Shown: piece by piece, positions 1 through 64,000 of the stretch
Layout: each line of letters begins with the position of its first letter
Position numbering within the stretch: the first letter of the stretch is position 1
Assembly: GCA_964433225.1 (NCBI GenBank)
Contig: CAYSQA010000001.1
Span: 55,598-119,597 of the forward strand
Length of the DNA stretch: 64,000 nucleotides
Direction of reading: 5' to 3'
Source of the DNA: an uncultured Pseudomonadales bacterium
GTDB lineage: Bacteria; Patescibacteriota; Microgenomatia; UBA1400; PJMF01
Notes under the pieces: model-generated
Told to the model about the DNA's origin: nothing
Databases searched by the model: none
What the model saw: the letters and a program-made list of their open reading frames with translations, nothing else
Made by a program: the position numbers and the translations under genes

Positions 1-692
1 GGCAGAACACCTGGCAAATTGCCACTCCTGAATCTGTAGCCCTGCCTTCCTTGTCCTGGCTGGGTCCAACTTTAATCGGTCTGGGGTATGCGTTCGGCGT
101 AGGTACCACCTACGCGTACATCGCCACTTCAGAAACCTACGCCGCGAAAGTGGCGAGTTGGGAAATGGAAGCGTTGACTCCGGAAACCCAGGTCATTGTC
201 CTTGGGTATGAAGGGGTCGTCACCACAACCTATTCACTGACCGGCGAAATCCCCAGCCTTACCAGCTGGGAACAGGCAAATGCTGAGTGGAATAAGTTGT
301 ACGCAACCGCGTCAACCATTCCGTTGACAGCAACTGCCAACATCGGAATGGACCAAAAGACCTTCAAAGGGCCGGCTGGCTCGACCTTTACCCTGACATA
401 TATCGGTTTATCCAGCATGTGTCACATGAACCTGTTCACCCATCTGATGTGGTGGGACGGGAACCAGTGGCAACACAAGATGTTCGAGTCCAACATCAAC
501 CGGTCTGATGGTCCTTGCAAGCCGTGGGACTTTGTGGACATTTTCAGGCAACTAGCTGACAAAATCAGCGAATTTGCCAAAAACCTAACCACAGAACAAT
601 GGTTTTCTAGCAATGCCTACAAGGTCACTGAAGACCTAATGTACTTTGCCTTGAAAATGATTACAATCATCCTCAAGGGCATGGTCCCGTAA
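1..692 (+). CDS. hypothetical protein, 5'-partial (ORF open to window start; listed start at 51 is TTG). The segment is much more GC-rich (~50% by eye) than the rest of the window.
   Basis: Open reading frame in frame 3 from nt 3 with no upstream stop. No recognisable motifs. Followed by hairpins and a T-run at 720-790. Confidence 0.45.
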   Translation, partial: QNTWQIATPESVALPSLSWLGPTLIGLGYAFGVGTTYAYIATSETYAAKVASWEMEALTPETQVIVLGYEGVVTTTYSLTGEIPSLTSWEQANAEWNKLYATASTIPLTATANIGMDQKTFKGPAGSTFTLTYIGLSSMCHMNLFTHLMWWDGNQWQHKMFESNINRSDGPCKPWDFVDIFRQLADKISEFAKNLTTEQWFSSNAYKVTEDLMYFALKMITIILKGMVP

Positions 693-767
693 AGCAAATC
701 GAGTGTGAATCAGAAGTCTCGCTGTCGGTATCAACTGACAGCGGGGCTTCCCGCTCATATAAATACA

Positions 768-790
768 CCACTTTAATAAGTGGTTTTTTT
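768..790 (+). terminator. rho-independent terminator (stem CCACTT/AAGTGG followed by T7)
   Basis: ccactttaataagtgg + ttttttt directly after the 1..692 ORF. Additional hairpins at 720-743 (CGCTGTC...GACAGCG) and 744-757 (GCGGGGCTTCCCGC). Confidence 0.55.
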
Positions 791-1985
791 AAGTCAATTT
801 ACCCAATGAAGACAGTTGTTTATATCTGATTAATTGTGGCACCAACAATCCAACCATCACTAACCCCAGAATCCACGCAAACTCATTCGGTGAACTTTGT
901 TCAATCATGTCACCAATAAAATAAGCTAATAAAACAAATGGTAAATCAGATAATAACGCCATTGTTGATAAAGCAGTCGCTCGGTTTTTTGAGTCAATAA
1001 ACTCATTTAATAATAAAGATTTCGAATTATTAAAAGTAGTCGAGCTACTAATTCTGATAAAAATCAAAAACATGCCCCCAATTACTCCCACCCATTTGGC
1101 GCCCAAGAAAGAAACCACCAAAAATAATGAAGCCAAAACAGCCAATTTTCCTGCAGAGAACTTAGCCCTCAATTTGGGATAATAATGAGCTGCCAAAGCT
1201 GCTACCAAATAGCCAAAACCAAACAATAAGCCGACTTCTTTACCACCCAAACCGTATTCTCTAGCTTGAGAGATTCCCAAGATTTTAGCTGCAATCACAT
1301 AACCTGCCGCAATAGTAATTAAAATGAAAGTAATTGAGCGGTTTTTTTTCTGAGCAAAAAGTTCTTTAAAACCAGTTAAGTTTTGTTTTAAGTATGTTTT
1401 AAAAGAAAAAACTTGTGAATCTACTTTTGGCTCAACTAAAAAGAAACTTAAGCCTAGTGCCACCAACGTAAAAACTAGAGTAACCACATAAGGTAGGGTT
1501 GGATCTAGATCAAACATCCACCCTCCCAAGATTGCAGAAATAAATAAAGCCAACCAACTAAAAGTTTCATTCTTTGCCACTACTTGAACAAAGAGCCCTT
1601 CATTTTTTTCATCTTTAAGGGTGTCATATTGCAAAGACTCTAATGCCCCAGACCATAAGGCTTGGGATAAACCTTGAATCAATCTAGCTACTAAAAACCA
1701 CCAAAAAGTCTTTCCCACAATAATCAGTAAAAAAGAAATTGCGCCAAAAACTCTTGACAAGATTAGGGTTTTCTTTCTGCCAATCACATCAGCAATGGCC
1801 CCAGTGGGAATCTCTAATAAACTCCCGGCAATGGTCGTAGCAGCACCAATTAAAGCGACTTCTTTAAAATCAAGAAACTGTAAAAAATAAAATATCCAGA
1901 TAGCAATCGGAAAATAAAGTTCCCATTGAAACACTAACAACCAAGAAATGAAAATATTTCTTGAATACTTTGGTTTGGCAGTCAT
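789..1985 (-). CDS. MFS-type membrane transporter
   Basis: 398 aa, ~12 hydrophobic segments, MFS-like loop motif (GAIADVIGRKKTL) between TM2 and TM3. Confidence 0.7.
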   Translation of the reverse strand: MTAKPKYSRNIFISWLLVFQWELYFPIAIWIFYFLQFLDFKEVALIGAATTIAGSLLEIPTGAIADVIGRKKTLILSRVFGAISFLLIIVGKTFWWFLVARLIQGLSQALWSGALESLQYDTLKDEKNEGLFVQVVAKNETFSWLALFISAILGGWMFDLDPTLPYVVTLVFTLVALGLSFFLVEPKVDSQVFSFKTYLKQNLTGFKELFAQKKNRSITFILITIAAGYVIAAKILGISQAREYGLGGKEVGLLFGFGYLVAALAAHYYPKLRAKFSAGKLAVLASLFLVVSFLGAKWVGVIGGMFLIFIRISSSTTFNNSKSLLLNEFIDSKNRATALSTMALLSDLPFVLLAYFIGDMIEQSSPNEFAWILGLVMVGLLVPQLIRYKQLSSLGKLT

Positions 1986-1989
1986 GTCT

Positions 1990-3297
1990 TTATAAAGATT
2001 CGATACCCTTTAACAACACTTCATCTTGCTCTGTTTCAGGATCATTTTTTACTTCAACATCCACTGGAATGCCTTCCTCATGAATCCATTCTCCTTCTGG
2101 CATTAACCAACGACCAATCGTGATATGCACCCCTCCACCATTAGATAGTTCTCTTCTATCCTGGACAGTCCCCTTACCAAAAGTTCTTTCTCCTACCAAC
2201 TTTGCCCCAACATTATCCTTTAAAGCTCCAGCGACAATTTCAGAAGCAGAAGCACTGCCTTTATTAACAAGGACAATCGTTGGTATACCGACTAATCTAG
2301 CCTTACCTTTGGCACTAAAATCTCTAGTCTGAACCTTACCTTTTTGAGAAACAACTATTCCACTCTTAAAAAACTCACTAGCAACAGTAATTGAGGTATC
2401 AAAAAACCCACCTGGATTATTTCTGACATCCAATACTATGCCTGAGAGAGTCGATTTATTGGCCAAAATCTTCTCGACAGCGTCGTTCCATTCAGCTTCA
2501 GTTCTTTCACCAAATCTGGTTAATTTAAGATAAGCAACTTTTTTACCAGCATGTTCAACAAACTCTAACTCTACTGATTTGACAACAATCTCATCTCTGA
2601 TGATCTCTATCTCAAAAGGGCCTCTTTCTTTATCAGTAAGTCGATAAAGAGTTAGAGTAACTGGCTCTCCTTTGCCACCTCGGATACTATTAACTGCTTT
2701 GTTTAAAGACCAACCAGTCGTATCTTCATCCAATCCAGTTTTCTTATCTTCAACATGAATAATCAAGTCTCCAGCTTCTACCCCAGCTTTTTGTGCTGGA
2801 CTATCATCTAACGGAGCCACTACTGCCAAGGTGTTATCAATATAACCAAGCTCAATACCCACTCCATAAAAACTACCAGCCAAATCTTCTCCATTGCGTT
2901 GATTATCCTCTGGAGGCAAATAGGCTGTATAGGGATCACCCAAAGAAGCAGTCATGCCAGCAATTGCCCCATGCACCATTTTTTCGGCATCAAGTTTTTC
3001 CGGTTCTAAGTATTCCTTTTCCAAATAACCCCAAACTTCCCAAAAGGTATTAAAGTTAACAGTATCATCCTGTGGCTTGGGGTCACCGGTTAACCTTGAA
3101 GACTGCCTGATTTGTTCTTTGGAAATTGAGCTTGAAATAAATGCAATTTTTTCCAAACCAAATGGCAATTTACCTGTTTTAGAGAATTGAAAACCAATTA
3201 GCGCTCCCACCCACAACAATAAAATAACCACCACTGTATTGAGTAGGTTTTGCAGATTAAAAATCTGATTTTTTTTGGGTAAAGTAATTGATTTCAT
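1990..3297 (-). CDS. C-terminal processing peptidase (S41 family) with PDZ domain
   Basis: N-terminal TM anchor. PDZ-like segment (VVAPLDDSPAQKAGVEAGDLII). S41 catalytic region (VLVNKGSASASEIVAGAL...GERTFGKGTVQ). Confidence 0.85.
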   Translation of the reverse strand: MKSITLPKKNQIFNLQNLLNTVVVILLLWVGALIGFQFSKTGKLPFGLEKIAFISSSISKEQIRQSSRLTGDPKPQDDTVNFNTFWEVWGYLEKEYLEPEKLDAEKMVHGAIAGMTASLGDPYTAYLPPEDNQRNGEDLAGSFYGVGIELGYIDNTLAVVAPLDDSPAQKAGVEAGDLIIHVEDKKTGLDEDTTGWSLNKAVNSIRGGKGEPVTLTLYRLTDKERGPFEIEIIRDEIVVKSVELEFVEHAGKKVAYLKLTRFGERTEAEWNDAVEKILANKSTLSGIVLDVRNNPGGFFDTSITVASEFFKSGIVVSQKGKVQTRDFSAKGKARLVGIPTIVLVNKGSASASEIVAGALKDNVGAKLVGERTFGKGTVQDRRELSNGGGVHITIGRWLMPEGEWIHEEGIPVDVEVKNDPETEQDEVLLKGIESL

Positions 3298-3344
3298 ATG
3301 AACGACTTATTGTAACCCTTCAGCCTCATCAGGTACAGAGAAAT

Positions 3345-5126
3345 TTATTTGACCGTCACACTTTTAGCTAGATTTCTTGGCTTATCAGGGTCATTACCTA
3401 ATTTAATCGCCAAGTAGTAAGCCAAAAGCTGAAAAGGAATGACCTTAGTAATTGGGTCAAGTTCCCCAAGTTCAGGTGCAACCAAATGCACATCAAAAAA
3501 ATCATTGTTTTCTTGAGCAATACCGACTACCTTAGCACCTCTAGCCTTAACTTCCGCCAAAGCACTAATAACTTCATGTTGTTCCTGAATATCTCCTCCC
3601 ACAATACCAATTACAAAAGTGCCTTTTTCAATCAAAGCGATTACCCCATGTTTTAGTTCTCCAGCTGAAAAACCTTCAAAGTGCTTATAACTGATCTCCT
3701 TGACTTTTAAAGCACCCTCCAAAGCAGTATAAAAATGTTGATTTTTACCCAAAACAAAGACGTGTTCTTGATTGGCTAATTGTTGAGCTAGTTTTTTAAA
3801 TACTGTTTGGTGGTGGTGATCTGAAAAGTATGCTTGAAGTTGGTCAGCCAGTTGACGAATATTTTGTTGAGCTTGATCATATTTTCCCATGACTGTTTGA
3901 GCTAATAAATAACCCCAAACCAACTGAGACGTATAAGCTTTAGTGGAAGCAACACAAATTTCTGGACCTGATCTGGAAAAAAATTGGTAATCAGAAAATC
4001 TGGTCAAAGTTGAACCAACCATATTAACAATACTAGCCACCTCAACTTGTTTTTCTTTCAATTGTTCAATAACTGCTAACGTATCGGCTGTTTCTCCACT
4101 TTGACTAACCGCAATCACCAAATCTTTTTGGGTAATTAGGGGCAAATAATTTGCTGATTCATAAGCTTTAAGTTCAAAAGCATTAATCCTAACCGTCCTT
4201 AAAAACCTAGCAATTTGCCCAGCAGCAAAAGCCGCTGTACCAGCTCCCAGTGTATAAACTTTGTCAGCCATCTTGATTTTATTAACCAACTTAGAAAAAT
4301 CTTGCTCACTATAACTAGCTGCTTCGATTACCGTGTGTTGTTGCTCAAAAATCTCCTTGACCATAAAGTGCGGAAAGCCATCTTTATCTATCTTTTCTGC
4401 TTGTTGGGTCAAGAGATGTTTCTTAAAATTAAGTTTTTTGCCTGTTTTAACAGCAAACAATTGCACATTCCCATGACTAATTTCCACTAATTGGCCATCT
4501 AATACATAAATTAGTTCAGGCACATTGCCCAATAAAGGCATCGTGTCAGAAGCCAAATAAACTTCTTGTCGACCGACTCCCACTACCAACGGAGAACCTT
4601 GCCGAACAGCAATAATTGTTTCGGTTAATTTATCCAAAACTACAAAAGTATTTCTGCCTGTTAACTGCAAAAAAGTTTGGCTAACAGCAACTCTCAAGTC
4701 TTTAGTCTGCTGTAGCTGATAGTGCAGTAAATGTACAATTACCTCGGTATCGGTTTGGGTGGTAAATTTATAACCAAGTTTTTTAAGTTGGTCTTTGAGT
4801 GGCAAAAAATTTTCAACAATACCATTTTGTACTACTGCAAATCTGCCATCAATTGATAAATGAGGGTGAGCATTATTCTTAGTCACGCCACCATGAGTTG
4901 CCCACCGAGTGTGACCAATCCCAAGCAAAGAAGGTTTTTTGTTTTTAGCAGCCAAACCAGTAATTTGGCCAGTTTTTTTATCAATAAAAATACCATGATC
5001 AGTAGTTAGAGCTACGCCCCAAGAGTCATAACCACGATACTCCATAGTCTTGAGCCCCGTAATAATTTTATTTGCTACTTGGGTTTGGTTGTTGAGGTTA
5101 CTACTGTAACCAATAATGCCACACAT
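3345..5126 (-). CDS. glmS: glutamine--fructose-6-phosphate aminotransferase
   Basis: N-terminal MCGIIGY (Ntn Cys2). Two SIS domains. Length 593 aa, typical for GlmS. Confidence 0.9.
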   Translation of the reverse strand: MCGIIGYSSNLNNQTQVANKIITGLKTMEYRGYDSWGVALTTDHGIFIDKKTGQITGLAAKNKKPSLLGIGHTRWATHGGVTKNNAHPHLSIDGRFAVVQNGIVENFLPLKDQLKKLGYKFTTQTDTEVIVHLLHYQLQQTKDLRVAVSQTFLQLTGRNTFVVLDKLTETIIAVRQGSPLVVGVGRQEVYLASDTMPLLGNVPELIYVLDGQLVEISHGNVQLFAVKTGKKLNFKKHLLTQQAEKIDKDGFPHFMVKEIFEQQHTVIEAASYSEQDFSKLVNKIKMADKVYTLGAGTAAFAAGQIARFLRTVRINAFELKAYESANYLPLITQKDLVIAVSQSGETADTLAVIEQLKEKQVEVASIVNMVGSTLTRFSDYQFFSRSGPEICVASTKAYTSQLVWGYLLAQTVMGKYDQAQQNIRQLADQLQAYFSDHHHQTVFKKLAQQLANQEHVFVLGKNQHFYTALEGALKVKEISYKHFEGFSAGELKHGVIALIEKGTFVIGIVGGDIQEQHEVISALAEVKARGAKVVGIAQENNDFFDVHLVAPELGELDPITKVIPFQLLAYYLAIKLGNDPDKPRNLAKSVTVK

Positions 5127-5229
5127 GGTGTTCCCTTCTTTTTTGAAAGCAAAACCTTCAAAAAAATATTTGTTAAAAACGCTATAACAAAGTAACTACA
5201 CTAAAATTAGTGAGTTCACGCCGTAGATA

Positions 5230-5475
5230 GCTATAAAGGGAAATAATGAAGGGGTGTGAAGTTGTCTTTGGCCCAAAATTTACAGATTGGTTTTAAACTT
5301 CTTCTTGAGGTATACCCATACCTGAGGGTTTCCGCAGATGCTTTCTTTTGTGGTTAGTAAAAAAAGCCCGATTGTTGCCTTTCAAAGCAACCCCTCTTCC
5401 TCGTTTTCCAGACTTATAAGCAAAATCTGGACCACACGCTCTTTTCTTGCAAGCAACATTTGCTCACCTTTAAGA
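5230..5475 (-). ncRNA. candidate glmS ribozyme/riboswitch within the ~450-nt glmS 5' UTR (tentative)
   Basis: Unusually long leader. The minus-strand transcript contains ...GGUCCAGAUUUUGCUUAUAAGUCUGGAAAACGAGGAAGAGGGGUUGCUUUGAAAGGCAACAAUCGGGC..., which resembles the conserved ACGAGGA-GGAGG core plus hairpin of glmS ribozymes. Not validated by a covariance model. Confidence 0.3.
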
Positions 5476-5515
5476 AAAAGCATAGCAACCTCAACTTAAA
5501 ATGTCAAAAAATCCA

Positions 5516-5552
5516 CCCCAAACAAATTCCGCACCTCTTATGGTGCGGAATT
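5516..5552 (-). terminator. probable terminator after rpsR (10-bp stem TTCCGCACC/GGTGCGGAA, weak U-tract)
   Basis: Perfect hairpin at 5527-5550, then T-rich run on the minus strand. Confidence 0.4.
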
Positions 5553-5579
5553 AATTACTTTCAAAACTAAAACAAATTT

Positions 5580-5777
5580 TTAGACGGTTTGAGTAAATGG
5601 CAACAAGGCTAAGTGTCTAGCTCTCTTGATTGCCTTTTCCAAACGACGTTGTTGTTTTTGAGTTAGACCAGTCTTTGAACGTGGCACAATCATGCCTTGT
5701 TCGGTGACAAATCTCTTCAACTCTTCTGGTCGAGCGTAAGAGAAATCGGTTACTCTAGGTCTTCTTTTATTTAACAT
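5580..5777 (-). CDS. rpsR: 30S ribosomal protein S18
   Basis: 65 aa. RRPRV...[14 protein letters not shown] signature. In rpsF-ssb-rpsR order. Confidence 0.9.
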
Positions 5778-5796
5778 AATTCATTCCTTCTAAAAT

Positions 5797-6252
5797 TTAA
5801 AATGGGATGTCATCAGCAACATCTTCAACTTCTGCTACTTGATCTTCAGCAACTGCTTCTTCTACTGAAGCAGCAGCTCCATTACCCTCATCACTACTGG
5901 TGGAACCACCCTTAGAATTACTAAGTAACATCATGTTATCGATCACAATCTCGGTAACCCGTCTATCTTCACCACTTTCGGTTTTCCAATCTCTAGTTTG
6001 AATTCTACCTTCAACGTAAACCTTGTCACCTTTGTGAAGTAACTGACCACAAATCTCAGCTAATTTTGACCAAGCAACGATGTTATGAAAATCAACTCGT
6101 TCTTGTTTCTCGCCACCTTCAGCTGAAGTCCATGATCGATTGGTAGCCAAACCAAAAGAACAAACAGCGGTGCTGTTTGGCGTAAAACGAAGATTTGGAT
6201 CTCTGGTAAGATTTCCGATAAGCATAACTTTGTTTAAAGATCTAACTGACAT
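5797..6252 (-). CDS. ssb: single-stranded DNA-binding protein
   Basis: OB fold (MLIGNLTRDPNLRFTP...) and acidic C-terminal tail ending DDIPF. Confidence 0.9.
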   Translation of the reverse strand: MSVRSLNKVMLIGNLTRDPNLRFTPNSTAVCSFGLATNRSWTSAEGGEKQERVDFHNIVAWSKLAEICGQLLHKGDKVYVEGRIQTRDWKTESGEDRRVTEIVIDNMMLLSNSKGGSTSSDEGNGAAASVEEAVAEDQVAEVEDVADDIPF

Positions 6253-6333
6253 ATTTTCCTTTCGCTCTTTTGTGTCTATTAATGGTTTTTAGTTTAACTT
6301 GCCAAAATGACACAAAAGTAACTTTTCCCTATC

Positions 6334-6690
6334 TTAATTTTCTGGTGAGGCTTGTACCTCTGTTGCCTCGCTACTACCTACTACCATGAGATGTCGAATA
6401 ATTGAGTTATGAAGATAAACTCCTTGTTCAAATTCTGGAGCTTGTTCTGCAACTAAACTCAATCTAAGGTGAACGTAATAAGCTTCATCATAAGATTTGC
6501 CAGCTTTACGAACTGCATAAGCTAAGGGTTTTTTACCCCACATTGTTTCGGAGATAACTTCTCCTTTATATTTTTTGACCAATGCTAAGACTTCTTCTTG
6601 AACTTTTTTGAGTTCGCTGTCGGTATAACCTCCAGAGACCAAATAGGTCAATTCGTAAGTATTAGTCTTGGTTTCGGTCTTCAGCTTCAT
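6334..6690 (-). CDS. rpsF: 30S ribosomal protein S6
   Basis: Start of the S6-SSB-S18 operon. YELTYLV...GEVISETMWGKKPLAY motif. Confidence 0.85.
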   Translation of the reverse strand: MKLKTETKTNTYELTYLVSGGYTDSELKKVQEEVLALVKKYKGEVISETMWGKKPLAYAVRKAGKSYDEAYYVHLRLSLVAEQAPEFEQGVYLHNSIIRHLMVVGSSEATEVQASPEN

Positions 6691-6782
6691 GTTTTCCTTT
6701 CGCTGTGAGCCCTCTGTTTACCTAACTAGAGAGGGAACCAAGTTTTTACTAGGGGTGTATTATAGCAGATTTTATGAGAAAG

Positions 6783-7877
6783 TTATTTGCCGATCATAAA
6801 CTCTACCACATCACCCTCTTGCATTATATAATCCCGACCTTCTTGTCTTACTTTACCAACGTCTTTCAATCCAGGCCAACCATTTGAATTAACAAAATCA
6901 TCATAATTAGCTACTTTGGCCTTAATAAAATGCTTTTCAAAATCAGTATGAATTACCCCCGCTGCTTCTGGGGCAGTCATCCCTTGCCTAATGGTCCAAG
7001 CTCTGACTTCTTTTTCACCAGCAGTCAAAAAACTCTGTAGTTTTAGAGTTTGGTAGGCAACTTTAGCTAATCGCTCCAGTCCACTCTCTGTTAAACCCAA
7101 CTCAGCCAAATATAATTCTTGGTCTTCAGTCGATAAAACCGCAATTTCACTCTCGATTTTGGCACTAACTAACACAATTTGTTCAGCTTTGACTGCCAAC
7201 TTTTTTGCCCACTCGTTTGCTTTGGTAAGTTCAACTTTCAAGACATTTTCATCAACATTAAGCACAAAAATTTCTGGTTTAGAGGTTAATAAATTAAGCT
7301 CTCTAGCATATTTAACTGCATTTTTTTCATCACCATAAGTTGCCATATCTACACTTAACATTCGACCTGCTGCCAAAGTTTTTTGGAACTTCTGGACATA
7401 CTCCCAACGAATAAATAATTCTTTGTTTACTCCTCCCTTTGGTGGTTTTTGTTTTTCCAAAGTCGTTAAGTCAGCTAATTGTAACTCAGTTCTAATTGTC
7501 TCCAAGTCTTCTTCTGGAGAGACTGCTCCTTCACGAATCACATTTTTATCACTAAAAGCTCTCAGCACATGACATATGGCATCGGTTTCTCTGATATGAG
7601 AAAGAAATTGATTGCCAAGTCCTTCACCTTTAGAAGCACCTCTTACTAAGCCAGCGATATCAGTAAACTCCACCACGGCTGGTTTAATCACCGTAGTTTT
7701 AACTACTTCTGCCAATACAGCCAATCTTTTGTCTGGTACTTCAGCAATCCCATTATTGGGTTCAATCGTCGCAAAAGGATAATTAGCAGCCAGTGCTACC
7801 TGTTTTTTCAATAAAGCATTAAATAAAGTAGACTTACCGACATTAGGTAAACCAACAATTCCAATTGATAAAGACAT
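6783..7877 (-). CDS. ychF: ribosome-binding ATPase YchF (Obg-like GTPase family)
   Basis: GIVGLPNVGKSTLFNAL G1 motif. 364 aa with C-terminal TGS-like region. Confidence 0.9.
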   Translation of the reverse strand: MSLSIGIVGLPNVGKSTLFNALLKKQVALAANYPFATIEPNNGIAEVPDKRLAVLAEVVKTTVIKPAVVEFTDIAGLVRGASKGEGLGNQFLSHIRETDAICHVLRAFSDKNVIREGAVSPEEDLETIRTELQLADLTTLEKQKPPKGGVNKELFIRWEYVQKFQKTLAAGRMLSVDMATYGDEKNAVKYARELNLLTSKPEIFVLNVDENVLKVELTKANEWAKKLAVKAEQIVLVSAKIESEIAVLSTEDQELYLAELGLTESGLERLAKVAYQTLKLQSFLTAGEKEVRAWTIRQGMTAPEAAGVIHTDFEKHFIKAKVANYDDFVNSNGWPGLKDVGKVRQEGRDYIMQEGDVVEFMIGK

Positions 7878-7908
7878 AAGTTGTATTGTACTTGATGTTT
7901 AGAAAAAA

Positions 7909-9000
7909 TTATTGAGAAAATAATTGCAAATACTTAGCAAAATCTTGAACAAACAAGTGAGGCTCTTTAGTGAACCACTGTCTCAACTCTTCAAGCTTTA
8001 ACCACTTAATCTTAGCGATTTCATTTTTATTAAAATTAATTTCACTATTCTCTACTGAACTTATAAACCACTGACAAAAAAATTGATTGTCTCCGGATAA
8101 AAACAACTTTGTCTTTTTCTCTAAAGCTAAGTTTTTTAAACCTAGTTCATTTTCAGCAGCCTTAACTATCGCCTGTTCATAAGTTTGGTCACTCTCCACA
8201 AAACTGGCAGCCGCTGGTCCCCATTTTCCTGGATCATTCTTTTTATGAAAAGCTCTTTGAGCTAACAATACTTCACCTGTTTGATTCTTTAACCACAAAC
8301 TTGAGACCCTAAAAATATCTTTTTCTGCTACTGCCTCTTTTAGTTTTTCGGCAACTACTTCATCCCGTTGGTTAACTACGGCATATTTCTTTTTGGTATC
8401 AACATCCAGAATAATATCTAGTTTTTCAGCAACAGCTTGAAAAATTTTCTCATGACCAACCACATTGGGATGTAAACCATCAGCAAAGTCTGTATCAGTC
8501 AAAATAGCTTGTAAATCAATAAAGGTAAAATTTTCTTTTTCACAAACTTCTTTTATTACCTGTGAGTACTGATTAAGATTCGCTTTATCGTAACTCTTTC
8601 CAGTCGTACTTTGAGGCAAAGGGTTAGTTATTTGGTCATCACCTTTGGCCAAACCAACAAAAATAATTCTAGAAGTATATTTTTGAGCTAAATCACTTAA
8701 TTTTTTTAAATTACTTTTAAAAACACTTGACGCTGTAATTGGCTGAGCTTTTGTTTTGATAAAAGCAGCATCATTAGTCCCAATCGCAAAAATAATCACT
8801 TCCGGTTTTCTGGCCTCAGCTTCATTAACAAAACGTTGGAGCAAATCTGTTGAAGTATTTTTATCTATCCCCAAATCATAAACAGAAAAAAACTCATCAC
8901 TGACCTTTTCTAAATGGTTACGCAGTAAATTTGCCCAACCAATTCTAAAAGGTAGTTTAGCTCCCCAGGTAATACTGTCACCAAAGATACAGATATTCAT
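7909..9000 (-). CDS. SGNH/GDSL hydrolase fused to a NUDIX hydrolase domain
   Basis: N-terminal ICIFGDSITWG and GTND/...DGLHPN blocks (SGNH). C-terminal Nudix-box-like (GPAAASFVESDQTYEQAIVKAAENELGL). Confidence 0.6.
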   Translation of the reverse strand: MNICIFGDSITWGAKLPFRIGWANLLRNHLEKVSDEFFSVYDLGIDKNTSTDLLQRFVNEAEARKPEVIIFAIGTNDAAFIKTKAQPITASSVFKSNLKKLSDLAQKYTSRIIFVGLAKGDDQITNPLPQSTTGKSYDKANLNQYSQVIKEVCEKENFTFIDLQAILTDTDFADGLHPNVVGHEKIFQAVAEKLDIILDVDTKKKYAVVNQRDEVVAEKLKEAVAEKDIFRVSSLWLKNQTGEVLLAQRAFHKKNDPGKWGPAAASFVESDQTYEQAIVKAAENELGLKNLALEKKTKLFLSGDNQFFCQWFISSVENSEINFNKNEIAKIKWLKLEELRQWFTKEPHLFVQDFAKYLQLFSQ

Positions 9001-9003
9001 CTT

Positions 9004-9561
9004 TTAATCTTTTTGTAAAGTTTTTTTGAACTCTAGTTTTAATAAATCTTGACTAAAATGAGCTAAACCAAACCTAATAGCAAACTTATCACCACTAAAT
9101 TTTTGTTTGGCAAAAGCAACCATCCTGGCGTAGGTTGTCAAAAAACCATCTACTCTTGTAAGTGGCGAAACTTGGTTGAGACCAACAGATAAAATTGTTT
9201 CATCTTCAGATTGTGCGATTTGCCAATCTGATTCAGGTTGAATTTTTTTATTATCATCAAATAAAAGAAATAAGCCATAAACTTTGGCTCCAGAAAAACC
9301 AAATCTTATTCTTGAAGGATGTTTTTGAATTCCAGCAAGAAACGTCTCGACCTCAACCCCTAAGCCTCTGGCAACAGCGTAAAGCTTACTTGTAATTTCT
9401 ACTGAATCTTCTTTTTTAACGGTACTTCCCCATGACACTACCAAACCAACACCACTTTCTATCACCACCTCGTAATCAAAACCTTTCAATTCTTTTTCTA
9501 AAGCTTGTAAAAAGTTGTGTTTAATAGCTTCAGGATTAGCTTGCGGAGTGTGTTCAAACAT
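9004..9561 (-). CDS. hypothetical protein
   Basis: 185-aa ORF packed between NUDIX genes (3-6 nt spacers). No motif recognised. Confidence 0.5.
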   Translation of the reverse strand: MFEHTPQANPEAIKHNFLQALEKELKGFDYEVVIESGVGLVVSWGSTVKKEDSVEITSKLYAVARGLGVEVETFLAGIQKHPSRIRFGFSGAKVYGLFLLFDDNKKIQPESDWQIAQSEDETILSVGLNQVSPLTRVDGFLTTYARMVAFAKQKFSGDKFAIRFGLAHFSQDLLKLEFKKTLQKD

Positions 9562-9567
9562 ATTAAT

Positions 9568-10128
9568 TTAAATAAGTCTTTCTGCTTTTTTAATTAATCT
9601 CATCAAAGCATAATCTAGTTTATCACCTAATTCATATCCTTCTGAAAAACTAAGAAACTTTAAGTCTTGTGATTCATGTTCTTCTGGCTTGGGCAAGTTT
9701 TCTGCTTGGGTAAAAATCAAATAACGAAAATCCAGGTGCAGATGAGCTGGAACACCATTTTTCTCTGGAATAAGTTGTACTTCTATATCTATCGGAGTAT
9801 CTATATAAAACTCTAAATCAGTTAAACCACTTTCTTCCTCTGCCTCCTTCATTGCTACTTTCGCTAAATTAGTCTCCCCATCTGCGTGCCCACCAAACTG
9901 TAACCATTTATTGAGTTTTTTATGATTGTGTAAAAGTATTTTTTTGGTTTTTGGATTAACCACCAATGCCGAGCCAGTCAAATGAGCCTCTAAACAATCT
10001 CTAATAAAAATATTTTCATGCTTGGTTATCAACTCTTTAATTTTTTTAACGTCAGCTAATTCTCTAGAATCACTAGTTTCAAACCGATTCAATAATTCAA
10101 TTATTTTATTTCTTGGTTGGCTCAACAT
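9568..10128 (-). CDS. NUDIX hydrolase
   Basis: Canonical Nudix box GGHADGETNLAKVAMKEAEEESGL. Confidence 0.85.
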   Translation of the reverse strand: MLSQPRNKIIELLNRFETSDSRELADVKKIKELITKHENIFIRDCLEAHLTGSALVVNPKTKKILLHNHKKLNKWLQFGGHADGETNLAKVAMKEAEEESGLTDLEFYIDTPIDIEVQLIPEKNGVPAHLHLDFRYLIFTQAENLPKPEEHESQDLKFLSFSEGYELGDKLDYALMRLIKKAERLI

Positions 10129-10741
10129 AAGTTCTTAAAAATAATTTTTCTACTTTATCCTTAAGATAATCTAAATCAAAGATATTAGGAATAAACAAAA
10201 CATTGACTGGATATTTATGAACTGCCTGTAAAAAATCATCATGAACAAAGAACCGCTCAAAAGCTTCGTTCGGGCAAAAGAAAGACTCAAACACAGTAGC
10301 ATCTTTACTGAGAGGTGGTCGCTGTTGATTCCTCTGTCTTCTTGCTTCAACCGGTGAATAGATATAAACAAATAACGATGTTTTTTTTAGGTTTTCAGAT
10401 AATTGAGAAAACAAGTGGTGATAAGAAAAATCAACTACGCCTTGTTCATCAAAACCTCTGGAAATTTCTATTACTTTGTTTTTATCTGAAAGTTGAGCTT
10501 TTTCAACCAGCTGAGCTACAGAATAATAAACTGGCTCTGAATCTTTCAAGACAAAACTATCTGGGGTCGGTTTGTGGTGATGTTTTTGTTCAACATCACG
10601 TTTAATAAACTCAACCATTTCCAATGAATCATTCAAGTAATTTACCTTTTTGCCCAAAGATTGATTGACCAACCTTAAAACAGTTGTTTTTCCGGAAGCG
10701 GCTAACCCGCAAAACCAAATATTTTGATAGGCATCAAACAT
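10106..10741 (-). CDS. P-loop NTPase / putative kinase of unknown specificity
   Basis: Walker A GLAASGKTT near the N-terminus. 23-nt overlap with the downstream NUDIX gene. Confidence 0.55.
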   Translation of the reverse strand: MFDAYQNIWFCGLAASGKTTVLRLVNQSLGKKVNYLNDSLEMVEFIKRDVEQKHHHKPTPDSFVLKDSEPVYYSVAQLVEKAQLSDKNKVIEISRGFDEQGVVDFSYHHLFSQLSENLKKTSLFVYIYSPVEARRQRNQQRPPLSKDATVFESFFCPNEAFERFFVHDDFLQAVHKYPVNVLFIPNIFDLDYLKDKVEKLFLRTYVEPTKK

Positions 10742-10746
10742 TTTTT

Positions 10747-11478
10747 CTATTGGCCAAGATACTGCCCTCCTGTTGCATTGATAATCGAACCTGTCAAAAA
10801 GCCAGATTGCTTATCATCAGCCAGAAAAGCCACAATTTGAGCTATTTCTGCAGGGGCAGCGATTCTCCCAATAGGAGTATTTGAAGCAATTTTATTTCTA
10901 GTTTCCTCATCCCAATCAGCGGTCATGGGTGTATCCATGGCTCCTGGGTAAATGGCGTTACAACGAAGATTGGGCCCAACTTGTAAAGCAACTGCTTTGG
11001 TTAAACCCAATAAACCAGCCTTTGATGCAGCATAGCCAGGTTTTTTGGTTCCAATTACGCCAACCATTGAAGAGATATTAACAATTGAGCCTTTAATATT
11101 GAACTCTGCTGAGTTTTGAGCAAACAGCTGACTCAAGACAAAAGGAGCTGTCAAGTTAATATTCATCATTAAATTCCAGTGATCCAAAGTACCATCAACT
11201 AGTTTTCCACCAATACTTAAACCAGCATTATTAACCAATACAGTCCAGTTTTTATTGGGTAAAAATTTGGCCAAAGAATTTTTTATTGTTTCTGGTTTAG
11301 AAAAATCAACTCCACCAATTGCTAGTTCTAAATTATCTTTCAATTCAGCTAGATTCTGTTTAAGAGCTTCTGTTTCTAATAAATCAACCGCAACAATTTT
11401 GAAACCTTTTTCAACCAAAGCTTTACAAACCTCTTTACCCAAACCACCTGATGCCCCAGTAACTAAAGCTAATTTCAT
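10747..11478 (-). CDS. short-chain dehydrogenase/reductase (FabG-like)
   Basis: TGASGGLGKEV Rossmann motif, NNAG, YxxxK (YAASKAG). Confidence 0.85.
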   Translation of the reverse strand: MKLALVTGASGGLGKEVCKALVEKGFKIVAVDLLETEALKQNLAELKDNLELAIGGVDFSKPETIKNSLAKFLPNKNWTVLVNNAGLSIGGKLVDGTLDHWNLMMNINLTAPFVLSQLFAQNSAEFNIKGSIVNISSMVGVIGTKKPGYAASKAGLLGLTKAVALQVGPNLRCNAIYPGAMDTPMTADWDEETRNKIASNTPIGRIAAPAEIAQIVAFLADDKQSGFLTGSIINATGGQYLGQ

Positions 11479-12512
11479 TATTCAAATCTCCTTTCATAAG
11501 CCATATCAATCACTCTCATGATTCTCATGTTGTGACTAATATTCTGTGACCAAATTGATTTATCATTGGCTAAAAACTGCTCAAAAGCCTTGACAACAGC
11601 ATCAGTCCCGTCACTAGCAAAACTGTAGTGGTTTAATTCTTTCCCTTGAACATCATAAACCGTTAAATCTGACTTAGTTACTATAAACCTACCCTTAGTC
11701 CCCCTAACTTCAATTGATTCTTCTTTAGGACCGCTTAGCACTGCCAATTGAAAAACCCCTTGAACGCCAGTGGGATGCCAGTTGTGTAAGCTAGCAGCAT
11801 CTTCAACCTCATAAGTGTAATTTGGTTTGGCAACATTTGACCAATGGAGATTGGCCTCACTCACTTCACCAAAATATCTCATAATTACGTCAAGTAAGTG
11901 GTAACCCATATCAATTAATGCGCCGCCACCAGCAGCCTGAATAGCACTTCTCCAACCCTCATAAAGATTGCCATGAGGAATAAAATGACGAGCATTATAC
12001 ATATAAGGAGTGCCAATCACCCCCTCGTGCAATAATTGTAAACCCATGGCATATGATGGATAGAACTGTCTTTTGGTGACAGTGTAAATTTGAACATTCT
12101 CTTTCATCGCCAAAGTGCTAAGTGCTTTAGCTTCTTCTAGATTAAGCGCAAATGGTTTTTCTTTAAAAACAGTCACATTATTGGCTACTGCTAATTCAAT
12201 AATATCCTTGTATAAGAAGTGAGGAACCGACAACACTGCTCCATCAAGCTTAAGCTCTTTTTTACTAACCTCAGCAAATAAATCTTTATAGTCACTATAA
12301 ACTTTAACCTGTTCTGAATGGGGCAATAAATCTTGAGCCAAAGTAATAAATTCTTGACTAATGTCACAAATAGCTGCAATCTCACATTGGTCAGCTAATC
12401 TTAATAAAGCGGGAATAAGCTCACTCCTAGACTGACCTCCAAGGCCAATGATTGCGAGTCTCTTTTTTTTGTTTTCCATTGTTCCCTCCTTCGATATGAT
12501 TAGGAAAACCAT
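11478..12512 (-). CDS. Gfo/Idh/MocA-family NAD(P)-dependent oxidoreductase
   Basis: N-terminal LAIIGLGGQS Rossmann motif. ~340 aa. EKP motif (FKEKP). Confidence 0.75.
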   Translation of the reverse strand: MVFLIISKEGTMENKKKRLAIIGLGGQSRSELIPALLRLADQCEIAAICDISQEFITLAQDLLPHSEQVKVYSDYKDLFAEVSKKELKLDGAVLSVPHFLYKDIIELAVANNVTVFKEKPFALNLEEAKALSTLAMKENVQIYTVTKRQFYPSYAMGLQLLHEGVIGTPYMYNARHFIPHGNLYEGWRSAIQAAGGGALIDMGYHLLDVIMRYFGEVSEANLHWSNVAKPNYTYEVEDAASLHNWHPTGVQGVFQLAVLSGPKEESIEVRGTKGRFIVTKSDLTVYDVQGKELNHYSFASDGTDAVVKAFEQFLANDKSIWSQNISHNMRIMRVIDMAYERRFE

Positions 12513-12600
12513 TATTATATCACGTTATGGGACAAATTTTGTAAAAAAATGTACAAAGTTTATTTAAAAGCCAAACTAAAAGGTGTATAACTGTTGATAT

Positions 12601-13023
12601 ATGCAATGGATGATTTATGCTTTATTGGCTGCTGTTTTTGCTGCTGCTACTTCCATCTTGGCTAAAATTGGGATCAAAGATGTTGACTCCAACCTGGCCA
12701 CAGCGATTAGAACAACAGTGATCTTAGTTTTTACCTGGGGAATTGCTTTTGCCCAAAAATCTACAAGTCAACTGGGATCAATAAATAAAAACTCAATGCT
12801 TTTTTTAATTCTATCTGGAATTGCCACTGGCTTATCCTGGTTATTTTATTTTAGAGCTCTCCAACTAGGACCAGCTAGTAGAGTGGTTCCAATTGATAAG
12901 TTAAGTTTAGTGATTACGATTGTGCTGGCGGCTATTTTTCTCAAAGAAAATTTAACTTTACCAGTAATTATTGGTGCTATCCTTATGACAGCAGGAACAC
13001 TGATTATTGCAACAGCAAAATAA
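12601..13023 (+). CDS. small EamA/DMT-family membrane protein (4 TM)
   Basis: 140 aa, four hydrophobic helices, EamA-like. Confidence 0.6.
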   Translation: MQWMIYALLAAVFAAATSILAKIGIKDVDSNLATAIRTTVILVFTWGIAFAQKSTSQLGSINKNSMLFLILSGIATGLSWLFYFRALQLGPASRVVPIDKLSLVITIVLAAIFLKENLTLPVIIGAILMTAGTLIIATAK

Positions 13024-13056
13024 ACCTAGTATTTAACTAAGAAAGAAAGGACTTTC

Positions 13057-13443
13057 ATGACTGGATATTATGCGCCTATAGAAAAAGAGACTTTGACAAA
13101 TGAAAATTTTCGTCAAGTTTTATTTACTGGTAAAAACATGCAATTGGTTTTAATGACTCTTCAGCCACAAGAAGAAATTGGTTTGGAAACCCATGATGGT
13201 CACGACCAATTTTTCCGTTTCGAAGCTGGTTTCGGTAAAGTGGTAATTAATGATAATGAATATGAAGTTAAAGATGGAGATGCTGTTATCGTTCCAGCAG
13301 GAGCACAGCACAATGTGATTAATACCTCAGTAACAGAAACTTTAAAACTTTATACCATCTATGCTCCACCAGAACATGCCGATGGTACTGTTCATCTTAC
13401 TAGGGCTGATGCCCTGGCTGATGATGAGCACTATGATGGTTAA
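13057..13443 (+). CDS. cupin-domain protein
   Basis: Cupin motifs (ETHDGHDQFF ... GDAVIVPAGAQHNVIN). Confidence 0.65.
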   Translation: MTGYYAPIEKETLTNENFRQVLFTGKNMQLVLMTLQPQEEIGLETHDGHDQFFRFEAGFGKVVINDNEYEVKDGDAVIVPAGAQHNVINTSVTETLKLYTIYAPPEHADGTVHLTRADALADDEHYDG

Positions 13444-13529
13444 ATTTAACCTAAAATAACCTAGCTTTATCTTGTAACTAGTGGTTTTTTATTAATGAAG
13501 AAAGTTATTTTTCAGGTACAATTGGCTTC

Positions 13530-14915
13530 GTGGCAAAACCCACTTCACAGCCAACTATCTTGATTTTAGGTTCTGGACCAACTGGCTTAGGTGCAGCTTA
13601 TAGACTCCAAGAGTTGGGTTATGAAAACTTTTTAGTTTTAGAAAAAAATAATTTTGTTGGTGGTTTGGCAACTTCATTTGTTGATGATAAAGGATTTACC
13701 TGGGATATTGGTGGCCATGTAGTTCACTCTCACTACCAATATTTTGACCAAGTTTTTGCTAAACATGTATTAAAAAAAGCTAACACGCTTCAACGTGAAG
13801 CTTGGGTCTGGTTGTACAACACTTTTGTTCCCTACCCCTTTCAATATAACCTTCACTATTTACCCAAAAAAATTCAAGAGGAATGTGTTGCAGAATTAAA
13901 AAAAATAAAAACTAAACACAAACCAAAAAACTTTCTGGAATGGATCAATCATAACTTTGGTCTAGGTATTGCCAAACACTTTATGATTCCTCAAAATCTT
14001 AAAACCTGGGGTTATGATCTAAAAACCATTAATGCCGATTGGGTTGGAGATCGCGTTGCTACTGTTGATCTAGCTAGAACTTTAAAAAATATTGCCAACA
14101 AAAAAGATGATGTTTCCTGGGGACCAAATAATGTTTTCCATTTCCCCAAAAAAGGAGGCACAAGTTACATCTGGCAACAAATTGCCAAAACTATTCCCAA
14201 AGCAAAAATTAAACTAGGCAAACAAGTTACTAAGGTAGACTACAAAGAAAAGGTAGTTACCACCCAAGATGGTAAAACTTATAACTATGATTTTTTGATC
14301 TCTTCATTACCTGTAACTAAACTTTTAGAAATTGCTGCTCACCCATTAACTAAAACAGCTAAAGATAATCTTTTTTCTTCAACTGTCCATATTGTTGGGC
14401 TTGGACTAAAAGGTAAAACACCTGAAAAGCTCAAAACAAAATGCTGGATGTACTTCCCTGAAAAAGATATTCCTTTTTTTAGAGCTACAGTTTTTTCCAA
14501 CTATTCAAAAAACAATGTGCCAAATTATAAAACTCAATGGTCACTAATGTGTGAAGTTGCTCAAACTCCTCAGACTGATTTTCAAAATCAGCAACAAGTA
14601 ATTACTGAAGTAGTTAAAGGAGCAATCAAAGCCAAACTGATCAAGAACCAACAACAAATCATTCACTCATGGAGCCACTCTGAACAGCTTGGCTATCCCA
14701 CCCCAACTATTTCTAGAAATAAAGTCATTGACAAAATCTTGAAAAATTTACTTAAGGAAAAAATCTACTCAAGAGGCAGGTTTGGGGCTTGGAAATATGA
14801 AGTTTCCAATATGGATCATACTTTTATGCAAGGCGTAGAAGCGGTTGATCATATTCTTTACCAAAAACCAGAAACCACAGTTTGGCAACCAAATAAAGTC
14901 AATCAAAAAAAATAG
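13530..14915 (+). CDS. FAD/NAD(P)-binding oxidoreductase (amine-oxidase / UDP-galactopyranose-mutase-like fold)
   Basis: GTG start. ILILGSGPTGLGAAYRL dinucleotide-binding motif. 461 aa. Adjacent to glycosyltransferase genes. Confidence 0.55.
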   Translation: MAKPTSQPTILILGSGPTGLGAAYRLQELGYENFLVLEKNNFVGGLATSFVDDKGFTWDIGGHVVHSHYQYFDQVFAKHVLKKANTLQREAWVWLYNTFVPYPFQYNLHYLPKKIQEECVAELKKIKTKHKPKNFLEWINHNFGLGIAKHFMIPQNLKTWGYDLKTINADWVGDRVATVDLARTLKNIANKKDDVSWGPNNVFHFPKKGGTSYIWQQIAKTIPKAKIKLGKQVTKVDYKEKVVTTQDGKTYNYDFLISSLPVTKLLEIAAHPLTKTAKDNLFSSTVHIVGLGLKGKTPEKLKTKCWMYFPEKDIPFFRATVFSNYSKNNVPNYKTQWSLMCEVAQTPQTDFQNQQQVITEVVKGAIKAKLIKNQQQIIHSWSHSEQLGYPTPTISRNKVIDKILKNLLKEKIYSRGRFGAWKYEVSNMDHTFMQGVEAVDHILYQKPETTVWQPNKVNQKK

Positions 14916-14919
14916 TTTT

Positions 14920-16029
14920 TCAAACTTGCAATGCTTGTTTGATTTCTGCCACTAACAACTCTTTTGAATTAAAATTGCTCGTTTTCATTTTTTGTAAACT
15001 CTTTTTATAAATAAGCAATAAACTAGGGTCTTCAATAAATTCTTCTAATCTTGCCCAAGCTTTTTCTAACTTGTTTTCAACCAAACCCAAGTGATAATTA
15101 ATTATTAGCTCTTGATTGCCTTTTTCTTGAGCTCCCCCATAGTTAATCGCCATAAAAGGCGTTAATGTCGCAGTGGCTTCAAACAAAGTATTTGGTCCTG
15201 ACTTACCAATCACTAAATCAGCAGCTTTCATATATCTATCCATTTCATCAGTAAAACCAAGTACTTTAAAGGTTAAGTTTTTGTTTTTAAGAAACGAACT
15301 TCTAAAACCATTAGCTACATCTTTCAAAAATTCATTACTACCACAAATCATTACTACTTGAAGTGGTTTTTTAATAGTCAAAAATTTAGGTAAAAATTGA
15401 GCTGGTCCAACATTTCCCAAAGATCCAGAGCTCAATAAAAATAAAGGTATATCTGAATTAAAACCCAATTCTTTTTTTAACTCACGTTGCTGGTAAGCCT
15501 GTTCAAAAGTAGGTTTGACAAACCACCCAACTACTTTAGTTTTAGCCTGTGGATATATTTGAACTATTTTTTCAGCCTGCCAACGATCAAAAACAAAGTT
15601 AACATCAGCCTGTGGTGAAGGATTCATCAAAATCATCGTTCTAGGATCAGTAATCAAGTTAATAAAATAGAAATTATATTTCTTTTTGAGCCTTTCAATT
15701 GCTGGATTAAGTAAATAAAAAGTTGAAATTACTACTTTTGGTTGGTATGTTTTGAGTTGTTTTTCCACCAAAGCTGCAAAAAACCAACCAGTTATAAATC
15801 TGGAAAATTCCAACACATATTTATTTGCTACAGGTTTGGATAACAATCTCATTAACCTAGGAGCATAACGATGTAGTGACACATGAAGACTAAAATCTGG
15901 AAAATACTTAAAAAGTTTAACAGTAAACTTGGTCTTGGTAGTGATTGTTTCTGCCACAACCCTGGCCAAAGACTCGTGACCTTGGCCAGTGGTAAAAATT
16001 AATATGTCAGTATTTTTCATCAAACTCAC
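14920..16029 (-). CDS. glycosyltransferase, GT28 / MGDG-synthase (UgtP/MurG-like) family
   Basis: N-terminal ILIFTTGQGHESLA and C-terminal GT-B nucleotide-sugar binding region (VIGKSGPNTLFEATA). Confidence 0.6.
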   Translation of the reverse strand: MSLMKNTDILIFTTGQGHESLARVVAETITTKTKFTVKLFKYFPDFSLHVSLHRYAPRLMRLLSKPVANKYVLEFSRFITGWFFAALVEKQLKTYQPKVVISTFYLLNPAIERLKKKYNFYFINLITDPRTMILMNPSPQADVNFVFDRWQAEKIVQIYPQAKTKVVGWFVKPTFEQAYQQRELKKELGFNSDIPLFLLSSGSLGNVGPAQFLPKFLTIKKPLQVVMICGSNEFLKDVANGFRSSFLKNKNLTFKVLGFTDEMDRYMKAADLVIGKSGPNTLFEATATLTPFMAINYGGAQEKGNQELIINYHLGLVENKLEKAWARLEEFIEDPSLLLIYKKSLQKMKTSNFNSKELLVAEIKQALQV

Positions 16030-16061
16030 AGATTTTATTCTAGCAGGTTATAATTCTCCTC

Positions 16062-17177
16062 ATGAGTTCAAAAACAACGCTAACAAAAACTAAAATCTTG
16101 GGCAAAGAATACCAGTTCCCGATTTATTTACCTGATGCCACTTTAGGCGTAGTCAGAGGTTTAGATAGTAAAACCGTTACCAAAACTGGAATTAAGGGCG
16201 TGGTTATTAACACTTATCACTTAATGACTAACCCCGGTACAGAAGTTTTGGACCAAGTTGGCGGCATTAAAAACTTTATGAATTGGTCTGGCTTAACTGC
16301 TTCTGATTCTGGTGGTTTTCAACTATTTTCTTTGATTCACAAAAACCCCAAACTAGGCAAAATTACTGACGATGGTGTCGTACTTTATACTGGTGAAAAA
16401 CAACAAAAAAAAACTTTGTTTACACCAGAAGATTCAATCCGAGTTCAATTCTCGATTCAAAGTGACATTATGATTTGCTTAGATGATTTTTCACCGATTG
16501 ATGCTTCAACGAAAAGACTCCGTGAAAGTGTTGATCGGACTGTTGCTTGGGCAAAGCGTTGTAAAGCAGAATTCACCAAACAATGCCAACAACATGGCTA
16601 TAATGATGAAAATAGACCATTACTACTTGGAGTGGTTCAAGGTCATAATAATCATAAATTGAGAAAAGAATGTGCTCAAAAATTAGAGGCTATTGGTCTT
16701 GATGGCTATGGTCTAGGTGGCTGGCCTTTTAAGACTGATGGCTCTTTTGACTATGACATGTGTCAAACCACTGCTGATGTCACACCCAACGACAAAATCA
16801 GATTTGCTTTGGGAATTGGTAGCCCAGAAAACATCGTGAAACTCTATCAAATGGGCTACAACATTTTCGACTGTGTCCTCCCTACCAGAGATGCTAGACA
16901 TCAAAGACTCTATGTTTTTACCAAAAATCCAGCAATAATCGACTTTGACCAAGCTGAAAATTGGTATGACTATTTGTACATTGGTCGTGGGTCGTTTAAG
17001 CAAGACACTAAGCCTATTGACCAGCACTGTGACTGTCATACTTGTCAAAACTACTCTAGATCATACTTAAACCACCTATTCAAAGTTAAGGACAACTTAG
17101 CGTTCTATTTGGCTACCATTCACAACCTTCGCTTTTATGCCAGATTGATGGAACTATTAAAAAACTTGTCAGTTTAG
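16062..17177 (+). CDS. tgt: queuine/preQ1 tRNA-ribosyltransferase
   Basis: TIM-barrel Tgt motifs (DSGGFQ) and C-terminal zinc site CDCHTCQNYSRSYLNHL. TATAAT hexamer ends 8 nt before the ATG, so possibly leaderless. Confidence 0.88.
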   Translation: MSSKTTLTKTKILGKEYQFPIYLPDATLGVVRGLDSKTVTKTGIKGVVINTYHLMTNPGTEVLDQVGGIKNFMNWSGLTASDSGGFQLFSLIHKNPKLGKITDDGVVLYTGEKQQKKTLFTPEDSIRVQFSIQSDIMICLDDFSPIDASTKRLRESVDRTVAWAKRCKAEFTKQCQQHGYNDENRPLLLGVVQGHNNHKLRKECAQKLEAIGLDGYGLGGWPFKTDGSFDYDMCQTTADVTPNDKIRFALGIGSPENIVKLYQMGYNIFDCVLPTRDARHQRLYVFTKNPAIIDFDQAENWYDYLYIGRGSFKQDTKPIDQHCDCHTCQNYSRSYLNHLFKVKDNLAFYLATIHNLRFYARLMELLKNLSV

Positions 17178-17195
17178 TTAGTTAAACTTGGTTTA

Positions 17196-17837
17196 GTGAA
17201 ACCAAAACTAAGAGAGAAGCTTGAACTTTTTGGAGCAAGAAACCTAACTAATAACGAACTTCTAACTATTTTATTAAGCACTGGTAACAAACAACTCTCA
17301 GCTAATCAAACTGCGCAGACATTGTTGAAAAAATTTCCGCTTAAAAAGTTACAACTTCTCAAACCGAGTGAACTAGCTAAAAATCAAGGAGTTGGAATAG
17401 CTAAAGCCAGCCAAATTATTTCAGCTATTGAGTTGGGCAGAAGAAATGCCCTCCCCGTTACAGATAAAATTACTTCACCGGCTACAGCTTTGCCTTACCT
17501 AAATAAACTTAGAAATAAACAAAAAGAATGGGCTATTTGCTTATACCTCAATGCTCTTTCCGAGTTAATTCATAGTGAAATGATTGCTTTGGGTGGCTTA
17601 AATTATTTGCTGCTAGAACCAAAAGATCTTCTTTATCCTGCCATTACTCTGCCTGCTGCTAGCTTTATTTTGGCTCATAATCACCCTTCAGGCAGTACCG
17701 AACCAAGCTTAGCTGACAAAAAAACCACACAAAAAATTAGTCAGGTTTGTCAGTTGTTGGGGGTTAATTTTTTGGATCACTTAATCATTACCAAAAAGGC
17801 CCACTTCTCTTTTAAAGAAGCAGGCCTAATGAAATGA
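17196..17837 (+). CDS. radC: RadC-like JAMM-family protein
   Basis: GTG start. N-terminal HhH region (RNLTNNELLTILLSTG). JAMM motif AHNHPSG. C-terminal zinc-binding S...D. Confidence 0.85.
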   Translation: MKPKLREKLELFGARNLTNNELLTILLSTGNKQLSANQTAQTLLKKFPLKKLQLLKPSELAKNQGVGIAKASQIISAIELGRRNALPVTDKITSPATALPYLNKLRNKQKEWAICLYLNALSELIHSEMIALGGLNYLLLEPKDLLYPAITLPAASFILAHNHPSGSTEPSLADKKTTQKISQVCQLLGVNFLDHLIITKKAHFSFKEAGLMK

Positions 17838-17843
17838 TAAATT

Positions 17844-18590
17844 TTATTTTTTAACCTGTTTACTAAATGAGTCAAAGGCTTTTAAAACCTCGACCGGTAA
17901 AGCAAAAATAACTGTGTTTGATTGATCAGAAGAAATATCATTGATTGAGTTAAGCGTTCTCAAGTGTAAAGCTCCAGGGCTTGAGCTCATCAGCTCTGCT
18001 GCTTTTTTAAGGTTACCAGCTGCAACAACTTCTCCTTCAGAATTAATAATGGTAGCTCTTTTTTCTCTCTCTGCTTCAGCTTGTTTTGCCATGGTTCGCA
18101 CCATTGTTTCTGGTAACTCAATATCCTTTAGTTCAACTGTTTCTACCTCTATTCCCCACTTATCAGTGACTGGGTCAATTGTTTCTAAAATTTCTTTGGC
18201 GATTTTTTCCCGGTTAGAGAGTAGCTCATCTAAGGTAACTTCACCAGCAATTCTTCTCATGGTAGTTTGAGCCAACTGAGAGACAGCCCAAAAAACATTC
18301 TCTACCTCATTAATGGCTTTACCAGCATCAGCTACTTTGTAGTAAATCACCGCATTCATTTTGCAAGAAACATTATCTTTGGTAATCGTTTCTTGTTTGG
18401 GTACATCAACAGCTTTAGTACGAATATCGACTTTTCTAAAACTTTGAAAAACAGGTAAGATAAAGACCCAACCTGGACCAACTACACCAGAAAACTTACC
18501 CATGGTATAAACTACCCCCCGTTCATACTGGTTGATTTGCTTCAAAGAAACTAAAAACAAAATAATAATAAAAATAATTAATCCAGACAT
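17844..18590 (-). CDS. SPFH/band-7 (stomatin/prohibitin-like) membrane protein
   Basis: N-terminal TM, then the YERGVVYTMGKF...GPGWVFILP band-7 signature. Confidence 0.85.
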   Translation of the reverse strand: MSGLIIFIIILFLVSLKQINQYERGVVYTMGKFSGVVGPGWVFILPVFQSFRKVDIRTKAVDVPKQETITKDNVSCKMNAVIYYKVADAGKAINEVENVFWAVSQLAQTTMRRIAGEVTLDELLSNREKIAKEILETIDPVTDKWGIEVETVELKDIELPETMVRTMAKQAEAEREKRATIINSEGEVVAAGNLKKAAELMSSSPGALHLRTLNSINDISSDQSNTVIFALPVEVLKAFDSFSKQVKK

Positions 18591-18601
18591 TTGTCCTTTC
18601 T

Positions 18602-20017
18602 TTACTTTTTAGTAATTTCTTGACCCGTTACTCCATCTTTAACTTGATAACCAAATTGTTCTAGCTGGTTTCTCAACTCATCTGCTAACTGCCAATTTTG
18701 GGTCATTCTAGCGTTAACTCTTTCGTTTGCTAATTCTTGAATATTTTCTGGTAAAGTCTCTTCTACTAAAAGATCTATTCTTGCCAGCCCCAACCCCAGA
18801 ATTTCGTCAAAACTAAGCAATAAACGATACTTCTGTTGAGCTAACAAATCACTTGCTAACACTTCCCACATCAACGCCACTGCCTCTGGTGTATGCAGAT
18901 CGTTTTCAATGGCAGTAAAAAATCTTTTTTTAAACTCTTGTTCTTTGGCTAAAGCTTCAGCAGTTGGTTCAACCTCAGTTTCTTTATCTTTGATTAATTT
19001 TCTGATTTTGTCAGTTAGTTTTTCCCAAGAAACTTGAGCCCCCTCCATATTATCCCAAGTAAAATTCATTTCAGAACGATAGTGAGCTGAGAGTAATAAA
19101 AGTCTAAAAGCCATAGGGTCATAACCTTTTTTCTCTAAATCATCTAGAGTAAAAAAGTTATTAAGCGACTTACTCATTTTTTGACCTTCGACCGACAAAA
19201 AGTTGTGATGAACCCAATATTTAACAAAAGGTTTTTTCCCTGTAGCTGCCTCACTTTGAGCAATCTCATTAGTGTGATGAACTGGAATATGATCAATACC
19301 ACCAGTATGAATGTCGATCTGCTCACCCAAGTGCTCCATGCTAATTGCTGAACATTCAATATGCCAACCGGGAAAACTCCTAGGACTCCAAGGGCTTGCC
19401 CAAGCCATAGCCCTGTTTTCACCGGCTCGTTCGAACTTCCACAAAGCAAAATCTGTGGAATTTTTCTTTCCGGCTACTTTCTCTACTCTAGCCCCTTCTT
19501 GCAAATGTTCTCGATCTAAGTGGGCTAATTTGCCATAATCAGACAGCTTACTGGTATCAAAATAAACTCCATCATCCGGAATAACATAAGTGAAACCCTT
19601 TTCTTCCAGTTTTTTGACTAGCTCTAGTTGATTTTGAATATTCTCGGTCACTCTACTGGTAATATTTGGCCTGACATTTCCAATTTTATCCATACTGTGA
19701 TGAAAATAGTCTTCAAACTTTCTAGCAATATCCCAAGCAGTCATGCCATATTTTTTGGCACCTTTTTCTAATTTATCCTCACCTGTGTCGGCATCTGAAG
19801 ACAAATGACCAACATCAGTAATATTACGCACAAACTTCACTTCATAACCAGCATGACGTAAAGCTCTCACCAAAACATCATCCATAGTATATTTTCTGAC
19901 GTGACCAATATGAGTGTAGTCATAAACAGTAGGACCACAAGCATAAAGCGTCACTAAATCAGGATTTCTGGGAGAAAATTCTTCTACTTTTCTGGAAAGA
20001 GTGTTGTAGAGTTTCAT
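18602..20017 (-). CDS. cysS: cysteinyl-tRNA synthetase
   Basis: Class I HIGH (YTHIGHVR) and KMSKS. Zinc-binding Cys (CGPTVYD). Confidence 0.9.
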   Translation of the reverse strand: MKLYNTLSRKVEEFSPRNPDLVTLYACGPTVYDYTHIGHVRKYTMDDVLVRALRHAGYEVKFVRNITDVGHLSSDADTGEDKLEKGAKKYGMTAWDIARKFEDYFHHSMDKIGNVRPNITSRVTENIQNQLELVKKLEEKGFTYVIPDDGVYFDTSKLSDYGKLAHLDREHLQEGARVEKVAGKKNSTDFALWKFERAGENRAMAWASPWSPRSFPGWHIECSAISMEHLGEQIDIHTGGIDHIPVHHTNEIAQSEAATGKKPFVKYWVHHNFLSVEGQKMSKSLNNFFTLDDLEKKGYDPMAFRLLLLSAHYRSEMNFTWDNMEGAQVSWEKLTDKIRKLIKDKETEVEPTAEALAKEQEFKKRFFTAIENDLHTPEAVALMWEVLASDLLAQQKYRLLLSFDEILGLGLARIDLLVEETLPENIQELANERVNARMTQNWQLADELRNQLEQFGYQVKDGVTGQEITKK

Positions 20018-20106
20018 AATTTTTTAGCTAGCTTTTATTGTGATTAATGGTGAGAGATATCATACCGTAAAAACAAACAATCTGGAACGAAATAAGTCAC
20101 AAAAAA

Positions 20107-20751
20107 CTAGTTAGCACTCTGAACTTTACCAATAGTCTGTCGATTTTGTTGAATTAACTGTGCTGTTTGTTGCTTCTTGGAACCAGCTGGCCCCACCGCT
20201 CCTTTTTTGGGGCTAGATGGTGGCGCAATCGAAGACTGCTTAGCAGCCTCTTCTTTTTGTTTCTGAGCTTGCTTGGCTTCCTCTTCAGCTTTCTGCCGCT
20301 GCATTTTCTCATGGTATTTTTTTTGAGCTACTTGTTTTTGCTCATCAGTAAGTTTGTTGAATCTTTCTAAAACTGATTGCTTTTGTTGTTTTTCTGCTGG
20401 AGTATCCTCGTTTTTAATCTCTAGTAAACTATGAAGACTAAAAAACCCTTTCAGTTCATCAAGCACATCTTTAACTGCTCTTTTGCCTTCTTCTTTAATG
20501 GTATCAACTTCTCTTGGCGGTTGTTTTTGGTGTGGTGTTTCCTGAGAAACACCACCTTGTTGAATGGCTGAACCACCAGTCGTTTGTTGAGCTGCATTGC
20601 TGGTTTGTTGAGTCAATTGATGTTGTTGAGAAGCTCCAGCTAAAGCCTGTTGTTCTAGGTGTTCTTCATTAAAATGGCCAAATCCAGAACGAAAGCCTCC
20701 TCCTTGCCTAGCAGCCATCCCTGGTTTTGATCCTGGCCCCGAACTCATCAT
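20107..20751 (-). CDS. hypothetical low-complexity Q/K/E/A-rich protein
   Basis: 214 aa with strongly biased composition. Directly follows the 116-aa acidic ORF (overlapping start/stop). Confidence 0.45.
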   Translation of the reverse strand: MMSSGPGSKPGMAARQGGGFRSGFGHFNEEHLEQQALAGASQQHQLTQQTSNAAQQTTGGSAIQQGGVSQETPHQKQPPREVDTIKEEGKRAVKDVLDELKGFFSLHSLLEIKNEDTPAEKQQKQSVLERFNKLTDEQKQVAQKKYHEKMQRQKAEEEAKQAQKQKEEAAKQSSIAPPSSPKKGAVGPAGSKKQQTAQLIQQNRQTIGKVQSAN

Positions 20752-20752
20752 T

Positions 20753-21103
20753 TTAAACCTTGGTATGTCCCAACTGTCTAATTTGGTACTGACTCTGTTC
20801 CTCTTGTTGATGGTGTTCTGTCTCGACTCGTTGTTCGTTTTGGGCTAATCTGGCCTGTTCTTGGGGAGTGTCACTAATTTTTTTCAAATTTTCAATTTGA
20901 GACTTAAGTTCTTCGGCATCTCTTTGCTTTTGCTGTTCTTCCAAAGCAATTATTTCTTGTTTTTTTTGTTCTTCGGCCACTGCTTCTGCTTGTTGCGACT
21001 CTTGGTTGTCACCAGCAAGTGGTTGATTAGCTCCAGCTCCCTTAGAATCTTGGAGTAGTTCTTCTAAAGCAGCTAATGGGTCTTGTTGTTGTGAATCTGA
21101 CAT
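20753..21103 (-). CDS. hypothetical acidic E/Q-rich protein
   Basis: 116 aa, compositional bias. Downstream of hpf in the same orientation. Confidence 0.4.
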   Translation of the reverse strand: MSDSQQQDPLAALEELLQDSKGAGANQPLAGDNQESQQAEAVAEEQKKQEIIALEEQQKQRDAEELKSQIENLKKISDTPQEQARLAQNEQRVETEHHQQEEQSQYQIRQLGHTKV

Positions 21104-21179
21104 ATGTATCTACGATACTAAAGAGCTTGCCCCAGAACAAGGAGCTAATCAAATTTTGCCAGCTAAAAACTTGCTTAAA

Positions 21180-21530
21180 CTATTCTTCTAAATCTCTAAC
21201 CATCTCCCGCTGTCTTTTTCTGAGTCTAGTAACTTGCTTTTCTTTTCTTTTTCTCACTTGTCTTAAGACATCTTGGGAAACCTCTATTACAGCCTGATAA
21301 AGATCATAGGCATGACTTTTAACAGAAACTTTTTTCTTACCCTTAATCTCAACATCTACTACGGCTGTTGCCCGATGTGGGTCACTATCTTTTCTAGCAA
21401 TATTTTCCAAAAATACCCTCACTTGTCTAATTGGCACACCTAACTTTTCAACTTTGATGAGTTGATTTTTAATAAAAGAACGTAGGGCCTGAGAAGCTTC
21501 TCCATTTTTGGCTTGAACAATAATGTCCAT
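21180..21530 (-). CDS. hpf: ribosome hibernation-promoting factor (RaiA/HPF family, short form)
   Basis: MDIIVQAKN...GVPIRQVRVFLE...ATAVVDVEIKGKK pattern typical of HPF. Start moved to the internal Met (MDIIVQ). Confidence 0.75.
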   Translation of the reverse strand: MDIIVQAKNGEASQALRSFIKNQLIKVEKLGVPIRQVRVFLENIARKDSDPHRATAVVDVEIKGKKKVSVKSHAYDLYQAVIEVSQDVLRQVRKRKEKQVTRLRKRQREMVRDLEE

Positions 21531-21576
21531 TACATTCCTTTCTGGCTCCCGATCCAACCGTTAATCGAGAACAAAA

Positions 21577-21615
21577 AAACCGACCCTTTCTCAATCGAGA
21601 AAAAATCGGCATATT
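21577..21615 (-). terminator. probable terminator after recR (hairpin + T7 on minus strand)
   Basis: Minus strand GCCGATTTTTTCTCGATTGAGAAAGGGTCGG followed by TTTTTTT. Confidence 0.45.
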
Positions 21616-21656
21616 TTCACTACTCGGCTGTTAACCATGTTGTACTAATCAGTATA

Positions 21657-22274
21657 TCACGAAGCTACTTCTCTTCTACCCTCCAAAGCTCTGGCCAAAG
21701 TTACGCCATCTGCATACTCAATATCGGCACCAATGGGCAAACCATGACCAATTCTAGTAATTTTAATCTGGCTAATTGCCGGTTGGCTACTTTTTTTAAT
21801 CAATTCAGTCAGATAGAGAGCAGTGGCCTCCCCTTCCATAGTGGGATTAGTGGCTAAAATTAGCTCTTCCACCCCCTCCAAACGCTTGAGAATATCTTTT
21901 AAATAAAGTTGATCTGGTCCAATATTATTTAAAGGAGAAATCGCCCCATGAAGCACATGATATTGACCAGCAAAAATATCCGATCTTTCTATCGCCAGTA
22001 AATCTAGTGGTTGCTCTACTACACACATCACTTGTTTATTTCTAGTTTCATCAGCACAAATTGAGCAAGGTGATTTTTCCGCCACATTGTGACACTGTTC
22101 ACACATCACGGTATTTTTTTTCAAGGCAACAAGCTTGTCAGCAAAATCAGTTAACTCATGATCAGGATTATGAAGTAAATAAAAAACTAATCTCTGAGCA
22201 GACTTTGGACCAATGCCAGGTAAACGTTCAAATTTTTCAATTAATCTAGTAACTGCTTTGGGAAGTTTTTGCAT
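21657..22274 (-). CDS. recR: recombination protein RecR
   Basis: HhH (LPGIGPKSAQRL), C4 zinc finger (CEQCHN...CSIC), Toprim. Confidence 0.9.
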   Translation of the reverse strand: MQKLPKAVTRLIEKFERLPGIGPKSAQRLVFYLLHNPDHELTDFADKLVALKKNTVMCEQCHNVAEKSPCSICADETRNKQVMCVVEQPLDLLAIERSDIFAGQYHVLHGAISPLNNIGPDQLYLKDILKRLEGVEELILATNPTMEGEATALYLTELIKKSSQPAISQIKITRIGHGLPIGADIEYADGVTLARALEGRREVAS

Positions 22275-22279
22275 AAAGC

Positions 22280-22921
22280 TTAGACTAAGTCATCGATTTT
22301 GGCTTTAACTTCTTTCCATAGAGCTTTAGCCACTTGGTCAACATTTTTTTCTGCATTAATAATTCGCCAACGACCTGTTTGGTCCTCTTTAGCCAAAGTT
22401 AAGTAGGCAGTTCTTACTTGTTGGTGAAAATCGGCTGCTTCCAGATCTAACCTGTCCATCTTGCCAGAGTCAGCTCTTCTAGCTAAGCCTGTCTTAACCG
22501 ATACATCCAAAAGCAAGGTTAAATGTGGAACGGTTTTTTGAGTAGAAATATCATTGAGTTTTTCGATTTTACTTCGACCAACACCTCTCACCAAGCCTTG
22601 GTAAACCACACTACTATCACGAGTCCGGTCCATAATTACTACTTTACCAGCTTTCAAGGCCGGAATAACGACTTCTTGGTAAATTTGAGCTCTAGCTGCT
22701 TGAAAAAGCAAAACTTCAGTTAAATCGGTAATACCTTGGTTTTTACTAGATAACACTACTTCTCTGATCTGCTCACTAATCACTGTTCCACCAGGCTCAC
22801 GAACAGCCACTACTTCTCTACCTGCTTGTTCCAGCTTTTCTTTTAAAAGGATAGTTTGAGTTGTTTTTCCACCACCCTCACCACCTTCCAGTGAAATAAG
22901 AATACCCTTAAGATTTTTCAT
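22280..22921 (-). CDS. tmk: thymidylate kinase
   Basis: ISLEGGEGGGKTTQ P-loop. DRTRDSSVVYQG (DRY/LID region). Confidence 0.88.
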   Translation of the reverse strand: MKNLKGILISLEGGEGGGKTTQTILLKEKLEQAGREVVAVREPGGTVISEQIREVVLSSKNQGITDLTEVLLFQAARAQIYQEVVIPALKAGKVVIMDRTRDSSVVYQGLVRGVGRSKIEKLNDISTQKTVPHLTLLLDVSVKTGLARRADSGKMDRLDLEAADFHQQVRTAYLTLAKEDQTGRWRIINAEKNVDQVAKALWKEVKAKIDDLV

Positions 22922-22939
22922 AACCTCCCCACTCTATAT

Positions 22940-24031
22940 TTATTCAGCTTCAAAAACAACAACCTCTTTTTGGGTAAGTGTTGCCCTTTTAGTCTCTGCC
23001 CAATCTTCAATTTGGCGCAAAATATTCATTGCCGGCATGCCAGAAATTTGAAAAATAACCAAAAACTTAAAAAAAGCTGGATCGGTTTCCTTGATTGTTG
23101 CTAAAACCTGTTGACTTTCTTTGTCTAAAGAAGAAAAAATCTCTTCAGCAGACTCCCAATTTTGATTTTGTTGAGAAGCTCCCCCACCACCCTGGTCAAA
23201 CACCGGCCGATAGTTAGCAAAAAATTCTTCATCAATAGTACTCTTAATTATGGCCTGCCAAATCCTAACTAACTCTTCATCACCAGTACTTAATAACTCT
23301 AGAATAGCGATCGCATTAGTATGAACTAAATCAAAACCCTCAATAAAGTTTTCTTTGGTGTAAGCTGCAAAAAAACTAGCCTCTTGCCAACTAAAAACTT
23401 TTTCTCCTAGTTTTCTAATAAGATCTATCTTGGAGTTCATTAACCAATTTTGCTGGGGATAATCCTGGTGATTCATTGGTTTACCAAGCCCATCTTCTCC
23501 ATTAGAAATCTCACCATTTTTATCTCTGTCCAAAAAATCTACGGTGTCAGTTGAAACAATCAAAACATTTCTACCTTTATAGTCTCTTTGACCTGACATC
23601 CATAAAGCTTTGTTGACTGCTTCTGCCTTGGGATTATTACCCGCTGTTTCTCCAGCGGCAGCAGATTCAGCAAACACTGGTACTCCATGAAATTCTCCCA
23701 AAAAAGTCTTGCCTTTTAATGAACCATCACCATTATAAATCGAGCGAACAATGAATTCTTGAAAGTCCATTGCCTCTTTAAGAGGCACCTCGATCCTATT
23801 AAGGACCACACTCAACATAAAAGCTTTTCTGGTACTACCAGTAGCAATAATGATTTCTTCAGGCGCCTTTTTTCCCCAAAAATCAACTTCAGGGATTAAC
23901 TCTCCTGGGTTAACTAATGCTGTTGCTCCTTTGCCAGCCAAAATATCTTTAACTAGGTTATAAAAGGGATGATCAACTTCTCGCCAATTTTCTGGAAAAG
24001 CCGGTGTCGCTGGTAATTTTTCTTTACTCAC
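22940..24031 (-). CDS. Maf-like nucleotide pyrophosphatase domain fused to a C-terminal domain of unknown function
   Basis: N-terminal ~190 aa show Maf/Ham1-like blocks (IIIATGSTRKAFMLSVVLNRIEV; VLIVSTDTVDFLDRD). C-terminal ~170 aa not recognised. Confidence 0.5.
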   Translation of the reverse strand: MSKEKLPATPAFPENWREVDHPFYNLVKDILAGKGATALVNPGELIPEVDFWGKKAPEEIIIATGSTRKAFMLSVVLNRIEVPLKEAMDFQEFIVRSIYNGDGSLKGKTFLGEFHGVPVFAESAAAGETAGNNPKAEAVNKALWMSGQRDYKGRNVLIVSTDTVDFLDRDKNGEISNGEDGLGKPMNHQDYPQQNWLMNSKIDLIRKLGEKVFSWQEASFFAAYTKENFIEGFDLVHTNAIAILELLSTGDEELVRIWQAIIKSTIDEEFFANYRPVFDQGGGGASQQNQNWESAEEIFSSLDKESQQVLATIKETDPAFFKFLVIFQISGMPAMNILRQIEDWAETKRATLTQKEVVVFEAE

Positions 24032-24372
24032 AAATTTTATCTATAAACACAACATGTTGTGTTTGAGTAACACAAAGCGCTACTACTACTTGTATCTATG
24101 GTGATTATTCATACAGGAAAAAAAAACAGCACACAATACAAAGAATTCCCAAAAATAAAAAATTGATTTATAAATAAAAAAACTAAGATCAACAGATCAG
24201 TCTTTTCTTGTTAAAAGAACAAAAAAAGTGTTTATTGAAAAAAATAAAACTAAAAAAATTACCACCACACCCCTCTTCCCCCGTGGGTAAGTGTCTCACC
24301 TCAAACTGAATCAAAACTGACAATCCAACTAGCCAGTTATTTTTTATCACAGAAACCAAAGTAAACACGAAG

Positions 24373-24801
24373 TTACTTGCCAGTACTCCCAAAACCGCCT
24401 CTATTTTCAGCTCCAAATTGATCAAGCTCTTCAAACTCGACGCTCTCTCTAGACATAATAATCATCTGCACCAATCTATCTCCTTTTTTAACCACAACGT
24501 CTTGATCAGTAAAATTGAGTAAAGCTGCTTTGTATTCGTCGCCATCTCCTCGATAATCATAATCACCCACCCCAATCCCGTTCGCTACCATCAAACCCAT
24601 CTTATGAAGTGAGCTCCTGGCAGATAATAAAGCCCAGTGGTCTACTGGTAATTGGATAGCAATATTTAATGGCACTAACTTTACTTGATGAGCTGGAATA
24701 AGTGTCTCTTCTCTGGCATAGAGATCAAAAGCAGCGGCTCCCTCAGTTTTGTATTCTGGCAAAGGCAAACTTTTATCAAAACGCTTAATTAAAACCTTCA
24801 T
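24373..24801 (-). CDS. dut: dUTP diphosphatase
   Basis: dUTPase motifs (AAAFDLYA, LLSARSSL, GVGDYDYRG, RGGFGSTG). Start set to the internal Met (MKVLIK), giving a 4-nt overlap with the upstream gene. Confidence 0.85.
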   Translation of the reverse strand: MKVLIKRFDKSLPLPEYKTEGAAAFDLYAREETLIPAHQVKLVPLNIAIQLPVDHWALLSARSSLHKMGLMVANGIGVGDYDYRGDGDEYKAALLNFTDQDVVVKKGDRLVQMIIMSRESVEFEELDQFGAENRGGFGSTGK

Positions 24802-25394
24802 CTTGTTTCCTTTCCTCTGGCTCGCCACTCTTGAAGCAGCGTTCCTTGATTATTGAGGGGCTTTTCCTGAGCCAGTTTAAAACTATCAGCCAAAACTTGC
24901 TCTAAATCTTGACCAGCAAACAAAGGAATTCCCTCACCAAGCTTCACGCTAGTTTCCCTAGTTAAATATAATGTCTCTAATAAACCTGCCAATAAAAATT
25001 GAGTGTAAATACTGGTTCCACCACAAATAGCCAGCTCACTAAAACCAAGCTCTTTGGCATCCTGCTCGGCCTTAGCTAATAACTCTGCCGGGGCTAGGTT
25101 TGTGTACTCCAATTTAGCAAGTGGATATTGACTTTCAGCCTGCCACTTGACTGGATCACCAGTCAAAACATAGTTCTTTCTGTTGGGTAACGGTGTATAA
25201 GGTCTTCGAGTCGCCCCAAAAGTCTTTCTCCCCATCACAATTGCTCCAGCTTGCTCAGTTCTAGTCCAAAACCACTCACTATCTTCCTTACTAGTCCATT
25301 CCATCGAGTTGTGAGCTTCATCACGACCCAAAAAACCATCACCACTTAAAGCCGCAATTAAAAAAACATTCACTTTGACCCTCCTTTTTTCCAC
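24798..25394 (-). CDS. dihydrofolate-reductase-family protein (FolA/RibD-C-like)
   Basis: VFLIAALSGDGFLG...AIVMGRKTFGATRRPYTPLPNRKNYVLT matches the DHFR fingerprint. Lies in the thyA/dut/tmk neighbourhood. Confidence 0.65.
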   Translation of the reverse strand: MEKRRVKVNVFLIAALSGDGFLGRDEAHNSMEWTSKEDSEWFWTRTEQAGAIVMGRKTFGATRRPYTPLPNRKNYVLTGDPVKWQAESQYPLAKLEYTNLAPAELLAKAEQDAKELGFSELAICGGTSIYTQFLLAGLLETLYLTRETSVKLGEGIPLFAGQDLEQVLADSFKLAQEKPLNNQGTLLQEWRARGKETR

Positions 25395-26125
25395 TCTGCA
25401 TTCATTAACACTGGAGCATAAACATCATCTGCTAACTCAATGACTAGCTCTTGTAGTTCTTGAGCTGTGGGCGGTCTGTCTTGCCAGACAATTGGTTGAT
25501 GAAAATCAGTTACTACTGCCAAAGGTCGTTGTTCATTGCCTTCCCCCATCTCAAACACACCAGCAATCGCCACTGCTTCTGCTACCTGAATTTGAGTCAT
25601 TTCCAGTTTTTTACCAAAAATATCTTTGCCCCCTCTTTTATCGATCAAAGCCTTAAAGCCACAGTGGGAAATCGCTGTCCCAGTCACTCCCCAACGAAGA
25701 GGCATGGTTTTACTATCAGTCACTACTATTCCTAATTTTCTGACTTTAAATGTTTTTCTTAAGTATTGCCAAAGTTCATTAGTTACTTGTTGTAAGTTCT
25801 CTGGCCAAAGAATATATTTACCAGCTGAATTTGACTCATCTATACCAGCATTAACTGCTAATAACGAGTTTTTAATCGTTAACATCACTCCATATTTAGA
25901 AAGATTTGGCTCCAAATATAAATCTGCTTCATTTCTAGCTAATTGCTGTTTTTCAGTCCTAGTACCTTGCTGAATATTGGCTGTGCGTTGTTGAGCAAAA
26001 CTAATAATTTTCGACGTAACTACAACAATAGTTTCTTCCTCTAAAGAGCCGACCTGATCTTTAATAAAAGAAAAAAGGTCGTCACCAAACTGAAAAATAT
26101 TTGTTCTAATAGCCCTTACTTTCAT
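25370..26125 (-). CDS. CofE-like (F420-0:gamma-glutamyl ligase family) protein
   Basis: 251 aa. LLAVNAGIDESN and TDSKTMPLRWG blocks typical of the CofE fold. No other F420 genes in the window. Confidence 0.5.
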   Translation of the reverse strand: MKVRAIRTNIFQFGDDLFSFIKDQVGSLEEETIVVVTSKIISFAQQRTANIQQGTRTEKQQLARNEADLYLEPNLSKYGVMLTIKNSLLAVNAGIDESNSAGKYILWPENLQQVTNELWQYLRKTFKVRKLGIVVTDSKTMPLRWGVTGTAISHCGFKALIDKRGGKDIFGKKLEMTQIQVAEAVAIAGVFEMGEGNEQRPLAVVTDFHQPIVWQDRPPTAQELQELVIELADDVYAPVLMNAEWKKGGSK

Positions 26126-26195
26126 CTTGTTCAGATTGTACCGTAAAAAAGTATATTTTTAATGGGTTATCAGTTACAATCTGCTCATTCAGTCT

Positions 26196-26771
26196 ATGAC
26201 AAAAAAACAAAATGGCCATAAAATTGCCAGAGATTACCAACTAGTTGCTGATTACGTCAAACAACAACGTCAAAGAAACAAAAAAATAGTTTTAACTCAA
26301 GGCTCTTTTGATATGCTCCATATTGGTCATGCTAGATACTGCAAAGAAGCCAAAAGCTATGGCAACATCTTGATTGTGGGGGTTGATAGTGACCAAAAAA
26401 TCAAAGCCAGAAAAGGCGAAGATCGACCGATTGTTCCTGAAGATGAAAGACTTGAAATGCTCACTTATCTAGCTTCGGTTGACTTAGTTGTTCTTAAAAA
26501 ACTCACCGCTCCCAAATGGGAATTAATTAAAATCATTAAACCAGACGTACTTATTGCTACCAAAGAAACCTACAAACCTGACCAGATTGCCAAACTAGAA
26601 AAAATTTGTGGCCAAGTAGTAATCTTAGATCCCATGGCAGTAACTTCTACCAGTGCCAAAATTAGATTGCTACAAATGGGTGCAGCCAAAAAAATCAAAT
26701 CTGTACTAACCAATAAATTAATTAACACTATTGAGGAGGTTCTCAGTGAACTCAAAGGCGAAAAAAAGTAG
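26196..26771 (+). CDS. small cytidylyltransferase-fold nucleotidyltransferase (RfaE-II / TagD / RibL-like)
   Basis: LTQGSFDMLHIGHARY (GxFDxxHxGH). 191 aa. Confidence 0.65.
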   Translation: MTKKQNGHKIARDYQLVADYVKQQRQRNKKIVLTQGSFDMLHIGHARYCKEAKSYGNILIVGVDSDQKIKARKGEDRPIVPEDERLEMLTYLASVDLVVLKKLTAPKWELIKIIKPDVLIATKETYKPDQIAKLEKICGQVVILDPMAVTSTSAKIRLLQMGAAKKIKSVLTNKLINTIEEVLSELKGEKK

Positions 26772-27612
26772 CTTGAGCTTAGTGAGCTATGTTCCAGTTC
26801 TACACCAAGGCTATCTGGATTTTTTTATTAAAAATATCAAAAAAAATAACATTACTGAACTCTGGCTTATTAGTAATCAGTTAGCTCATGAACTAAGAGC
26901 TTTACAAAAAGATATTCGAGCAATCGATGTCAATCTTACCAAAGACTTAATCGAAACATTAAGATTATTTAAATCAGTCAAGATCTTAAACCAGGATAAT
27001 TTAAAAAATTTACAATCTTCTCAAAATGCCTTGATTTTTTCTGACGAGACTCTAAGCCACCATTTGGTAACTAAATATTTTGCTAAAAAAAAGGTTTCTT
27101 TTGACTCTACTTTTTTGATGTGGGATGAAAGATCATCAGTAAAAAAGGTTGATTTATCAAAATATAAAGTCAAAAAGAACAAAAAAAATATTCTTGAGAT
27201 TGTAGCCAAAGCCAATGCGGAAAAAACCCAAAGCGAAGATTGGTGGCGACACGTTGGAGCGGTTGCTTTTAGAGACTCAAAAATCATTTTGATCCACCAC
27301 AACCAACATGTGCCAACCGAATATCAAACAGCTTATGAAGGTGACCCCAGAGCTAATTTTCATAAGGGTGAATACCTAAAAGTTTCAACGGCGATTCACG
27401 CTGAAGCTTTACTCATTGCAGATGCGGCCAAACAAGGCATCTCTCTCGATGGGGCTGAGCTTTTAGTCACTACTTTTCCCTGTCCTGTGTGTGCCAAACA
27501 AATTGCTTACAGTGGCATTAAAAAACTTTACTTTATCGAGGGCTACAGTGTCTTAGATGGTGAGAGAATCTTGAAAGATAAAGATATTAAGATTGAAAAA
27601 ATTGAGCTCTAA
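26746..27612 (+). CDS. dCMP/cytidine deaminase domain protein with ~150-aa N-terminal extension
   Basis: C-terminal HAE...PCxxC zinc motif (HAEALLIADAA...FPCPVCAKQIA). Start set at GTG 26746, 6 nt after a perfect GAGGAGG Shine-Dalgarno. The listed TTG start at 26731 is less likely. Confidence 0.65.
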   Translation: MNSKAKKSSLSLVSYVPVLHQGYLDFFIKNIKKNNITELWLISNQLAHELRALQKDIRAIDVNLTKDLIETLRLFKSVKILNQDNLKNLQSSQNALIFSDETLSHHLVTKYFAKKKVSFDSTFLMWDERSSVKKVDLSKYKVKKNKKNILEIVAKANAEKTQSEDWWRHVGAVAFRDSKIILIHHNQHVPTEYQTAYEGDPRANFHKGEYLKVSTAIHAEALLIADAAKQGISLDGAELLVTTFPCPVCAKQIAYSGIKKLYFIEGYSVLDGERILKDKDIKIEKIEL

Positions 27613-27639
27613 ATTTTTTATCTAGCTTAGCAAAACAGA

Positions 27640-28110
27640 CTAACCCTTACCAATTTTAAATCTAACTGGTTTGAAATCGGTTTTTTTGATGTCTGGCACG
27701 ATAAATTGAGCGTGAATGTGCTTCACTGTACCAGCTGAATAATTGGTATCACCAAACCTCATGGCAAAACCTCCTCCTGGTAAACTATAATTTTGCTCCA
27801 CCCATTTAAAAAGTTCGATCAATTCTTCTCCAGCACCAGCCGGAATTTCCTGTAAATTCTCAGCATGAGTCTTGAGAATTGCCAAAAAATGATACTTAGT
27901 ATTTTCATAGGGCCAACGATTGGGCGTAATCAACCAAAACTGGCCTTCTTTTATGACCTCTTGCTGATGATATTTTTGAAAATTCTCCAAACAAAATGGA
28001 CAACCACCATCTTCAATAATCTGCTCCATTACTTTGACCTGTTCTGCCTCTCTGGAATTATCGATATCAACAAAAGTAGCCGGTCCAGTGTATTTTTGTG
28101 ATTTGGCCAT
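27640..28110 (-). CDS. HIT-superfamily protein, GalT-like branch (HxHxQ) with CPFC zinc knuckle
   Basis: CPFC...VKHIHAQFIV (HxHxQ rather than HxHxHxx). Confidence 0.6.
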   Translation of the reverse strand: MAKSQKYTGPATFVDIDNSREAEQVKVMEQIIEDGGCPFCLENFQKYHQQEVIKEGQFWLITPNRWPYENTKYHFLAILKTHAENLQEIPAGAGEELIELFKWVEQNYSLPGGGFAMRFGDTNYSAGTVKHIHAQFIVPDIKKTDFKPVRFKIGKG

Positions 28111-28122
28111 AATAAAAACTTT

Positions 28123-29043
28123 CTAAATCGCTACTGGAATATTCCAAATTCCTGGATGTGGGTTATAGTCAGATAAAGTAAAGTCCTCCACTCGATAGTC
28201 AAAAAAATCTTGTTGCTTCTTCATAGTCATCGTTGGTAAAACCTTATCTTCTCTGCCCAACATTTCTTCAACATAAGGTAGTTGATCGACATAAATATGA
28301 GCATCAGAAAAACTATGAACATATTCATAAGCCTCGTAACCAGTAGCCTCCGCAATCATCAGCGTCAAGGCCGCATACTGAGCCAAGTTAGCTGGCAAAC
28401 CAATCGGTGTGTCACTACTTCTTTGAAACATGTGCAGAGTCAACTTATTATTGATGATTCTGATATGAATCCAACCATGACAAGGACAAACTACTACTTT
28501 TTGTTGTTTACCTTTACCTCGAATTGTATATTGTGGGATCCACGGACTGATAAAGTGAGTTCTTAAGTGTGGTCTTTCTTTAATCTGTTCGATGATGTTC
28601 TGAAACTGATTATAAGTAGGTCCCTCAGCGGTAGGAAAATCATGAAAAGCCGCCCCATAACTACCTGGACCCATATCACCTGTTTCTAAACCTCTCTTTT
28701 TACACTTGGCCTCGGTCACCCAATCCTTCCACCAATGACAACCATAACTGGACAGTTCTTCCTGAGTTCTAGCTCCATTAACAAAACCAATAATCTCACC
28801 AATTGCTTGTTGCCAAATCTTGTCGCTAATCTTGCGTTCAGTGATAATCGGGAAACCATTTTCTAGTTTGAAGTGCAGTGAATGAGGAGCAATCAAGGTC
28901 AAAGCATCAACCCCTTGTTGAGATTTGGTCCTAATACCCTCTTTTAAAATTTGTCTCAAGAGATCTTTATATTGATGATCCGGGGTTCTTTTATCTGGTG
29001 GTAAATAATCAAACATAAGACTTCCTGTAATATTAATAGTCAA
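28123..29043 (-). CDS. thyA: thymidylate synthase (ThyA type)
   Basis: CPCHGW catalytic Cys. QRSSD...GLPANLAQYAALT (Asn of dUMP-specific enzymes). DAHIYVDQL. Confidence 0.88.
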   Translation of the reverse strand: MTINITGSLMFDYLPPDKRTPDHQYKDLLRQILKEGIRTKSQQGVDALTLIAPHSLHFKLENGFPIITERKISDKIWQQAIGEIIGFVNGARTQEELSSYGCHWWKDWVTEAKCKKRGLETGDMGPGSYGAAFHDFPTAEGPTYNQFQNIIEQIKERPHLRTHFISPWIPQYTIRGKGKQQKVVVCPCHGWIHIRIINNKLTLHMFQRSSDTPIGLPANLAQYAALTLMIAEATGYEAYEYVHSFSDAHIYVDQLPYVEEMLGREDKVLPTMTMKKQQDFFDYRVEDFTLSDYNPHPGIWNIPVAI

Positions 29044-29251
29044 TGTAACGAAAAAATCTGTAAAAGTCCAGTTAACTATAAACTGCTAATTTTAATTAAT
29101 ATAGTTTATTAAGTTCATAATCTCGTCGATAAAATTTATTTTCAATTTAAATTAAAAACAAACAGATCTCCTCAGATTCACTTAAATCACTATATTAATC
29201 AAAAATTGGCAAAGTTTTATTGTTGGTAAGTTAATACTAAGTAACTTTTTT

Positions 29252-30007
29252 TCACAAACAATACGGCACTTCTTGTTTAAACTGCATAGCCTTGATTCGA
29301 TCAATAATTTTTTCGACTTTAACCTGATCAACTCCGGTAATTTCTTCGATCGTTTTATGTTGATCCAAATACTGAGTCATTACTAAATCGGCTTCTTGAT
29401 AGGAAAAACCAAGTTCAGTTTCATCTGTTTGCTGTGACCATAGACCAGCACTAGGAGCTTTGGTTAAAAAAACTGTTGGTAAACCAAATGTTTCAGCCAC
29501 TATTCTCACTTGAGTTTTGTATAAACTAGTAATTGGCTCGATGTCTGAAGCTCCATCACCAAACCGAGTAAAATAGCCTAAGTATTTCTCTGATTTGTTT
29601 TCCGTCCCACAAACTAAAGCATCGAGTTTTTTGGCTAAATCAAAAACTGCAATCATTCTTGTTCTGGCCATTACATTACCTAGACGAACTTGATCAGTAA
29701 TCTCAAGAGCCTGAGCAATTTGCTCAACAATTGGTTTAATCTGTACCGTAGTGAGATTTGTTTGTGGAATATCGTTCCAATAAATCACAGTCTGAGCATC
29801 AGTCATATCCTGATCTTGATAAGGCAGTAAAATTGGGAAAACATTTTCTGGCCCGATTGCTTTAACCACCAAAGATAAAGCCACAGCACTATCAATCCCA
29901 CCAGAAACAGCAATCACTGCTTTGGTTTTACCAGCCTTGGCAAAAGTCTCTCGTAGAGAGCTAGCTAAACGATCAATGATTTGAGAAGCGTTAAATTCTG
30001 ACATCAT
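29252..30007 (-). CDS. nadE: NH3-dependent NAD+ synthetase
   Basis: PP-loop AVSGGIDSAV. Start moved to the ATGATG that sits 7 nt downstream of a TATAAT hexamer (leaderless-like). Confidence 0.85.
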   Translation of the reverse strand: MMSEFNASQIIDRLASSLRETFAKAGKTKAVIAVSGGIDSAVALSLVVKAIGPENVFPILLPYQDQDMTDAQTVIYWNDIPQTNLTTVQIKPIVEQIAQALEITDQVRLGNVMARTRMIAVFDLAKKLDALVCGTENKSEKYLGYFTRFGDGASDIEPITSLYKTQVRIVAETFGLPTVFLTKAPSAGLWSQQTDETELGFSYQEADLVMTQYLDQHKTIEEITGVDQVKVEKIIDRIKAMQFKQEVPYCL

Positions 30008-30044
30008 AGAAAGTATTATAAACAAGATTTTTACCAACTTTTAA

Positions 30045-30356
30045 CTAGTTGATAGTTTTCTTCACTCTCACCCCAACTTTATCAATCAAAGGAAATGTTT
30101 TTCTAGCTTCAGCCCAAAATTTTTCTGAAAGCTTTTGTGAATACTGACTAAATGCTCCTCGCCCCATCGCCGAACACAAGCGCCGATCCCAATCCCTGAT
30201 CACATCCACTACTTGTTGACCAACTTGATGAAATTTAGCTTCATGCTTGGCTCCTTCCAACTCAAATAGTTGGTGAATACGAAAAAAATCAGCAAATAAC
30301 TGCTTATTTTGTTCTTCCATCAAGATGAAATATTGTTTGTATTTGGCTTGAGACAT
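30045..30356 (-). CDS. hypothetical protein (103 aa) between nadD and nadE
   Basis: ORF packed between the two NAD genes. Helical. No motif recognised. Confidence 0.45.
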   Translation of the reverse strand: MSQAKYKQYFILMEEQNKQLFADFFRIHQLFELEGAKHEAKFHQVGQQVVDVIRDWDRRLCSAMGRGAFSQYSQKLSEKFWAEARKTFPLIDKVGVRVKKTIN

Positions 30357-30362
30357 TTTGGG

Positions 30363-30941
30363 CTACCTATACAAATTGTTATTTTTAATATATTCAATAA
30401 TTTCGTCTTTAACCACAGCAGCAATATCTTCTCCATTAGCTATTTTTTGTCTAACTAAAGTCGAAGAAACCTCGATTTCTTGCATATCTGTCAAAGGAGT
30501 CATATTGTCATAAAGAGGTAAGAAAGAATAACCTTTCCTGGGATAAACATAAAAATGATACTTAGCTAACATTTGTTTAAAATCTCTCCCTTGGCTATCT
30601 CCCCAGAGGTGAAACTTGGCTAGGTTATCTGAACCAATTAACCAAGAAAACTCATGTTCTGGATGTTGTTGGGCTAGAGCATCTAGAGTTTCGTGAGAAT
30701 AACTAATCCCTTTTTTGGTGAGCTCATAAGTCTCGATTCTAGTTCTCTGGTCATCAGCTACCAAAAACTGTAACATCGCCAAACGATGATGATCAGCAGT
30801 AAGTTTTTTGGCAAAAGGGTGAGTTTTGGCTGGTACATACCAAACCTGGTCAGCGATACCTAAATCAAGAATGTTTTTAGTAATTGAATGATGACCTAAA
30901 TGGGGTGGATCAAAAGCTCCGCCAAAGAGAATTATTTTCAT
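30363..30941 (-). CDS. nadD: nicotinate-nucleotide adenylyltransferase
   Basis: ILFGGAFDPPHLGH (HxGH nucleotidyltransferase). SxT/ISYS motif. Confidence 0.88.
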   Translation of the reverse strand: MKIILFGGAFDPPHLGHHSITKNILDLGIADQVWYVPAKTHPFAKKLTADHHRLAMLQFLVADDQRTRIETYELTKKGISYSHETLDALAQQHPEHEFSWLIGSDNLAKFHLWGDSQGRDFKQMLAKYHFYVYPRKGYSFLPLYDNMTPLTDMQEIEVSSTLVRQKIANGEDIAAVVKDEIIEYIKNNNLYR

Positions 30942-30956
30942 GATATTAAAACTAAT

Positions 30957-33125
30957 TTAAGCCTTTTTTTTCTTGATAGTTTTTCTTGCTTTGGTTTTAG
31001 CTGTTTTTGATTTGGGAGCACTTTTCTTATCACCAAAACGCTTCTTTTTTCTTTCTTCTCTGGCCTTTTTCATTTCTTCCCAGTCTTTTTTGGAGATTTT
31101 CAAATCTGGTTCTGGCTTAGACCAACTAGCCCAATCACACTTTGGATAGTTACCACAACCATAAAAAGATTTACCCCACCGACTTGGTTTGATAATAATT
31201 TCTCCTTGACCACAAACAGGACACATTTGACCTGATAATTTTTCCACAATATTCTCGGTAAATTTACATTCAGGGTAACGGCTACAACTTTTGAACCGAC
31301 CAAACCGTCCATCTCGAATCACAATCTCCCCTTTTTCTGTCTTGCCACAATCTGGACAAGGTTCTCCTGTTTTCTCTACTGGGATTTCAGCTCTATCAGC
31401 CTCTTTTTCGACCTCTTTAATCTTGGTAGCTAATGGGTTAAAAAAAGTTTTCACTACTTTTTTCCATTCTTTCTCACCCCGAGCAATACGATCCAAATCC
31501 TCTTCTATCTCTGCAGTAAAGTCATAGTTCATGATTTCTGGAAAGTTTTTTAACAAAAAATCACTCACCACCATCCCAATTTTGGTAGCAAAAAATCTTT
31601 TTTCTTCTCGATTAACATAACCACGATCAACAATCACTGAGATAATACTGGCATAGGTACTAGGCCGACCAATTCCTCTTTTCTCTAGCTCTTTGACCAA
31701 AGAAGCATCATTATATCTAGCAGGAGGTTGAGTGAATTTTTGATTAGCTCGTAAATCAGACTCAAATAAGTTTTGGCCTTTGGTTAAATTTGGTAATAAG
31801 GTGTCACCATTGCCGGCAAATAGTTCTGTCCAACCAGCAAACTCTTTAATCGAACCGTTAGCTTGTAACAAAGCTTGATATTGGTCATTTTTTGCTACAA
31901 CTATTACCTTAGTTTGCTGATAAACAGCAGACTCCATTTGTGAAGCCACAAATCTCCTCCAAATTAAGTCATAGAGTTTTTGTTGTTGTGGAGTTAAATT
32001 AGTCACTTGTTCCGGCAACTGATTAGCATGAGTTGGTCTAATTGCTTCGTGAGCTTCTTGAGCATTTTTTGATTTAGTGGCAAAAATTCTTGGCTGAGTT
32101 GGTAAATATTTATTGCCAAATTTACTTGTAATTAACTCTCGAGCAGCCGCAATCGATTCACTGGCCAGATTGACTGAGTCAGTGCGATGATAAGTAATCA
32201 AACCTTCTTCATAAAGTTGTTGGGCTAAAGACATGGTTTGTTTGGCTGAATAACCAAACTTATTAGCAGCAGCTTGTTGCAAAGTAGAAGTTGTAAATGG
32301 AGGTAAACTTTGACGCTTTCGTTGTTTTTGTTCAATGTCTTGAACAAGATAGCTGGCTTTTGCTAAAAATTTAGTCACATCAATTACATCAGCTTCTGAT
32401 TTGGGTTCATACTTCTTTTTTTGCCAATCGGTAACTTGAGCTATAAAAATATTTTCTGGAAGCTCTTTGAGTTCCCTACCTTCTTGATCAAAAGTCTTCA
32501 ACTGTTTATCTTCAGTATTTAATCCAACCATTACTTCCCAATATTCTTCTGGAACAAAAGCAGCGATTTCTTTTTCTCTTTCAGCAATTAATCTCAACGC
32601 TACTGATTGAACTCGGCCAGCAGACAAACCTCGACGAACTTTTTTCCACAAAACAGGAGAAACCTTATAACCAACCAAACGATCAACTACTCTTCTAGCT
32701 TGCTGAGCATCTACCAAATCCAAAACAATCTCACCTGGCTGCTCAATTGCTTTTAAAACCGCCTCTTTGGTGATCTGATGGAAAGTCGATCTTAAAAACT
32801 TTAAATTGAGTTTTTTGTCATCTAACAAATGTTTGACATGCCAAGCAATTGCTTCCCCCTCTCGGTCAGGATCCATAGCCAGATAAACAGTATCGGATTG
32901 TTTGGCTGCTTTTTTCAATTGAGCCAGAACCTTTTTTTTGTTAGGGCTGACTTCATATTCTGGTTCAAAATCATTTTTAAGATCAACACCCAAACTTTTA
33001 GAGGGCAAATCTCTAATATGACCAACTGAAGCCTCAATAATAAAATCTTTACCCAAATACCCACGAAGCTTTCTTGCCTTGGTGGGAGACTCAACAATCA
33101 CTAGTTTAGCTTTTTTACTCGCCAT
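30957..33125 (-). CDS. topA: DNA topoisomerase I
   Basis: Toprim N-terminus (LVIVESPTKARK), active-site Tyr region, C-terminal zinc ribbons (CPDCG...CPVCG) and basic tail. Confidence 0.9.
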   Translation of the reverse strand: MASKKAKLVIVESPTKARKLRGYLGKDFIIEASVGHIRDLPSKSLGVDLKNDFEPEYEVSPNKKKVLAQLKKAAKQSDTVYLAMDPDREGEAIAWHVKHLLDDKKLNLKFLRSTFHQITKEAVLKAIEQPGEIVLDLVDAQQARRVVDRLVGYKVSPVLWKKVRRGLSAGRVQSVALRLIAEREKEIAAFVPEEYWEVMVGLNTEDKQLKTFDQEGRELKELPENIFIAQVTDWQKKKYEPKSEADVIDVTKFLAKASYLVQDIEQKQRKRQSLPPFTTSTLQQAAANKFGYSAKQTMSLAQQLYEEGLITYHRTDSVNLASESIAAARELITSKFGNKYLPTQPRIFATKSKNAQEAHEAIRPTHANQLPEQVTNLTPQQQKLYDLIWRRFVASQMESAVYQQTKVIVVAKNDQYQALLQANGSIKEFAGWTELFAGNGDTLLPNLTKGQNLFESDLRANQKFTQPPARYNDASLVKELEKRGIGRPSTYASIISVIVDRGYVNREEKRFFATKIGMVVSDFLLKNFPEIMNYDFTAEIEEDLDRIARGEKEWKKVVKTFFNPLATKIKEVEKEADRAEIPVEKTGEPCPDCGKTEKGEIVIRDGRFGRFKSCSRYPECKFTENIVEKLSGQMCPVCGQGEIIIKPSRWGKSFYGCGNYPKCDWASWSKPEPDLKISKKDWEEMKKAREERKKKRFGDKKSAPKSKTAKTKARKTIKKKKA

Positions 33126-33178
33126 ACAACCAACGACTATACACTATCCGGCAAGTATTTCCCAACAACGACTCTTTA

Positions 33179-34261
33179 TTAAAGCTTGGAAAACCACCAT
33201 ATGCCTTGCTCCTTAACCAAATTTTTTAGTTGTAAATTCAACAAACTTGTTTGTAAATCAACTATAGAGAGACGAGTTGCCATAAGTAACTCATCAAAAC
33301 AACAGCGCTTAGTTTGTAAAACTGCTAAAGTTTTCTGTTCATGTTCATTCAAAATCGAGACCAATTGATGATTTTTATCTGGAGAACCTAATAAAGTTTG
33401 TTCAATATCAGCTGGAACCCTCACCAAGCCAGCTCCTTGTTTAAGTAACTCTTGAACTCCTTCAGAGAAAGGACTAAAAATCGAACCTGGTACAGCCCAA
33501 ACATCTCGTCCTAGTTCAGCAGCAACTGTTGCTGTTAACAAACTACCACTATTAATAGCTGCCTCAATTACACACAAATCTTGTGAAAGACCAGCCACCA
33601 AGATGTTTCTAGCAGGAAAATTACCCGGTCTTGGTGCAACATGGGGAGCAAATGGAGAAATAAAACTAGCTCCTCGATTCAAAAAATCAACAAAAAGTCG
33701 TCGATGAGTCGCTGGATACATAAAATCAAAACCAAAACCTAAAACTCCAACTGTTTTCCCTCCAGAATCAAGTGCTGTTTGTTGAGCAATAACATCAACT
33801 CCATACATAAAACCAGAAATAATAACCCTGGTCATTGCCAAATCAGGAACCAAGAACTTAATTACTTGTTCACCATAAGGAGTAATCTTTCTTGTGCCCA
33901 CCACTCCCAAAGTTTGGTTTAACTCTAGTTTTCCACCTTTAACAAATAAAACTGGCGGATAAAAATCGAGATTCTTAAGTAAAACTGGATATTCTTGATC
34001 GTAATGAAACACTACCCGAATATTTTTGGCTAATAATTGCTGATAATATGAGTAACTATTATTTTCTTTTTTAAATCTAAAGATTGAGTTTTCAATCTTT
34101 TTATTTATAGATAAATTCTGCCAAATTGCACCCTTGTTAACCCAAAAATCGGTCTCAGTTACTTCGTGTTTAGTTAGGTAATTTAAAATTTTTAAATAAC
34201 GCTTAACACCCACTCCATCTAAAGAGTAAAGAGCTGTTCTAAATTCTCTGGAATAAACCAT
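33179..34261 (-). CDS. dprA: DNA processing protein DprA (Smf)
   Basis: Rossmann-like DprA core (GVVGTRKITPYG...ISGFMYGVDVIAQQ...). Conserved smf-topA adjacency. Confidence 0.85.
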   Translation of the reverse strand: MVYSREFRTALYSLDGVGVKRYLKILNYLTKHEVTETDFWVNKGAIWQNLSINKKIENSIFRFKKENNSYSYYQQLLAKNIRVVFHYDQEYPVLLKNLDFYPPVLFVKGGKLELNQTLGVVGTRKITPYGEQVIKFLVPDLAMTRVIISGFMYGVDVIAQQTALDSGGKTVGVLGFGFDFMYPATHRRLFVDFLNRGASFISPFAPHVAPRPGNFPARNILVAGLSQDLCVIEAAINSGSLLTATVAAELGRDVWAVPGSIFSPFSEGVQELLKQGAGLVRVPADIEQTLLGSPDKNHQLVSILNEHEQKTLAVLQTKRCCFDELLMATRLSIVDLQTSLLNLQLKNLVKEQGIWWFSKL

Positions 34262-34296
34262 TTAAACTCAAGATAGCAGATAAAAATGACAAGAAT

Positions 34297-36165
34297 TTAG
34301 TTTTCTAAACCAAGTAGCCACTGCCAAATTCCGTAGGCCACTGGTGCAGCATCTCTGGAGCCTTCCATAAAAGGTTGGTTATCATCACTCTCTACCAAAA
34401 CCACTATGGCAATAGTATCTGGAAAACCATGTAGCTTAATTTGCTGTAACCAATGTTGTTTTTCTTGAGCTAAATCTTTTTCTTCTTCTAAAGTGATATC
34501 AATAACTGGGGATTGTTTTGGACTAGTTTCTCCTAAAACTTTAAGTTGGGCTGCCACTAAATCATTAATCCCTCCCACTGTCATCGCAAACCAAGCATGA
34601 GTTCGACGATAACCTCTTTCATCTTCTCCACCAAACTCAGCTGTCCCTGTCTTACAAGCCACCACTCCATTACTAATCAATTTATTAGCTGGTAAATCCC
34701 CTACTTCGGCCAAACGTTGCTGGTTCCAAGAAAAAAACGGGTAGGCTGTTCCACCAGGGGAACAAGCTTCTATCATACCTTGTTCAATCGTTAAGAGATG
34801 GGTTTCAGTCGCTCCCAAAGTACTACATTTACTAGTGGCATCAGTAAATAAAGTAGGTTTACATAATTTACCACCATTACCAAAAGCTTGAACCATTTGC
34901 GCTTGTTGTAAAGGTGTAACCAACAAATCACCTTGCCCAATTCCCATATGAAAAGTATTGCCCAAAAACCATCTTTCACCCAAAGTTTTTTCTTTCCAAC
35001 TTGGGCTAGGAACTAAACCAGCTTTTTCACCTTTTAATTCAATGCCTGTTAATTGACCGAAACCAAGCTCTTCAGCTTGCTCCACCAAAGCCTCTACCCC
35101 CGTCCATTCAGCAGCTCGATAAAAGAAAATATCGTTACTTCTAGCAATTGCCTTGACTAAAGAAATCAGGCCTTCAGTTCGACCATATTGAGTGTAATAC
35201 CAGTTGGCATAACGATACTCACCCACTTCCAAAATTCCTTGATCATCTACCGAAGTTTCAGTGTCGAAAGCTCCTGTTTCTAAACCTGCTAGAGCAGTTA
35301 CTAACTTAAAAATTGATCCAGGAGGGTAGGTTCCATTGATGGCTCGATTAAAAAATAATTTTTTTTCATCTGCCAGATCCAGTCTAAGCTGATTGAGCTT
35401 TTGTTTTTGTTCAGTCTCAATATTAGAAGGACTAAACAAATTACTATTGAATGATGGTGTGCTGAGTAAGGTTAAAACTTGACCAGTATTAGCATCCAAA
35501 ATTACTACTGCTCCAGTTTTATTTTCCATTTTTTTCCAGGCTACTGTTGATAAATAAGGATCCAATGACGTAGTCAGATTTTTGCCTCTGACTGGTTCAA
35601 CCACCGTTGCTTCAGTTAGTTTTTTGCCTAAAGCATTAATTTCAAACTCTCGATAGCCTTTTCTTCCTTTAATCACCTCATCATAAGCAGCTTCCAAGCC
35701 TAGCCGACCAACTTGATCAGTAAGTTGGTAATTTTTCTGCTTTAAATCTTCGGCCGTCACACCAGTGACATAACCCAAAACATGCGATAAAGAAAATGGT
35801 CTTAAATAGTATCTTTGTAGGCTATAACCTACTTCATAAGGGTTAGCAACTTGTAAGGCCAAAGCTTCCTGTTTATTGAGGGGCTTTTTTTCTGGATAGA
35901 GAGCGGTTGGATCCAAAAGTTGGTAATATAATCGTTGATTAATTAATAATGGCTGCCCAAACCTATCAAGGAAAACTCCTCTTTCAGCCGGCATTTCTGC
36001 CCTAAAAACTCGATTTTGATGAGAAATATCAGCAAATTGACTGCCTTGAAAACCTTGCAAGTCAATCACCCTAAAAACTAATAAGCTTAAAGCAAATAAT
36101 AAACTCAAAAAAACAAACTGAACTAACTGACTTTTTCGTTGTTTTTCCATATTCTCGGCCACCAA
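34297..36165 (-). CDS. mrdA: penicillin-binding protein 2-type transpeptidase
   Basis: SIFK (SxxK), SND, KTGTAE motifs. N-terminal TM anchor. Sits downstream of mreCD. Confidence 0.85.
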   Translation of the reverse strand: MVAENMEKQRKSQLVQFVFLSLLFALSLLVFRVIDLQGFQGSQFADISHQNRVFRAEMPAERGVFLDRFGQPLLINQRLYYQLLDPTALYPEKKPLNKQEALALQVANPYEVGYSLQRYYLRPFSLSHVLGYVTGVTAEDLKQKNYQLTDQVGRLGLEAAYDEVIKGRKGYREFEINALGKKLTEATVVEPVRGKNLTTSLDPYLSTVAWKKMENKTGAVVILDANTGQVLTLLSTPSFNSNLFSPSNIETEQKQKLNQLRLDLADEKKLFFNRAINGTYPPGSIFKLVTALAGLETGAFDTETSVDDQGILEVGEYRYANWYYTQYGRTEGLISLVKAIARSNDIFFYRAAEWTGVEALVEQAEELGFGQLTGIELKGEKAGLVPSPSWKEKTLGERWFLGNTFHMGIGQGDLLVTPLQQAQMVQAFGNGGKLCKPTLFTDATSKCSTLGATETHLLTIEQGMIEACSPGGTAYPFFSWNQQRLAEVGDLPANKLISNGVVACKTGTAEFGGEDERGYRRTHAWFAMTVGGINDLVAAQLKVLGETSPKQSPVIDITLEEEKDLAQEKQHWLQQIKLHGFPDTIAIVVLVESDDNQPFMEGSRDAAPVAYGIWQWLLGLEN

Positions 36166-36566
36166 ATAACTCCCTTTGTATAAAAAATCAAAAAAAGAAG
36201 GCTTAAAATCGATTGAACCATTACCCCCATCGAGTAGTAAGTCAAACTAGTCACACTAGTTGTTACCACAATACTCAAATAAATTAGCCACCACCAAAAA
36301 CTTCTGATGTTTTGGTAAAGCCATAATACAATCAAAAAACTAAAGATTAACAGTAGTGAGTTAGAAAAAGCAGTACTTAGTAAAAAACTACTTATAATAA
36401 TTATTGCCCAAGCTGAAACCACTGATGATCTAACAATAATTTGCTGAAGAAAAAAGACGCTTAACCAAGGAAAACCAAACGTCGCTTCAAAAGAAACCAA
36501 AATCACCAATAAAACTAAATTAATTGATAAACGATAAAAGCTATTTAATTTCATTGAGTTGATCAT
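36123..36566 (-). CDS. mreD: rod-shape-determining protein MreD (putative)
   Basis: 147-aa polytopic membrane protein directly after mreC, overlapping the PBP2 gene. Confidence 0.55.
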   Translation of the reverse strand: MINSMKLNSFYRLSINLVLLVILVSFEATFGFPWLSVFFLQQIIVRSSVVSAWAIIIISSFLLSTAFSNSLLLIFSFLIVLWLYQNIRSFWWWLIYLSIVVTTSVTSLTYYSMGVMVQSILSLLFLIFYTKGVIWWPRIWKNNEKVS

Positions 36567-37342
36567 CTTATCTCCACAATTGAACTTTCAAAAAAAGACA
36601 CATACTGTTCAATAACTGCTGTTTGGACTGAACTTGCTAAATCTTGATTAATAAACGAAATTTGACCAAGCAAAACCCCTTGTTCAACTTGACTTTGTCC
36701 CAAAGTATAAATTTTTTCTCCCACCCTGAGTTGGTCGGTTTTATTTATTTCGGTAAATAAAATCTTTCTACCATCTCCCCTTACAATCCCTTCAACTCCT
36801 GATTCAGTTTTGGCCAAGATTGGAGTGGCTTCTTTTTCATGAAGCAAAACAACCTGAGACTCGTGCTCATTGATTTTACTTAATTGGCCAAGTAGTGTCT
36901 CCCGACTAATAACTAAAGCACCTGTTTCTAAATTAAGGTCTTTCCCGCCAGCCACAGCTGGTTTGGCCAATGAAACTACTGGTCTTGTCAGAACTGTTCT
37001 AGTTTGAGGCCGATCAGTATTTTCTAGTAAAAATCTAAGTTCTTGATTTTCCCTTTTTAAAGTTTCTAGCTCTGTTAGAGAGGCTGAGGCCACCGCTAAT
37101 TTCAATTCTAAATCCTGAATATGAACTGCATAGTTAAAAACCTTTTTAACTGAACTTGATTTTGAAACAAACTGATTAGTAAGCTGAACCCACCAATTTT
37201 TACTTGGTTCAATTAAACCGTGATAAATAGTTTGTTGAATCGGCCTAACCAAACCAGTAAGTTCCATAATCAAGATTACCCCACCAATTAAAAGAATCTG
37301 CTCCCAAGTAGTAGTCAGAAACAAATTCTTCTTCATAACCAC
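36563..37342 (-). CDS. mreC: rod-shape-determining protein MreC
   Basis: N-terminal TM, coiled coil (LKLAVASASLTELETLKRENQELRFLLEN), C-terminal beta-domains. Confidence 0.75.
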   Translation of the reverse strand: MVMKKNLFLTTTWEQILLIGGVILIMELTGLVRPIQQTIYHGLIEPSKNWWVQLTNQFVSKSSSVKKVFNYAVHIQDLELKLAVASASLTELETLKRENQELRFLLENTDRPQTRTVLTRPVVSLAKPAVAGGKDLNLETGALVISRETLLGQLSKINEHESQVVLLHEKEATPILAKTESGVEGIVRGDGRKILFTEINKTDQLRVGEKIYTLGQSQVEQGVLLGQISFINQDLASSVQTAVIEQYVSFFESSIVEIR

Positions 37343-38205
37343 TCTACTCCTTGCATCAAGTCAAACTCAGTTTTTAATCTTAATGATTTTTCACCCAAAT
37401 GATCTAGGCTTTTCTTGAAAAAATCATCTCCCAAAATCACCCATTTATCTGCGCCAATTTGTTTAAAAAGATTATTTTGCACGATAGAATCTAACTCTTT
37501 GGTAATTTTTCGTTGCAAAGAACTAGCAAGCGGTTCAACATCTTTAAAAAGAAAACTCATTGTTTGTAAATCTTTAGTACGACTATTTCTACCGCGAACA
37601 ACTAAAGAAAATTTTTCTCCTTGATTACCAATCTCTTGATACAAAGCAAAAGCTACTTTTTCTGCAAGTTCAAATAAATGTTTCTCTCTAAAAAAATAAA
37701 TCGTTTCATCAATCGCTTCTCTCAGTGAATAGTAAACTATAAAACTTTGCTGAGCAGCCCGATCAAAAACTCCAATTTCACTAATTTCTTGGCCAATATA
37801 CACAAAACTACCTTTGTCTAGGTCTTGCTTGGCTAAAAAAGCTCTAAATGCCGTAGCATAATTAATTAACTCAACACCAAAAAATCCGGCTTGTTTGAAT
37901 AGTTTGGTAAAAAGCTCTCTTTCCAGAGGAGAGCTATTGGTAGGAATAAAAATAATTGCTTTATTTCTAACCAATAAATTACCAAAATCGATGTTGTTTT
38001 CTTGACAAATTTTTTTAATACTAGCCAAAGCTTGAGTAAAATCTGCAACCTTGTTTTCAATAAAACCAGTGGCAGTATTAAATTGGTGAACCTTACGTTT
38101 TTTTGCAGTAACTACCAAAATACTCTGACCATTAATCCAAAATAGAGTCTGGGGGTTCTGATTATTTTGAGTAGAAAAAAACTTAAAACTAGGTAACTTT
38201 CTCAT
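37333..38205 (-). CDS. MreB-like actin-fold protein with degenerate nucleotide-binding motifs
   Basis: Sequence aligns block-wise with MreB: AIIFIPTNSSPLERELFTKLFKQAGFFGVELINYATAFRAFL matches the MreB phosphate-2/connect region, and VRGRN is conserved. DIGGGTTE is replaced by YIGQEISE, LTGGGALL by ILGDDFFK, and the N-terminal DLGTANT is absent. Sits in the mreB position upstream of mreCD. Confidence 0.6.
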   Translation of the reverse strand: MRKLPSFKFFSTQNNQNPQTLFWINGQSILVVTAKKRKVHQFNTATGFIENKVADFTQALASIKKICQENNIDFGNLLVRNKAIIFIPTNSSPLERELFTKLFKQAGFFGVELINYATAFRAFLAKQDLDKGSFVYIGQEISEIGVFDRAAQQSFIVYYSLREAIDETIYFFREKHLFELAEKVAFALYQEIGNQGEKFSLVVRGRNSRTKDLQTMSFLFKDVEPLASSLQRKITKELDSIVQNNLFKQIGADKWVILGDDFFKKSLDHLGEKSLRLKTEFDLMQGVEWL

Positions 38206-38251
38206 CTATCTGAGATTAGCAGACTTGAAACAAAATAACAAACCAACCAGC

Positions 38252-39178
38252 CTAAAGAGAATTCAGCAGTTTTGTGCCACTACGCCAACGACCAGCTTTA
38301 AAATGCTGCTCGGCTTCATCTAATTTCGTTTGGTCTTGGTTGTTCTGCTTGAAGCTTTCCCTAATTCCTACCAACCTTTCCCAAAGCATATCTTCTTTTA
38401 AAGCTAAAGCCTTCTCTAGCATGATCTCCTCAATATCTGGAACAAACTGCTCAATCTTCTCAATTAAAGCAGCTTGTCTCTTCTCTTCAGCCAAACTAAC
38501 ATCATTTTTAACCTTCTCGATTTCAGCCAATTCTGATTCAGTAACTAACAAAGCCAAATCTTTGGCCAAGAAATCATCCCACAAGGCTTGTTGGAGCTCA
38601 TCTAAAAATGATTCTTTTTCTTGGTCAGTGGCGTCACTTACTCCAAGTAAATCAAAAATGTTTTGTTCTTCAATACTTTCAGCCTCACTGACTGGCTGAT
38701 CAGCTTTAACTGACTCAGAAACAAGCGGTTGCTCAGCTTTGACTTTATTTTCCTCAGTAGCCAAAGCTTGTTCAAAACTAGTCAAAGAAACTTTGTCTGA
38801 AGCTGATTTCTCTTCTGGCTTGGCAGGTTGAGACCGCTTGGCCTCTGCCACTCGTTGTTTATATTTTTGTTCGTATGCTTCAAGAGCTTTTTCTAACTCG
38901 GCCAAAGGGTCAACTTGTTGAGCGGTCTGAATGGCCTCTTTAGTTTTATTTTCAGCCAATTGTTGCAAATTTTCGACATCAGCCAATTGCTGTGATTTTT
39001 GTTCATCTTTTTTAGTTTCAAATTCCGTCACTAACTCTTCTAGTTTTTTTAGTGGATCAAAATCAGCTTGCTTAGTGTTAGTCATTGGTTGAGAAGTGGA
39101 AGGCTGACTACCACTGGTAGGTGGAACATAAGAATCGACATAAGATTGGTTTTGATTGTTTAAGGCAGGATCTGACAT
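38252..39178 (-). CDS. hypothetical acidic coiled-coil protein
   Basis: 308 aa, E/Q/K/D-rich, predicted coiled coils. Upstream of the mre operon. Confidence 0.45.
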   Translation of the reverse strand: MSDPALNNQNQSYVDSYVPPTSGSQPSTSQPMTNTKQADFDPLKKLEELVTEFETKKDEQKSQQLADVENLQQLAENKTKEAIQTAQQVDPLAELEKALEAYEQKYKQRVAEAKRSQPAKPEEKSASDKVSLTSFEQALATEENKVKAEQPLVSESVKADQPVSEAESIEEQNIFDLLGVSDATDQEKESFLDELQQALWDDFLAKDLALLVTESELAEIEKVKNDVSLAEEKRQAALIEKIEQFVPDIEEIMLEKALALKEDMLWERLVGIRESFKQNNQDQTKLDEAEQHFKAGRWRSGTKLLNSL

Positions 39179-39274
39179 AGTTGTTGAAATAAACCTAGTT
39201 TTTAATGACTAACTAAATATAGCAGAAAATAGAACATTAGCTAAAGGCTCAATTGTGAGGTTACAATATAATCA

Positions 39275-41341
39275 ATGTTTATAAAAATCTTTAGTTTCCT
39301 CTATCACTGTCTGTTTTTAGTTACTCCTTTATTTTTTTTCTGGGGTAACAGTGAACTTTTCGAGTTAAATAAAATGTTATTTATTTATGTGGTAGCTGTT
39401 TTAGTTGCTGGTTTATGGTTAGTCAGATCAATTATCAATAAAAAAATTTATTGGAAAAATCACCCTTTAATCTGGTTAATTCTTACTTTTTTGGCTGGCC
39501 AAGTTATTTCCACTTTATTTTCTATCCACTGGCCAACTTCTTTGTGGGGTTACTATAGCCGACTCAATGGTGGCCTAATTTCTTCTCTAGCTTTTACTGT
39601 TCTAACTTTGGGTCTGTGGAATAATATTCCCAAAGAAAAACTACTTACTTTCTTTATTAGTCATGGTTTGGGTTTACTGTTAGTCAGTTTATATGCTTTA
39701 CCAGAACACTTTGGTTTTTCTCCTAGTTGCGTCCTACTTCACCAAACCTTTGATACCACTTGTTGGAAACAAGATGTCCAAACTAGAGTTTTTGGTACTT
39801 TTGGCCAACCAAATTGGCTAGCCAGTTATATTATTGGTGTTTTCCCCTTAGTGATTTTTCTTAGAGAACAATATAAAAACAAATTGCCCTGGTTAACAGA
39901 AATAACTTTAGTTATAGCTGGTTTAGTTGTTTGGTACACCAAATCTAGATCAGGTATTTTTGGCTTGATCCTAGTTGGTTTGTTAGTTGCTTTCCTTTAT
40001 TCATACAAAAAAATTAAAGTAATTAAAAAAATTTGGCAAAACAAACTCTTTTTGCCTTTTACCTTAATTTTCTCTATACTGGTAATAATCGTTGGCAGTT
40101 CTCTGCTCCACCAGAGGACACAAGACGATTTGCAACACCTTGACTTAGCCCAAGGTACTGATTCTTTTTCTATTAGAACTATTGTTTGGCAGGGAGCCAT
40201 CAAAGTGTGGCAACGCTATCCTTTGGTTGGTTCTGGACCAGCCACTTTTGCCTATAGTTTTTACCAAGATCGTCCTGCTCTACACAACCTAGTCTCGGAA
40301 TGGGATTTTTTGTATAACAAAGCTCACAATGAATTCCTCAACTATTTGGCTGAAACAGGTTTAATTGGCTTCTCTACTTATTCAATTTTTTTATTAGGCA
40401 CTCTCTATTTACTCTGGAAAAACGGTCATAAATACAAATCTTGGGCCAATTCAAGTTGGCTAGTGATGGTGAGTTTACTGGGTTTGTCTGCTGTCCATTT
40501 TTTTGGTTTCTCGATTGCTATCACTAACCTATTACTCTTCACTTTACCAGTGATTACGCTTAGTGATGACAACCAACTAGCAAAAAAAACCACAACTCAA
40601 CTTCCCCAAAAAGAAAGTTGGAAAATTACTAGTTGGTGGCAATACCTAGCTATCGTGCTAATAATCATAGTTGCCCTCAAATCACTAGTTTCACTGCTAA
40701 ATTTCTGGCAAGCTGACCGACTTTATAAAAAAAGCAAAGAACAACAAACATCGGCTCAATACTTGGCTGCGGCTAAATCTTTGGAACAGGCATTAGCATT
40801 ATCACCTCAAGAAGCACTTTTTTATGATGAGTTTGCCGATGTCTATAGCATCCTATCTTTTCAATATGGAGTAGTTAACAATCAAGAAGTTGCTCAACAA
40901 CTAGCTAAGGCTGCCATCGATAACTCTAACTACGCAATCTTGCTTAATCCTAGACACCTAAATTTCTATAAAACCAGAGCAAGAGTTTTCTTAGTTTTAG
41001 CTCAAAATGAACCAAAATATTATGTTGATGCTGAGCATACGCTGATTTCTGCCTTAGAATTAGCACCGACTGATGCCAAACTCTATTACAACTTAGGTTT
41101 AGTAAGAAAAGAAATGGCTAAAACCATCGAAGCTCAACAATCTTTAGAAAAAGCCGTAGAACTAAAACCCAACTATCTCAAAGCTAGAGAAGAGTTGGCC
41201 TCACTCTATGCTGAAACCAATCAACCCATTAAGTCTCTCGAGCAATTTTCCTTTATCCTCAGACATCTAGCCGTCGATGAAGCTAGTTTCTGGCAAAAAT
41301 ATTATCAAGTAGAAGCAACTGCTTCAGGAACAACTAACTAG
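39275..41341 (+). CDS. O-antigen ligase/polymerase (Wzy_C)-like membrane protein with C-terminal TPR repeats
   Basis: ~12 TM. Wzy_C-like periplasmic loop (NKAHNEFLNYLAETGLIGF). C-terminal TPR-like repeats (ALEQALALSP..., YYNLGLV...KAVELKPNY). Confidence 0.65.
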   Translation: MFIKIFSFLYHCLFLVTPLFFFWGNSELFELNKMLFIYVVAVLVAGLWLVRSIINKKIYWKNHPLIWLILTFLAGQVISTLFSIHWPTSLWGYYSRLNGGLISSLAFTVLTLGLWNNIPKEKLLTFFISHGLGLLLVSLYALPEHFGFSPSCVLLHQTFDTTCWKQDVQTRVFGTFGQPNWLASYIIGVFPLVIFLREQYKNKLPWLTEITLVIAGLVVWYTKSRSGIFGLILVGLLVAFLYSYKKIKVIKKIWQNKLFLPFTLIFSILVIIVGSSLLHQRTQDDLQHLDLAQGTDSFSIRTIVWQGAIKVWQRYPLVGSGPATFAYSFYQDRPALHNLVSEWDFLYNKAHNEFLNYLAETGLIGFSTYSIFLLGTLYLLWKNGHKYKSWANSSWLVMVSLLGLSAVHFFGFSIAITNLLLFTLPVITLSDDNQLAKKTTTQLPQKESWKITSWWQYLAIVLIIIVALKSLVSLLNFWQADRLYKKSKEQQTSAQYLAAAKSLEQALALSPQEALFYDEFADVYSILSFQYGVVNNQEVAQQLAKAAIDNSNYAILLNPRHLNFYKTRARVFLVLAQNEPKYYVDAEHTLISALELAPTDAKLYYNLGLVRKEMAKTIEAQQSLEKAVELKPNYLKAREELASLYAETNQPIKSLEQFSFILRHLAVDEASFWQKYYQVEATASGTTN

Positions 41342-41989
41342 ATGACTACTCAACAAATATTTGACCATTTTAATATTCCACCAGGTTTACAACAGCACAT
41401 GTATACCGTGGCTGGAGTTGGTAAATATATTACAGATAACTGGCTTGGAGAAAAAATTAATCAACAAGCAATAGTAACTGCACTACTAATCCACGATTTA
41501 GGCAACTTAGTTAAGTTCGATTTATCACCTGGAGCCAAAGTTTATGACCCAACTTTGGCTACTGATCAATGGCGTAAAAACCAACAAATAATGATTGAGC
41601 AATATGGTTCAGACGCTCACCAAGCCACCTTAATTATGGCCAAAAAAATAATCAGTGACCCCTTAGTTTTAAAGTTAATTAATAGTATGGATGCGACTAA
41701 CCTGGTTAAGACTTTCAACCAAAGCTGGGAAGAGAAAATTTGTGAATACGCCGACTTAAGAGTAACCCCATTTGGAATCACCTCTTTAGAAAACCGCTTA
41801 AACGACATCCACCAAAGATATAAACAACATTCCCAAGCCTGGGCTGATGAACAACTTTTAACCAAGAATAAGTCTTTTGGACAAAAAATTGAGCAACAGC
41901 TACAAACTAATACTAAAGTTGATATCATCACTATTCCAGCAGAAAAAATAGCCACTTATCTGGTAGAATTACCAGATTACCAAATTTAA
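41342..41989 (+). CDS. HD-domain phosphohydrolase
   Basis: HD motif (ALLIHDLGN). Confidence 0.55.
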   Translation: MTTQQIFDHFNIPPGLQQHMYTVAGVGKYITDNWLGEKINQQAIVTALLIHDLGNLVKFDLSPGAKVYDPTLATDQWRKNQQIMIEQYGSDAHQATLIMAKKIISDPLVLKLINSMDATNLVKTFNQSWEEKICEYADLRVTPFGITSLENRLNDIHQRYKQHSQAWADEQLLTKNKSFGQKIEQQLQTNTKVDIITIPAEKIATYLVELPDYQI

Positions 41990-41991
41990 AT

Positions 41992-42549
41992 ATGAAAATC
42001 ATTACTATTCCCCATCCAACTTTGCGAGAAAAGGCTAGCTTGGTGGAGAAAAATACCGATCAATTTAGCAAGTTTCTTGATGATTTAAAAGAAACTTTGC
42101 TTAATGCTGATAATCCCAAAGGAGTTGGCTTGGCCGCCCCTCAGGTCGATACTCTTTATCGAGTTTTCTTGACTTTGGTGGAGGATCACCAAAAAACTCC
42201 CCAAGAGTTTATTAATCCTGTTATCACTAAGCATAGTGACAAACAAACTTTCGGCCCAGATCCAGAAAATCCAAGATTAGAGGGCTGCTTATCAATGCCC
42301 GGCCTCTATGGACCAGTGCCTCGCTGGGAATGGGTAGAGCTTGAGTTTGAGAAAATCGAGAATGGTTTGTTTATTCCAGATAAACAAAAGTTTTTTGGCT
42401 TTCATGCCAGAGTTATCCAACATGAGATAGATCATCTGGACGGCATTTTATTTACTGACTATTCTCTTCAATATGACCTACCTGTTTATGTTGAAAAGAA
42501 AAAACAGCTAGTTGAAATCGAAGATCGTCGAGCTTTAGAGCTTTATTAA
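41992..42549 (+). CDS. def: peptide deformylase
   Basis: GVGLAAPQV, EGCLSMPG, QHEIDHLDG motifs. Confidence 0.9.
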   Translation: MKIITIPHPTLREKASLVEKNTDQFSKFLDDLKETLLNADNPKGVGLAAPQVDTLYRVFLTLVEDHQKTPQEFINPVITKHSDKQTFGPDPENPRLEGCLSMPGLYGPVPRWEWVELEFEKIENGLFIPDKQKFFGFHARVIQHEIDHLDGILFTDYSLQYDLPVYVEKKKQLVEIEDRRALELY

Positions 42550-42569
42550 TTAAGAACTCATAACTAAAT

Positions 42570-43454
42570 ATGTATAAAATCTGGATTGCCGGTTCTACTC
42601 ATCGCACCAAACAAGTCGCAGCAACTATTAAAGCTGATAAAAAATTCAGAATCGAGCTAGTGATGACTCCCCGACCTAGAAAAGTGGGTCGTAAACAAAT
42701 CACGACCATTAATCCTCTTCACCAGTTTGCTCTTGAACACCAAATCAAAACTGTTTTAGTCGATAAAAAAATTGATCAACAAGTTCACCAACAATTAAAA
42801 CAATTAACTCCACCAGATTTATTAATAGTGGTAGACTTTGGCTTTTGGATTCCAGACTGGTTATTAAAATTGCCCCAAAAAGCTCCTCTTAATATTCATC
42901 CTTCTCTTCTCCCTAAATGGCGAGGTAGTTCTCCAGGACAAAACGTCATTTTACATGGGGAAACTGAATCAGCGGTAACTTTGATGCAACTTATTAAACA
43001 AATGGATGCAGGACCTATTTTAGTTCAACTACCCTTTAAAGTTAAAGAAAACTGGAATAGTAATGATTATTATCAGTATGCCTTTGACTTAATTTGCCAA
43101 CAACTTACTACCTATTTAGTTGAGTTTTTAGAAGGAAAAATCACTCCCCAACCGCAACCACTTCACTCACCCACTCCTTTAGCCAGTAAAATTGCCAAAG
43201 ATCAGGCCTTTATTAACTGGGATGATTTAAGAAAAGCAATGGAAACAAATGAAAAAGCCAAACCAATAGAACGAGCGAGCAAAGCTTACTATCCATGGCC
43301 CAAACTTTGGACCAAAGTACCAACCAATAAGGGTGAAAAAAGATTAATTATTCACCAAGCTTCTATAAACAATACCAAATTAGTTTTGGACCAAGTTCAG
43401 TTGGAAGGCAAAGCTCTTACCAACTGGCAAGAAATTGAAAAGCAACTAGTCTAA
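42570..43454 (+). CDS. fmt: methionyl-tRNA formyltransferase
   Basis: SLLPKWRGSSPGQNVILHGE formyltransferase motif. def-fmt order. Confidence 0.88.
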   Translation: MYKIWIAGSTHRTKQVAATIKADKKFRIELVMTPRPRKVGRKQITTINPLHQFALEHQIKTVLVDKKIDQQVHQQLKQLTPPDLLIVVDFGFWIPDWLLKLPQKAPLNIHPSLLPKWRGSSPGQNVILHGETESAVTLMQLIKQMDAGPILVQLPFKVKENWNSNDYYQYAFDLICQQLTTYLVEFLEGKITPQPQPLHSPTPLASKIAKDQAFINWDDLRKAMETNEKAKPIERASKAYYPWPKLWTKVPTNKGEKRLIIHQASINNTKLVLDQVQLEGKALTNWQEIEKQLV

Positions 43455-43460
43455 ATTTGA

Positions 43461-43500
43461 GATAAAGAAAAACAGGCTCATCAAAGAGCCTGTTTAGTTT
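43461..43500. terminator. bidirectional rho-independent terminator between fmt (+) and the small zinc-ribbon gene (-)
   Basis: Perfect 10-bp stem AAACAGGCTC/GAGCCTGTTT flanked by an A-run upstream and a T-rich run downstream. Confidence 0.6.
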
Positions 43501-43520
43501 CACTTCTAACTAAGATTTAA

Positions 43521-43721
43521 TCAGCCTTTCATGCTGGCGATTTCTTCGGCAGTTGCAGGTCTGTAATGGAGCGGATGCTCACTACACTCAAGGTAGACTT
43601 GCTTAGGGAGATGTTTTGGAGAAACATTTCTCAACCGAAGATATCCACTGCAAAAAGGGCATGCTTCGTTCTCTTTAGAAGTCGCTGGCAAGCTCTTAGC
43701 GTCTTTTGTTGAAACAACCAT
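43521..43721 (-). CDS. small zinc-ribbon protein (66 aa), function unknown
   Basis: CPFC...C..H pattern. Strong RBS AGGAGGT 7 nt upstream of the ATG. Locally higher GC. Confidence 0.55.
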   Translation of the reverse strand: MVVSTKDAKSLPATSKENEACPFCSGYLRLRNVSPKHLPKQVYLECSEHPLHYRPATAEEIASMKG

Positions 43722-43824
43722 AGCTTACCTCCTTTTTTTCCATCATATGATTAAGAACGCAGTGTTCTTGATGATGGATTTAGTATTTTAACAAATAATT
43801 TTATTAATTCAAATTATGGGATAA

Positions 43825-43865
43825 AAAAACACCACTCTTGTTTAAGTGGCGTTTCAAACTACAGT
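43825..43865 (-). terminator. probable terminator after rpmB (hairpin + T7 on minus strand)
   Basis: Minus strand AACGCCACTTAAACAAGAGTGGTGTT then TTTTTTTATCCC. Confidence 0.45.
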
Positions 43866-43879
43866 AAAAAAATACTTAA

Positions 43880-44101
43880 TTACTCAGTAACTTGTTCTTT
43901 TTTATAATGAGAGGTGACACCAGACTTTTTGAGCATCCTCAACATTTTGGTTGGCACTCTAAAGCGTTTTTTGACACCATCGATACTAACAGTCACAGTG
44001 TGTAAATTATACTTAAATCCACGCTTTTTTCTGTTTTTAGCGTGTGATACAGAGTGACCAACATGAGACACTCTTGGAAATTTGAACGAAAATCTTTTCA
44101 T
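43880..44101 (-). CDS. rpmB: 50S ribosomal protein L28
   Basis: 73 aa. HAKNRKKRGFKYNLH...KRFRVPTKMLRMLKK matches the L28 pattern. Confidence 0.75.
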   Translation of the reverse strand: MKRFSFKFPRVSHVGHSVSHAKNRKKRGFKYNLHTVTVSIDGVKKRFRVPTKMLRMLKKSGVTSHYKKEQVTE

Positions 44102-44206
44102 AGCCAGAGTGGGATTGTAACATTTATCATTAAAATGAGCAAATAGCAGTTGGATTGGACTTTAATATAAAACTTTATTTCGTATAATAGTTATCCATCT
44201 TATTTT

Positions 44207-44824
44207 ATGTTAGAAATTTTATTTTCATCACCAATTGCCTTTATCATTATTTTTGGTGGTCTATTAATGTCGATTACCATCCATGAATTTGCTCACTGTT
44301 GGGTAACTGATAAACTTGGTGACCCCACTCCCAGAGCTAGAGGCAGATTAACTTTAGATCCTAGAGCCCATCTAGAACCACTCGGGGTCATTGCTATCCT
44401 TTTAACTAGGTTTGGCTGGGGTAAACCAGCTCCTTTTGACCCTTATAATTTGAAAAATCCTGTTAAAGATGCGGCTTTAATTGCTGCTGCAGGACCTCTT
44501 TCCAACATTATCGTAGCAGTCTTACTTTCTAGCTTACTTCAATTGGGTCTCGTTCCTTTTTTATGGTTACAACTGGCTATTTTTCAGATTATGGCTATCA
44601 ATATTATGTTGGCAGTTTTCAATTTGCTTCCTGTCTATCCTCTGGATGGGAGTAAAATTTTAATGGCTATTTTGCCTCAATCAACGGCCATGGAATACGA
44701 AAACATTATGACTAGATACGGGACAATCATTCTTCTTTTCTTGATCTTACCTTTTGGTGGAATTTCCCCAGCATCACAACTCCTATCACCAGTCATTAAC
44801 CTAATAATGGGGCTATTAATTTAA
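44207..44824 (+). CDS. M50-family (site-2 protease-like) zinc metalloprotease
   Basis: HEFAH (HExxH) in a TM helix and LNLLPVYPLDGSKIL (LDG motif). Confidence 0.85.
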   Translation: MLEILFSSPIAFIIIFGGLLMSITIHEFAHCWVTDKLGDPTPRARGRLTLDPRAHLEPLGVIAILLTRFGWGKPAPFDPYNLKNPVKDAALIAAAGPLSNIIVAVLLSSLLQLGLVPFLWLQLAIFQIMAINIMLAVFNLLPVYPLDGSKILMAILPQSTAMEYENIMTRYGTIILLFLILPFGGISPASQLLSPVINLIMGLLI

Positions 44825-45592
44825 AACCGTACCAATAAAATCTTGACCAGCCTTAAGCTTTTCCAAATTGGCTAGGTCTTTACTCACTAAAATTAAAGTA
44901 ATTCCATTTTCTTGAGCCAATTGAGCGGCTTTAAGGTCAAAAGGAGTATTAACTCCAGGTCGATGTTCTACTGCAAACTTTTCAAGGTATTCTGTTAAAG
45001 GAAGTTGCTTAATCAACTGACTTCTATCAAGCTCACCAGCTGGTGTCAAAGCAAACAACCCCGGCGTGTTACTAATATTAACCACTACTTTTGCACCTGT
45101 TTTGATTGCTGCTTCAACAGCTACATAATCGGTACTGAGACCTGGCTCTGTCCCACCTCTAATATAGATTTTTCCTGGTTCTAATTTGTCTTCTTTATTT
45201 TTGAGTTTGGATTTGCTCAATCTTTCCGCTGGAATACCATTTCTCAACAAAACAGCTAGTAAGGCTGCAGAGTTAGTTTCACTGACACCAATCCCAATAT
45301 AGTCAAGTTGGCGGTCATCAACATCATGCTCTCCTCCGAAACTTCTTGCATCATCCACTCTAACTCTAGCCACCGCTCCACCACCCACAATAATAGCGGT
45401 CGTATAATCTTCTTCAGCTAAATTTCTAAGAAAATCTAGCATCCCTGAAACAAAAACTCTGTCCAACTCAACTAAACTAGTTGCATCACACTCTTCTAGT
45501 TCTCCAAACAAAACACTTCCACCAACACTAGCTGTAAATTTTTTTTCCTTACTAAACAAAGGAACTGGTTTATTTTTTTCTGCCATATCCAT
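44816..45592 (-). CDS. amino-acid-kinase-family protein, archaeal-type UMP-kinase-like (putative pyrH)
   Basis: FTASVGGSVLF and AIIVGGGAVAR glycine-rich loops. Start moved to the Met preceded by GAAGGA (MDMAEKNK). Confidence 0.5.
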   Translation of the reverse strand: MDMAEKNKPVPLFSKEKKFTASVGGSVLFGELEECDATSLVELDRVFVSGMLDFLRNLAEEDYTTAIIVGGGAVARVRVDDARSFGGEHDVDDRQLDYIGIGVSETNSAALLAVLLRNGIPAERLSKSKLKNKEDKLEPGKIYIRGGTEPGLSTDYVAVEAAIKTGAKVVVNISNTPGLFALTPAGELDRSQLIKQLPLTEYLEKFAVEHRPGVNTPFDLKAAQLAQENGITLILVSKDLANLEKLKAGQDFIGTVLN

Positions 45593-45700
45593 TTTTCCTT
45601 CTGAGTATTCTAATCCTAAAAAGAAAAAAAAACAGAGAGATTTATTACAACTCAATAAATTATTTTAATTCATCGATAAACAGCAGTAAAAAAAATATCT

Positions 45701-46408
45701 TTGCTTGTTGGTGTGAAAATCTGTGTTTTTACTGATCAAAAACTTAGTAATTATTACTGTCAAAAATTAAACCAAAAATTTAACTGTCAATTCTTTAGCT
45801 TTAATCACTATGCTTTTAAATACCTTAGAAACAATAACCATAACTATGATTTGATTATTATCAAAGTAAGCAAATCATCTTTATATTTAAAAAAATGCCT
45901 AACAAGTTTAAAAACCAAACAGATCGATTTGCCAATTTTTCTTCATCTAAAAAAAAGCCATTCATCAGAAAGAGCTAATTATCTAAAAATGGGAGTCAAA
46001 GATTGTTTTTCGGGTCAAATTTGTTATGAAGAGCTTTTAATTAGAATTAAACTTTTTTCCGAAAATAAAGCAAACTTATTTGAACTGCGTGATGGGTTTT
46101 TTTGGCAAGATTTTCATTTTTGTTTTAAATCAAAAATAGCTACATATAAAGAAAAAGAAATAAAATTGAACAAAAAAGAGTTGCTATTACTGGCAGAGCT
46201 ATTAAAAAAATCAAATCGGGTCGTACCTCGCAGCATACTTTATGAAAAAATCTGGCAAAATGGCCACCACCCAAAGTCAAACTCTCTAGAGACCTATGTC
46301 TGTAGTTTGAGAAAAAAATTAAACAAAAAATGTGGCTTTCAATTGATAAAAACCGTTTGTGGCATTGGTTACAGAATCAAAATCCCTCCCAAAAAGGCCC
46401 CCTATTAG
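45701..46408 (+). CDS. OmpR/PhoB-family winged-helix transcriptional regulator with atypical (Asp-less) receiver-like domain
   Basis: C-terminal trans_reg_C (NKKELLLLAELLKK...RSILYEKIW...ETYVCSLRKKL...GYRI). At the phospho-acceptor position, DLIIIKVS has K where Asp is expected. TTG start. Confidence 0.6.
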   Translation: MLVGVKICVFTDQKLSNYYCQKLNQKFNCQFFSFNHYAFKYLRNNNHNYDLIIIKVSKSSLYLKKCLTSLKTKQIDLPIFLHLKKSHSSERANYLKMGVKDCFSGQICYEELLIRIKLFSENKANLFELRDGFFWQDFHFCFKSKIATYKEKEIKLNKKELLLLAELLKKSNRVVPRSILYEKIWQNGHHPKSNSLETYVCSLRKKLNKKCGFQLIKTVCGIGYRIKIPPKKAPY

Positions 46409-46448
46409 TAAGGAGGCCATTTTTTATAAAGTTAATTAAAAACTTACT

Positions 46449-47753
46449 TCACTGCTGAAGCATTTGCATAAAATTCAGGGGCATATTATTGCCTGGTACA
46501 CTGCCAGCTGGCAAGGTTTGAGGAGGATAAGTTGGTAACTCCACTTCTTCATTATTGACTGGATAAGTTCCTTGGTTCATTCTAGGCTGGGTTTGTTGTT
46601 GCATCATCATATATTGATACATCAATGGAGCCATTTCAGACTCAATATAGGTCAAGACTTGATCCCACTCAACCACTGGATAAGGAGCTGTTACTTTGGC
46701 TGCAGTACCATAGTCATCAAAAGTAATCGTCATGAACTTGACAGACTCACCTTCCTTAACCCCTTTGTCTGGTTGAAAATAACTTGTTAGTTGAGAAAGC
46801 TGAGCCATTAACGGAGATTTAGCTTGAGATTCTTGCTCTATAACCTCTTGGAAAGACTCACTAGTCCCTTGAGGGGCATATAAATCCATCATTCTGAGGT
46901 AGCCATCCATATCAAGATAAACAACTGCTAAAGTCTCTTTTAACTCTCCCATATCTTCAATGGCTTTCTTAAAGTTATTAATATCAGCAACCTCAGTACT
47001 AAGATCTAAGTTCTTTAACTCATCGATTGCCTCCAGAAGCTTCTTTTTTTCCACTCCAAGTGAAATGATATTGTATTTTTCACCAGCCACCTGAACCTTC
47101 TTTTGGAAATCTTTGATGACTAAAGCAGCTGCTAATTTTTCACCAAATTTTTCATATTCCTGAGCATATTCTTCTGGATCAGTAGCAACTTGGTCGTCTA
47201 CTGGCACCACCATATGCAACCATGATTTTCCGGTCACAACCGGCTTTAATAAAGCATAAGTTTGGGTAGAGCTAATTCCAGGAACCATTAGATCAGCTTG
47301 AGAGAGTACGGCTTCCATCAATGAATAATTCATTTGAAAATAAACATCATCTATATCGGCGATAAAATTTAAGTCAAATTCATGCCAAATTCCTTCTTCC
47401 TCAAGACCAATCTTAAAATCCATTTGTGAAAAATCCTCTTCATGGGCAATCATCATGCCAGAAACAGTTACTCCTTCTGCTTCTGCCTCAAAACCAAGCT
47501 TAATTGAATCTACATCCATTTTTTCAAAAGCTTCTTTAATCATTCTCTCTGGAGACATAAAATAGTTAGCATAAACCCAATAGCCAGCAAAACCCAAGAA
47601 AACTACACCCAAAACTCCACCAAAGATAAGTTTGAGATTTTTAAATTTATTAAATAAAGGATTGCCCTGAGAGACTTCCTGATTTAAGTTATCAGACCCT
47701 GGAGGTGGGGTCATATTCATGGCTGGGGTTTGGCTTTCAAACATTGAAAACAT
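46449..47753 (-). CDS. hypothetical membrane-anchored protein with P/Q/M-rich C-terminus
   Basis: 434 aa. Single N-proximal TM (LIFGGVLGVVFLGFAGYWVY). No recognised domain. Confidence 0.45.
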   Translation of the reverse strand: MFSMFESQTPAMNMTPPPGSDNLNQEVSQGNPLFNKFKNLKLIFGGVLGVVFLGFAGYWVYANYFMSPERMIKEAFEKMDVDSIKLGFEAEAEGVTVSGMMIAHEEDFSQMDFKIGLEEEGIWHEFDLNFIADIDDVYFQMNYSLMEAVLSQADLMVPGISSTQTYALLKPVVTGKSWLHMVVPVDDQVATDPEEYAQEYEKFGEKLAAALVIKDFQKKVQVAGEKYNIISLGVEKKKLLEAIDELKNLDLSTEVADINNFKKAIEDMGELKETLAVVYLDMDGYLRMMDLYAPQGTSESFQEVIEQESQAKSPLMAQLSQLTSYFQPDKGVKEGESVKFMTITFDDYGTAAKVTAPYPVVEWDQVLTYIESEMAPLMYQYMMMQQQTQPRMNQGTYPVNNEEVELPTYPPQTLPAGSVPGNNMPLNFMQMLQQ

Positions 47754-47810
47754 CCATTCTGTATAAACAAAATACTGACAATAAATATAACAGAATCTAG
47801 GAAGTTAGTA

Positions 47811-48512
47811 CTACTCTGGTTTTAGAGCTAGGTACTTTTTCATTTCGGCCAAGTGTTTAATCACTATATGGTTGTTCATGATGCCCTCTAATTCTGGATC
47901 AACCAAAAAAGTTAAAAAGCCAAGCTCTGCTGCAACATCAGCTTCTCGCCAATTATTATCAACATAAACAGTTTCTTGTGGCTTAATGGCTAGTCTTTCA
48001 ACCATTTCTTCATAAGCTGCGCGCTGGGGCTTTCTGGCTTTTTTCATTTTATCTCCAGAAAGAATATTATTCTCTAATTCATAGGCCAACTCTCCAACAA
48101 CTGCTTCTAAGGCCTTAAAAACTCTATCCATGGCTGATGAAGAAAACAAATAAACAGGTACATGCTTCATTAACTCCTGGATAAAATCAGCTAACTGTTG
48201 GTCGAATTGTAAATATTCAGCCAAATTTACATCGTTAATAATGGCATCAAATTCTTCATCTTTTCCCCCATATTTTTTGAAAGTAACTCGCCAGCCATTA
48301 GCTAAAGCTTCATCTACAAAATCTTGTAATCTTCGGCCAAAGACCATGCCATTAACACTGGTTTTGCCTTCTGCTTCAAAGGTCTTTTGCACCAACCTTA
48401 GCCTGGCATCTTTCCAAACTTTTTTCTGAAATTCTTTGTTGGGAACGTAAAAAGTGCCATTAAAATCAAACACTGCCGCCGAAATATTTTTTCCGTCAAT
48501 CTCAATCGACAT
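47811..48512 (-). CDS. HAD-superfamily hydrolase
   Basis: Motif I FDFNGT (DxDx[T] variant with N). Motif III/IV region (K...DNNWREAD). Confidence 0.6.
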   Translation of the reverse strand: MSIEIDGKNISAAVFDFNGTFYVPNKEFQKKVWKDARLRLVQKTFEAEGKTSVNGMVFGRRLQDFVDEALANGWRVTFKKYGGKDEEFDAIINDVNLAEYLQFDQQLADFIQELMKHVPVYLFSSSAMDRVFKALEAVVGELAYELENNILSGDKMKKARKPQRAAYEEMVERLAIKPQETVYVDNNWREADVAAELGFLTFLVDPELEGIMNNHIVIKHLAEMKKYLALKPE

Positions 48513-48565
48513 TCAGAGAAATTATATCGACAAAAAAGGAAATTTCTATATCAAAACAAAAAAAT

Positions 48566-48739
48566 TTAGTTTTCACTAGTAACTTGCTTATCAGCCTCAC
48601 CTTTATAAATTAGATAAGCCGTAATAACTTCTGGTTTTAAAACTTGCAACCAATACCGTTGCCAATCCTTCCCTAGAATCGGTCTCGTTGAGTCAATAGC
48701 TGTAAAAATAGCTGTTCTGTCCGGTTTAGTTTCTGCCAT
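48566..48739 (-). CDS. small hypothetical protein (57 aa), below the 60-aa cutoff of the ORF track
   Basis: ATG preceded by AAGGAGG at -7. Translation MAETKPDRTAIFTAIDSTRPILGKDWQRYWLQVLKPEVITAYLIYKGEADKQVTSEN. Immediately upstream of the HAD hydrolase. Confidence 0.4.
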   Translation of the reverse strand: MAETKPDRTAIFTAIDSTRPILGKDWQRYWLQVLKPEVITAYLIYKGEADKQVTSEN

Positions 48740-48932
48740 AACTAACCTCCTTCAAAAGAATATTATAGCAAGAGAGATAAAACCAAGTTTGTTTTGTACA
48801 GTTTATGGAACAAATCCAGCCACGAGGATTTCACGACTCGCTACGCTCGCTGTATTACCCAGGTCTACTGCGTAGACTTGGCGGTGACCCACGCACTATC
48901 GTGCAGCTTTAAACCTAGTTCGACTCTGGCAA

Positions 48933-48958
48933 TAAAAAAATCCAACTTTAGTTGGATT
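48933..48958 (-). terminator. rho-independent terminator downstream of tRNA-Trp
   Basis: Minus strand AATCCAACTAAAGTTGGATT followed by TTTTTTTAT. Confidence 0.65.
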
Positions 48959-48967
48959 TATTCATTG

Positions 48968-49040
48968 CAGGGCCACGAGGATTTGAACCCCGGCGAAAGG
49001 TTTTGGAGACCTTCATGCTACCAGCTACATCATGGCCCTA
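48968..49040 (-). tRNA. tRNA-Trp (anticodon CCA)
   Basis: Manual fold: acceptor AGGGCCA/TGGCCCT; D-stem ATGT/GCAT; anticodon stem AAGGT/ACCTT with loop CUCCAAA; T-arm CGGGG-TTCAAAT-CCTCG; discriminator G. 3' CCA not encoded. Confidence 0.8.
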
Positions 49041-49137
49041 GCTAATAGAGACTTATTATAACTGAAAATCACTAAGATTAAGGAGAAATTTACTCTCACT
49101 CTTGCCTCAAAACCAAAAAACATCTAGGCTAATATAT

Positions 49138-50526
49138 ATGCCCATGCTGAATAGTTCTCTCAGAAAAACCAAGAAATTAGATAGAAAATATTTAGCCAAA
49201 ACTAAATTTCCTTTCATTACTGTTTCTGGAACTTATCGTGAAGACCTTAAAGGCCTTCACCAACTTAAAGAAAATGATCTTACTAGAGATATTGTCCTCT
49301 CTAGAGCCCATTACTCAATGACCATTGGTGTAGCAGTAGAGGCCTGGAAAAACAAACTAGACCCTCATCAGGCTTGGATTGTTGATCCGACAAATTATGT
49401 GACCAACCAAAACTGGAAAACTATTATTATTACTGAAACAATCGGTAAAATCTTGGCTCGCTTTCCTTTGCTCAAAAAACTTAAAGACTTTGTCGATAAA
49501 TTCGGTCGCCAAAAACTACCTATTTTGGAAAGCATTAGACAACCATTAATCACTTTGACCAAAGATATTAATAAGCCGATTCTGTCTTTCCACATTGCTG
49601 CTGGAAATATTCTTTTAGATAAAGGAAAAACTGTTTTTCAAATGATTACCGACCCTCACGTCAGAGAAGACTACCTGGCTAATTGTGATAAAGAACATGC
49701 TTTCTATGGAGTTTTTGACGAAAAAACTAAACAAGAATTCCTGGAAAAAGCCGAAAAACTAGGTAAACCAGCCGATCCTAAAAGAGTGATTGTCACTGGT
49801 CCTCCAATTGATCCCAGAGTAATTGAGTCCAGAAACCACAAATCTCCCTGGAATAATAAAAAGCCACTTAGAATTTGTCTAACTACTGGTGGTTTAGGTA
49901 CTAATAAGCCAGAAATCAAACAAATCTTGACACAACTTTTACCAGAATTGAAAAAAGATCAACCTAGATTTGAATTGGTAGTTTATGCAGGCACTCAAGC
50001 CGATATCAAAAACATGGTTATTGATCTAGCCAGAAAAGCAGAAGTTAATTATGCAGAAATCAATCCTGTCGATCCGGCTCAGTTTGAGATAGGTAAGAAA
50101 GTCGCTCTAAAACCAGAATTATATAAACATTTTACTCAACCACTGAGAATCCTTTATCATCCGCAAATAATTGATGCTAACGAACTACTCATTGCGTACG
50201 GTTTCCCTTGGGCAGATCTATTTATTAGTAAACCTTCTGGAGATATGGCTTATGATGCTGTGGCTAGTGGAGCTGCGTTGCTAACTTTGGCTGAGTGGGG
50301 TGAATGGGAACACAATATTAAAGTTAAGTTTCAAGGTCATGAAGTAGCACAAGAAGCAAATGTTGAACAGATTGTTAAACAACTGGAAAAAATTACTCAC
50401 GCCACTCCAACAAAATCAGCCTGGATTCAACACGCTCAACATTTGGCTAGAACGATTGAAAAACATGACCAATACTTTATGGTTGGTGCCAAAAATATCT
50501 TAAAAACAACCGCAAAACTAAAATAA
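49138..50526 (+). CDS. GT-B-fold glycosyltransferase-like protein (MurG/MGDG-synthase-like), start uncertain
   Basis: C-terminal ISKPSGDMAYDAVASGAALLTL and RICLTTGGLGTNKP blocks resemble GT28. The ORF opens at TTG 49102; the first ATG at 49138 is used here. Confidence 0.45.
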   Translation: MPMLNSSLRKTKKLDRKYLAKTKFPFITVSGTYREDLKGLHQLKENDLTRDIVLSRAHYSMTIGVAVEAWKNKLDPHQAWIVDPTNYVTNQNWKTIIITETIGKILARFPLLKKLKDFVDKFGRQKLPILESIRQPLITLTKDINKPILSFHIAAGNILLDKGKTVFQMITDPHVREDYLANCDKEHAFYGVFDEKTKQEFLEKAEKLGKPADPKRVIVTGPPIDPRVIESRNHKSPWNNKKPLRICLTTGGLGTNKPEIKQILTQLLPELKKDQPRFELVVYAGTQADIKNMVIDLARKAEVNYAEINPVDPAQFEIGKKVALKPELYKHFTQPLRILYHPQIIDANELLIAYGFPWADLFISKPSGDMAYDAVASGAALLTLAEWGEWEHNIKVKFQGHEVAQEANVEQIVKQLEKITHATPTKSAWIQHAQHLARTIEKHDQYFMVGAKNILKTTAKLK

Positions 50527-50532
50527 AACTAA

Positions 50533-50560
50533 AAACCCCACCATTTGGCGGGGTTTAGAT
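50533..50560. terminator. bidirectional terminator between the convergent GT gene and rpmG
   Basis: AAAACCCCACCATTTGGCGGGGTTT hairpin with T-runs on both strands. Confidence 0.55.
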
Positions 50561-50577
50561 TAACAATTTAACAACTC

Positions 50578-50781
50578 TTATTTGAGTTTTTTCATCATTT
50601 TGTGTTCAGTATGTTTTCTACAGACATTACAGTATTTATTGATAGGAAATGTTCCTTGACCTTCTGATTGCTTCTTTAAAATGTCATTGTTTTTATTGTA
50701 TTCGGTCACATAACCAAAGTGTTTACACACTGTACATTGCAAACCTGCAATTTGTCTTGGTCCTTTTTTCTTTTTTGCCAT
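50578..50781 (-). CDS. rpmG: 50S ribosomal protein L33 (zinc-ribbon form)
   Basis: CTVCKHFGYVT...NKYCNVCRKHTEHK matches the C4-type L33. Confidence 0.8.
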   Translation of the reverse strand: MAKKKKGPRQIAGLQCTVCKHFGYVTEYNKNNDILKKQSEGQGTFPINKYCNVCRKHTEHKMMKKLK

Positions 50782-50829
50782 ATATCTCCTCTGAATTTGC
50801 TAGGCAGGTATTATATCACAACCTAATTC

Positions 50830-50902
50830 TGAGCCAACTGTGGGACTCGAACCCACGACCTACGGTTTACAAAACCGTTGCTCTACCAACTGAGCTAAGT
50901 TG
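50830..50902 (-). tRNA. tRNA-Thr (anticodon TGT)
   Basis: Manual fold: GCCAACT-TA-GCTC-AGTTGGTA-GAGC-A-ACGGT-TTTGTAA-ACCGT-AGGTC-GTGGG-TTCGAGT-CCCAC-AGTTGGC-T. Confidence 0.85.
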
Positions 50903-51037
50903 GCGGTAGAGTCGGCTCTAATGAGAGCCAATCATGTGCCAAGGGAAGGATTCACTGACTCAGGCTCGTTCTATACTTTAAAAATATAGGGCTCGCTTGA
51001 GGCAGTATAAACTTCTCATCCCACCTTTATATTATTT

Positions 51038-51065
51038 TAAAAATCACCAATGGTGATTTTTAAAA
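51038..51065 (-). terminator. hairpin plus T-run immediately downstream of tRNA-Tyr
   Basis: AAAAATCACC-AAT-GGTGATTTTT inverted repeat followed by a T/A-rich run on the minus strand. Confidence 0.45.
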
Positions 51066-51070
51066 CAATG

Positions 51071-51154
51071 TGCCAAGGGAAGGATTCGAACCTACGAAGG
51101 CGAAAGCCAGCAGTTTTACAGACTGCCCTGTTTGACCACTTCAGTACCTTGGCA
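51071..51154 (-). tRNA. tRNA-Tyr (anticodon GTA), type II with long variable arm
   Basis: Acceptor GCCAAGG/CCTTGGC. Anticodon stem GCAGT/ACTGC with loop CUGUAAA. Variable arm ~14 nt. T-loop TTCGAAT. Discriminator A. Confidence 0.8.
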
Positions 51155-51167
51155 TAACTAATTCTTG

Positions 51168-51240
51168 AGCCTTTGTCGGGGTTCGAACCCGAGACCTCAG
51201 TCTTACCAAGACTGCGCTCTGCCACCTGAGCTACAAAGGC
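51168..51240 (-). tRNA. tRNA-Thr (anticodon GGT)
   Basis: GCCTTTG-TA-GCTC-AGGTGGCA-GAGC-G-CAGTC-TTGGTAA-GACTG-AGGTC-TCGGG-TTCGAAC-CCCGA-CAAAGGC-T. Confidence 0.85.
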
Positions 51241-51362
51241 ATTTTAATCTCTATATTGTACCTCAAAAAAAGACCCACAGAGATCTGTATATTATATGAA
51301 TAAATAGGAAACGAACAAGTAATAACTTAAAACTCTCTATAAACAAGTTTTTTGCCTTAACA

Positions 51363-51520
51363 ACCCAGCGCGAGGGGGAGAACAGTTTTCCCCGGTAAAA
51401 CCAAGGTGGGCAGAGTGACTGAAACTCCACGAAGCCCCAATACGCCTCATAAGCCCTTAAACAAGCTGTTGAGAAATTTTTTGGTTCTCTCCCCTCCCGC
51501 AGGATTGTTAAGGTTCTACT
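51363..51520. ncRNA. ~158-nt structured element closed by a ~29-bp imperfect helix (candidate small RNA, e.g. 6S-like; alternatively a MITE-like inverted-repeat element). Strand undetermined.
   Basis: 5' CCTTAACAACCCAGCGCGAGGGGGAGAAC pairs with 3' GTTCTCTCCCCTCCCGCAGGATTGTTAAGG (26 of 29 positions, one bulge). The interior is GC-richer than its surroundings. Lies between galU and the tRNA-Thr/Tyr cluster. No ORF support. Confidence 0.35.
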
Positions 51521-51574
51521 AATAAAGATACTACAAAATAGTGACAACAACAAGTTCAATTCCAGAGGTAGAAA

Positions 51575-51613
51575 CAAAAAAAACCACCCCAACCGATTAT
51601 ATCTTCGGGGTGG
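51575..51613 (-). terminator. rho-independent terminator after galU
   Basis: Minus strand CCACCCCGAAGATATAATCGGTTGGGGTGG followed by TTTTTTTT. Confidence 0.65.
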
Positions 51614-51632
51614 CTAAATTGCTGTATTTATT

Positions 51633-52550
51633 CTAACTTTTATCTGTTAGTTCTTGCAACCATTCTACTACCTTGGGACCATAGTCTTCATAATCAAGCA
51701 CATATTTTAAATGTGCTTTAAAGTAATTTTCTGGGTCACCAGTAGTCATCCATTTGGTTGAGTTTTTAGCTACTAAAACCTTCCCGCCATCCTTGTTCAA
51801 ATGCCCAATTGCATCTGCAGTCCAAAGTTCTCCATCTTTACCAGTATTACCTGCATCTAAATATTTAAAGATTTTAGGAGTGAGTAAATACCGTCCATAT
51901 GAGGCTAAAGTTGTTGGTGCTTCTTCTGCTTTTGGCTTTTCAACAATTCCAACCAATATATTTTCTTGATTTTCTCGATACTCATTATCTTTCAATGAAA
52001 CAGCCGCATACTTACTGATTTGATCTCTTGGTAAATCCTCAACCATAATAACTGCATCAGCACTAGAGTATTTCTCATAAGTATCAACTAGCGTTCTGGC
52101 TGATCCTGGTTTACCAAACACCACATCGTCACTATACAAAGCAAGAAAAGCCTCTTCACCTTCAACAAAAGCTCTGGCTGAAGCAATTGGTGAACCGTTA
52201 CCATAAGGTAAGCTTGGGTCTTGAGTAATTACGATGATTTTAGGAAAATCTAAAACTTCCTGGACAGAGGCATAACGATCTTCTTTTCCCTGAGCTGAAA
52301 GTTGTTTTCTGATGCGATTAACATTGTTGTTGAAGTAATCTTCATAAATTGGCTTACCTTCTGGAGTAGCCACAATAATGATTTCTTCAATCCCAGCCTC
52401 TACACATTCCTCAATTACAATCTGCATGATGGGTCTATTACCCAAAGGAAGCATCGCTTTAGGTACTGTTTTGGTAATGGGCAAATACCTGCTAGCAAAA
52501 CCAGCGTCGGTAATGATTGCTTTACGCACTTTTTTGTTTGCTGAAAGCAT
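51633..52550 (-). CDS. galU: UTP--glucose-1-phosphate uridylyltransferase
   Basis: KAIITDAGFASRYLPITKTVPKAMLPL sugar-nucleotidyltransferase signature of the GalU type. Confidence 0.8.
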   Translation of the reverse strand: MLSANKKVRKAIITDAGFASRYLPITKTVPKAMLPLGNRPIMQIVIEECVEAGIEEIIIVATPEGKPIYEDYFNNNVNRIRKQLSAQGKEDRYASVQEVLDFPKIIVITQDPSLPYGNGSPIASARAFVEGEEAFLALYSDDVVFGKPGSARTLVDTYEKYSSADAVIMVEDLPRDQISKYAAVSLKDNEYRENQENILVGIVEKPKAEEAPTTLASYGRYLLTPKIFKYLDAGNTGKDGELWTADAIGHLNKDGGKVLVAKNSTKWMTTGDPENYFKAHLKYVLDYEDYGPKVVEWLQELTDKS

Positions 52551-52862
52551 TGTTTGTCCTTATTATTTCTTATTACTAATCTTCTCTACCAGAAGAAAAA
52601 CTCTTTCTTAATGAAAGAGGTAGTGACAGTATACTACATCATCAAAAATCTTTCCTTTTTTCTTAAAAAACAAGTAAAATACAAAGCCATATCAATAAAA
52701 AATCCATAGATACTCGAGAGATTTATAGATTCAAATTTATATCCCTAAATGGTTGGCAAAGGTATGGCGACGAATCTCTTAATAACCAGTTATTTCCAAA
52801 ATAAGAAAATATTTAAAATTCCCTCTGAAAAAAAAGCTGTTTTCTGATAGAATGTTCTGTCT

Positions 52863-53045
52863 ATGCAACGACTTCTCCAATACTTCAGAGAGGTAATCCA
52901 AGAAATCAAGAAGGTTTCTTGGCCAACCAAGGAACAAACTTATAACAAGACTTTCTTGGTGGTAGTAGTCTCCCTAGTTGCAGCTTTATATATAGGCGGG
53001 CTAGATTACGTTTTTGCCAGATTAATGGCTATTGTACTAAGGTAA
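52863..53045 (+). CDS. secE: preprotein translocase subunit SecE
   Basis: 60 aa. KVSWPTKEQTYNKTFLVVVVSL... single TM. Precedes nusG. Confidence 0.85.
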   Translation: MQRLLQYFREVIQEIKKVSWPTKEQTYNKTFLVVVVSLVAALYIGGLDYVFARLMAIVLR

Positions 53046-53049
53046 AAAT

Positions 53050-53682
53050 ATGACAGATAACACACAACAACCAGAAGATAAGAATTTGATTCCTCCAGAG
53101 GAACAAGAAGTTAAGGTGGAATCACCCAACTTGGTTCGTATCTCTGAAGAAGAGAACAAAAAAGCTCGTTGGTACGTCGTTCATGCTTATTCTGGTCACG
53201 AAAAAAAAGTGGCTGAGGCATTGAAGCAACGTGCTCAAACTCTACATTTGACCAATAAAATCTTAACCGTCTTGATTCCAAGTCAAGAAAAAATTCAAAT
53301 CAAGCGTGGCCAACGCAAAACCGTCAGAGAAAAAATCTTTCCAGGTTATATGTTGGTCCAAATGGAAATGACCGATGATGCTTGGTTGGCAGTTAGAACT
53401 ACTCAAGGTGTCACAGGCTTTGTAGGGATGAGTAGTAAACCAACGCCACTACCAAGACATGAAGTAGAAGCTATCCAAAAATATATGGACCAAGCAGAGC
53501 CTCAATTCAAAGCAGACTTTGTTGAAGGTGAAGCCGTCAAGATTACCGATGGTCCATTTGCTGAATTTTTGGGTACGGTTGACTCCATTGATGAAGAAAA
53601 AGGCCAAGTTAAGGTCTTGATTAACATCTTCGGTCGTGAAACACCAGTGGAAATGGACTTCTTACAAGTACAGAAAGTCTAG
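53050..53682 (+). CDS. nusG: transcription termination/antitermination factor NusG
   Basis: NGN domain (WYVVHAYSGHEKKV) and C-terminal KOW (GEAVKITDGPFAEFLGTV). Confidence 0.9.
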   Translation: MTDNTQQPEDKNLIPPEEQEVKVESPNLVRISEEENKKARWYVVHAYSGHEKKVAEALKQRAQTLHLTNKILTVLIPSQEKIQIKRGQRKTVREKIFPGYMLVQMEMTDDAWLAVRTTQGVTGFVGMSSKPTPLPRHEVEAIQKYMDQAEPQFKADFVEGEAVKITDGPFAEFLGTVDSIDEEKGQVKVLINIFGRETPVEMDFLQVQKV

Positions 53683-53721
53683 ACTGCTGTGTTAGAATAG
53701 CGAATCTATAATAAGGAAAAT

Positions 53722-54147
53722 ATGGCAAAAAAAGTACAACAAGTTTTAAAGCTCAATCTACAGGGTGGTAGTGCCACTCCTGCTCCTCCAGTCGGTCCAG
53801 CTCTTGGTCAAACTGGGATTAACATGATGGACTTTTTAAAACAATATAATGATGCTACCAAAGATAAGCGTGGTCAGGTTATTCCTGCAGAAATCACTGT
53901 TTATCAAGATAAATCATTTACTTTTGTTTTAAAACTACCTCCAGTTTCTGACATGATTAAGAAAACCCTTAATCTTAAAAAGGGTAGCAGTAACCCAAGC
54001 AGAGAATCTGCTGGCACTTTAACTATGGATCAAGTAAGAGAAATTGCTCAAGAAAAACTTCCAGACCTCAATACCAATAGTATTGATAGTGCTATTAACT
54101 CTGTTAAAGGCGCTGCTAGAAGTATGGGAATTCAGATAAAGGAATAA
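53722..54147 (+). CDS. rplK: 50S ribosomal protein L11
   Basis: LQGGSATPAPPVGPALGQTGINMMDF signature. Confidence 0.9.
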   Translation: MAKKVQQVLKLNLQGGSATPAPPVGPALGQTGINMMDFLKQYNDATKDKRGQVIPAEITVYQDKSFTFVLKLPPVSDMIKKTLNLKKGSSNPSRESAGTLTMDQVREIAQEKLPDLNTNSIDSAINSVKGAARSMGIQIKE

Positions 54148-54151
54148 AACT

Positions 54152-54847
54152 ATGGGTAGCACAAAAAATGTAGACATGTCTAGCCAAGAAACTGAAGTCA
54201 AAGTCGTCGAGGCTCCTGATCAGGCTGACAAAAAAACAACAACAAAAACTAAAACTAGAACTCACAGCAAAAAATACGTAGCTGTTAAATCTAAAGTCGA
54301 TAAAACCAAAAAATATGATCTTTTGGCAGCTATTGAATTAGTCAAACAACTTTCTTACAGTTCTTTTGCTGGCACTATTTCTGCTGAACTAATGGTTAAA
54401 GAGGCCGGCGTTACCGCCGAGGTTACTTTGCCCCACCAAACAGGACAAAGCAAAAAAGTAGTAATCGCTAGTGATGAAGTCTTAAAAGATATTGAAGCAG
54501 GTAATATTAATTTTGATATTTTGATTAGTTCCCCAGATTTTATGCCCAAATTAGCCAAGTTTGCTAGAGTTTTAGGTCCAAAGGGTTTAATGCCAAATCC
54601 CAAAAATGGTACTTTAACTTCCAATCCAGAAAGAGCTATTAAAGAGTTGTCTGCTGGAAAAATGTTAATCAAAACCGAAAGAAAAGCTCCATTAATGCAC
54701 GTTTCTGTTGGTAAAGTCTCAATGGATAGTAAAGACATCAAAGAAAATATTGAAGCTTTAGTAAAACCAATAAAAACTAAACTCGTTAGACTAGCACTCT
54801 CAGCCTCAATGAGTCCGGGTGTTAAAGTTGATTTAGAAACTGTTTAA
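54152..54847 (+). CDS. rplA: 50S ribosomal protein L1
   Basis: 231 aa. KYDLLAAIELVKQ...RVLGPKGLMPNPKNGT L1 pattern. Confidence 0.9.
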   Translation: MGSTKNVDMSSQETEVKVVEAPDQADKKTTTKTKTRTHSKKYVAVKSKVDKTKKYDLLAAIELVKQLSYSSFAGTISAELMVKEAGVTAEVTLPHQTGQSKKVVIASDEVLKDIEAGNINFDILISSPDFMPKLAKFARVLGPKGLMPNPKNGTLTSNPERAIKELSAGKMLIKTERKAPLMHVSVGKVSMDSKDIKENIEALVKPIKTKLVRLALSASMSPGVKVDLETV

Positions 54848-54871
54848 ATTATTTTAATTTAATTGACATTG

Positions 54872-54905
54872 AAAGCCACCGTTTAAAATCGGTGGCTTTT
54901 TTTAT
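54872..54905 (+). terminator. rho-independent terminator after rplA
   Basis: AAAGCCACCG-TTTAAAAT-CGGTGGCTTT followed by TTTTTAT. Confidence 0.7.
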
Positions 54906-54978
54906 AAAAAACCTACTTATGTTGGATCAAATAACACCTTCGACCTAAAAAGAGAAAAAATTAAAGTACAATAGACCA

Positions 54979-55506
54979 GTGACAAATATTTCTAATTATA
55001 TTGTTGGAAAAAATAGAGACCAATATCTTGTTGGTAATGAATTAAATGGTGGGTTTTTATTACAAATGATTGAGTTTGCCCATACTGATCAACAGATTAT
55101 AGATCACACTTCTGATACTCAACGGTTTTCTTCTCTGGAAAACGCTCAAAAGTGGTTAAAAAAAGCTTCAAAATACTTTTTTACTCTTTCCCCTATTAAA
55201 AATCGAAATCATTTAGCCGGAATCATTTGGTTTGAAAACTTGGAGTTGCCCAAAATACTAAAAGATAAATATTCTACTAGTAATTGGACCTTTGGAATTA
55301 GAATTTATCAGTTTCACCGTGGCAATGGTTTGGCACTCCCATTTATGCAAACTGCTTTCAAAAAGTTCTTGCAACAATTTCCTCATCAACCAGTTTGGTT
55401 AAGCACTCAACTTAGCAATCAAACTGCTACAAATCTTTATCAAAAATTTGGTTTTAAAAAAATCGGTGAAGTTAACAATAAGGCTTACTTTTTATATGAA
55501 TCTTAA
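54979..55506 (+). CDS. GNAT-family N-acetyltransferase
   Basis: Motif A-like HRGNGLALPFM and C-terminal YQKFGFKKIGE. GTG start. Confidence 0.65.
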   Translation: MTNISNYIVGKNRDQYLVGNELNGGFLLQMIEFAHTDQQIIDHTSDTQRFSSLENAQKWLKKASKYFFTLSPIKNRNHLAGIIWFENLELPKILKDKYSTSNWTFGIRIYQFHRGNGLALPFMQTAFKKFLQQFPHQPVWLSTQLSNQTATNLYQKFGFKKIGEVNNKAYFLYES

Positions 55507-56412
55507 TTTAATAAAAATGCTCTTTATTTTTCTTAAAAAAATTTTCCTAATATTATTTTTAAAACTTAATTCTGGATCCTTATAGACTGTTTTATCTTTT
55601 ACTTTTGCCTTTTTAAATGAGTTTTTCCTTAAAATACAAGATAAACAATTACCACATTGAGTTTCTCCCCAAATAATACAACTTCTGGTTTTTTCTAGAG
55701 GAATTTTTTGTTCTGCTCCCCATTTAATCCATTCCCACTTCTTATGAAAAAAGCCCAACTCTTTTTCCAGTGGTAAAGAGCTAATTTGCCAACTTTCATC
55801 ACCAGTTAACTCTATGGCTGCCTTCATAAATAACCTTGTCGCTGTTAGTGTTTCATCTTTCATTACCAAGCCATCATCAGGCATAAATCCTGCTAGTATT
55901 TTTCTTACTTTTTTCTTTTTCTCTATTTCCAAAAAATAACCATACTGAACAGCATAAGAAAACAAAAGATTGGAGTACATAGGAATTCCTCTTTTTTGAC
56001 CATTTTTGCCAACTAAATCATCAGAAGCAATCGTGATTGGAAATCTGATGCTAAGCGGAGGAATTGAAGCATCAAGTTTAACTACATCTTTAGAAAAACC
56101 AGGATATTTTTTCTGGAAATACGTAGAAAAAAAGTCGACAGCTTTTTCTTCAAAAGCGACTCTTCTTTGGCCACGTCTTAAAAAAAGAGGGTAAACACAA
56201 GCCTTGTATTTAATTAACAAATAAGACCAAACCAAAACGCTATCCAAACCACCAGATACAATTAAAATAACTGGCTCATTGGGTGTGGGAGCTTTAAAAA
56301 CATAACCTCTATTAACTAATAAATATTCCTCTATTTCTTCAATGAGTTTTATATTTTCAAGCTTTCTAGCAACTAAAATCTTGCTAATTAGCTTTTTGCT
56401 TTTTTTATTCAT
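55492..56412 (-). CDS. QueC-family PP-loop ATPase (7-cyano-7-deazaguanine-synthase-like), orphan with N-terminal extension
   Basis: ILIVSGGLDSVL PP-loop. RRGQRR matches the QueC YGQRH block, and IPMYSNLLFSYAVQYGY matches the QueC VPGRNILFLTLAAIYAY block. C-terminal four-Cys zinc motif (RSC...QCGNCLSCILR), as in QueC. Confidence 0.7.
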   Translation of the reverse strand: MNKKSKKLISKILVARKLENIKLIEEIEEYLLVNRGYVFKAPTPNEPVILIVSGGLDSVLVWSYLLIKYKACVYPLFLRRGQRRVAFEEKAVDFFSTYFQKKYPGFSKDVVKLDASIPPLSIRFPITIASDDLVGKNGQKRGIPMYSNLLFSYAVQYGYFLEIEKKKKVRKILAGFMPDDGLVMKDETLTATRLFMKAAIELTGDESWQISSLPLEKELGFFHKKWEWIKWGAEQKIPLEKTRSCIIWGETQCGNCLSCILRKNSFKKAKVKDKTVYKDPELSFKNNIRKIFLRKIKSIFIKLRFI

Positions 56413-57038
56413 TTATATTTAAACTTTTTCAAGACTATTTGTTGCCACCAATCGTTCATATTTCTATTTACAATTGTTTTCCCAATTTTTTTGCCATATG
56501 TTGTTTTTAAAGAATTTTGAAAGTAATCTAACCAACCTGATGCCGCTTTAGTCCCGTTTTCTAGCAAGTTTTTATCAGTTAACATTTCATCCAAAATATC
56601 GGCCTCATGAACAATGATTGCTTCTTTTGTTTTTCCTTCTAAAAGTTCATTAAAAATAGCTAACCATTTATTTTTGAAAGAAAAATTACTCAATTGATCA
56701 TTTAAAGCTTTAGTTTCCTGATAATCTACATAACATTTATTGATTAAGTCTAAATCTCCAATTCTAGTTTCTGGCAAGTCATGAATAAGAGCCATTATTA
56801 ATAACTTACTTAAATCTATTTTTCTCTCTCTTTCGGCCAAAATCAACGAGATCATAGTTACTCTATAACTATGATCTGATATAGTTAGGTTATTATTTTT
56901 AACCTGACTTCTCTTAACTTTGCTTAGGTAAGCTATCTCAAATAAAAAATCTGTTAAATTGTTTAAAGATTTATTTTGTTTGGGCTCTTTAACCTTAAAA
57001 CTTTTTGAAAAAATTTTAAAAAAAAGATTCATTTTCAA
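56409..57038 (-). CDS. HD-domain 5'-(deoxy)nucleotidase, YfbR-like
   Basis: H (DHSYRVTMISL)...HD (ALIHDLPETRIGDLD)...D pattern, characteristic of YfbR-type HD nucleotidases. Confidence 0.65.
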   Translation of the reverse strand: MKMNLFFKIFSKSFKVKEPKQNKSLNNLTDFLFEIAYLSKVKRSQVKNNNLTISDHSYRVTMISLILAERERKIDLSKLLIMALIHDLPETRIGDLDLINKCYVDYQETKALNDQLSNFSFKNKWLAIFNELLEGKTKEAIIVHEADILDEMLTDKNLLENGTKAASGWLDYFQNSLKTTYGKKIGKTIVNRNMNDWWQQIVLKKFKYK

Positions 57039-57597
57039 TTTCCTCCAATTGATAGGGATTATATCTAATTAAGCTTTTAAAAGAATATCTATTTAAAAAA
57101 TCAAATTCATTCATACTTTGAAAGTTTTCTGGGAGTGAATTTAATATTACTGAAATTCCTTTTATTCTTCCCTTTTTTATACTTTCAATTATTTCAACCA
57201 CAGCTCTGATTTGTGATCCAGTCGCAATCCAATCATCAACCACTAAATAGTTATCTTTTTTGCTAAAAGCTAGAGGATCATTTTCTACCTCTAAGCTTTT
57301 TTTTGTTCCACTATAGTCTTTAAAGTCTTTTTTAATAACTTTAAACCTTGGTTTATAATCTATTTTTTCTATATTTCCACTTTTTCTAATCATCACTAAA
57401 CCACAATTAAGCTCTTTAGCAATGCCTCCTGCTAAAATAAAACCTCTAGATTCAATCCCAACAACTTTTGTGATTTTTTTATTTCTAAACTCATCTGCCA
57501 TTAATTTAATAATCATTGGAAAAACCTTTTTATCACTATATGGTAAATAAATTGACTGTTTATGAAGTTTTAGAAAAAGGTTAAGAATTTTATTCAT
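57016..57597 (-). CDS. type I phosphoribosyltransferase, adenine-PRTase-like
   Basis: PRPP-binding motif YLVVDDWIATGSQIRA. Hood region VVGIESRGFILAGGIAKELNCGLVMIRKSG resembles Apt. Confidence 0.7.
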   Translation of the reverse strand: MNKILNLFLKLHKQSIYLPYSDKKVFPMIIKLMADEFRNKKITKVVGIESRGFILAGGIAKELNCGLVMIRKSGNIEKIDYKPRFKVIKKDFKDYSGTKKSLEVENDPLAFSKKDNYLVVDDWIATGSQIRAVVEIIESIKKGRIKGISVILNSLPENFQSMNEFDFLNRYSFKSLIRYNPYQLEEIENESFF

Positions 57598-58306
57598 TTA
57601 AAATTTCCATGGCTAGTTTTGTGGCTTTTTTAATACTAATCTTTAAGTCTTTCTTATCACAAAAAACAACTTGTTGTTTGTTTTCTAGCCATTTATCAGA
57701 AACTACCAAAATACCCAAAGCTTTAAAACTCAACTTTTGTGAAAGAGCGTACAAACTACTCATTTCCATATCAATACCAATTACTCTTTTCTTTAACAAA
57801 AATCTAATATCACTTTTCAAGTCAGGATTATAAAAAGTATCAGTAGAAGAAGTAGTGCCGACAGCACTAAAAAAAAATTTATTTTTTACCAATTTGATCA
57901 TGTTGCTATCTATATATTTACATCCAAAAATGCCTCTAGCTAAGTATTTTAATCCCGTCCCATCTTTAATATAAACTCTATTAACTAATAAAATTTCTCC
58001 TAAATCTAACTTTGAAATCGAAAAACAAGTTCCGACTTTGATAACTTGTTTTACACCTAACTTCAAGAGTTCATGTATGACTATGGCAATAGAAGGGCCA
58101 CCCATACCAGTTGTTTGAACAAAATATTTTTTTCCTTGATAAAAACCAGAATAGGCCATTAAACCTCTAGATTCGTTTAGTTTTCTTACTCTTTTAAAAA
58201 AACTATCAGCTATAAACTTTGCCCTATTTGGATCACCAACCAAAATTCCTCTGGATGGATACTGACCTAAAGGGTCTAAATGAAAAACTTTAGTACTAAT
58301 AGCCAT
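57590..58306 (-). CDS. purine/uridine nucleoside phosphorylase (PNP/UDP family, DeoD/MTAP-like)
   Basis: GDPNRAKFIA, GMGGPSIAIVIHELLKLGVKQVIKVGTC, IDMEMSSLYA blocks. Confidence 0.75.
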   Translation of the reverse strand: MAISTKVFHLDPLGQYPSRGILVGDPNRAKFIADSFFKRVRKLNESRGLMAYSGFYQGKKYFVQTTGMGGPSIAIVIHELLKLGVKQVIKVGTCFSISKLDLGEILLVNRVYIKDGTGLKYLARGIFGCKYIDSNMIKLVKNKFFFSAVGTTSSTDTFYNPDLKSDIRFLLKKRVIGIDMEMSSLYALSQKLSFKALGILVVSDKWLENKQQVVFCDKKDLKISIKKATKLAMEILNE

Positions 58307-58308
58307 AA

Positions 58309-58812
58309 TTAAGTTTTCAAAATTTTTTCAATAATTTTAGTAGAGGAAAATATCTTTGGAGATTGGTCTTCGATCACTTTTAAACTAAACTTTCTTGATA
58401 AATCATTCTTTCTTTGTTTTGCTACTTCACCTAATTGATGAATAACCAAAAAATTTGGTGAAACCTTAGCGATAATGTTTACTAACATTTTATCTGCTTC
58501 ATCTGAATTAAATTTAACCACCTCTTTGATTGGAAAAATTACATCAATACTTTGTAGCTCACTCAATACATTAATTCTTTTTTCTAGACTAAAAATAGGT
58601 CTATCAAATCCCTTATTTGCTTTAACATTTTGATCATTATCAACTCCAACAACTAAATAGTCAGCTAAACTTTTAGCAAATCTGAAAAACTCAACATGAC
58701 CAATATGTAAAATGTCAAAACAACCAGTAACTAAAACAACTTTTTTATTAACCCAAATTTCATTACGAATTTTACTGATTTCTTCTAGAGTTTTTAACTT
58801 TGTTGTTTTCAT
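58309..58812 (-). CDS. small cytidylyltransferase-fold nucleotidyltransferase (paralogue of the 26196 gene)
   Basis: VVLVTGCFDILHIGHVEFF (GxFDxxHxGH). 167 aa. Confidence 0.65.
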   Translation of the reverse strand: MKTTKLKTLEEISKIRNEIWVNKKVVLVTGCFDILHIGHVEFFRFAKSLADYLVVGVDNDQNVKANKGFDRPIFSLEKRINVLSELQSIDVIFPIKEVVKFNSDEADKMLVNIIAKVSPNFLVIHQLGEVAKQRKNDLSRKFSLKVIEDQSPKIFSSTKIIEKILKT

Positions 58813-58886
58813 TTTAACCTACAAGTAGTTATTGATTATATATTTAAGTCATAAATTATCCATGTTTAGTTGTTAAAATAGATTAT

Positions 58887-59753
58887 ATGAACTGGATAAT
58901 CGCTAGTGGGCTAATGTTCCTATCCTCAGTCATTACCTACTTATTCGTGAGGTTGGCTAATAACCAAAACATAGATAACTCTTTCAAGAATTTAGCTATG
59001 TTTTTGATCCCTGTCATAATTTATTTGGGAATCTCTGCCAGGCAGCTAGAAACTCTTAAGGTCACTGGTTATCAACTGTTAGTGATCATAATCATGTCAA
59101 TTTTCTTTTCTTACTTGGGCAATAAACTATCATTGAAAAGTATTGAATTGGCTCCAAACCCCGGCTTCAGTTTGGTTGTTTCCAAAAGTTATGTAGTTTT
59201 TACCACTCTAGCCGCTATCTTTCTTTTCAACTCACCACTCTCAATAAAAGCTGCTCTAGCTATTGGTTTAATTATTGTTGGCTCTGCCTTAATTATGGTT
59301 GAAAAGAAAAAAAATAACCAAGAACAGAATAATCTCACCTGGTTCTGGTTAGCTTTAGGCGCTTTTTTTTGCTGGGGTATGTTAGCCCTAACTTCAAAAT
59401 ATTTACTAGATTTGGGAGTTTCGATTTTGGGTAGATTAATTTACTCCATGATTATCGTTTCTGGAATCATTTTTGTTGAAATTTATCAAAAAAAAGTAAA
59501 CTTAAAAATTACAAGAAAACAACTACTTACATTGATAACCATTGGCATTTTTGGTGCCGGATTTAACTACTTTATGCAACTAGCCTATCAACTAACTCCC
59601 AATATTGGTTACGTTAATGCGCTCAATGCCTCATCGATTGCCGCCGTCACTTTATTATCTGGGTTGATTTTTAAAGATGAGCTAAAAATTAGAAAACTAC
59701 TTGGAGTAGGAGTGGTTATTTCAGGCATGATCTTATTAGTCCTTACAAAGTGA
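58887..59753 (+). CDS. DMT-superfamily (EamA-like) 10-TM transporter
   Basis: 288 aa with two EamA-like halves of five helices each. Divergent from the nucleoside-enzyme operon. Confidence 0.65.
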   Translation: MNWIIASGLMFLSSVITYLFVRLANNQNIDNSFKNLAMFLIPVIIYLGISARQLETLKVTGYQLLVIIIMSIFFSYLGNKLSLKSIELAPNPGFSLVVSKSYVVFTTLAAIFLFNSPLSIKAALAIGLIIVGSALIMVEKKKNNQEQNNLTWFWLALGAFFCWGMLALTSKYLLDLGVSILGRLIYSMIIVSGIIFVEIYQKKVNLKITRKQLLTLITIGIFGAGFNYFMQLAYQLTPNIGYVNALNASSIAAVTLLSGLIFKDELKIRKLLGVGVVISGMILLVLTK

Positions 59754-59794
59754 CAGCCCGCCTAACTCCAGGTACAATGGCTGTTATCTAGATT

Positions 59795-60982
59795 ATGAAC
59801 AACCCAGAAACAATGACTTCAAACATTTCTCAAGATAATAAAGTTAGTAACTTTATTAAAATTCCATCTCTGGGTACGATCGCTTCTGCTTTGGCAATTA
59901 TTTTTTTAGTTTATGCTTTTTTCTCTGGAATTTTGCATCAATTCTATGCTAGCTTTTTGTTTTTCTTTTACTCATTCACCAATAGAATGTGGATTTCGGT
60001 GATGATGCTAGGTATTTTTCAAACATTATTAATGATCCCATTCAGAGTAATTAGAATTGCCAAATCAAATAATATTCAAGAGTTTCAACACACAGTAGAA
60101 AAACTTAAGAAAGATTCAGAACAAACTTTTGTTTTAAAGAAAAAATTCCGTCAAGGTAATCCAACTTTTTTATTCTATGCCGTTGATTTTGTTATGCAGA
60201 TTGTCTCATATGTTTCACTTGGTCGATTGTTCTTAACAGACTTTTACGCTAATAAAATCAATCCCAACCACCTTTATAGCTGGGTTGAATATCCCAATTA
60301 CCCCATCCAAGACACTTGGTTTAAAATTCCCTATCCTTATGTTACTGAAACTGTTGATTTTGGCTGGAAAGTAGTTGTCCCAGTTTGGATTGCCTTAGTA
60401 GTAATCCAATTGATTATTATTATCTTCAAAAGAGCTAGTAAAAACAAACCAGTAGTTGATCCAGCAGAACAAACCCAAGAAGAACAAAAATTCAACGAAG
60501 TTACCGAAAAAATCAATAAATACACGACTGGCTATCTACTCTTATTCATGTTGGTGGCTTGGTTTTTGGTTAGAAGTTTCCCCGTGGGGTGGCAAATTAA
60601 TATTTTCAGTGGTGATGTTTCTATTCCCAACAGAACTTTTAATACCGTAACAGCAATAGCCACTTTTATTACTATGATGTGGCATGGCATCCCTAGGATT
60701 GTGAGGAAAGGCGCTTTAGCAGAAAAACTAGGCATCCCAACCAAGATTATTGAAAAAACTCAAAAACAAATGTTTAAAGACTCTCTATTTACCGCTACTT
60801 TGGTTGGCTTAGGTGCATTTTTTATTACTAACCAAATTCCCAGTGCCTTTGAGTTATCGATTTTTACCCTTGAGGTTATCTCTCTTTTGTCTCCTTTTAC
60901 TCTAGACAAAGTGGTGCTGGGTAGTTTGTCGGTCAAGAAAAACGAAGTCACAGAAGAAGAAGTGAAAAAACAATTTAAGTAA
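59795..60982 (+). CDS. yidC: YidC/Oxa1-family membrane protein insertase (short, Gram-positive type)
   Basis: WISVMMLGIFQTLLMIPFRV...LKKDSEQ...FRQGNPTFLFYAVDFVMQIVSYVSLGRLF matches the YidC core (TM2/TM3, LYK..NP..GCLP..Q.PI..ALY pattern). Confidence 0.6.
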   Translation: MNNPETMTSNISQDNKVSNFIKIPSLGTIASALAIIFLVYAFFSGILHQFYASFLFFFYSFTNRMWISVMMLGIFQTLLMIPFRVIRIAKSNNIQEFQHTVEKLKKDSEQTFVLKKKFRQGNPTFLFYAVDFVMQIVSYVSLGRLFLTDFYANKINPNHLYSWVEYPNYPIQDTWFKIPYPYVTETVDFGWKVVVPVWIALVVIQLIIIIFKRASKNKPVVDPAEQTQEEQKFNEVTEKINKYTTGYLLLFMLVAWFLVRSFPVGWQINIFSGDVSIPNRTFNTVTAIATFITMMWHGIPRIVRKGALAEKLGIPTKIIEKTQKQMFKDSLFTATLVGLGAFFITNQIPSAFELSIFTLEVISLLSPFTLDKVVLGSLSVKKNEVTEEEVKKQFK

Positions 60983-60993
60983 AAAAATTAGAT

Positions 60994-61137
60994 ATGTTTA
61001 AAGATTTGTGGTTTTTTTTAATGGAAAACAAAAAATGGTGGCTTATTCCACCAGTAATTATTTTTACTATCTTTGGTTTATTAATTGTTTTTTCATCATC
61101 TAATGCAGTGAGCCCTTTTATTTATATGATATTTTAG
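60994..61137 (+). CDS. small membrane protein (47 aa), resembling the conserved short ORFs found upstream of NodU/CmcH carbamoyltransferases (DUF5989-like)
   Basis: MFKDLWFFLMENKKWWLIPPVIIFTIFGLLIVFSSSNAVSPFIYMIF. Below the 60-aa cutoff of the ORF track. Family assignment from memory, unverified. Confidence 0.45.
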   Translation: MFKDLWFFLMENKKWWLIPPVIIFTIFGLLIVFSSSNAVSPFIYMIF

Positions 61138-61141
61138 TAAC

Positions 61142-61357
61142 ATGATCTTTTTGACAAAAATAAAAATAGTCATAAAAAATATCCAGTTAATAGTATTTAA
61201 AATACTAAATATTGTTTCCTCACTGGCTTTTTACTTTCTGGGGATTGGTTTCACCAAAATTTTTGCAGTTATTTTTAGAAAGAAATTTTTAGAAAAGTCA
61301 TTTTCAGCTTCTGCTTGGAAAAAATCGAGTAACTTTATCCTGGAAAAACAATATTAA
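61142..61357 (+). CDS. small hypothetical membrane protein (71 aa)
   Basis: Hydrophobic core. Lies between the 47-aa ORF and the carbamoyltransferase gene (1-nt spacer). Confidence 0.4.
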   Translation: MIFLTKIKIVIKNIQLIVFKILNIVSSLAFYFLGIGFTKIFAVIFRKKFLEKSFSASAWKKSSNFILEKQY

Positions 61358-61358
61358 T

Positions 61359-63065
61359 ATGAATATTCTTGGAATTTCTTGTTATTACCATGATTCGGCA
61401 GCTTGCTTAATAACAGATGGATTAATCAAAGCGGCTGTTGCCGAAGAGAGATTCACTAGAAAAAAACATGATAATAGTTTCCCTTTTAAAGCTATTGACT
61501 ATTGCTTAAAAGAATTTAAAAAATCAATTAATGAGCTAGACGCTATAGTTTTTTATGAAAAACCCATTATTAAATTTGAAAGAATAATTCATCAACATTT
61601 AGAAAATTTTCCTAAAAGTCTTCCTGCTGCTATAGAATCAATTCCTCAATGGTTTGATCAAAAACTTAGAATAGAAAAAATTTTGAAAGAAAAACTAAAT
61701 TACTATGGAAAAATATATTACTCATCACACCACTTGTCTCACGCTGCTAGTGCTTACTATTTATCAGGATTTGAAAAATCTGTAATTTTAACCATTGATG
61801 GTGTCGGAGAATGGGCAACTACCACATTGGGAGTTGGCAAAAACAAAAATATTAAAATTGACCAAGAAATTAATTTTCCTCACTCTCTTGGCTTACTTTA
61901 TAGCACTCTTACTACTTATCTTGGTTTTTCTGCCAATGATGCTGAATATAAGGTAATGGGTTTGGCTGCTTATGGAAATCCAGATAAATACATGGATAAA
62001 TTTGATCAATTGATAACTCAATTTCCTGATGGTAGCTACCAGCTAAATCAAAAATATTTTGATTTTGATTGGTCCAATAAAAAAATGTACTCCAAAAAAC
62101 TTGTTAAGCTATTTGGTCATAAGCCTAGAAAACCAGAGAGTCATGCTTACAAGTATCACCAAGACATTGCTGCTTCACTGCAAAAAAAACTTGAAGAAAT
62201 AGTGATTAATCTGTTGAACCAAGCTTATAAAAAATACAAGTTACCGAATCTTTGTTTATCTGGTGGAGTTGCCTTAAATTCTGTCTTGAATGGAAAAATA
62301 CTTACATCAACTCCATTTAAAAGGTTGTATATCCCGCCTGATCCTGGAGATGCTGGTGGAGCCATGGGAGCAGCCCTTTATTTGGCCGCTCAAAAAGACA
62401 AACACCTCATTCAATGGAAAAAATTCACTCCATATTTGGGACCAGAATATGCTTGGTATGAGGTACAAAAAACCCTCAAAAAAATGAATATTGCTTACAC
62501 CTTTTATCCAAATAAGGACAAGTTGATTAAAAGTGTTGCAAAAAAACTAAAAAAGCAAAAAATCATTGGCTGGTTTCAAGGAAAAATGGAATGGGGCCCA
62601 AGGGCTCTAGGTAACAGAAGTATTTTGGCTTCTGCCACAAATATTAAGATGAGAGATATTATTAATAAAAAGGTTAAACACAGAGAGCTTTTCCGTCCTT
62701 TTGCCCCGGTAATCTTGGAAGACCACATTAATAAATACTTCGAAGCAGATCAAAACTTGCCTGTTTCTGCCAGATATATGCTCATGGTCTACCCTTTTAA
62801 AAATATTGGCTATAAACAAGTTCCTGCAGTTGTTCATGTTGATGGTAGTGGCAGGCTCCAAACTTTAACCAAAAAAGACAATCCCTGGTACTACTCTCTT
62901 ATTGAAGAATACGAAAAACTAACTCAAGTGCCGATTATCATTAATACTTCATTTAATGTACGCGGGGAACCAATAGTTTGTAGCCCCAAAGATGCTATAA
63001 ACTGCTTTTTACATACAGATATAGACTATTTGGTCATTGATCAATTTATTTGTAGAAAGAAATAG
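61359..63065 (+). CDS. carbamoyltransferase, NodU/CmcH (HypF-like) family
   Basis: N-terminal ILGISCYYHDSAACLI...ERFTRKKHD signature. 568 aa. Confidence 0.85.
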   Translation: MNILGISCYYHDSAACLITDGLIKAAVAEERFTRKKHDNSFPFKAIDYCLKEFKKSINELDAIVFYEKPIIKFERIIHQHLENFPKSLPAAIESIPQWFDQKLRIEKILKEKLNYYGKIYYSSHHLSHAASAYYLSGFEKSVILTIDGVGEWATTTLGVGKNKNIKIDQEINFPHSLGLLYSTLTTYLGFSANDAEYKVMGLAAYGNPDKYMDKFDQLITQFPDGSYQLNQKYFDFDWSNKKMYSKKLVKLFGHKPRKPESHAYKYHQDIAASLQKKLEEIVINLLNQAYKKYKLPNLCLSGGVALNSVLNGKILTSTPFKRLYIPPDPGDAGGAMGAALYLAAQKDKHLIQWKKFTPYLGPEYAWYEVQKTLKKMNIAYTFYPNKDKLIKSVAKKLKKQKIIGWFQGKMEWGPRALGNRSILASATNIKMRDIINKKVKHRELFRPFAPVILEDHINKYFEADQNLPVSARYMLMVYPFKNIGYKQVPAVVHVDGSGRLQTLTKKDNPWYYSLIEEYEKLTQVPIIINTSFNVRGEPIVCSPKDAINCFLHTDIDYLVIDQFICRKK

Positions 63066-64000
63066 TGAAACTATCTCAAAAAAAGATTTTTCTTTACCTA
63101 ATAGTTGCTTTAGAAATCATTGGTGGTATCGCTGGGTTATATTTTTTCTATAAACATCAAATCAGTAAAAAACCTCAACATATCACTCTGATTGAAAAAG
63201 AAAGTCTAACTTTCCCTAAAAAAGAAAATTTTGTTTACTTTTATGAATTAGAAAAAGACATAAAACATACCGTTCAACCAAGTTGGCTGAGTTATTCAGT
63301 TACCTACAATCACAATAAAGATGGCCTAAATGATAGATTTGACTACTCAATTAACCAAGAAAACAACATTTTTCGCATTATCACTTTGGGTGATTCATTC
63401 ACCTACGGACAATATGTTCCTACAGAAAAAAACTGGACCGAATTATTGGAAGATGAACTCAATGAGAGATTAAGTAATTCAGAAATTAAATTCGAAGTAA
63501 TTAATCTGGGAATGCCTGGCTATGATATTCCTTATATTGTTGAAAGATATAAAACCCATGGTAATAAATATCAACCAGATTTAGTTATTTGGTTTGAGTC
63601 TGGCTCTGGTTTTATTAGAAATACAGAAGAAACAAAATTTTTTATTGATGATTGTGAGAAAAAAAATGGAAAAGATAGTGAAGTGATAATGAAAAAAACT
63701 GAGTTGCAGTGTTGGGAAAAAGCTCAAAAAAAATTAATGGAAAAATATGGTAGTGAAGAAAAACTAAATGAATTTTTCAATCTTTATTTAGATGATTTTT
63801 TTGAGTTTTTCCCTGATAAAACAAAAATCATTTTTTTTACATTTCAACAACCAACTCATTATGAAAGCACTATCCACAGATTGATAAAATTCAGAAGAAC
63901 AAACTATCCAGAAGTTTTAATTAAGGACATTGTTCCTGACATAAATGAACTTAAACAAACACTCCCAGATAGTCATCCCAATGAAGAAGGTCACCAAACA
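63065..64000 (+). CDS. SGNH/GDSL-family hydrolase with N-terminal TM anchor, 3'-truncated by window end
   Basis: GTG start overlapping the carbamoyltransferase stop. ITLGDSFTYG (block I), NLGMPGYD (block II), DSHPNEEGH (block V). Not in the ORF track because no stop codon lies within the window. Confidence 0.6.
   Translation, partial: MKLSQKKIFLYLIVALEIIGGIAGLYFFYKHQISKKPQHITLIEKESLTFPKKENFVYFYELEKDIKHTVQPSWLSYSVTYNHNKDGLNDRFDYSINQENNIFRIITLGDSFTYGQYVPTEKNWTELLEDELNERLSNSEIKFEVINLGMPGYDIPYIVERYKTHGNKYQPDLVIWFESGSGFIRNTEETKFFIDDCEKKNGKDSEVIMKKTELQCWEKAQKKLMEKYGSEEKLNEFFNLYLDDFFEFFPDKTKIIFFTFQQPTHYESTIHRLIKFRRTNYPEVLIKDIVPDINELKQTLPDSHPNEEGHQT

Follow-up and report, generated by a model that had tools for sequence, protein, structure and literature searches.

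In the prevailing view, the bacterial actin MreB forms filaments on the membrane in a nucleotide-dependent manner and thereby gives cell-wall synthesis its orientation; which of its activities the cell could do without is debated. The catalytic motif E...T-X-[D/E] (E140, T167 and E169 in CcMreB) is conserved in 95.8% of MreBs, and its loss in MreB3 of Spiroplasma (PDB 7E1C/7E1G) is accompanied by very slow Pi release (PMC9597168). The MreB proteins of CPR bacteria form two clades, and a few species (four reported) have both (bioRxiv 10.1101/2020.05.13.095042); for Patescibacteria MAGs, a rod shape is commonly inferred from the presence of MreB (PMC8672522, PMC11809585). Here we describe a small group of ultra-small Patescibacteria/CPR in which the MreB protein heading the operon for cell-wall elongation lacks the ATP-binding motifs, yet is kept by selection. 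Its representative, a 290-aa protein that we term pseudo-MreB, is encoded in the window, i.e., the whole 64-kb stretch of DNA analyzed in this work, by a real open reading frame that allows no longer reading (Table 1).

Table 1. Pseudo-MreB, its segments and the neighboring genes, with positions counted from the start of the window.
Feature	Coordinates	Strand	Basis or remark
PBP2 (mrdA; TIGR03423, 387 bits)	34297..36165	-	NCBIfam
147-aa polytopic membrane protein in mreD position	36123..36566	-	conserved in every related locus
mreC (PF04085, 55 bits)	36563..37342	-	Pfam
pseudo-MreB (degenerate MreB orthologue), 290 aa	37333..38205	-	stop codon 37333-37335
residues 280-290, EFDLMQGVEWL, near-invariant C-terminus, connect-2 counterpart	37336..37368	-	alignments
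residues 255-263, WVILGDDFF, former adenosine motif (MVLTGGGAL)	37417..37443	-	one Gly kept
residues 203-207, VRGRN, kept from MreB subdomain IIB	37585..37599	-	R204, G205, R206 invariant
residues 134-147, FVYIGQEISEIGVF, former phosphate-2 (VVDIGGGTTEVAV)	37765..37806	-	alignments
residues 113-123, LINYATAFRAF, former connect-1 (LIEEPMAAAIG)	37837..37869	-	alignments
residues 42-47, predicted junction where ~35 residues of subdomain IB are gone	38065..38082	-	secondary structures of models, alignment
residues 19-41, strands beta1-beta3 of subdomain IA as predicted (former phosphate-1 hairpin)	38083..38151	-	model, alignment
residues 1-18, N-terminal tail (MRKLPSFKFF...), aromatic and basic with a net charge of +3	38152..38205	-	predicted disordered
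308-aa acidic protein with conserved uncharacterised C-terminal domain of ~140 aa	38252..39178	-	comparison of loci

A previous reading of the sequence alone had assigned this gene to the mreB position of an mreCD-PBP2 operon. The mreC and PBP2 genes of this assignment are supported by profile matches, and direct reading of the PBP2 translation revealed S-I-F-K, S-N-D and K-T-G; the mreD gene stands by position, size and membrane character, as the MreD profile PF04093 gave no match at E up to 10 to the 147-aa protein or to five of its orthologues, and searches of Pfam and PDB revealed no relatives of the former. The pseudo-MreB gene is indeed followed immediately by mreC, and the two overlap, although the proposed overlap of 8 nt has to be corrected to 10 nt (mreC start GTG at 37342) or 4 nt (ATGA; start ATG at 37336). 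The overlap is kept in related loci: it spans 10 nt in L001 and L010, as it does in the window, whereas that of L012 spans 4 nt. The 308-aa acidic protein, for which Pfam and PDB searches found no relatives, is always encoded directly upstream of the mreB slot in this clade, which makes it a possible partner within the operon. In the relatives, the slot belongs to the gene order Fmt-Def-Wzy/TPR <> small acidic protein-MreB-MreC-membrane protein-PBP2-DprA, an arrangement kept in all related loci that we read. The identical slot holds a full-length MreB_Mbl protein in P0021 (Ca. Pacebacteria) and P0019, the degenerate 300-aa protein P0029, and the distant family members P0014 and P0005. Given the identical slot of P0021 and P0019, the pseudo-MreB gene is a positional orthologue of the operon mreB and not an extra copy.

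Homology of pseudo-MreB to MreB is far beyond chance. The Pfam profile MreB_Mbl (PF06723) was the sole match in a Pfam scan, scoring 25.2 bits (E 8.7e-6) against a gathering threshold of 27 bits, and the NCBIfam MreBH profile matched with E 1.4e-5. Since a single-sequence phmmer search against PDB produced chance matches only, we used the family profile, for which MreB structures were the only matches (best 4cze, E 6.5e-8). Alignment by hhalign with the divergent CPR MreBs reached a probability of 99.3% (E 3.9e-20) and 99.7% in global mode. The top 25 Foldseek matches of the pseudo-MreB model are MreB/Mbl throughout (E 3e-16 to 9e-13); their TM-scores of only 0.43-0.47 with rmsd of 8-9 A suggest either that the domains of the model are arranged differently from those in MreB crystal structures or that their placement is imprecise. 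The remaining actin-like families (FtsA, PilM, ParM, MamK and Hsp70) were rejected for want of any Pfam match besides MreB_Mbl, and the Foldseek scores of MamK and Hsp70 are at least six orders of magnitude weaker than those of MreB/Mbl. Thus, both homology and synteny establish pseudo-MreB as the direct descendant of the operon-heading mreB in a Pacebacteria-related lineage of Patescibacteria.

The block-by-block alignment with MreB noted in the sequence-only reading holds for the central region (residues 45-243), and the substitutions it listed are true replacements, since both profile and structure-based alignments rule out misalignment as the explanation of motif loss. In the MAFFT tables, DIGGGTTE corresponds to YIGQEISE and LTGGGALL to ILGDDFFK, and VRGRN and EIG are kept as had been reported; HMMER likewise aligns DIGGGTTE with YVGQEISE. 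The S-P-x-E motif of MreB is kept together with EIG. The same tables revealed two further replacements, LIEEP by LINYA in connect-1 and IGGD by YYSL, the latter removing the GGD contact with ribose and adenine. In the former phosphate-2 segment, the invariant Tyr136 takes the place of Asp, QE that of GG and Ile that of Thr, so that G138, S142 and E143 alone remain. The catalytic Glu (CcMreB E140) is lost, and the invariant Tyr116 stands at or beside its position; across the family this position reads N/K-Y-A/E, with no conserved acidic residue, and the position of T167 is occupied by I/A/L/V, so that the final Glu (E143) alone is kept from E...T-X-[D/E]. Invariant residues with aromatic or bulky side chains (W23, Y116, Y136 and F262/F263) account for most of the replacements in the nucleotide site. 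Among the actin-type nucleotide-site motifs, phosphate-1, connect-1, phosphate-2 and adenosine are thus absent, and connect-2 is partly kept as EFDLMQG. The motifs EKFSLVVRGR and EFDLMQGVEWL are very strongly conserved and surface-like.

The N-terminal 44 residues were placed inconsistently against phosphate-1 by MAFFT and global hhalign, with near-zero confidence, and we therefore relied on predicted secondary structure for this region. The previous reading had found no counterpart of phosphate-1; the motif D-x-G-[ST]-x-x-T is indeed absent from residues 19-41, where L21, F22, W23 and G26 are invariant, but the model predicts that the beta1-beta2-beta3 sheet, which bears this motif in MreB, is present. 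In the AlphaFold model of pseudo-MreB (pLDDT 80.9), beta1-3 are followed directly by the helix that comes after subdomain IB, whereas the model of P0021 (pLDDT 87.2) has four extra IB elements (strands 52-55, 60-64 and 80-82, and helix 65-74) and an N-terminal helix. The elements beyond IB match one-to-one between the two models; for example, strand 254-258 of pseudo-MreB is equivalent to strand 299-302 of P0021. By this comparison of models, pseudo-MreB lacks approximately 35 residues at the predicted tip of subdomain IB as well as the N-terminal helix, and its predicted actin fold retains subdomains IA, IIA and IIB instead of all four. Pseudo-MreB also ends at the connect-2 counterpart, without the C-terminal tail of MreB; at 290 aa versus 334-365 aa, it is shorter than MreB, in keeping with the difference of about 50 aa claimed earlier. 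The place of the N-terminal helix of P0021 is taken in the model comparison by residues 1-18, which possibly bind the membrane. The 18 residues are aromatic and basic, with a charge of +3 in most family members; however, Pro is common among them and they are only weakly amphipathic (hydrophobic moment 0.2-0.6). No helix is formed by these residues in the AlphaFold model, where their pLDDT is below 50. Sequence and predicted secondary structure, from which we infer the condition of the cleft and the filament interfaces, suggest that pseudo-MreB neither binds nor hydrolyzes ATP. Our search for a published MreB with a dead nucleotide site, limited to open-access papers, found none.

The pseudo-MreB family comprises seven clusters among 1.84 billion representatives and is present in four GTDB species. 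In a neighbor-joining tree, which is distance-based and open to long-branch attraction, the family members form a single clade (100%) with P0029 as its sister (72%), and the family falls within the divergent CPR clade (73%). Across the relatives, the nucleotide-site motifs grade from intact to wholly absent, and the PF06723 scores drop in parallel: 166.8 bits for P0021, 30.2 for P0029, 25.2 for pseudo-MreB, 24.2 for P0012 and 15.4 for P0014. The dN/dS ratio of the pseudo-MreB gene is 0.12-0.23, equal to those of mreC and pbp2, indicating purifying selection. All complete family members, which come from several environments, have intact open reading frames of 276-292 aa, and 72 columns are invariant among 12 family sequences. 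At depth, the conservation of pseudo-MreB falls behind that of MreC and PBP2 (30% vs. 46% and 58% in L010; 19% vs. 39% and 47% in L009), which reverses the rate order usual for MreB.

Purifying selection, the overlap with mreC and the retained fold together argue that pseudo-MreB still has some function. We consider it moderately likely that this descendant of the operon mreB is now a nucleotide-independent and probably non-polymerizing scaffold of the elongasome. The nucleotide site would have decayed stepwise in a fast-evolving branch of CPR MreBs until it was gone in the 290-aa family, and the IB tip of approximately 35 residues and the N-terminal helix would have been deleted with IA, IIA and IIB staying in place. 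The product would be a cytoplasmic scaffold or adaptor that is nucleotide-independent, does not treadmill and probably does not polymerize, and that may keep the organizing role of MreB for MreC, the mreD-position protein and PBP2 at the membrane. The loss of the ATP motifs and IB residues under retained selection points to a passive scaffold, probably, in place of a dynamic filament, and sequence and models alike suggest that no canonical filament is formed. That the degenerate protein is also the sole MreB-derived protein of the cell, whose elongasome would then be organized without nucleotide binding or dynamic filaments, we propose only tentatively.

Pseudo-MreB could, alternatively, be the regulatory partner of a nucleotide-competent second MreB encoded elsewhere, whose filaments it would cap, nucleate or tether to MreC/PBP2; we regard this as rather unlikely. 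Degenerate paralogues are often retained as partners of active ones, such as TsaB with TsaD or the Arp subunits, which lends this reading some plausibility. An unlinked canonical copy also has precedent in CPR, since members of the more canonical CPR MreB clade (P0061 and P0064) are encoded away from mreC, beside PEGA and sortase genes. The existence of two MreB clades within CPR fits the same reading, but the species reported with both number only four (bioRxiv 10.1101/2020.05.13.095042), and the slot of the pseudo-MreB gene is orthologous to the one that mreB itself has in this operon. A canonical mreB nearby, which the sequence-only reading had named as evidence that this is simply a paralogue, was found neither in the 64-kb window nor in the 20-kb loci of relatives, and the answer applies to these regions: tblastn with seven MreB queries (an approximate sequence of E. 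coli MreB and six database MreBs) detected none in the window, and in four related genomes, where the 10 kb on either side of the gene were covered, the sole match was the gene itself. Searching with P0021 retrieved six proteins only. Among the best 120 of 1415 matches to a CPR-MreB profile, none was traced to a family-bearing contig, which counts at most weakly against a second MreB. If this partnership nevertheless existed, the cells would have a conventional rod system plus an extra pseudo-enzyme subunit.

It is improbable that pseudo-MreB still forms filaments, either nucleotide-free or by new contacts, as a static track for the elongasome. Some actin-fold proteins polymerize without hydrolysis, making nucleotide-free polymerization conceivable, and the predicted IA, IIA and IIB subdomains retain much of the MreB filament interface; the EKFSLVVRGR and EFDLMQGVEWL motifs could mark self-association surfaces. 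Spiroplasma MreB3 polymerizes despite its catalytic defects, but it binds nucleotide, whereas the binding motifs of pseudo-MreB are gone, and MreB polymerization is nucleotide-dependent (PMC9597168). The IB tip, which is part of the longitudinal contact, is moreover predicted to be deleted. A functionless, decaying remnant is very improbable: its sub-threshold Pfam score, the loss of all catalytic motifs and the faster divergence at depth would suit such a pseudogene-like frame, but we rejected it on the dN/dS values shared with mreC and pbp2 and on the invariant columns, and the constant-length intact frames and the conserved mreC overlap also oppose it, as does the expectation that a streamlined genome deletes dead genes.

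As a naturally evolved MreB orthologue that is under selection in an otherwise intact elongasome operon, although its nucleotide site and, by prediction, part of the filament-contact subdomain are gone, pseudo-MreB offers a case in which a scaffold function independent of filaments can be tested. Were it the sole MreB of the cell, it would be a natural experiment that separates the scaffold role of MreB from ATP-driven polymer dynamics. The series of orthologues in one slot, from intact to fully degenerate, is a rare stepwise record of an ATPase turning into a pseudo-enzyme. There is also a consequence for annotation: the family scores slightly below the Pfam threshold, and an MreB label, where one is given, is probably no sign of a conventional rod system.

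Compared with canonical MreB/Mbl/MreBH (PF06723; 1JCE, 4CZE), pseudo-MreB shares the predicted actin fold with IA, IIA and IIB and the first position in an mreC-(mreD)-pbp2 operon. It differs in lacking the nucleotide-site motifs (with connect-2 partly kept), the E...T-X-[D/E] motif, approximately 35 IB residues and the C-terminal tail, in scoring below the Pfam threshold, and in evolving faster, not slower, than MreC and PBP2. The nearest relatives by profile (E 3.9e-20) and tree belong to one of the two CPR clades, the divergent one (P0021, i.e., MBD3279854.1 of Ca. Pacebacteria, P0019 and P0018), which has the same genomic slot and neighbors and has likewise lost the catalytic Glu. Unlike pseudo-MreB, these proteins of 337-356 aa retain phosphate-1 (D-x-G-S-x-x-T) and, for the most part, also phosphate-2, GG and the adenosine motif, and have a full IB and an N-terminal helix, with 167 bits on PF06723. 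Spiroplasma MreB3 resembles pseudo-MreB in the loss of catalytic residues and is a precedent for an MreB that functions although its hydrolysis is inefficient; however, it binds nucleotide, keeps four subdomains, polymerizes, and coexists with four further MreBs in a swimming bacterium that has no wall, whereas pseudo-MreB has lost the whole nucleotide site and is encoded in a peptidoglycan operon. The cytoplasmic domain of GspL/EpsL and TsaB (YeaZ) are nucleotide-free protein-protein modules of the actin/ASKHA fold that have lost a subdomain. They belong to other branches of the superfamily and serve other partners, in type II secretion and tRNA t6A synthesis, respectively; thus, their likeness to pseudo-MreB is one of principle and not of descent.

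The 290-aa degenerate MreB orthologue (pseudo-MreB) is an actin-fold protein that has neither any nucleotide-site motif nor the tip of subdomain IB, and it heads an elongasome operon within a tight gene row on the minus strand at window 30.9-39.2 kb. Between its own start codon and the preceding stop, the ORF has no other start codon, so a longer reading is impossible. Its overlap with mreC measures 10 nt when GTG 37342 is taken as the mreC start and 4 nt (ATGA) when ATG 37336 is; the overlap of 8 nt given by the sequence-only reading was slightly off. The PBP2 translation, read directly, keeps the S-x-x-K, S-x-D and K-T-G motifs. For the next gene after mreC, "mreD" is a positional label only; the Pfam MreD profile was unmatched in 6/6 orthologues (the window gene and those at L001, L009, L010, L012, and L013, loci of related genomes).

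The acidic-protein gene lies always immediately upstream of the mreB slot in the clade of pseudo-MreB relatives. Its product combines a disordered acidic/Q-rich N-terminal part of variable length with a conserved C-terminal domain of ~140 aa (EEQNIFxLLGV...FLDELQQxxWEDFL...IEEIMLEKALELKEDM...LLNSL), for which neither a Pfam family nor a PDB relative was found, and may be an undescribed mre-operon partner. Elsewhere in the window, two adjoining low-complexity ORFs are Q/E/K-rich, the longer without a significant Pfam match, and the only Rfam matches are four tRNA genes. The last 10 kb, where G+C falls from 0.34-0.41 to 0.28-0.33, may be an acquired island.

Features of the window and of related loci
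Feature	Location	Strand	Remarks
Acidic protein, 308 aa	window 38252-39178	-	upstream of mreB slot
Its counterparts	L001 9084-9959; L009 4261-4872; L010 7024-7935; L013 5420-5971		
Pseudo-MreB, 290 aa	window 37333-38205	-	
mreC	window 36563-37342	-	PF04085, 55 bits
mreD position	window 36123-36566	-	147-aa polytopic membrane protein
PBP2	window 34297-36165	-	TIGR03423, 387 bits
dprA, topA		-	same row as PBP2
Low-complexity ORFs	window 20107-21103	-	214 and 116 aa
tRNA genes	window 48967-51240	-	Trp-CCA, Thr-TGT, Tyr-GTA, Thr-GGT
G+C-poor end	window 54000-64000		by eye: nucleoside/nucleotide salvage-like, transporters, carbamoyltransferase-like
More canonical CPR MreB	L015 7001-8005; L016 7001-8011		beside divergent PEGA-domain protein, near sortase and GluRS

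Pseudo-MreB is an MreB homologue well beyond chance. The single sequence matched NCBIfam MreBH (E 1.4e-5) and PF06723 MreB_Mbl (E 8.7e-6; 25.2 bits, slightly below the cutoff of 27), and found nothing in the PDB; a profile of 12 family sequences matched MreB chains only, the best being Caulobacter MreB 4cze (E 6.5e-8, residues 47-207 on 66-232). Compared profile to profile, the family and its nearest full-length MreB-like relatives matched with a probability of 99.3% (E 3.9e-20, residues 45-243), or 99.7% in global mode. Foldseek with the AlphaFold2 model (pLDDT 80.9, pTM 0.66) returned MreB/Mbl structures as all of its best 25 matches (E 3e-16 to 9e-13), followed by the Hsp70 NBD and MamK from about 1e-9; the TM-scores of only 0.43-0.47 mean that the domain arrangement of the model matched MreB poorly.

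Judging from the alignments, the nucleotide-site motifs are truly degenerate, as the sequence-only reading had proposed, rather than intact and misaligned. HMMER pairs MreB VVDIGGGTTEVAV with FVYVGQEISEIGVF of the family, and motif tables, built with MAFFT from the family aligned to E. coli and database MreBs, show phosphate-2 DIGGGTTE replaced by YIGQEISE, with Tyr136 invariant. In these tables adenosine LTGGGALL becomes ILGDDFFK, the ribose/adenine contact IGGD becomes YYSL, and connect-1 LIEEP becomes LINYA, with the acidic residue not conserved and Tyr116 nearly invariant; phosphate-1 D-x-G-T-x-x-T is absent, again as first read. VRGRN and EIG are kept, as had been noted, together with an S-P-x-E segment and a C-terminal D-x-x-x-G. 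The catalytic motif E...T-X-[D/E] (CcMreB E140/T167/E169), reportedly conserved in 95.8% of MreBs and required for Pi release (PMC9597168), survives in the pseudo-MreB family solely as its last Glu. Beyond the degenerate family, the catalytic Glu before the connect-1 Pro is missing in both sampled CPR MreB clades (EEP to SKA, NKN, ETP, QAP and similar in database proteins P0018-P0028 and P0026, P0053, P0061, P0064, P0067); CPR MreBs may generally be slow hydrolysers, within the ~4% exceptions to this motif.

The shortfall of ~50 aa, also part of the earlier reading, was traced by comparing secondary-structure strings of the models of pseudo-MreB and of P0021 (MBD3279854.1, Ca. Pacebacteria; pLDDT 87.2, pTM 0.84), its nearest full-length relative; since sequence methods align the first 44 residues unreliably, the N-terminal comparison rests on predicted structure. 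P0021 starts with helix 3-12 and strands beta1-3 (25-49), followed by the four IB elements (strands 52-55, 60-64, and 80-82, helix 65-74) and long helix 93-108. Pseudo-MreB is modelled with a disordered tail (1-15), beta1-3 at 19-41, a short hairpin, and long helix 56-69, the counterpart of 93-108, past which all helices and strands pair one-to-one; thus the actin-fold core is retained. In the models the beta-hairpin that once bore phosphate-1 is present without its motif, and pseudo-MreB lacks the helix and the tail found at the N- and C-terminus, respectively, as well as a IIB loop and the ~35 residues of the IB tip.

Synteny answers whether this gene is an orthologue or a paralogue. In one common slot, divergently oriented Fmt, Def, and Wzy_C/TPR protein genes lie on one side, and on the other a small acidic protein, the MreB-like gene, MreC, a membrane protein of 142-158 aa, PBP2, and DprA (TopA). 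The slot is occupied by P0021 (339 aa; PF06723 166.8 bits; DFGSANT, DLGAQVTE, LTGGASQL), P0019 (349 aa), the degenerate P0029 (300 aa; 30.2 bits), P0005 (289 aa), P0014 (276 aa; a distant family member, 30% identical), and pseudo-MreB; motif loss visibly progresses among these proteins, with pseudo-MreB as the extreme. A distance tree, for which long-branch attraction is a caveat, recovers the family as monophyletic (100%) with P0029 as its sister (72%), and places it (73%) inside a clade of divergent CPR MreBs on long branches. Slot and tree together indicate that pseudo-MreB is what the operon's own mreB became.

A second, unlinked MreB elsewhere in the genome is nevertheless conceivable: CPR are reported to hold two MreB clades, both found in three Parcubacteria and one Woesebacteria species (bioRxiv 10.1101/2020.05.13.095042), and the more canonical clade (P0061, P0064) is encoded apart from mreC, adjoining PEGA and sortase genes. 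Its PEGA/sortase/GluRS surroundings form a second MreB gene context that is conserved in CPR. However, neither the 64-kb window nor the 20-kb loci of relatives contain another MreB-like gene, canonical or otherwise, and we consider such a copy unlikely, if not negligibly so.

The pseudo-MreB family has very few members. When 1.84 billion representatives were searched exhaustively with HMMER, 35 matched, 7 of them family clusters (E 4e-19 or better), separated by a gap from MreB-like proteins of ~340 aa at E 3.7e-10 and weaker; a word-indexed search gave 11 clusters of 289-291 aa. The family occurs in 4/185,579 GTDB species genomes: JBMORP01 (99% identical, hence the same species as the window), CAYPPX01, JABHWM01 (SI047_bin131), and MNZB01 (Ca. 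Pacebacteria CG2_30_36_39). The CAYPPX01 locus (CAYPPX010000002.1), syntenic with the window and with proteins 55-88% identical yet titled "uncultured Pseudomonadales bacterium", looks like a Patescibacteria locus in a mislabelled bin.

The sequence evidence says that pseudo-MreB is functional, because 72 columns are invariant among 12 sequences, every complete member has an intact ORF of constant length, and dN/dS is low (0.12-0.23 against four relatives, upper bounds given saturated dS), equal to that of mreC (0.11-0.19) and pbp2 (0.09-0.16). MreB usually evolves far more slowly than MreC; at depth, however, pseudo-MreB is the least conserved of the trio (30% identity at L010 versus 46% for MreC and 58% for PBP2; 19% versus 39% and 47% at L009). 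This reversal fits release from nucleotide-binding and polymer-contact constraint, followed by new strong constraint within the family. Against the same-species MAG locus JBMORP010000002.1, synonymous divergence across 10 kb (window 33179-43454) is very uneven (pseudo-MreB 0.012, DprA 0.034, PBP2 0.17, Wzy 0.36, Def 0.44, Fmt 0.57), which suggests a recombination mosaic.

From its motifs and model, we infer that pseudo-MreB would be unable to bind or hydrolyse ATP, or to form the canonical MreB longitudinal contact. Invariant aromatics at former cleft positions (W23, Y116, Y136, F262/263) suggest a filled cleft, and the N-terminal tail, both basic and aromatic, may attach to the membrane. The protein would hold or position MreC, the MreD-position protein, and PBP2 at the membrane in the manner of a static adaptor.

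In Patescibacteria MAGs, rod shape is inferred from the presence of MreB (PMC8672522; PMC11809585). The pseudo-MreB family complicates this practice, and would be of higher interest if it were the only MreB of these cells. Nucleotide-free actin-fold scaffolds are known in other branches of the superfamily, such as GspL/EpsL and TsaB; our search of the open-access literature turned up no MreB orthologue described as having lost the entire nucleotide site. The nearest described case is Spiroplasma MreB3, which has lost catalytic residues and releases Pi very slowly but still binds nucleotide and polymerises (PMC9597168).

Follow-up and report, generated by a model that had tools for sequence, protein, structure and literature searches.

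Enzymes of the QueC family have recently been shown to do more than synthesise queuosine precursors, with Cap9 and QatC attaching groups to proteins; what QatC takes as its first substrate is, to our knowledge, not yet established. Cap9, from type IV CBASS (PDB 9NTO), shows that ammonia is not the only amine that can serve as nucleophile in the QueC fold. It is minimal in size (about 185 aa) and has retained the CDG-recognising Y-x-D-C motif, and its gene is adjoined by CD-NTase/Cap10. QatC, from the QatABCD system (PDB 9VLK and 9ZEE), has about 400–465 aa, a C-x19-C spacing and extensions of its own, and is encoded with qatA (KAP NTPase), qatB and qatD (TatD nuclease). Canonical QueC measures about 220–231 aa and has queD and queE as neighbours. 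In E. coli QueC, alanine at Y35, R99, Y131 or Y189 inactivates the enzyme, while Y131F is partly active (PMC13329287); CDG is recognised by the Y131/D133 pair, with Y131 stacking on it (PMC13279940). The wider PF06508 superfamily also holds the sugar amidotransferase WbpG and a group of proteobacterial QueC-like proteins (cluster 4) encoded beside PfkB-nucleoside 2-deoxyribosyltransferase genes (PMC13329287). A 2026 survey of PF06508 described ten clusters and does not mention the group to which the protein analysed here belongs.

We analysed a gene for a QueC-like PP-loop ATPase in a stretch of 64,000 nucleotides (hereafter the window). The gene occupies positions 55492–56412 of the minus strand, starts with ATG, encodes 306 aa plus the stop and is the last gene of an operon. 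It is a genuine gene, as judged from the ORF list, its 48 homologues (E down to 1e-100) and the AF2 model (pLDDT 93.9). The protein matched Pfam QueC (PF06508) with 43.4 bits (cutoff 22, E 3.7e-11) over aa 48–269, and this envelope, the QueC-fold core (55606–56271, minus strand), spans profile positions 2–209 of 210. The best Foldseek matches of the model in the PDB were QueC 2pg3, Cap9 9nto_B and QueC 3bl5. The target TM of the core was 0.77 for 3bl5 and 0.73 for 9nto_B, with values on QueC targets of 0.68–0.77. With a score over the threshold, a Rossmann-like PP-loop fold of the QueC type, the PP-loop itself and the four zinc cysteines, the protein belongs to the PF06508 superfamily.

The earlier note, made from the letters alone, had reported an SGGxDS PP-loop in the 306-aa protein, and this was confirmed. 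The ATP pyrophosphatase motif S53-G-G-L-D-S58 (56239–56256, minus strand) corresponds to S9–S14 of E. coli QueC in hhalign and is nearly invariant in 196 family sequences, with G55 in all of them and a few conservative swaps elsewhere (S/T, G/S, D/E, S/T/A/C). K225, at the position of QueC K165, is conserved in the same set. A C-terminal zinc site is also present, but not with the C-x8-C spacing that had been ascribed to it: the translation reads C245-x7-C253-x2-C256-x2-C259 (55636–55680, minus strand), with a first gap of x7 where QueC has x8. These cysteines align with C188, C197, C200 and C203 of E. coli QueC in hhalign and are kept across the 196 relatives. The ATP and zinc sites are both intact, and from its sequence we predict the protein to be a catalytically competent PP-loop ATP pyrophosphatase.

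The zinc site sets the protein apart from the ATP-pyrophosphatase domain of GMP synthase (cluster 6), which has an XMP-binding dimerisation domain and lacks such a site; the family profile aligned with GMP synthase only over the PP-loop region (aa 45–103, E 3e-4). WbpG-type proteins (cluster 5) show the reversed motif order, SGGxDSxY plus CxxC(x)6CxC, whereas the cysteine motif of the window protein is QueC-type and C-terminal. Members of cluster 4 resemble it as QueC-family paralogues tied to purine/nucleoside salvage enzymes and not to queD/queE. They are, however, shorter than QueC and carry CH(x)5CxxCxGCxK and YGQ(x)6E motifs, both of which the window protein lacks.

The protein is about 75 aa longer than QueC, as the earlier note had stated. 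The N-terminal extension named there is real, but internal insertions, which it had also blamed, are minor and amount to a single 6-aa insert at 160–165. Most of the additional length lies at the two ends of the protein, in this extension, which has 45 aa and is conserved, and in a basic helix of some 27 aa at the C-terminus. The extension (aa 1–45; 56278–56412, minus strand) is family-specific and not found in QueC, with the hhalign alignment to E. coli QueC starting only at aa 48. It consists of two helices (6–15 and 21–35 in DSSP), and its E28, R35 and P42 are nearly invariant in the 196 family members. The C-terminal helix (aa 280–306; 55495–55575, minus strand; DSSP helix 280–305) has a net charge of +7, and the median net charge of the tails across the family is +5. 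The hydrophobic moment/amphipathicity of the tails did not rise clearly above shuffled controls (median z 1.2), and nucleic-acid binding and membrane anchoring are equally possible roles for this helix.

The protein also departs from canonical QueC in its active site. The protein scored 19.6 bits against the QueC equivalog model TIGR00364, whose cutoff is 150.3. All four QueC-essential residues are replaced (Y35 by R80, R99 by Y146, Y131 by M184 and Y189 by I246), a mapping obtained with hhalign (probability 96.7%) and reproduced by an independent MAFFT alignment. The blocks earlier described as QueC-specific YGQRH-like and GRNILF-like do lie at the corresponding positions, but only as remnants, R80-G-Q-R-R84 and I143-P-M-Y-S-N148, in which the defining Y35 and R99 are lost. 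In the Y35 column (YxQxHxxE motif), Tyr is not among the five commonest residues of any family clade, and aromatic residues are likewise missing from the five commonest of every clade in the Y131 column (YPDC motif). In the R99 column (VPxRN motif), Y146 is Tyr in all 18 members of the window clade. D186, the equivalent of D133, is kept specifically in this clade (16 of 18), while the Cys of YPDC is absent from the window protein. The loop R79-R80-G-Q-R83-R84 is conserved in the clade as well (R80 and R84 invariant, R83 nearly so) and would be suited to a phosphorylated ligand. The low TIGR00364 score, the replacement of the four essential residues and the placement of the protein in a separate clade whose gene neighbourhood is conserved and distinct show that it is not a canonical QueC. 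It is very probably no preQ0 synthase, and its substrate is likely to differ from free CDG. The same view, that it is no housekeeping QueC and has a non-CDG substrate, had been put forward in the earlier note.

The genomic context was also examined for preQ0-pathway genes. Pfam searches covering 59 of the 62 listed window ORFs of at least 110 aa (three small ORFs were left out) found no QueD, QueE, QueF, FolE, QueA or YhhQ domains, so that the description of the gene as an orphan holds for these pathway genes, yet the same window carries a bacterial-type tgt gene (16062–17177; Pfam TGT 307 bits). This gene is compatible with a divergent but genuine 7-deazaguanine enzyme, which would turn salvaged CDG or ADG into preQ0 or another 7-deazaguanine derivative for the TGT of the same genome, with the HD protein and the phosphorylase encoded next to it freeing the base from scavenged nucleotides or nucleosides. 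A nucleotidase and a phosphorylase would be a plausible route from queuosine/7-deazapurine nucleotides to the free base, and the retained D133 equivalent agrees with such a role. Moreover, a distant relative (locus L013) lies 4 kb from genes for a homologue of the archaeosine synthase QueF-L and for a YhhQ-family transporter; given this preQ0 importer, salvage rather than synthesis would be expected in that organism. We nevertheless consider this explanation highly improbable. The replaced residues are essential for making preQ0 and include the Tyr that stacks on CDG (PMC13329287, PMC13279940), the equivalog score is far below its cutoff, and queD, queE, queF and queA were not found in the window. 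TGT had no match in the 383 kb that flank family members, no QueD or QueE is listed beside homologues where Pfam tables exist (few ORFs were Pfam-scanned in loci L007–L009 and L015–L021, which have no such table), and the constant partners of the family, a decarboxylase and a methyltransferase, have no role in preQ0 synthesis.

Cap9 was the best match of the family profile among solved structures (E 2.6e-12), with QueC 3bl5 at 3.9e-5 and QatC at 1.5e-4. The window protein agrees with Cap9 in the PP-loop and in the stretch surrounding the zinc site, but is larger and lacks the aromatic residue of the CDG-recognising motif. It shares with QatC a QueC core that has lost the Tyr of the Tyr/Asp pair recognising CDG, although the Asp is kept here and QatC has Thr at both positions. 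Both proteins bear N- and C-terminal additions. They also have in common a tail, CGxCxxCxxR[KR]...D-x-T-x-Y, at 352–376 in QatC and 253–277 in the window protein. The part after the zinc site, R262...F266...D273-x-T275-x-Y277 (55582–55629, minus strand), is found in QatC and not in QueC, and is strongly conserved in the family (R262 is Arg in 195 and Y277 is Tyr in 193 of 196 sequences). It aligns with QatC 349–382 (CGRCVPCLIRR...DDTIY) and accounts for the match to the QatC model NF041925, in which only aa 250–283 align and which scored 29.6 bits against a cutoff of 280.

A defence or regulatory role of the QatC or Cap9 type, suggested by the earlier note, was not supported. Neither Pfam nor PADLOC revealed neighbours of the QatA/B/D or CD-NTase kind, the PADLOC matches were weak and generic with none at the system level, and no relatives were found in viral contigs. 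We therefore rejected anti-phage defence. The likeness to Cap9 and QatC also bears on the broader idea of a peptide or protein ligase (cf. Cap9, QatC and lasso cyclase), which would activate an acid and transfer it to a protein or ribosomal peptide, either N-terminally or on a side chain, or would activate a peptide carboxylate, in defence signalling or RiPP maturation. The nearest solved relative and the QatC-like tail with Y277 are in line with it.

The family offers further points of this kind. It comprises at least 265 cluster representatives at 50% identity; the named members come from Saccharibacteria and one Nanoarchaeia archaeon, and most others are from metagenome contigs. It is a distinct and undescribed branch of QueC (PF06508) in CPR/DPANN microbes. 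About one third of the top 150 representatives are 405–435 aa long, and a C-terminal PqqD/RRE peptide-binding domain was found in seven of the ten long forms that were scanned. The loci of these fused forms are RiPP-like, with a separate PqqD, ScmC, an S24-like peptidase, NTP_transf_5, YcaO/nitroreductase and small upstream ORFs. Some short forms adjoin B12-dependent radical SAM genes, for which a RiPP C-methyltransferase was the best-matching model. Literature searches on QueC in Saccharibacteria, QueC with PqqD, PF06508 in RiPPs and the Pfam family ScmC returned nothing relevant. For the window protein itself a peptide ligase is very unlikely. It carries no RRE domain, and the fused forms make up a sister clade separate from its own. 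No conserved small ORF or partner with an N-terminal glycine was found near the gene, and the pocket differs between the clades, R99 being kept in the fused clade and Tyr standing there in the window protein.

The operon comprises five genes, with the QueC-like gene in last place. Pfam confirmed the neighbours named in the earlier note, a PRTase, a phosphorylase and an HD protein. The first gene (58309–58812, minus strand) encodes a cytidylyl/adenylyltransferase-like protein of 167 aa (Pfam CTP_transf_like, 64 bits; NCBIfam rfaE_dom_II, 91 bits and under cutoff), which we call ECT/TagD-like as its best PDB match is ethanolamine-phosphate cytidylyltransferase (3elb, E 1.4e-20); next came the uncharacterised 5x9q ('putative cytidylyltransferase'), then an RfaE-like protein, TagD and CCT. 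It is followed by a hexameric DeoD-type nucleoside phosphorylase of 238 aa (57590–58306, minus strand; Pfam PNP_UDP_1, 79 bits). This protein reached 126 bits with the NCBIfam DeoD-type model (cutoff 230) and matched DeoD PNPs (E 1e-29) and the Sulfolobus MTA phosphorylase 1jds (E 9e-25) in the PDB. The third gene (57016–57597, minus strand) encodes an APRT-like type I phosphoribosyltransferase of 193 aa (Pfam Pribosyltran), with 70–81 bits in NCBIfam APRT models, under their cutoffs, and best PDB matches that were all APRT (E 1e-13). An HD-domain phosphohydrolase of 209 aa (56409–57038, minus strand; Pfam HD_3, 69 bits, YfbR-like), nearest in the PDB to the 'oxetanocin-like protein' 1xx7 (E 9e-11), precedes the QueC-like gene, whose start its stop overlaps by 4 nt. 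All junctions are overlaps of 4–23 nt or a 2-nt gap. A promoter-like site, TGGATA-16-TATAAT (58835–58862, minus strand; 10/12 in a consensus scan), lies 23 nt upstream of the first gene; it is consistent with one transcript but does not prove it, since such sites are no more frequent in the region than in shuffled controls. As the window already has a canonical NadE (29252–30037, 217 bits) adjoining a CTP_transf_like gene (30363–30941), we rejected NAD salvage, in which the PRTase, a NadD-like transferase and a PP-loop amidase would act in a Preiss-Handler-like manner.

The order PNP-(PRTase)-HD-(CTP_transf)-QueC-like recurs, in full, in part or rearranged, in six Saccharibacteria loci (L006, L007, L008, L010, L015 and L016), although these are not independent observations. 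Non-homologous enzymes back the link to nucleotides: the HD protein here, a MazG-like gene 7 nt upstream of a family member in L026, a Ham1/ITPase fusion in the member P0097 and a Nuc_deoxyrib_tr gene adjoining the L010 cluster. The nucleoside- or nucleotide-linked carboxylate proposed in the earlier note is compatible with the operon partners, the Ham1 fusion and the MazG-like neighbour. It should be noted that PNP, APRT and HD could also be housekeeping purine salvage in the absence of de novo synthesis, and their adjacency a lineage-specific synteny.

Among the neighbours of family members, a PLP amino-acid decarboxylase is the most frequent, occurring at 13 of 18 non-redundant loci and belonging either to an HDC/MfnA-like group II or to a LysA/FslC-like group IV, two unrelated folds swapped non-homologously. 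Methyltransferases, ABC-2 exporters and phosphoesterases also recur. Pfam scans of the window ORFs found no decarboxylase, Methyltransf_24 or ABC exporter, and tblastn of the window with Methyltransf_24, Pyridoxal_deC, ABC, GH39, Wzy, QueF-like and Vut_1 recovered only a carbamoyltransferase and the gene itself.

Outside Saccharibacteria, the situation is different. The loci contain mainly glycosyltransferase, Wzy_C, DegT/GFO and ABC-2 transporter genes, with no nucleoside enzymes nearby, and these settings fit a glycopolymer substrate as well or better. The enzyme would then be an amidoligase acting on the carboxylate of a sugar acid, either in a growing polymer (wall, teichoic-like or capsular) or in its lipid- or nucleotide-linked precursor. 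It would adenylate this carboxylate and amidate it with a phospho-amine (e.g. ethanolamine phosphate) from the partner decarboxylase before a phosphatase removes the phosphate. The PRTase and the HD protein would add and trim ribose 5-phosphate from PRPP, with ribose phosphate coming from the phosphorylase and a CDP-activated head group from the ECT/TagD-like enzyme. An enzymatic precedent with this logic exists in the HS:2 capsule of Campylobacter jejuni, where the Ser-P decarboxylase Cj1436, the ATP-dependent amidoligase Cj1438C and the phosphatase Cj1435 operate and Cj1432 carries out PRPP-dependent ribosyl-phosphate transfer followed by dephosphorylation (PMC12409886, PMC12096443). This glucuronamide module likewise co-encodes an amino-acid decarboxylase for the amine, an enzyme that forms amides at the expense of ATP, a phosphatase and a transferase that uses PRPP; the likeness concerns pathway logic only, the enzymes being set side by side by activity and not by sequence or fold.

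Several observations agree with a glycopolymer. The non-Saccharibacteria genes adjoin ABC2_membrane/ABC_tran pairs, Wzy_C, GT1/GT2/GT4, DegT with GFO_IDH_MocA, and Glyphos_transf. In L011, a run of 2-Hacid_dh, aminotransferase, Metallophos, Methyltransf_24 and Pyridoxal_deC resembles a route from phosphoserine to phosphoethanolamine. The adjacent phosphoesterases have several folds (HD, Metallophos, Exo_endo_phos), the nucleotidyltransferase of the operon is nearest to ethanolamine-phosphate cytidylyltransferase and TagD, and WbpG is a sugar amidotransferase of the same superfamily (PMC13329287). Per-gene GC/GC3 and a sliding-window profile placed the operon, together with a GNAT gene, in a low-GC block (54979–58812; 26–31% GC against 36–41% in the surrounding genes). 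Surface-polysaccharide loci are typically low-GC islands. On the other hand, the three nearest partners are purine enzymes by homology (DeoD-type PNP, APRT, 5′-nucleotidase-like HD) and would all need reassigning, and the MazG-like neighbour and the Ham1 fusion do not suit a glycan substrate. Neither a glycosyltransferase nor an ABC-2 transporter or decarboxylase was found within 8 kb of the gene, the nearest Wzy_C being 14 kb off, and among NCBIfam models at E ≤ 0.01 only QatC and TIGR00364 matched and none of the WbpG/WbuX type. As CPR genomes are rich in glycan genes, adjacency to them is by itself a weak argument. We consider a glycopolymer substrate possible, although unlikely.

The reading that we tentatively favour, at somewhat below an even chance, is an adenylating ligase that uses ATP to couple ammonia or an amine to an acid linked to a nucleoside or nucleotide. 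By analogy with the QueC family, ATP would be bound at SGGLDS, an oxygen of the first substrate (a carboxylate or lactam carbonyl) would be adenylated, and AMP would be displaced by a nitrogen nucleophile to give an amide or amidine; adenylation followed by nucleophilic attack is presumably common to QueC and the window protein. In the Saccharibacteria clade, the first substrate would most likely be a purine-type base, nucleoside, nucleotide or nucleotide-activated acid, supplied, activated or recycled by the phosphorylase, the APRT-like PRTase, the HD phosphohydrolase and the ECT/TagD-like nucleotidyltransferase. The nucleophile would most likely be ammonia or an amine from the PLP amino-acid decarboxylase found with the family elsewhere. 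Since decarboxylase, Methyltransf_24 and ABC exporter are all missing from the window, the amine part is extrapolated from relatives. The product would probably be exported, or used in the envelope or in secondary metabolism. The pocket residues differ between clades, so a single function may not hold family-wide.

A more far-reaching proposal, which we regard as improbable, is that in this family the QueC scaffold was turned into a conjugating enzyme for a third time, independently of Cap9 and QatC. The enzyme would place a nucleobase- or nucleotide-type acid onto amines, these being free amino-acid-derived amines in the decarboxylase-linked clade, including the window gene, and ribosomal peptides in the PqqD/RRE-fused clade. 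If true, CPR bacteria and DPANN archaea would contain metabolites, peptides or surface polymers with nucleobase tags that were not known before.

The label '7-cyano-7-deazaguanine synthase' that such proteins now carry is very probably wrong and would lead to queuosine synthesis being overpredicted in CPR genomes. The family combines retained ATP and zinc machinery, a QatC-like tail and a clade-variable pocket with a linkage either to decarboxylase and nucleotide enzymes or to peptide recognition. Its chemistry might hint at the type of acid activated by QatC-like enzymes, and working it out could uncover a so far unseen metabolite, envelope decoration or class of RiPP in organisms with very few biosynthetic genes.

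The open reading frame at 55492..56412 on the minus strand starts with ATG and encodes a protein of 306 aa, in which residues 48-269 match Pfam QueC (PF06508) with 43.4 bits (gathering score 22). Using 25 homologues as input, AlphaFold2 produced a confident model (mean pLDDT 93.9, pTM 0.88). The best solved structures found with this model by Foldseek were Erwinia QueC (2pg3), Cap9 (9nto_B) and B. subtilis QueC (3bl5), the last superposing with a TM of 0.77 on the target and an rmsd of 3.9 Å; the remoter PP-loop enzymes TtuA, TilS, NcsA, YcfA and LarE ranked lower. The Pfam match, the model and the structural matches together confirm the gene and its assignment to the QueC family, as the earlier note had proposed, although some details needed correction. 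The C-terminal zinc site does have four cysteines, but its first spacing is seven residues and not eight (C245-x7-C253-x2-C256-x2-C259). The blocks likened to YGQRH and GRNILF are in the expected positions but without the defining residues, reading R80-G-Q-R-R84 and I143-P-M-Y-S-N148. The roughly 75 additional residues and the N-terminal extension were confirmed, but instead of several internal insertions there is a single 6-aa insert, and the bulk lies at both ends, as two N-terminal helices spanning 45 aa and a basic helix at the C-terminus (aa 280-305).

The protein scored 19.6 bits against the NCBIfam QueC equivalog (TIGR00364), the cutoff of which is 150.3. Its score against the NCBIfam QatC model was 29.6 bits with a cutoff of 280. 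A defence role of the QatC or Cap9 type, also suggested previously, is not supported. We aligned E. coli QueC, taken from the annotated K-12 genome, with a profile of 25 family sequences using hhalign (probability 96.7 %, E 4e-10). In E. coli QueC, alanine substitution at Y35, R99, Y131 or Y189 abolishes Q synthesis (PMC13329287), and Y131 and D133 stack on and hydrogen-bond the 7-deazaguanine, as do Y129/D131 in B. subtilis and Y115/D117 in Cap9 (PMC13279940). The four essential residues correspond to R80, Y146, M184 and I246 in our protein, and all four fell into the same columns when 196 family members and E. coli QueC were aligned independently with MAFFT. In the latter alignment, neither Tyr nor Phe is among the five commonest residues at the Y35 and Y131 columns in any clade; Trp occupies the Y35 column in 6 of the 133 short forms outside the Saccharibacteria-type subgroup of our protein (hereafter the window clade). 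Judging from these alignments, the protein is without the CDG-binding and catalytic signature of canonical QueC. The 196 members show practically no variation in the PP-loop, at the K165 equivalent (K225) or at the four cysteines, and the enzyme is therefore very probably active as an ATP pyrophosphatase.

The Pfam scan covered 59 of the 62 window ORFs of at least 110 aa, the remaining three being small. None of the scanned ORFs encodes QueD, QueE, QueF, QueA, FolE or YhhQ, in agreement with the earlier claim that preQ0-pathway genes are not adjacent. The window covers a housekeeping stretch of a small genome (ribosomal proteins L1 and L11, NusG, tRNAs, MreBC, PBP2, TopA) with a nucleotide-metabolism block of ThyA, DHFR, dUTPase, Tmk and dCMP deaminase. 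A bacterial-type TGT is encoded at 16062-17177 on the plus strand (Pfam TGT 307 bits; 4e-60 to solved bacterial TGTs) and is the only queuosine gene found within the 64 kb. With this gene present, a genuine 7-deazaguanine role of the window clade in supplying the TGT has to be considered; with the CDG signature lost, we regard it as very improbable. In the pocket for the 7-substituent, the TGT differs from an aligned solved bacterial enzyme by C145 to F and by G-G-W-P-F-K-T in place of G-G-L-A-V-G-E, the latter being a segment of low HMMER confidence, and its base specificity may be unusual. Elsewhere in the window we noticed a 363-aa GDSL lipase/acylhydrolase-NUDIX fusion (7909-9000, minus strand) and, after it, a second NUDIX protein (9568-10128). 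A further contig from the same species (L001) encodes an identical QueC-like protein but differs beside the DUF6938 gene: L001 has a serine recombinase, a DnaD-like gene and small ORFs there (L001:9344-12601), and the window tRNA-Trp and a HAD hydrolase (about 47800-49100). This suggests an integrative element differing between samples.

The QueC-like gene is the last of five minus-strand genes running from 58812 to 55492, separated once by 2 nt and otherwise overlapping by 8, 23 and 4 nt. The first gene is immediately preceded by a promoter-like TGGATA-16-TATAAT, a type of site that is not enriched in this region. The first gene encodes a CTP_transf_like nucleotidyltransferase with ethanolamine-phosphate cytidylyltransferase as its best solved relative (E 1.4e-20), followed by the uncharacterised "putative cytidylyltransferase" 5x9q, an RfaE-like protein, TagD and CCT. 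The second is a DeoD-type hexameric nucleoside phosphorylase (E 1e-29), to which the Sulfolobus MTA phosphorylase is also close, the third an APRT-like type I PRTase, and the fourth an HD_3/YfbR-like phosphohydrolase, with the "oxetanocin-like" protein 1xx7 as nearest structure. Together with a convergent GNAT gene, the operon forms an island (54979-58812) with a GC content of 26-31 % and GC3 of 16-24 %. As the flanking genes have 36-41 % GC, the block appears to be an accessory or acquired module, and it may derive from horizontal acquisition. A terminator scan also detected an inverted repeat with a 13-bp stem, AGATCATAGTTAT-AGA-GTAACTATGATCT, within the HD coding sequence (56849-56877, minus strand). 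The window has three separate CTP_transf_like genes (26196-26771, 30363-30941 and 58309-58812): one adjoins NadE and is probably NadD, one is in the nucleotide-metabolism block and one in the operon. A surrogate NAD salvage function of the operon was ruled out, given the canonical NadE beside the NadD-like gene.

A word-indexed search returned 48 relatives with 31-89 % identity, all about 280-360 aa long and labelled PF06508; the few named proteins among them are annotated as 7-cyano-7-deazaguanine synthase. Two genome records with close relatives are Candidatus Saccharibacteria MAGs, and one remoter member comes from a Candidatus Nanoarchaeia archaeon; the other relatives are on metagenome contigs. 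Searching 1.84 billion cluster representatives with a profile gave 265 hits with E <= 1e-30, rising to 2317 with E <= 1e-10. Family-wide features absent from QueC are the N-terminal extension (in which E28, R35 and P42 are nearly invariant), a tail after the zinc site (R262...F266...D273-x-T275-x-Y277) and a basic C-terminal segment. QatC residues 349-382, including a conserved QatC tyrosine, align with this tail (PMC13329287). Among solved structures the family profile ranked Cap9 first (2.6e-12), then QueC 3bl5 (3.9e-5) and QatC (1.5e-4). A 2026 similarity survey divided PF06508 into ten clusters, namely QueC, QatC, LarE, the purine-salvage-linked cluster 4, WbpG, GMP synthase, Cap9 and three archaeal ones (PMC13329287); it mentions neither Patescibacteria, Saccharibacteria, decarboxylases nor phosphorylases, and further literature searches found nothing on the QueC-like clade.

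To describe the gene neighbourhoods, 31 loci of relatives (383 kb) were fetched and their ORFs called and clustered, with tallies made on 18 non-redundant loci. The Saccharibacteria-type loci L006, L007, L008, L010, L015 and L016 have the arrangement PNP-(PRTase)-HD-(CTP_transf)-QueC-like, whole or partial, and rearranged. A PLP-dependent amino-acid decarboxylase is present in 13 of the 18 loci, usually adjacent and at most about 8 kb away, a Methyltransf_24 gene in nine, an ABC_tran or ABC-2-type transporter in ten, and a B12-binding radical SAM enzyme in four; Pfam scans and homology search found no PLP decarboxylase, Methyltransf_24 or ABC-2 transporter in the window. The decarboxylases are of group II (closest models histidine decarboxylase and MfnA) or of group IV, an unrelated fold (closest LysA and the N-citrylornithine decarboxylase FslC). 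The replacement of one fold by the other is strong evidence for a functional link with the QueC-like family. Both neighbourhood types are combined in L008 (decarboxylase-PNP-PRTase-HD-QueC-like-B12 radical SAM), L016 (decarboxylase-CTP_transf-QueC-like-HD), L007 (group IV decarboxylase directly downstream, convergent to the QueC-like gene) and L010 (PNP-HD-CTP_transf-QueC-like-Methyltransf_24-decarboxylase plus a second paralogue). The window operon consists of nucleoside, nucleotide and nucleotidyl-transfer enzymes, and the family as a whole is linked to amine-producing decarboxylases. The L010 paralogues (8001-8900, and 14325-15131 on the minus strand) lie within 6 kb and have clearly diverged, with 54 % (P0016) and 36 % identity to the window protein; L018 also has two copies. 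Neighbouring genes also repeatedly encode phosphoesterases or NTP pyrophosphatases, and these belong to several folds: HD in Saccharibacteria, Metallophos in both L011 and L017, Exo_endo_phos in L022 and a MazG-like protein in L026. In a single case (P0097, 481 aa) the QueC-like domain is fused to a Ham1/ITPase non-canonical NTP pyrophosphatase, and in another (P0069, 447 aa) to an S24/S26-type peptidase.

The L013 locus, from a distant relative, contains a 106-aa homologue of archaeosine synthase QueF-Like (PDB 5jyx, E 5e-5) and then a Vut_1/YhhQ-family transporter (L013:3023-4071). The two follow immediately on the partner decarboxylase and are situated 4 kb upstream of the QueC-like gene. 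The Vut_1/YhhQ family comprises preQ0/preQ1 importers. In the window, a NodU/CmcH-type carbamoyltransferase of 568 aa (61359-63065, plus strand) is encoded 5 kb away from the QueC-like gene, and in L013 a 55 %-identical copy (L013:12878-14581) is found about 4.6 kb away; the proximity may be due to chance or reflect another shared partner.

Glycosyltransferase, Wzy_C and DegT/GFO genes surround the QueC-like gene in many of the 18 loci. Our main rival explanation, a glycopolymer amidoligase, would account for the transporter, glycosyltransferase and Wzy_C surroundings, the ECT/TagD-like transferase, and a gene run in L011 resembling a phosphoserine-to-phosphoethanolamine route. The C. jejuni HS:2 capsule offers an exact enzymatic precedent for it, involving a Ser-P decarboxylase, an ATP-dependent amidoligase, a phosphatase, and PRPP-dependent ribosylation with subsequent dephosphorylation (PMC12409886, PMC12096443). 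We nevertheless consider a glycopolymer amidoligase rather unlikely for the window clade.

Long forms (405-435 aa) make up about a third of the top 150 family representatives. In seven of the ten scanned, we found a C-terminal PqqD domain, a peptide-binding RiPP recognition element (RRE); examples are P0138, P0118, P0120, P0128, P0117, P0172, L028:10001-11224 and L030:7421-8566. A neighbour-joining tree grouped the long forms together, with few short forms interspersed, apart from the window clade. Their loci encode separate PqqD, ScmC (PF27840), S24-like peptidases, NTP_transf_5 and small upstream ORFs, in one case (L030) also YcaO and a nitroreductase, and could represent an undescribed RiPP class. 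For the window clade itself, a peptide or protein ligase seems improbable. At the R99 column, 41 of 45 sequences of the fused clade keep the Arg and the window clade has Tyr; at the D133 column, the fused clade carries Glu and 16 of 18 window-clade members retain Asp. In the other short forms both columns vary. Because the pocket differs by clade, the members have a chemistry in common but probably not one substrate.

From the chemistry of the family, the carboxylate or lactam oxygen of a first substrate would be adenylated and then replaced by a nitrogen nucleophile. The earlier proposal of a substrate other than free CDG, possibly nucleotide-linked, is supported by the lost CDG signature, the low TIGR00364 score and the operon partners. 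For the window clade we tentatively favour a nucleoside- or nucleotide-linked acid, a reading to which we give slightly less than even confidence. It is favoured because the three nearest partners are purine enzymes by homology, because family members occur linked or fused to three unrelated nucleotide hydrolases (HD, MazG-like and Ham1), and because the Asp reading the Watson-Crick edge in QueC and Cap9 is kept only in this clade. The clade-conserved loop R79-R80-G-Q-R83-R84 would also suit a phosphorylated ligand, and another QueC paralogue has been tied to purine-salvage genes in the literature. The family is of sizeable extent and currently labelled preQ0 synthase. The versatility of the QueC scaffold has been recognised only recently, and this family widens it to CPR and DPANN organisms, in which it occurs together with decarboxylases or as a fusion with RiPP recognition domains.
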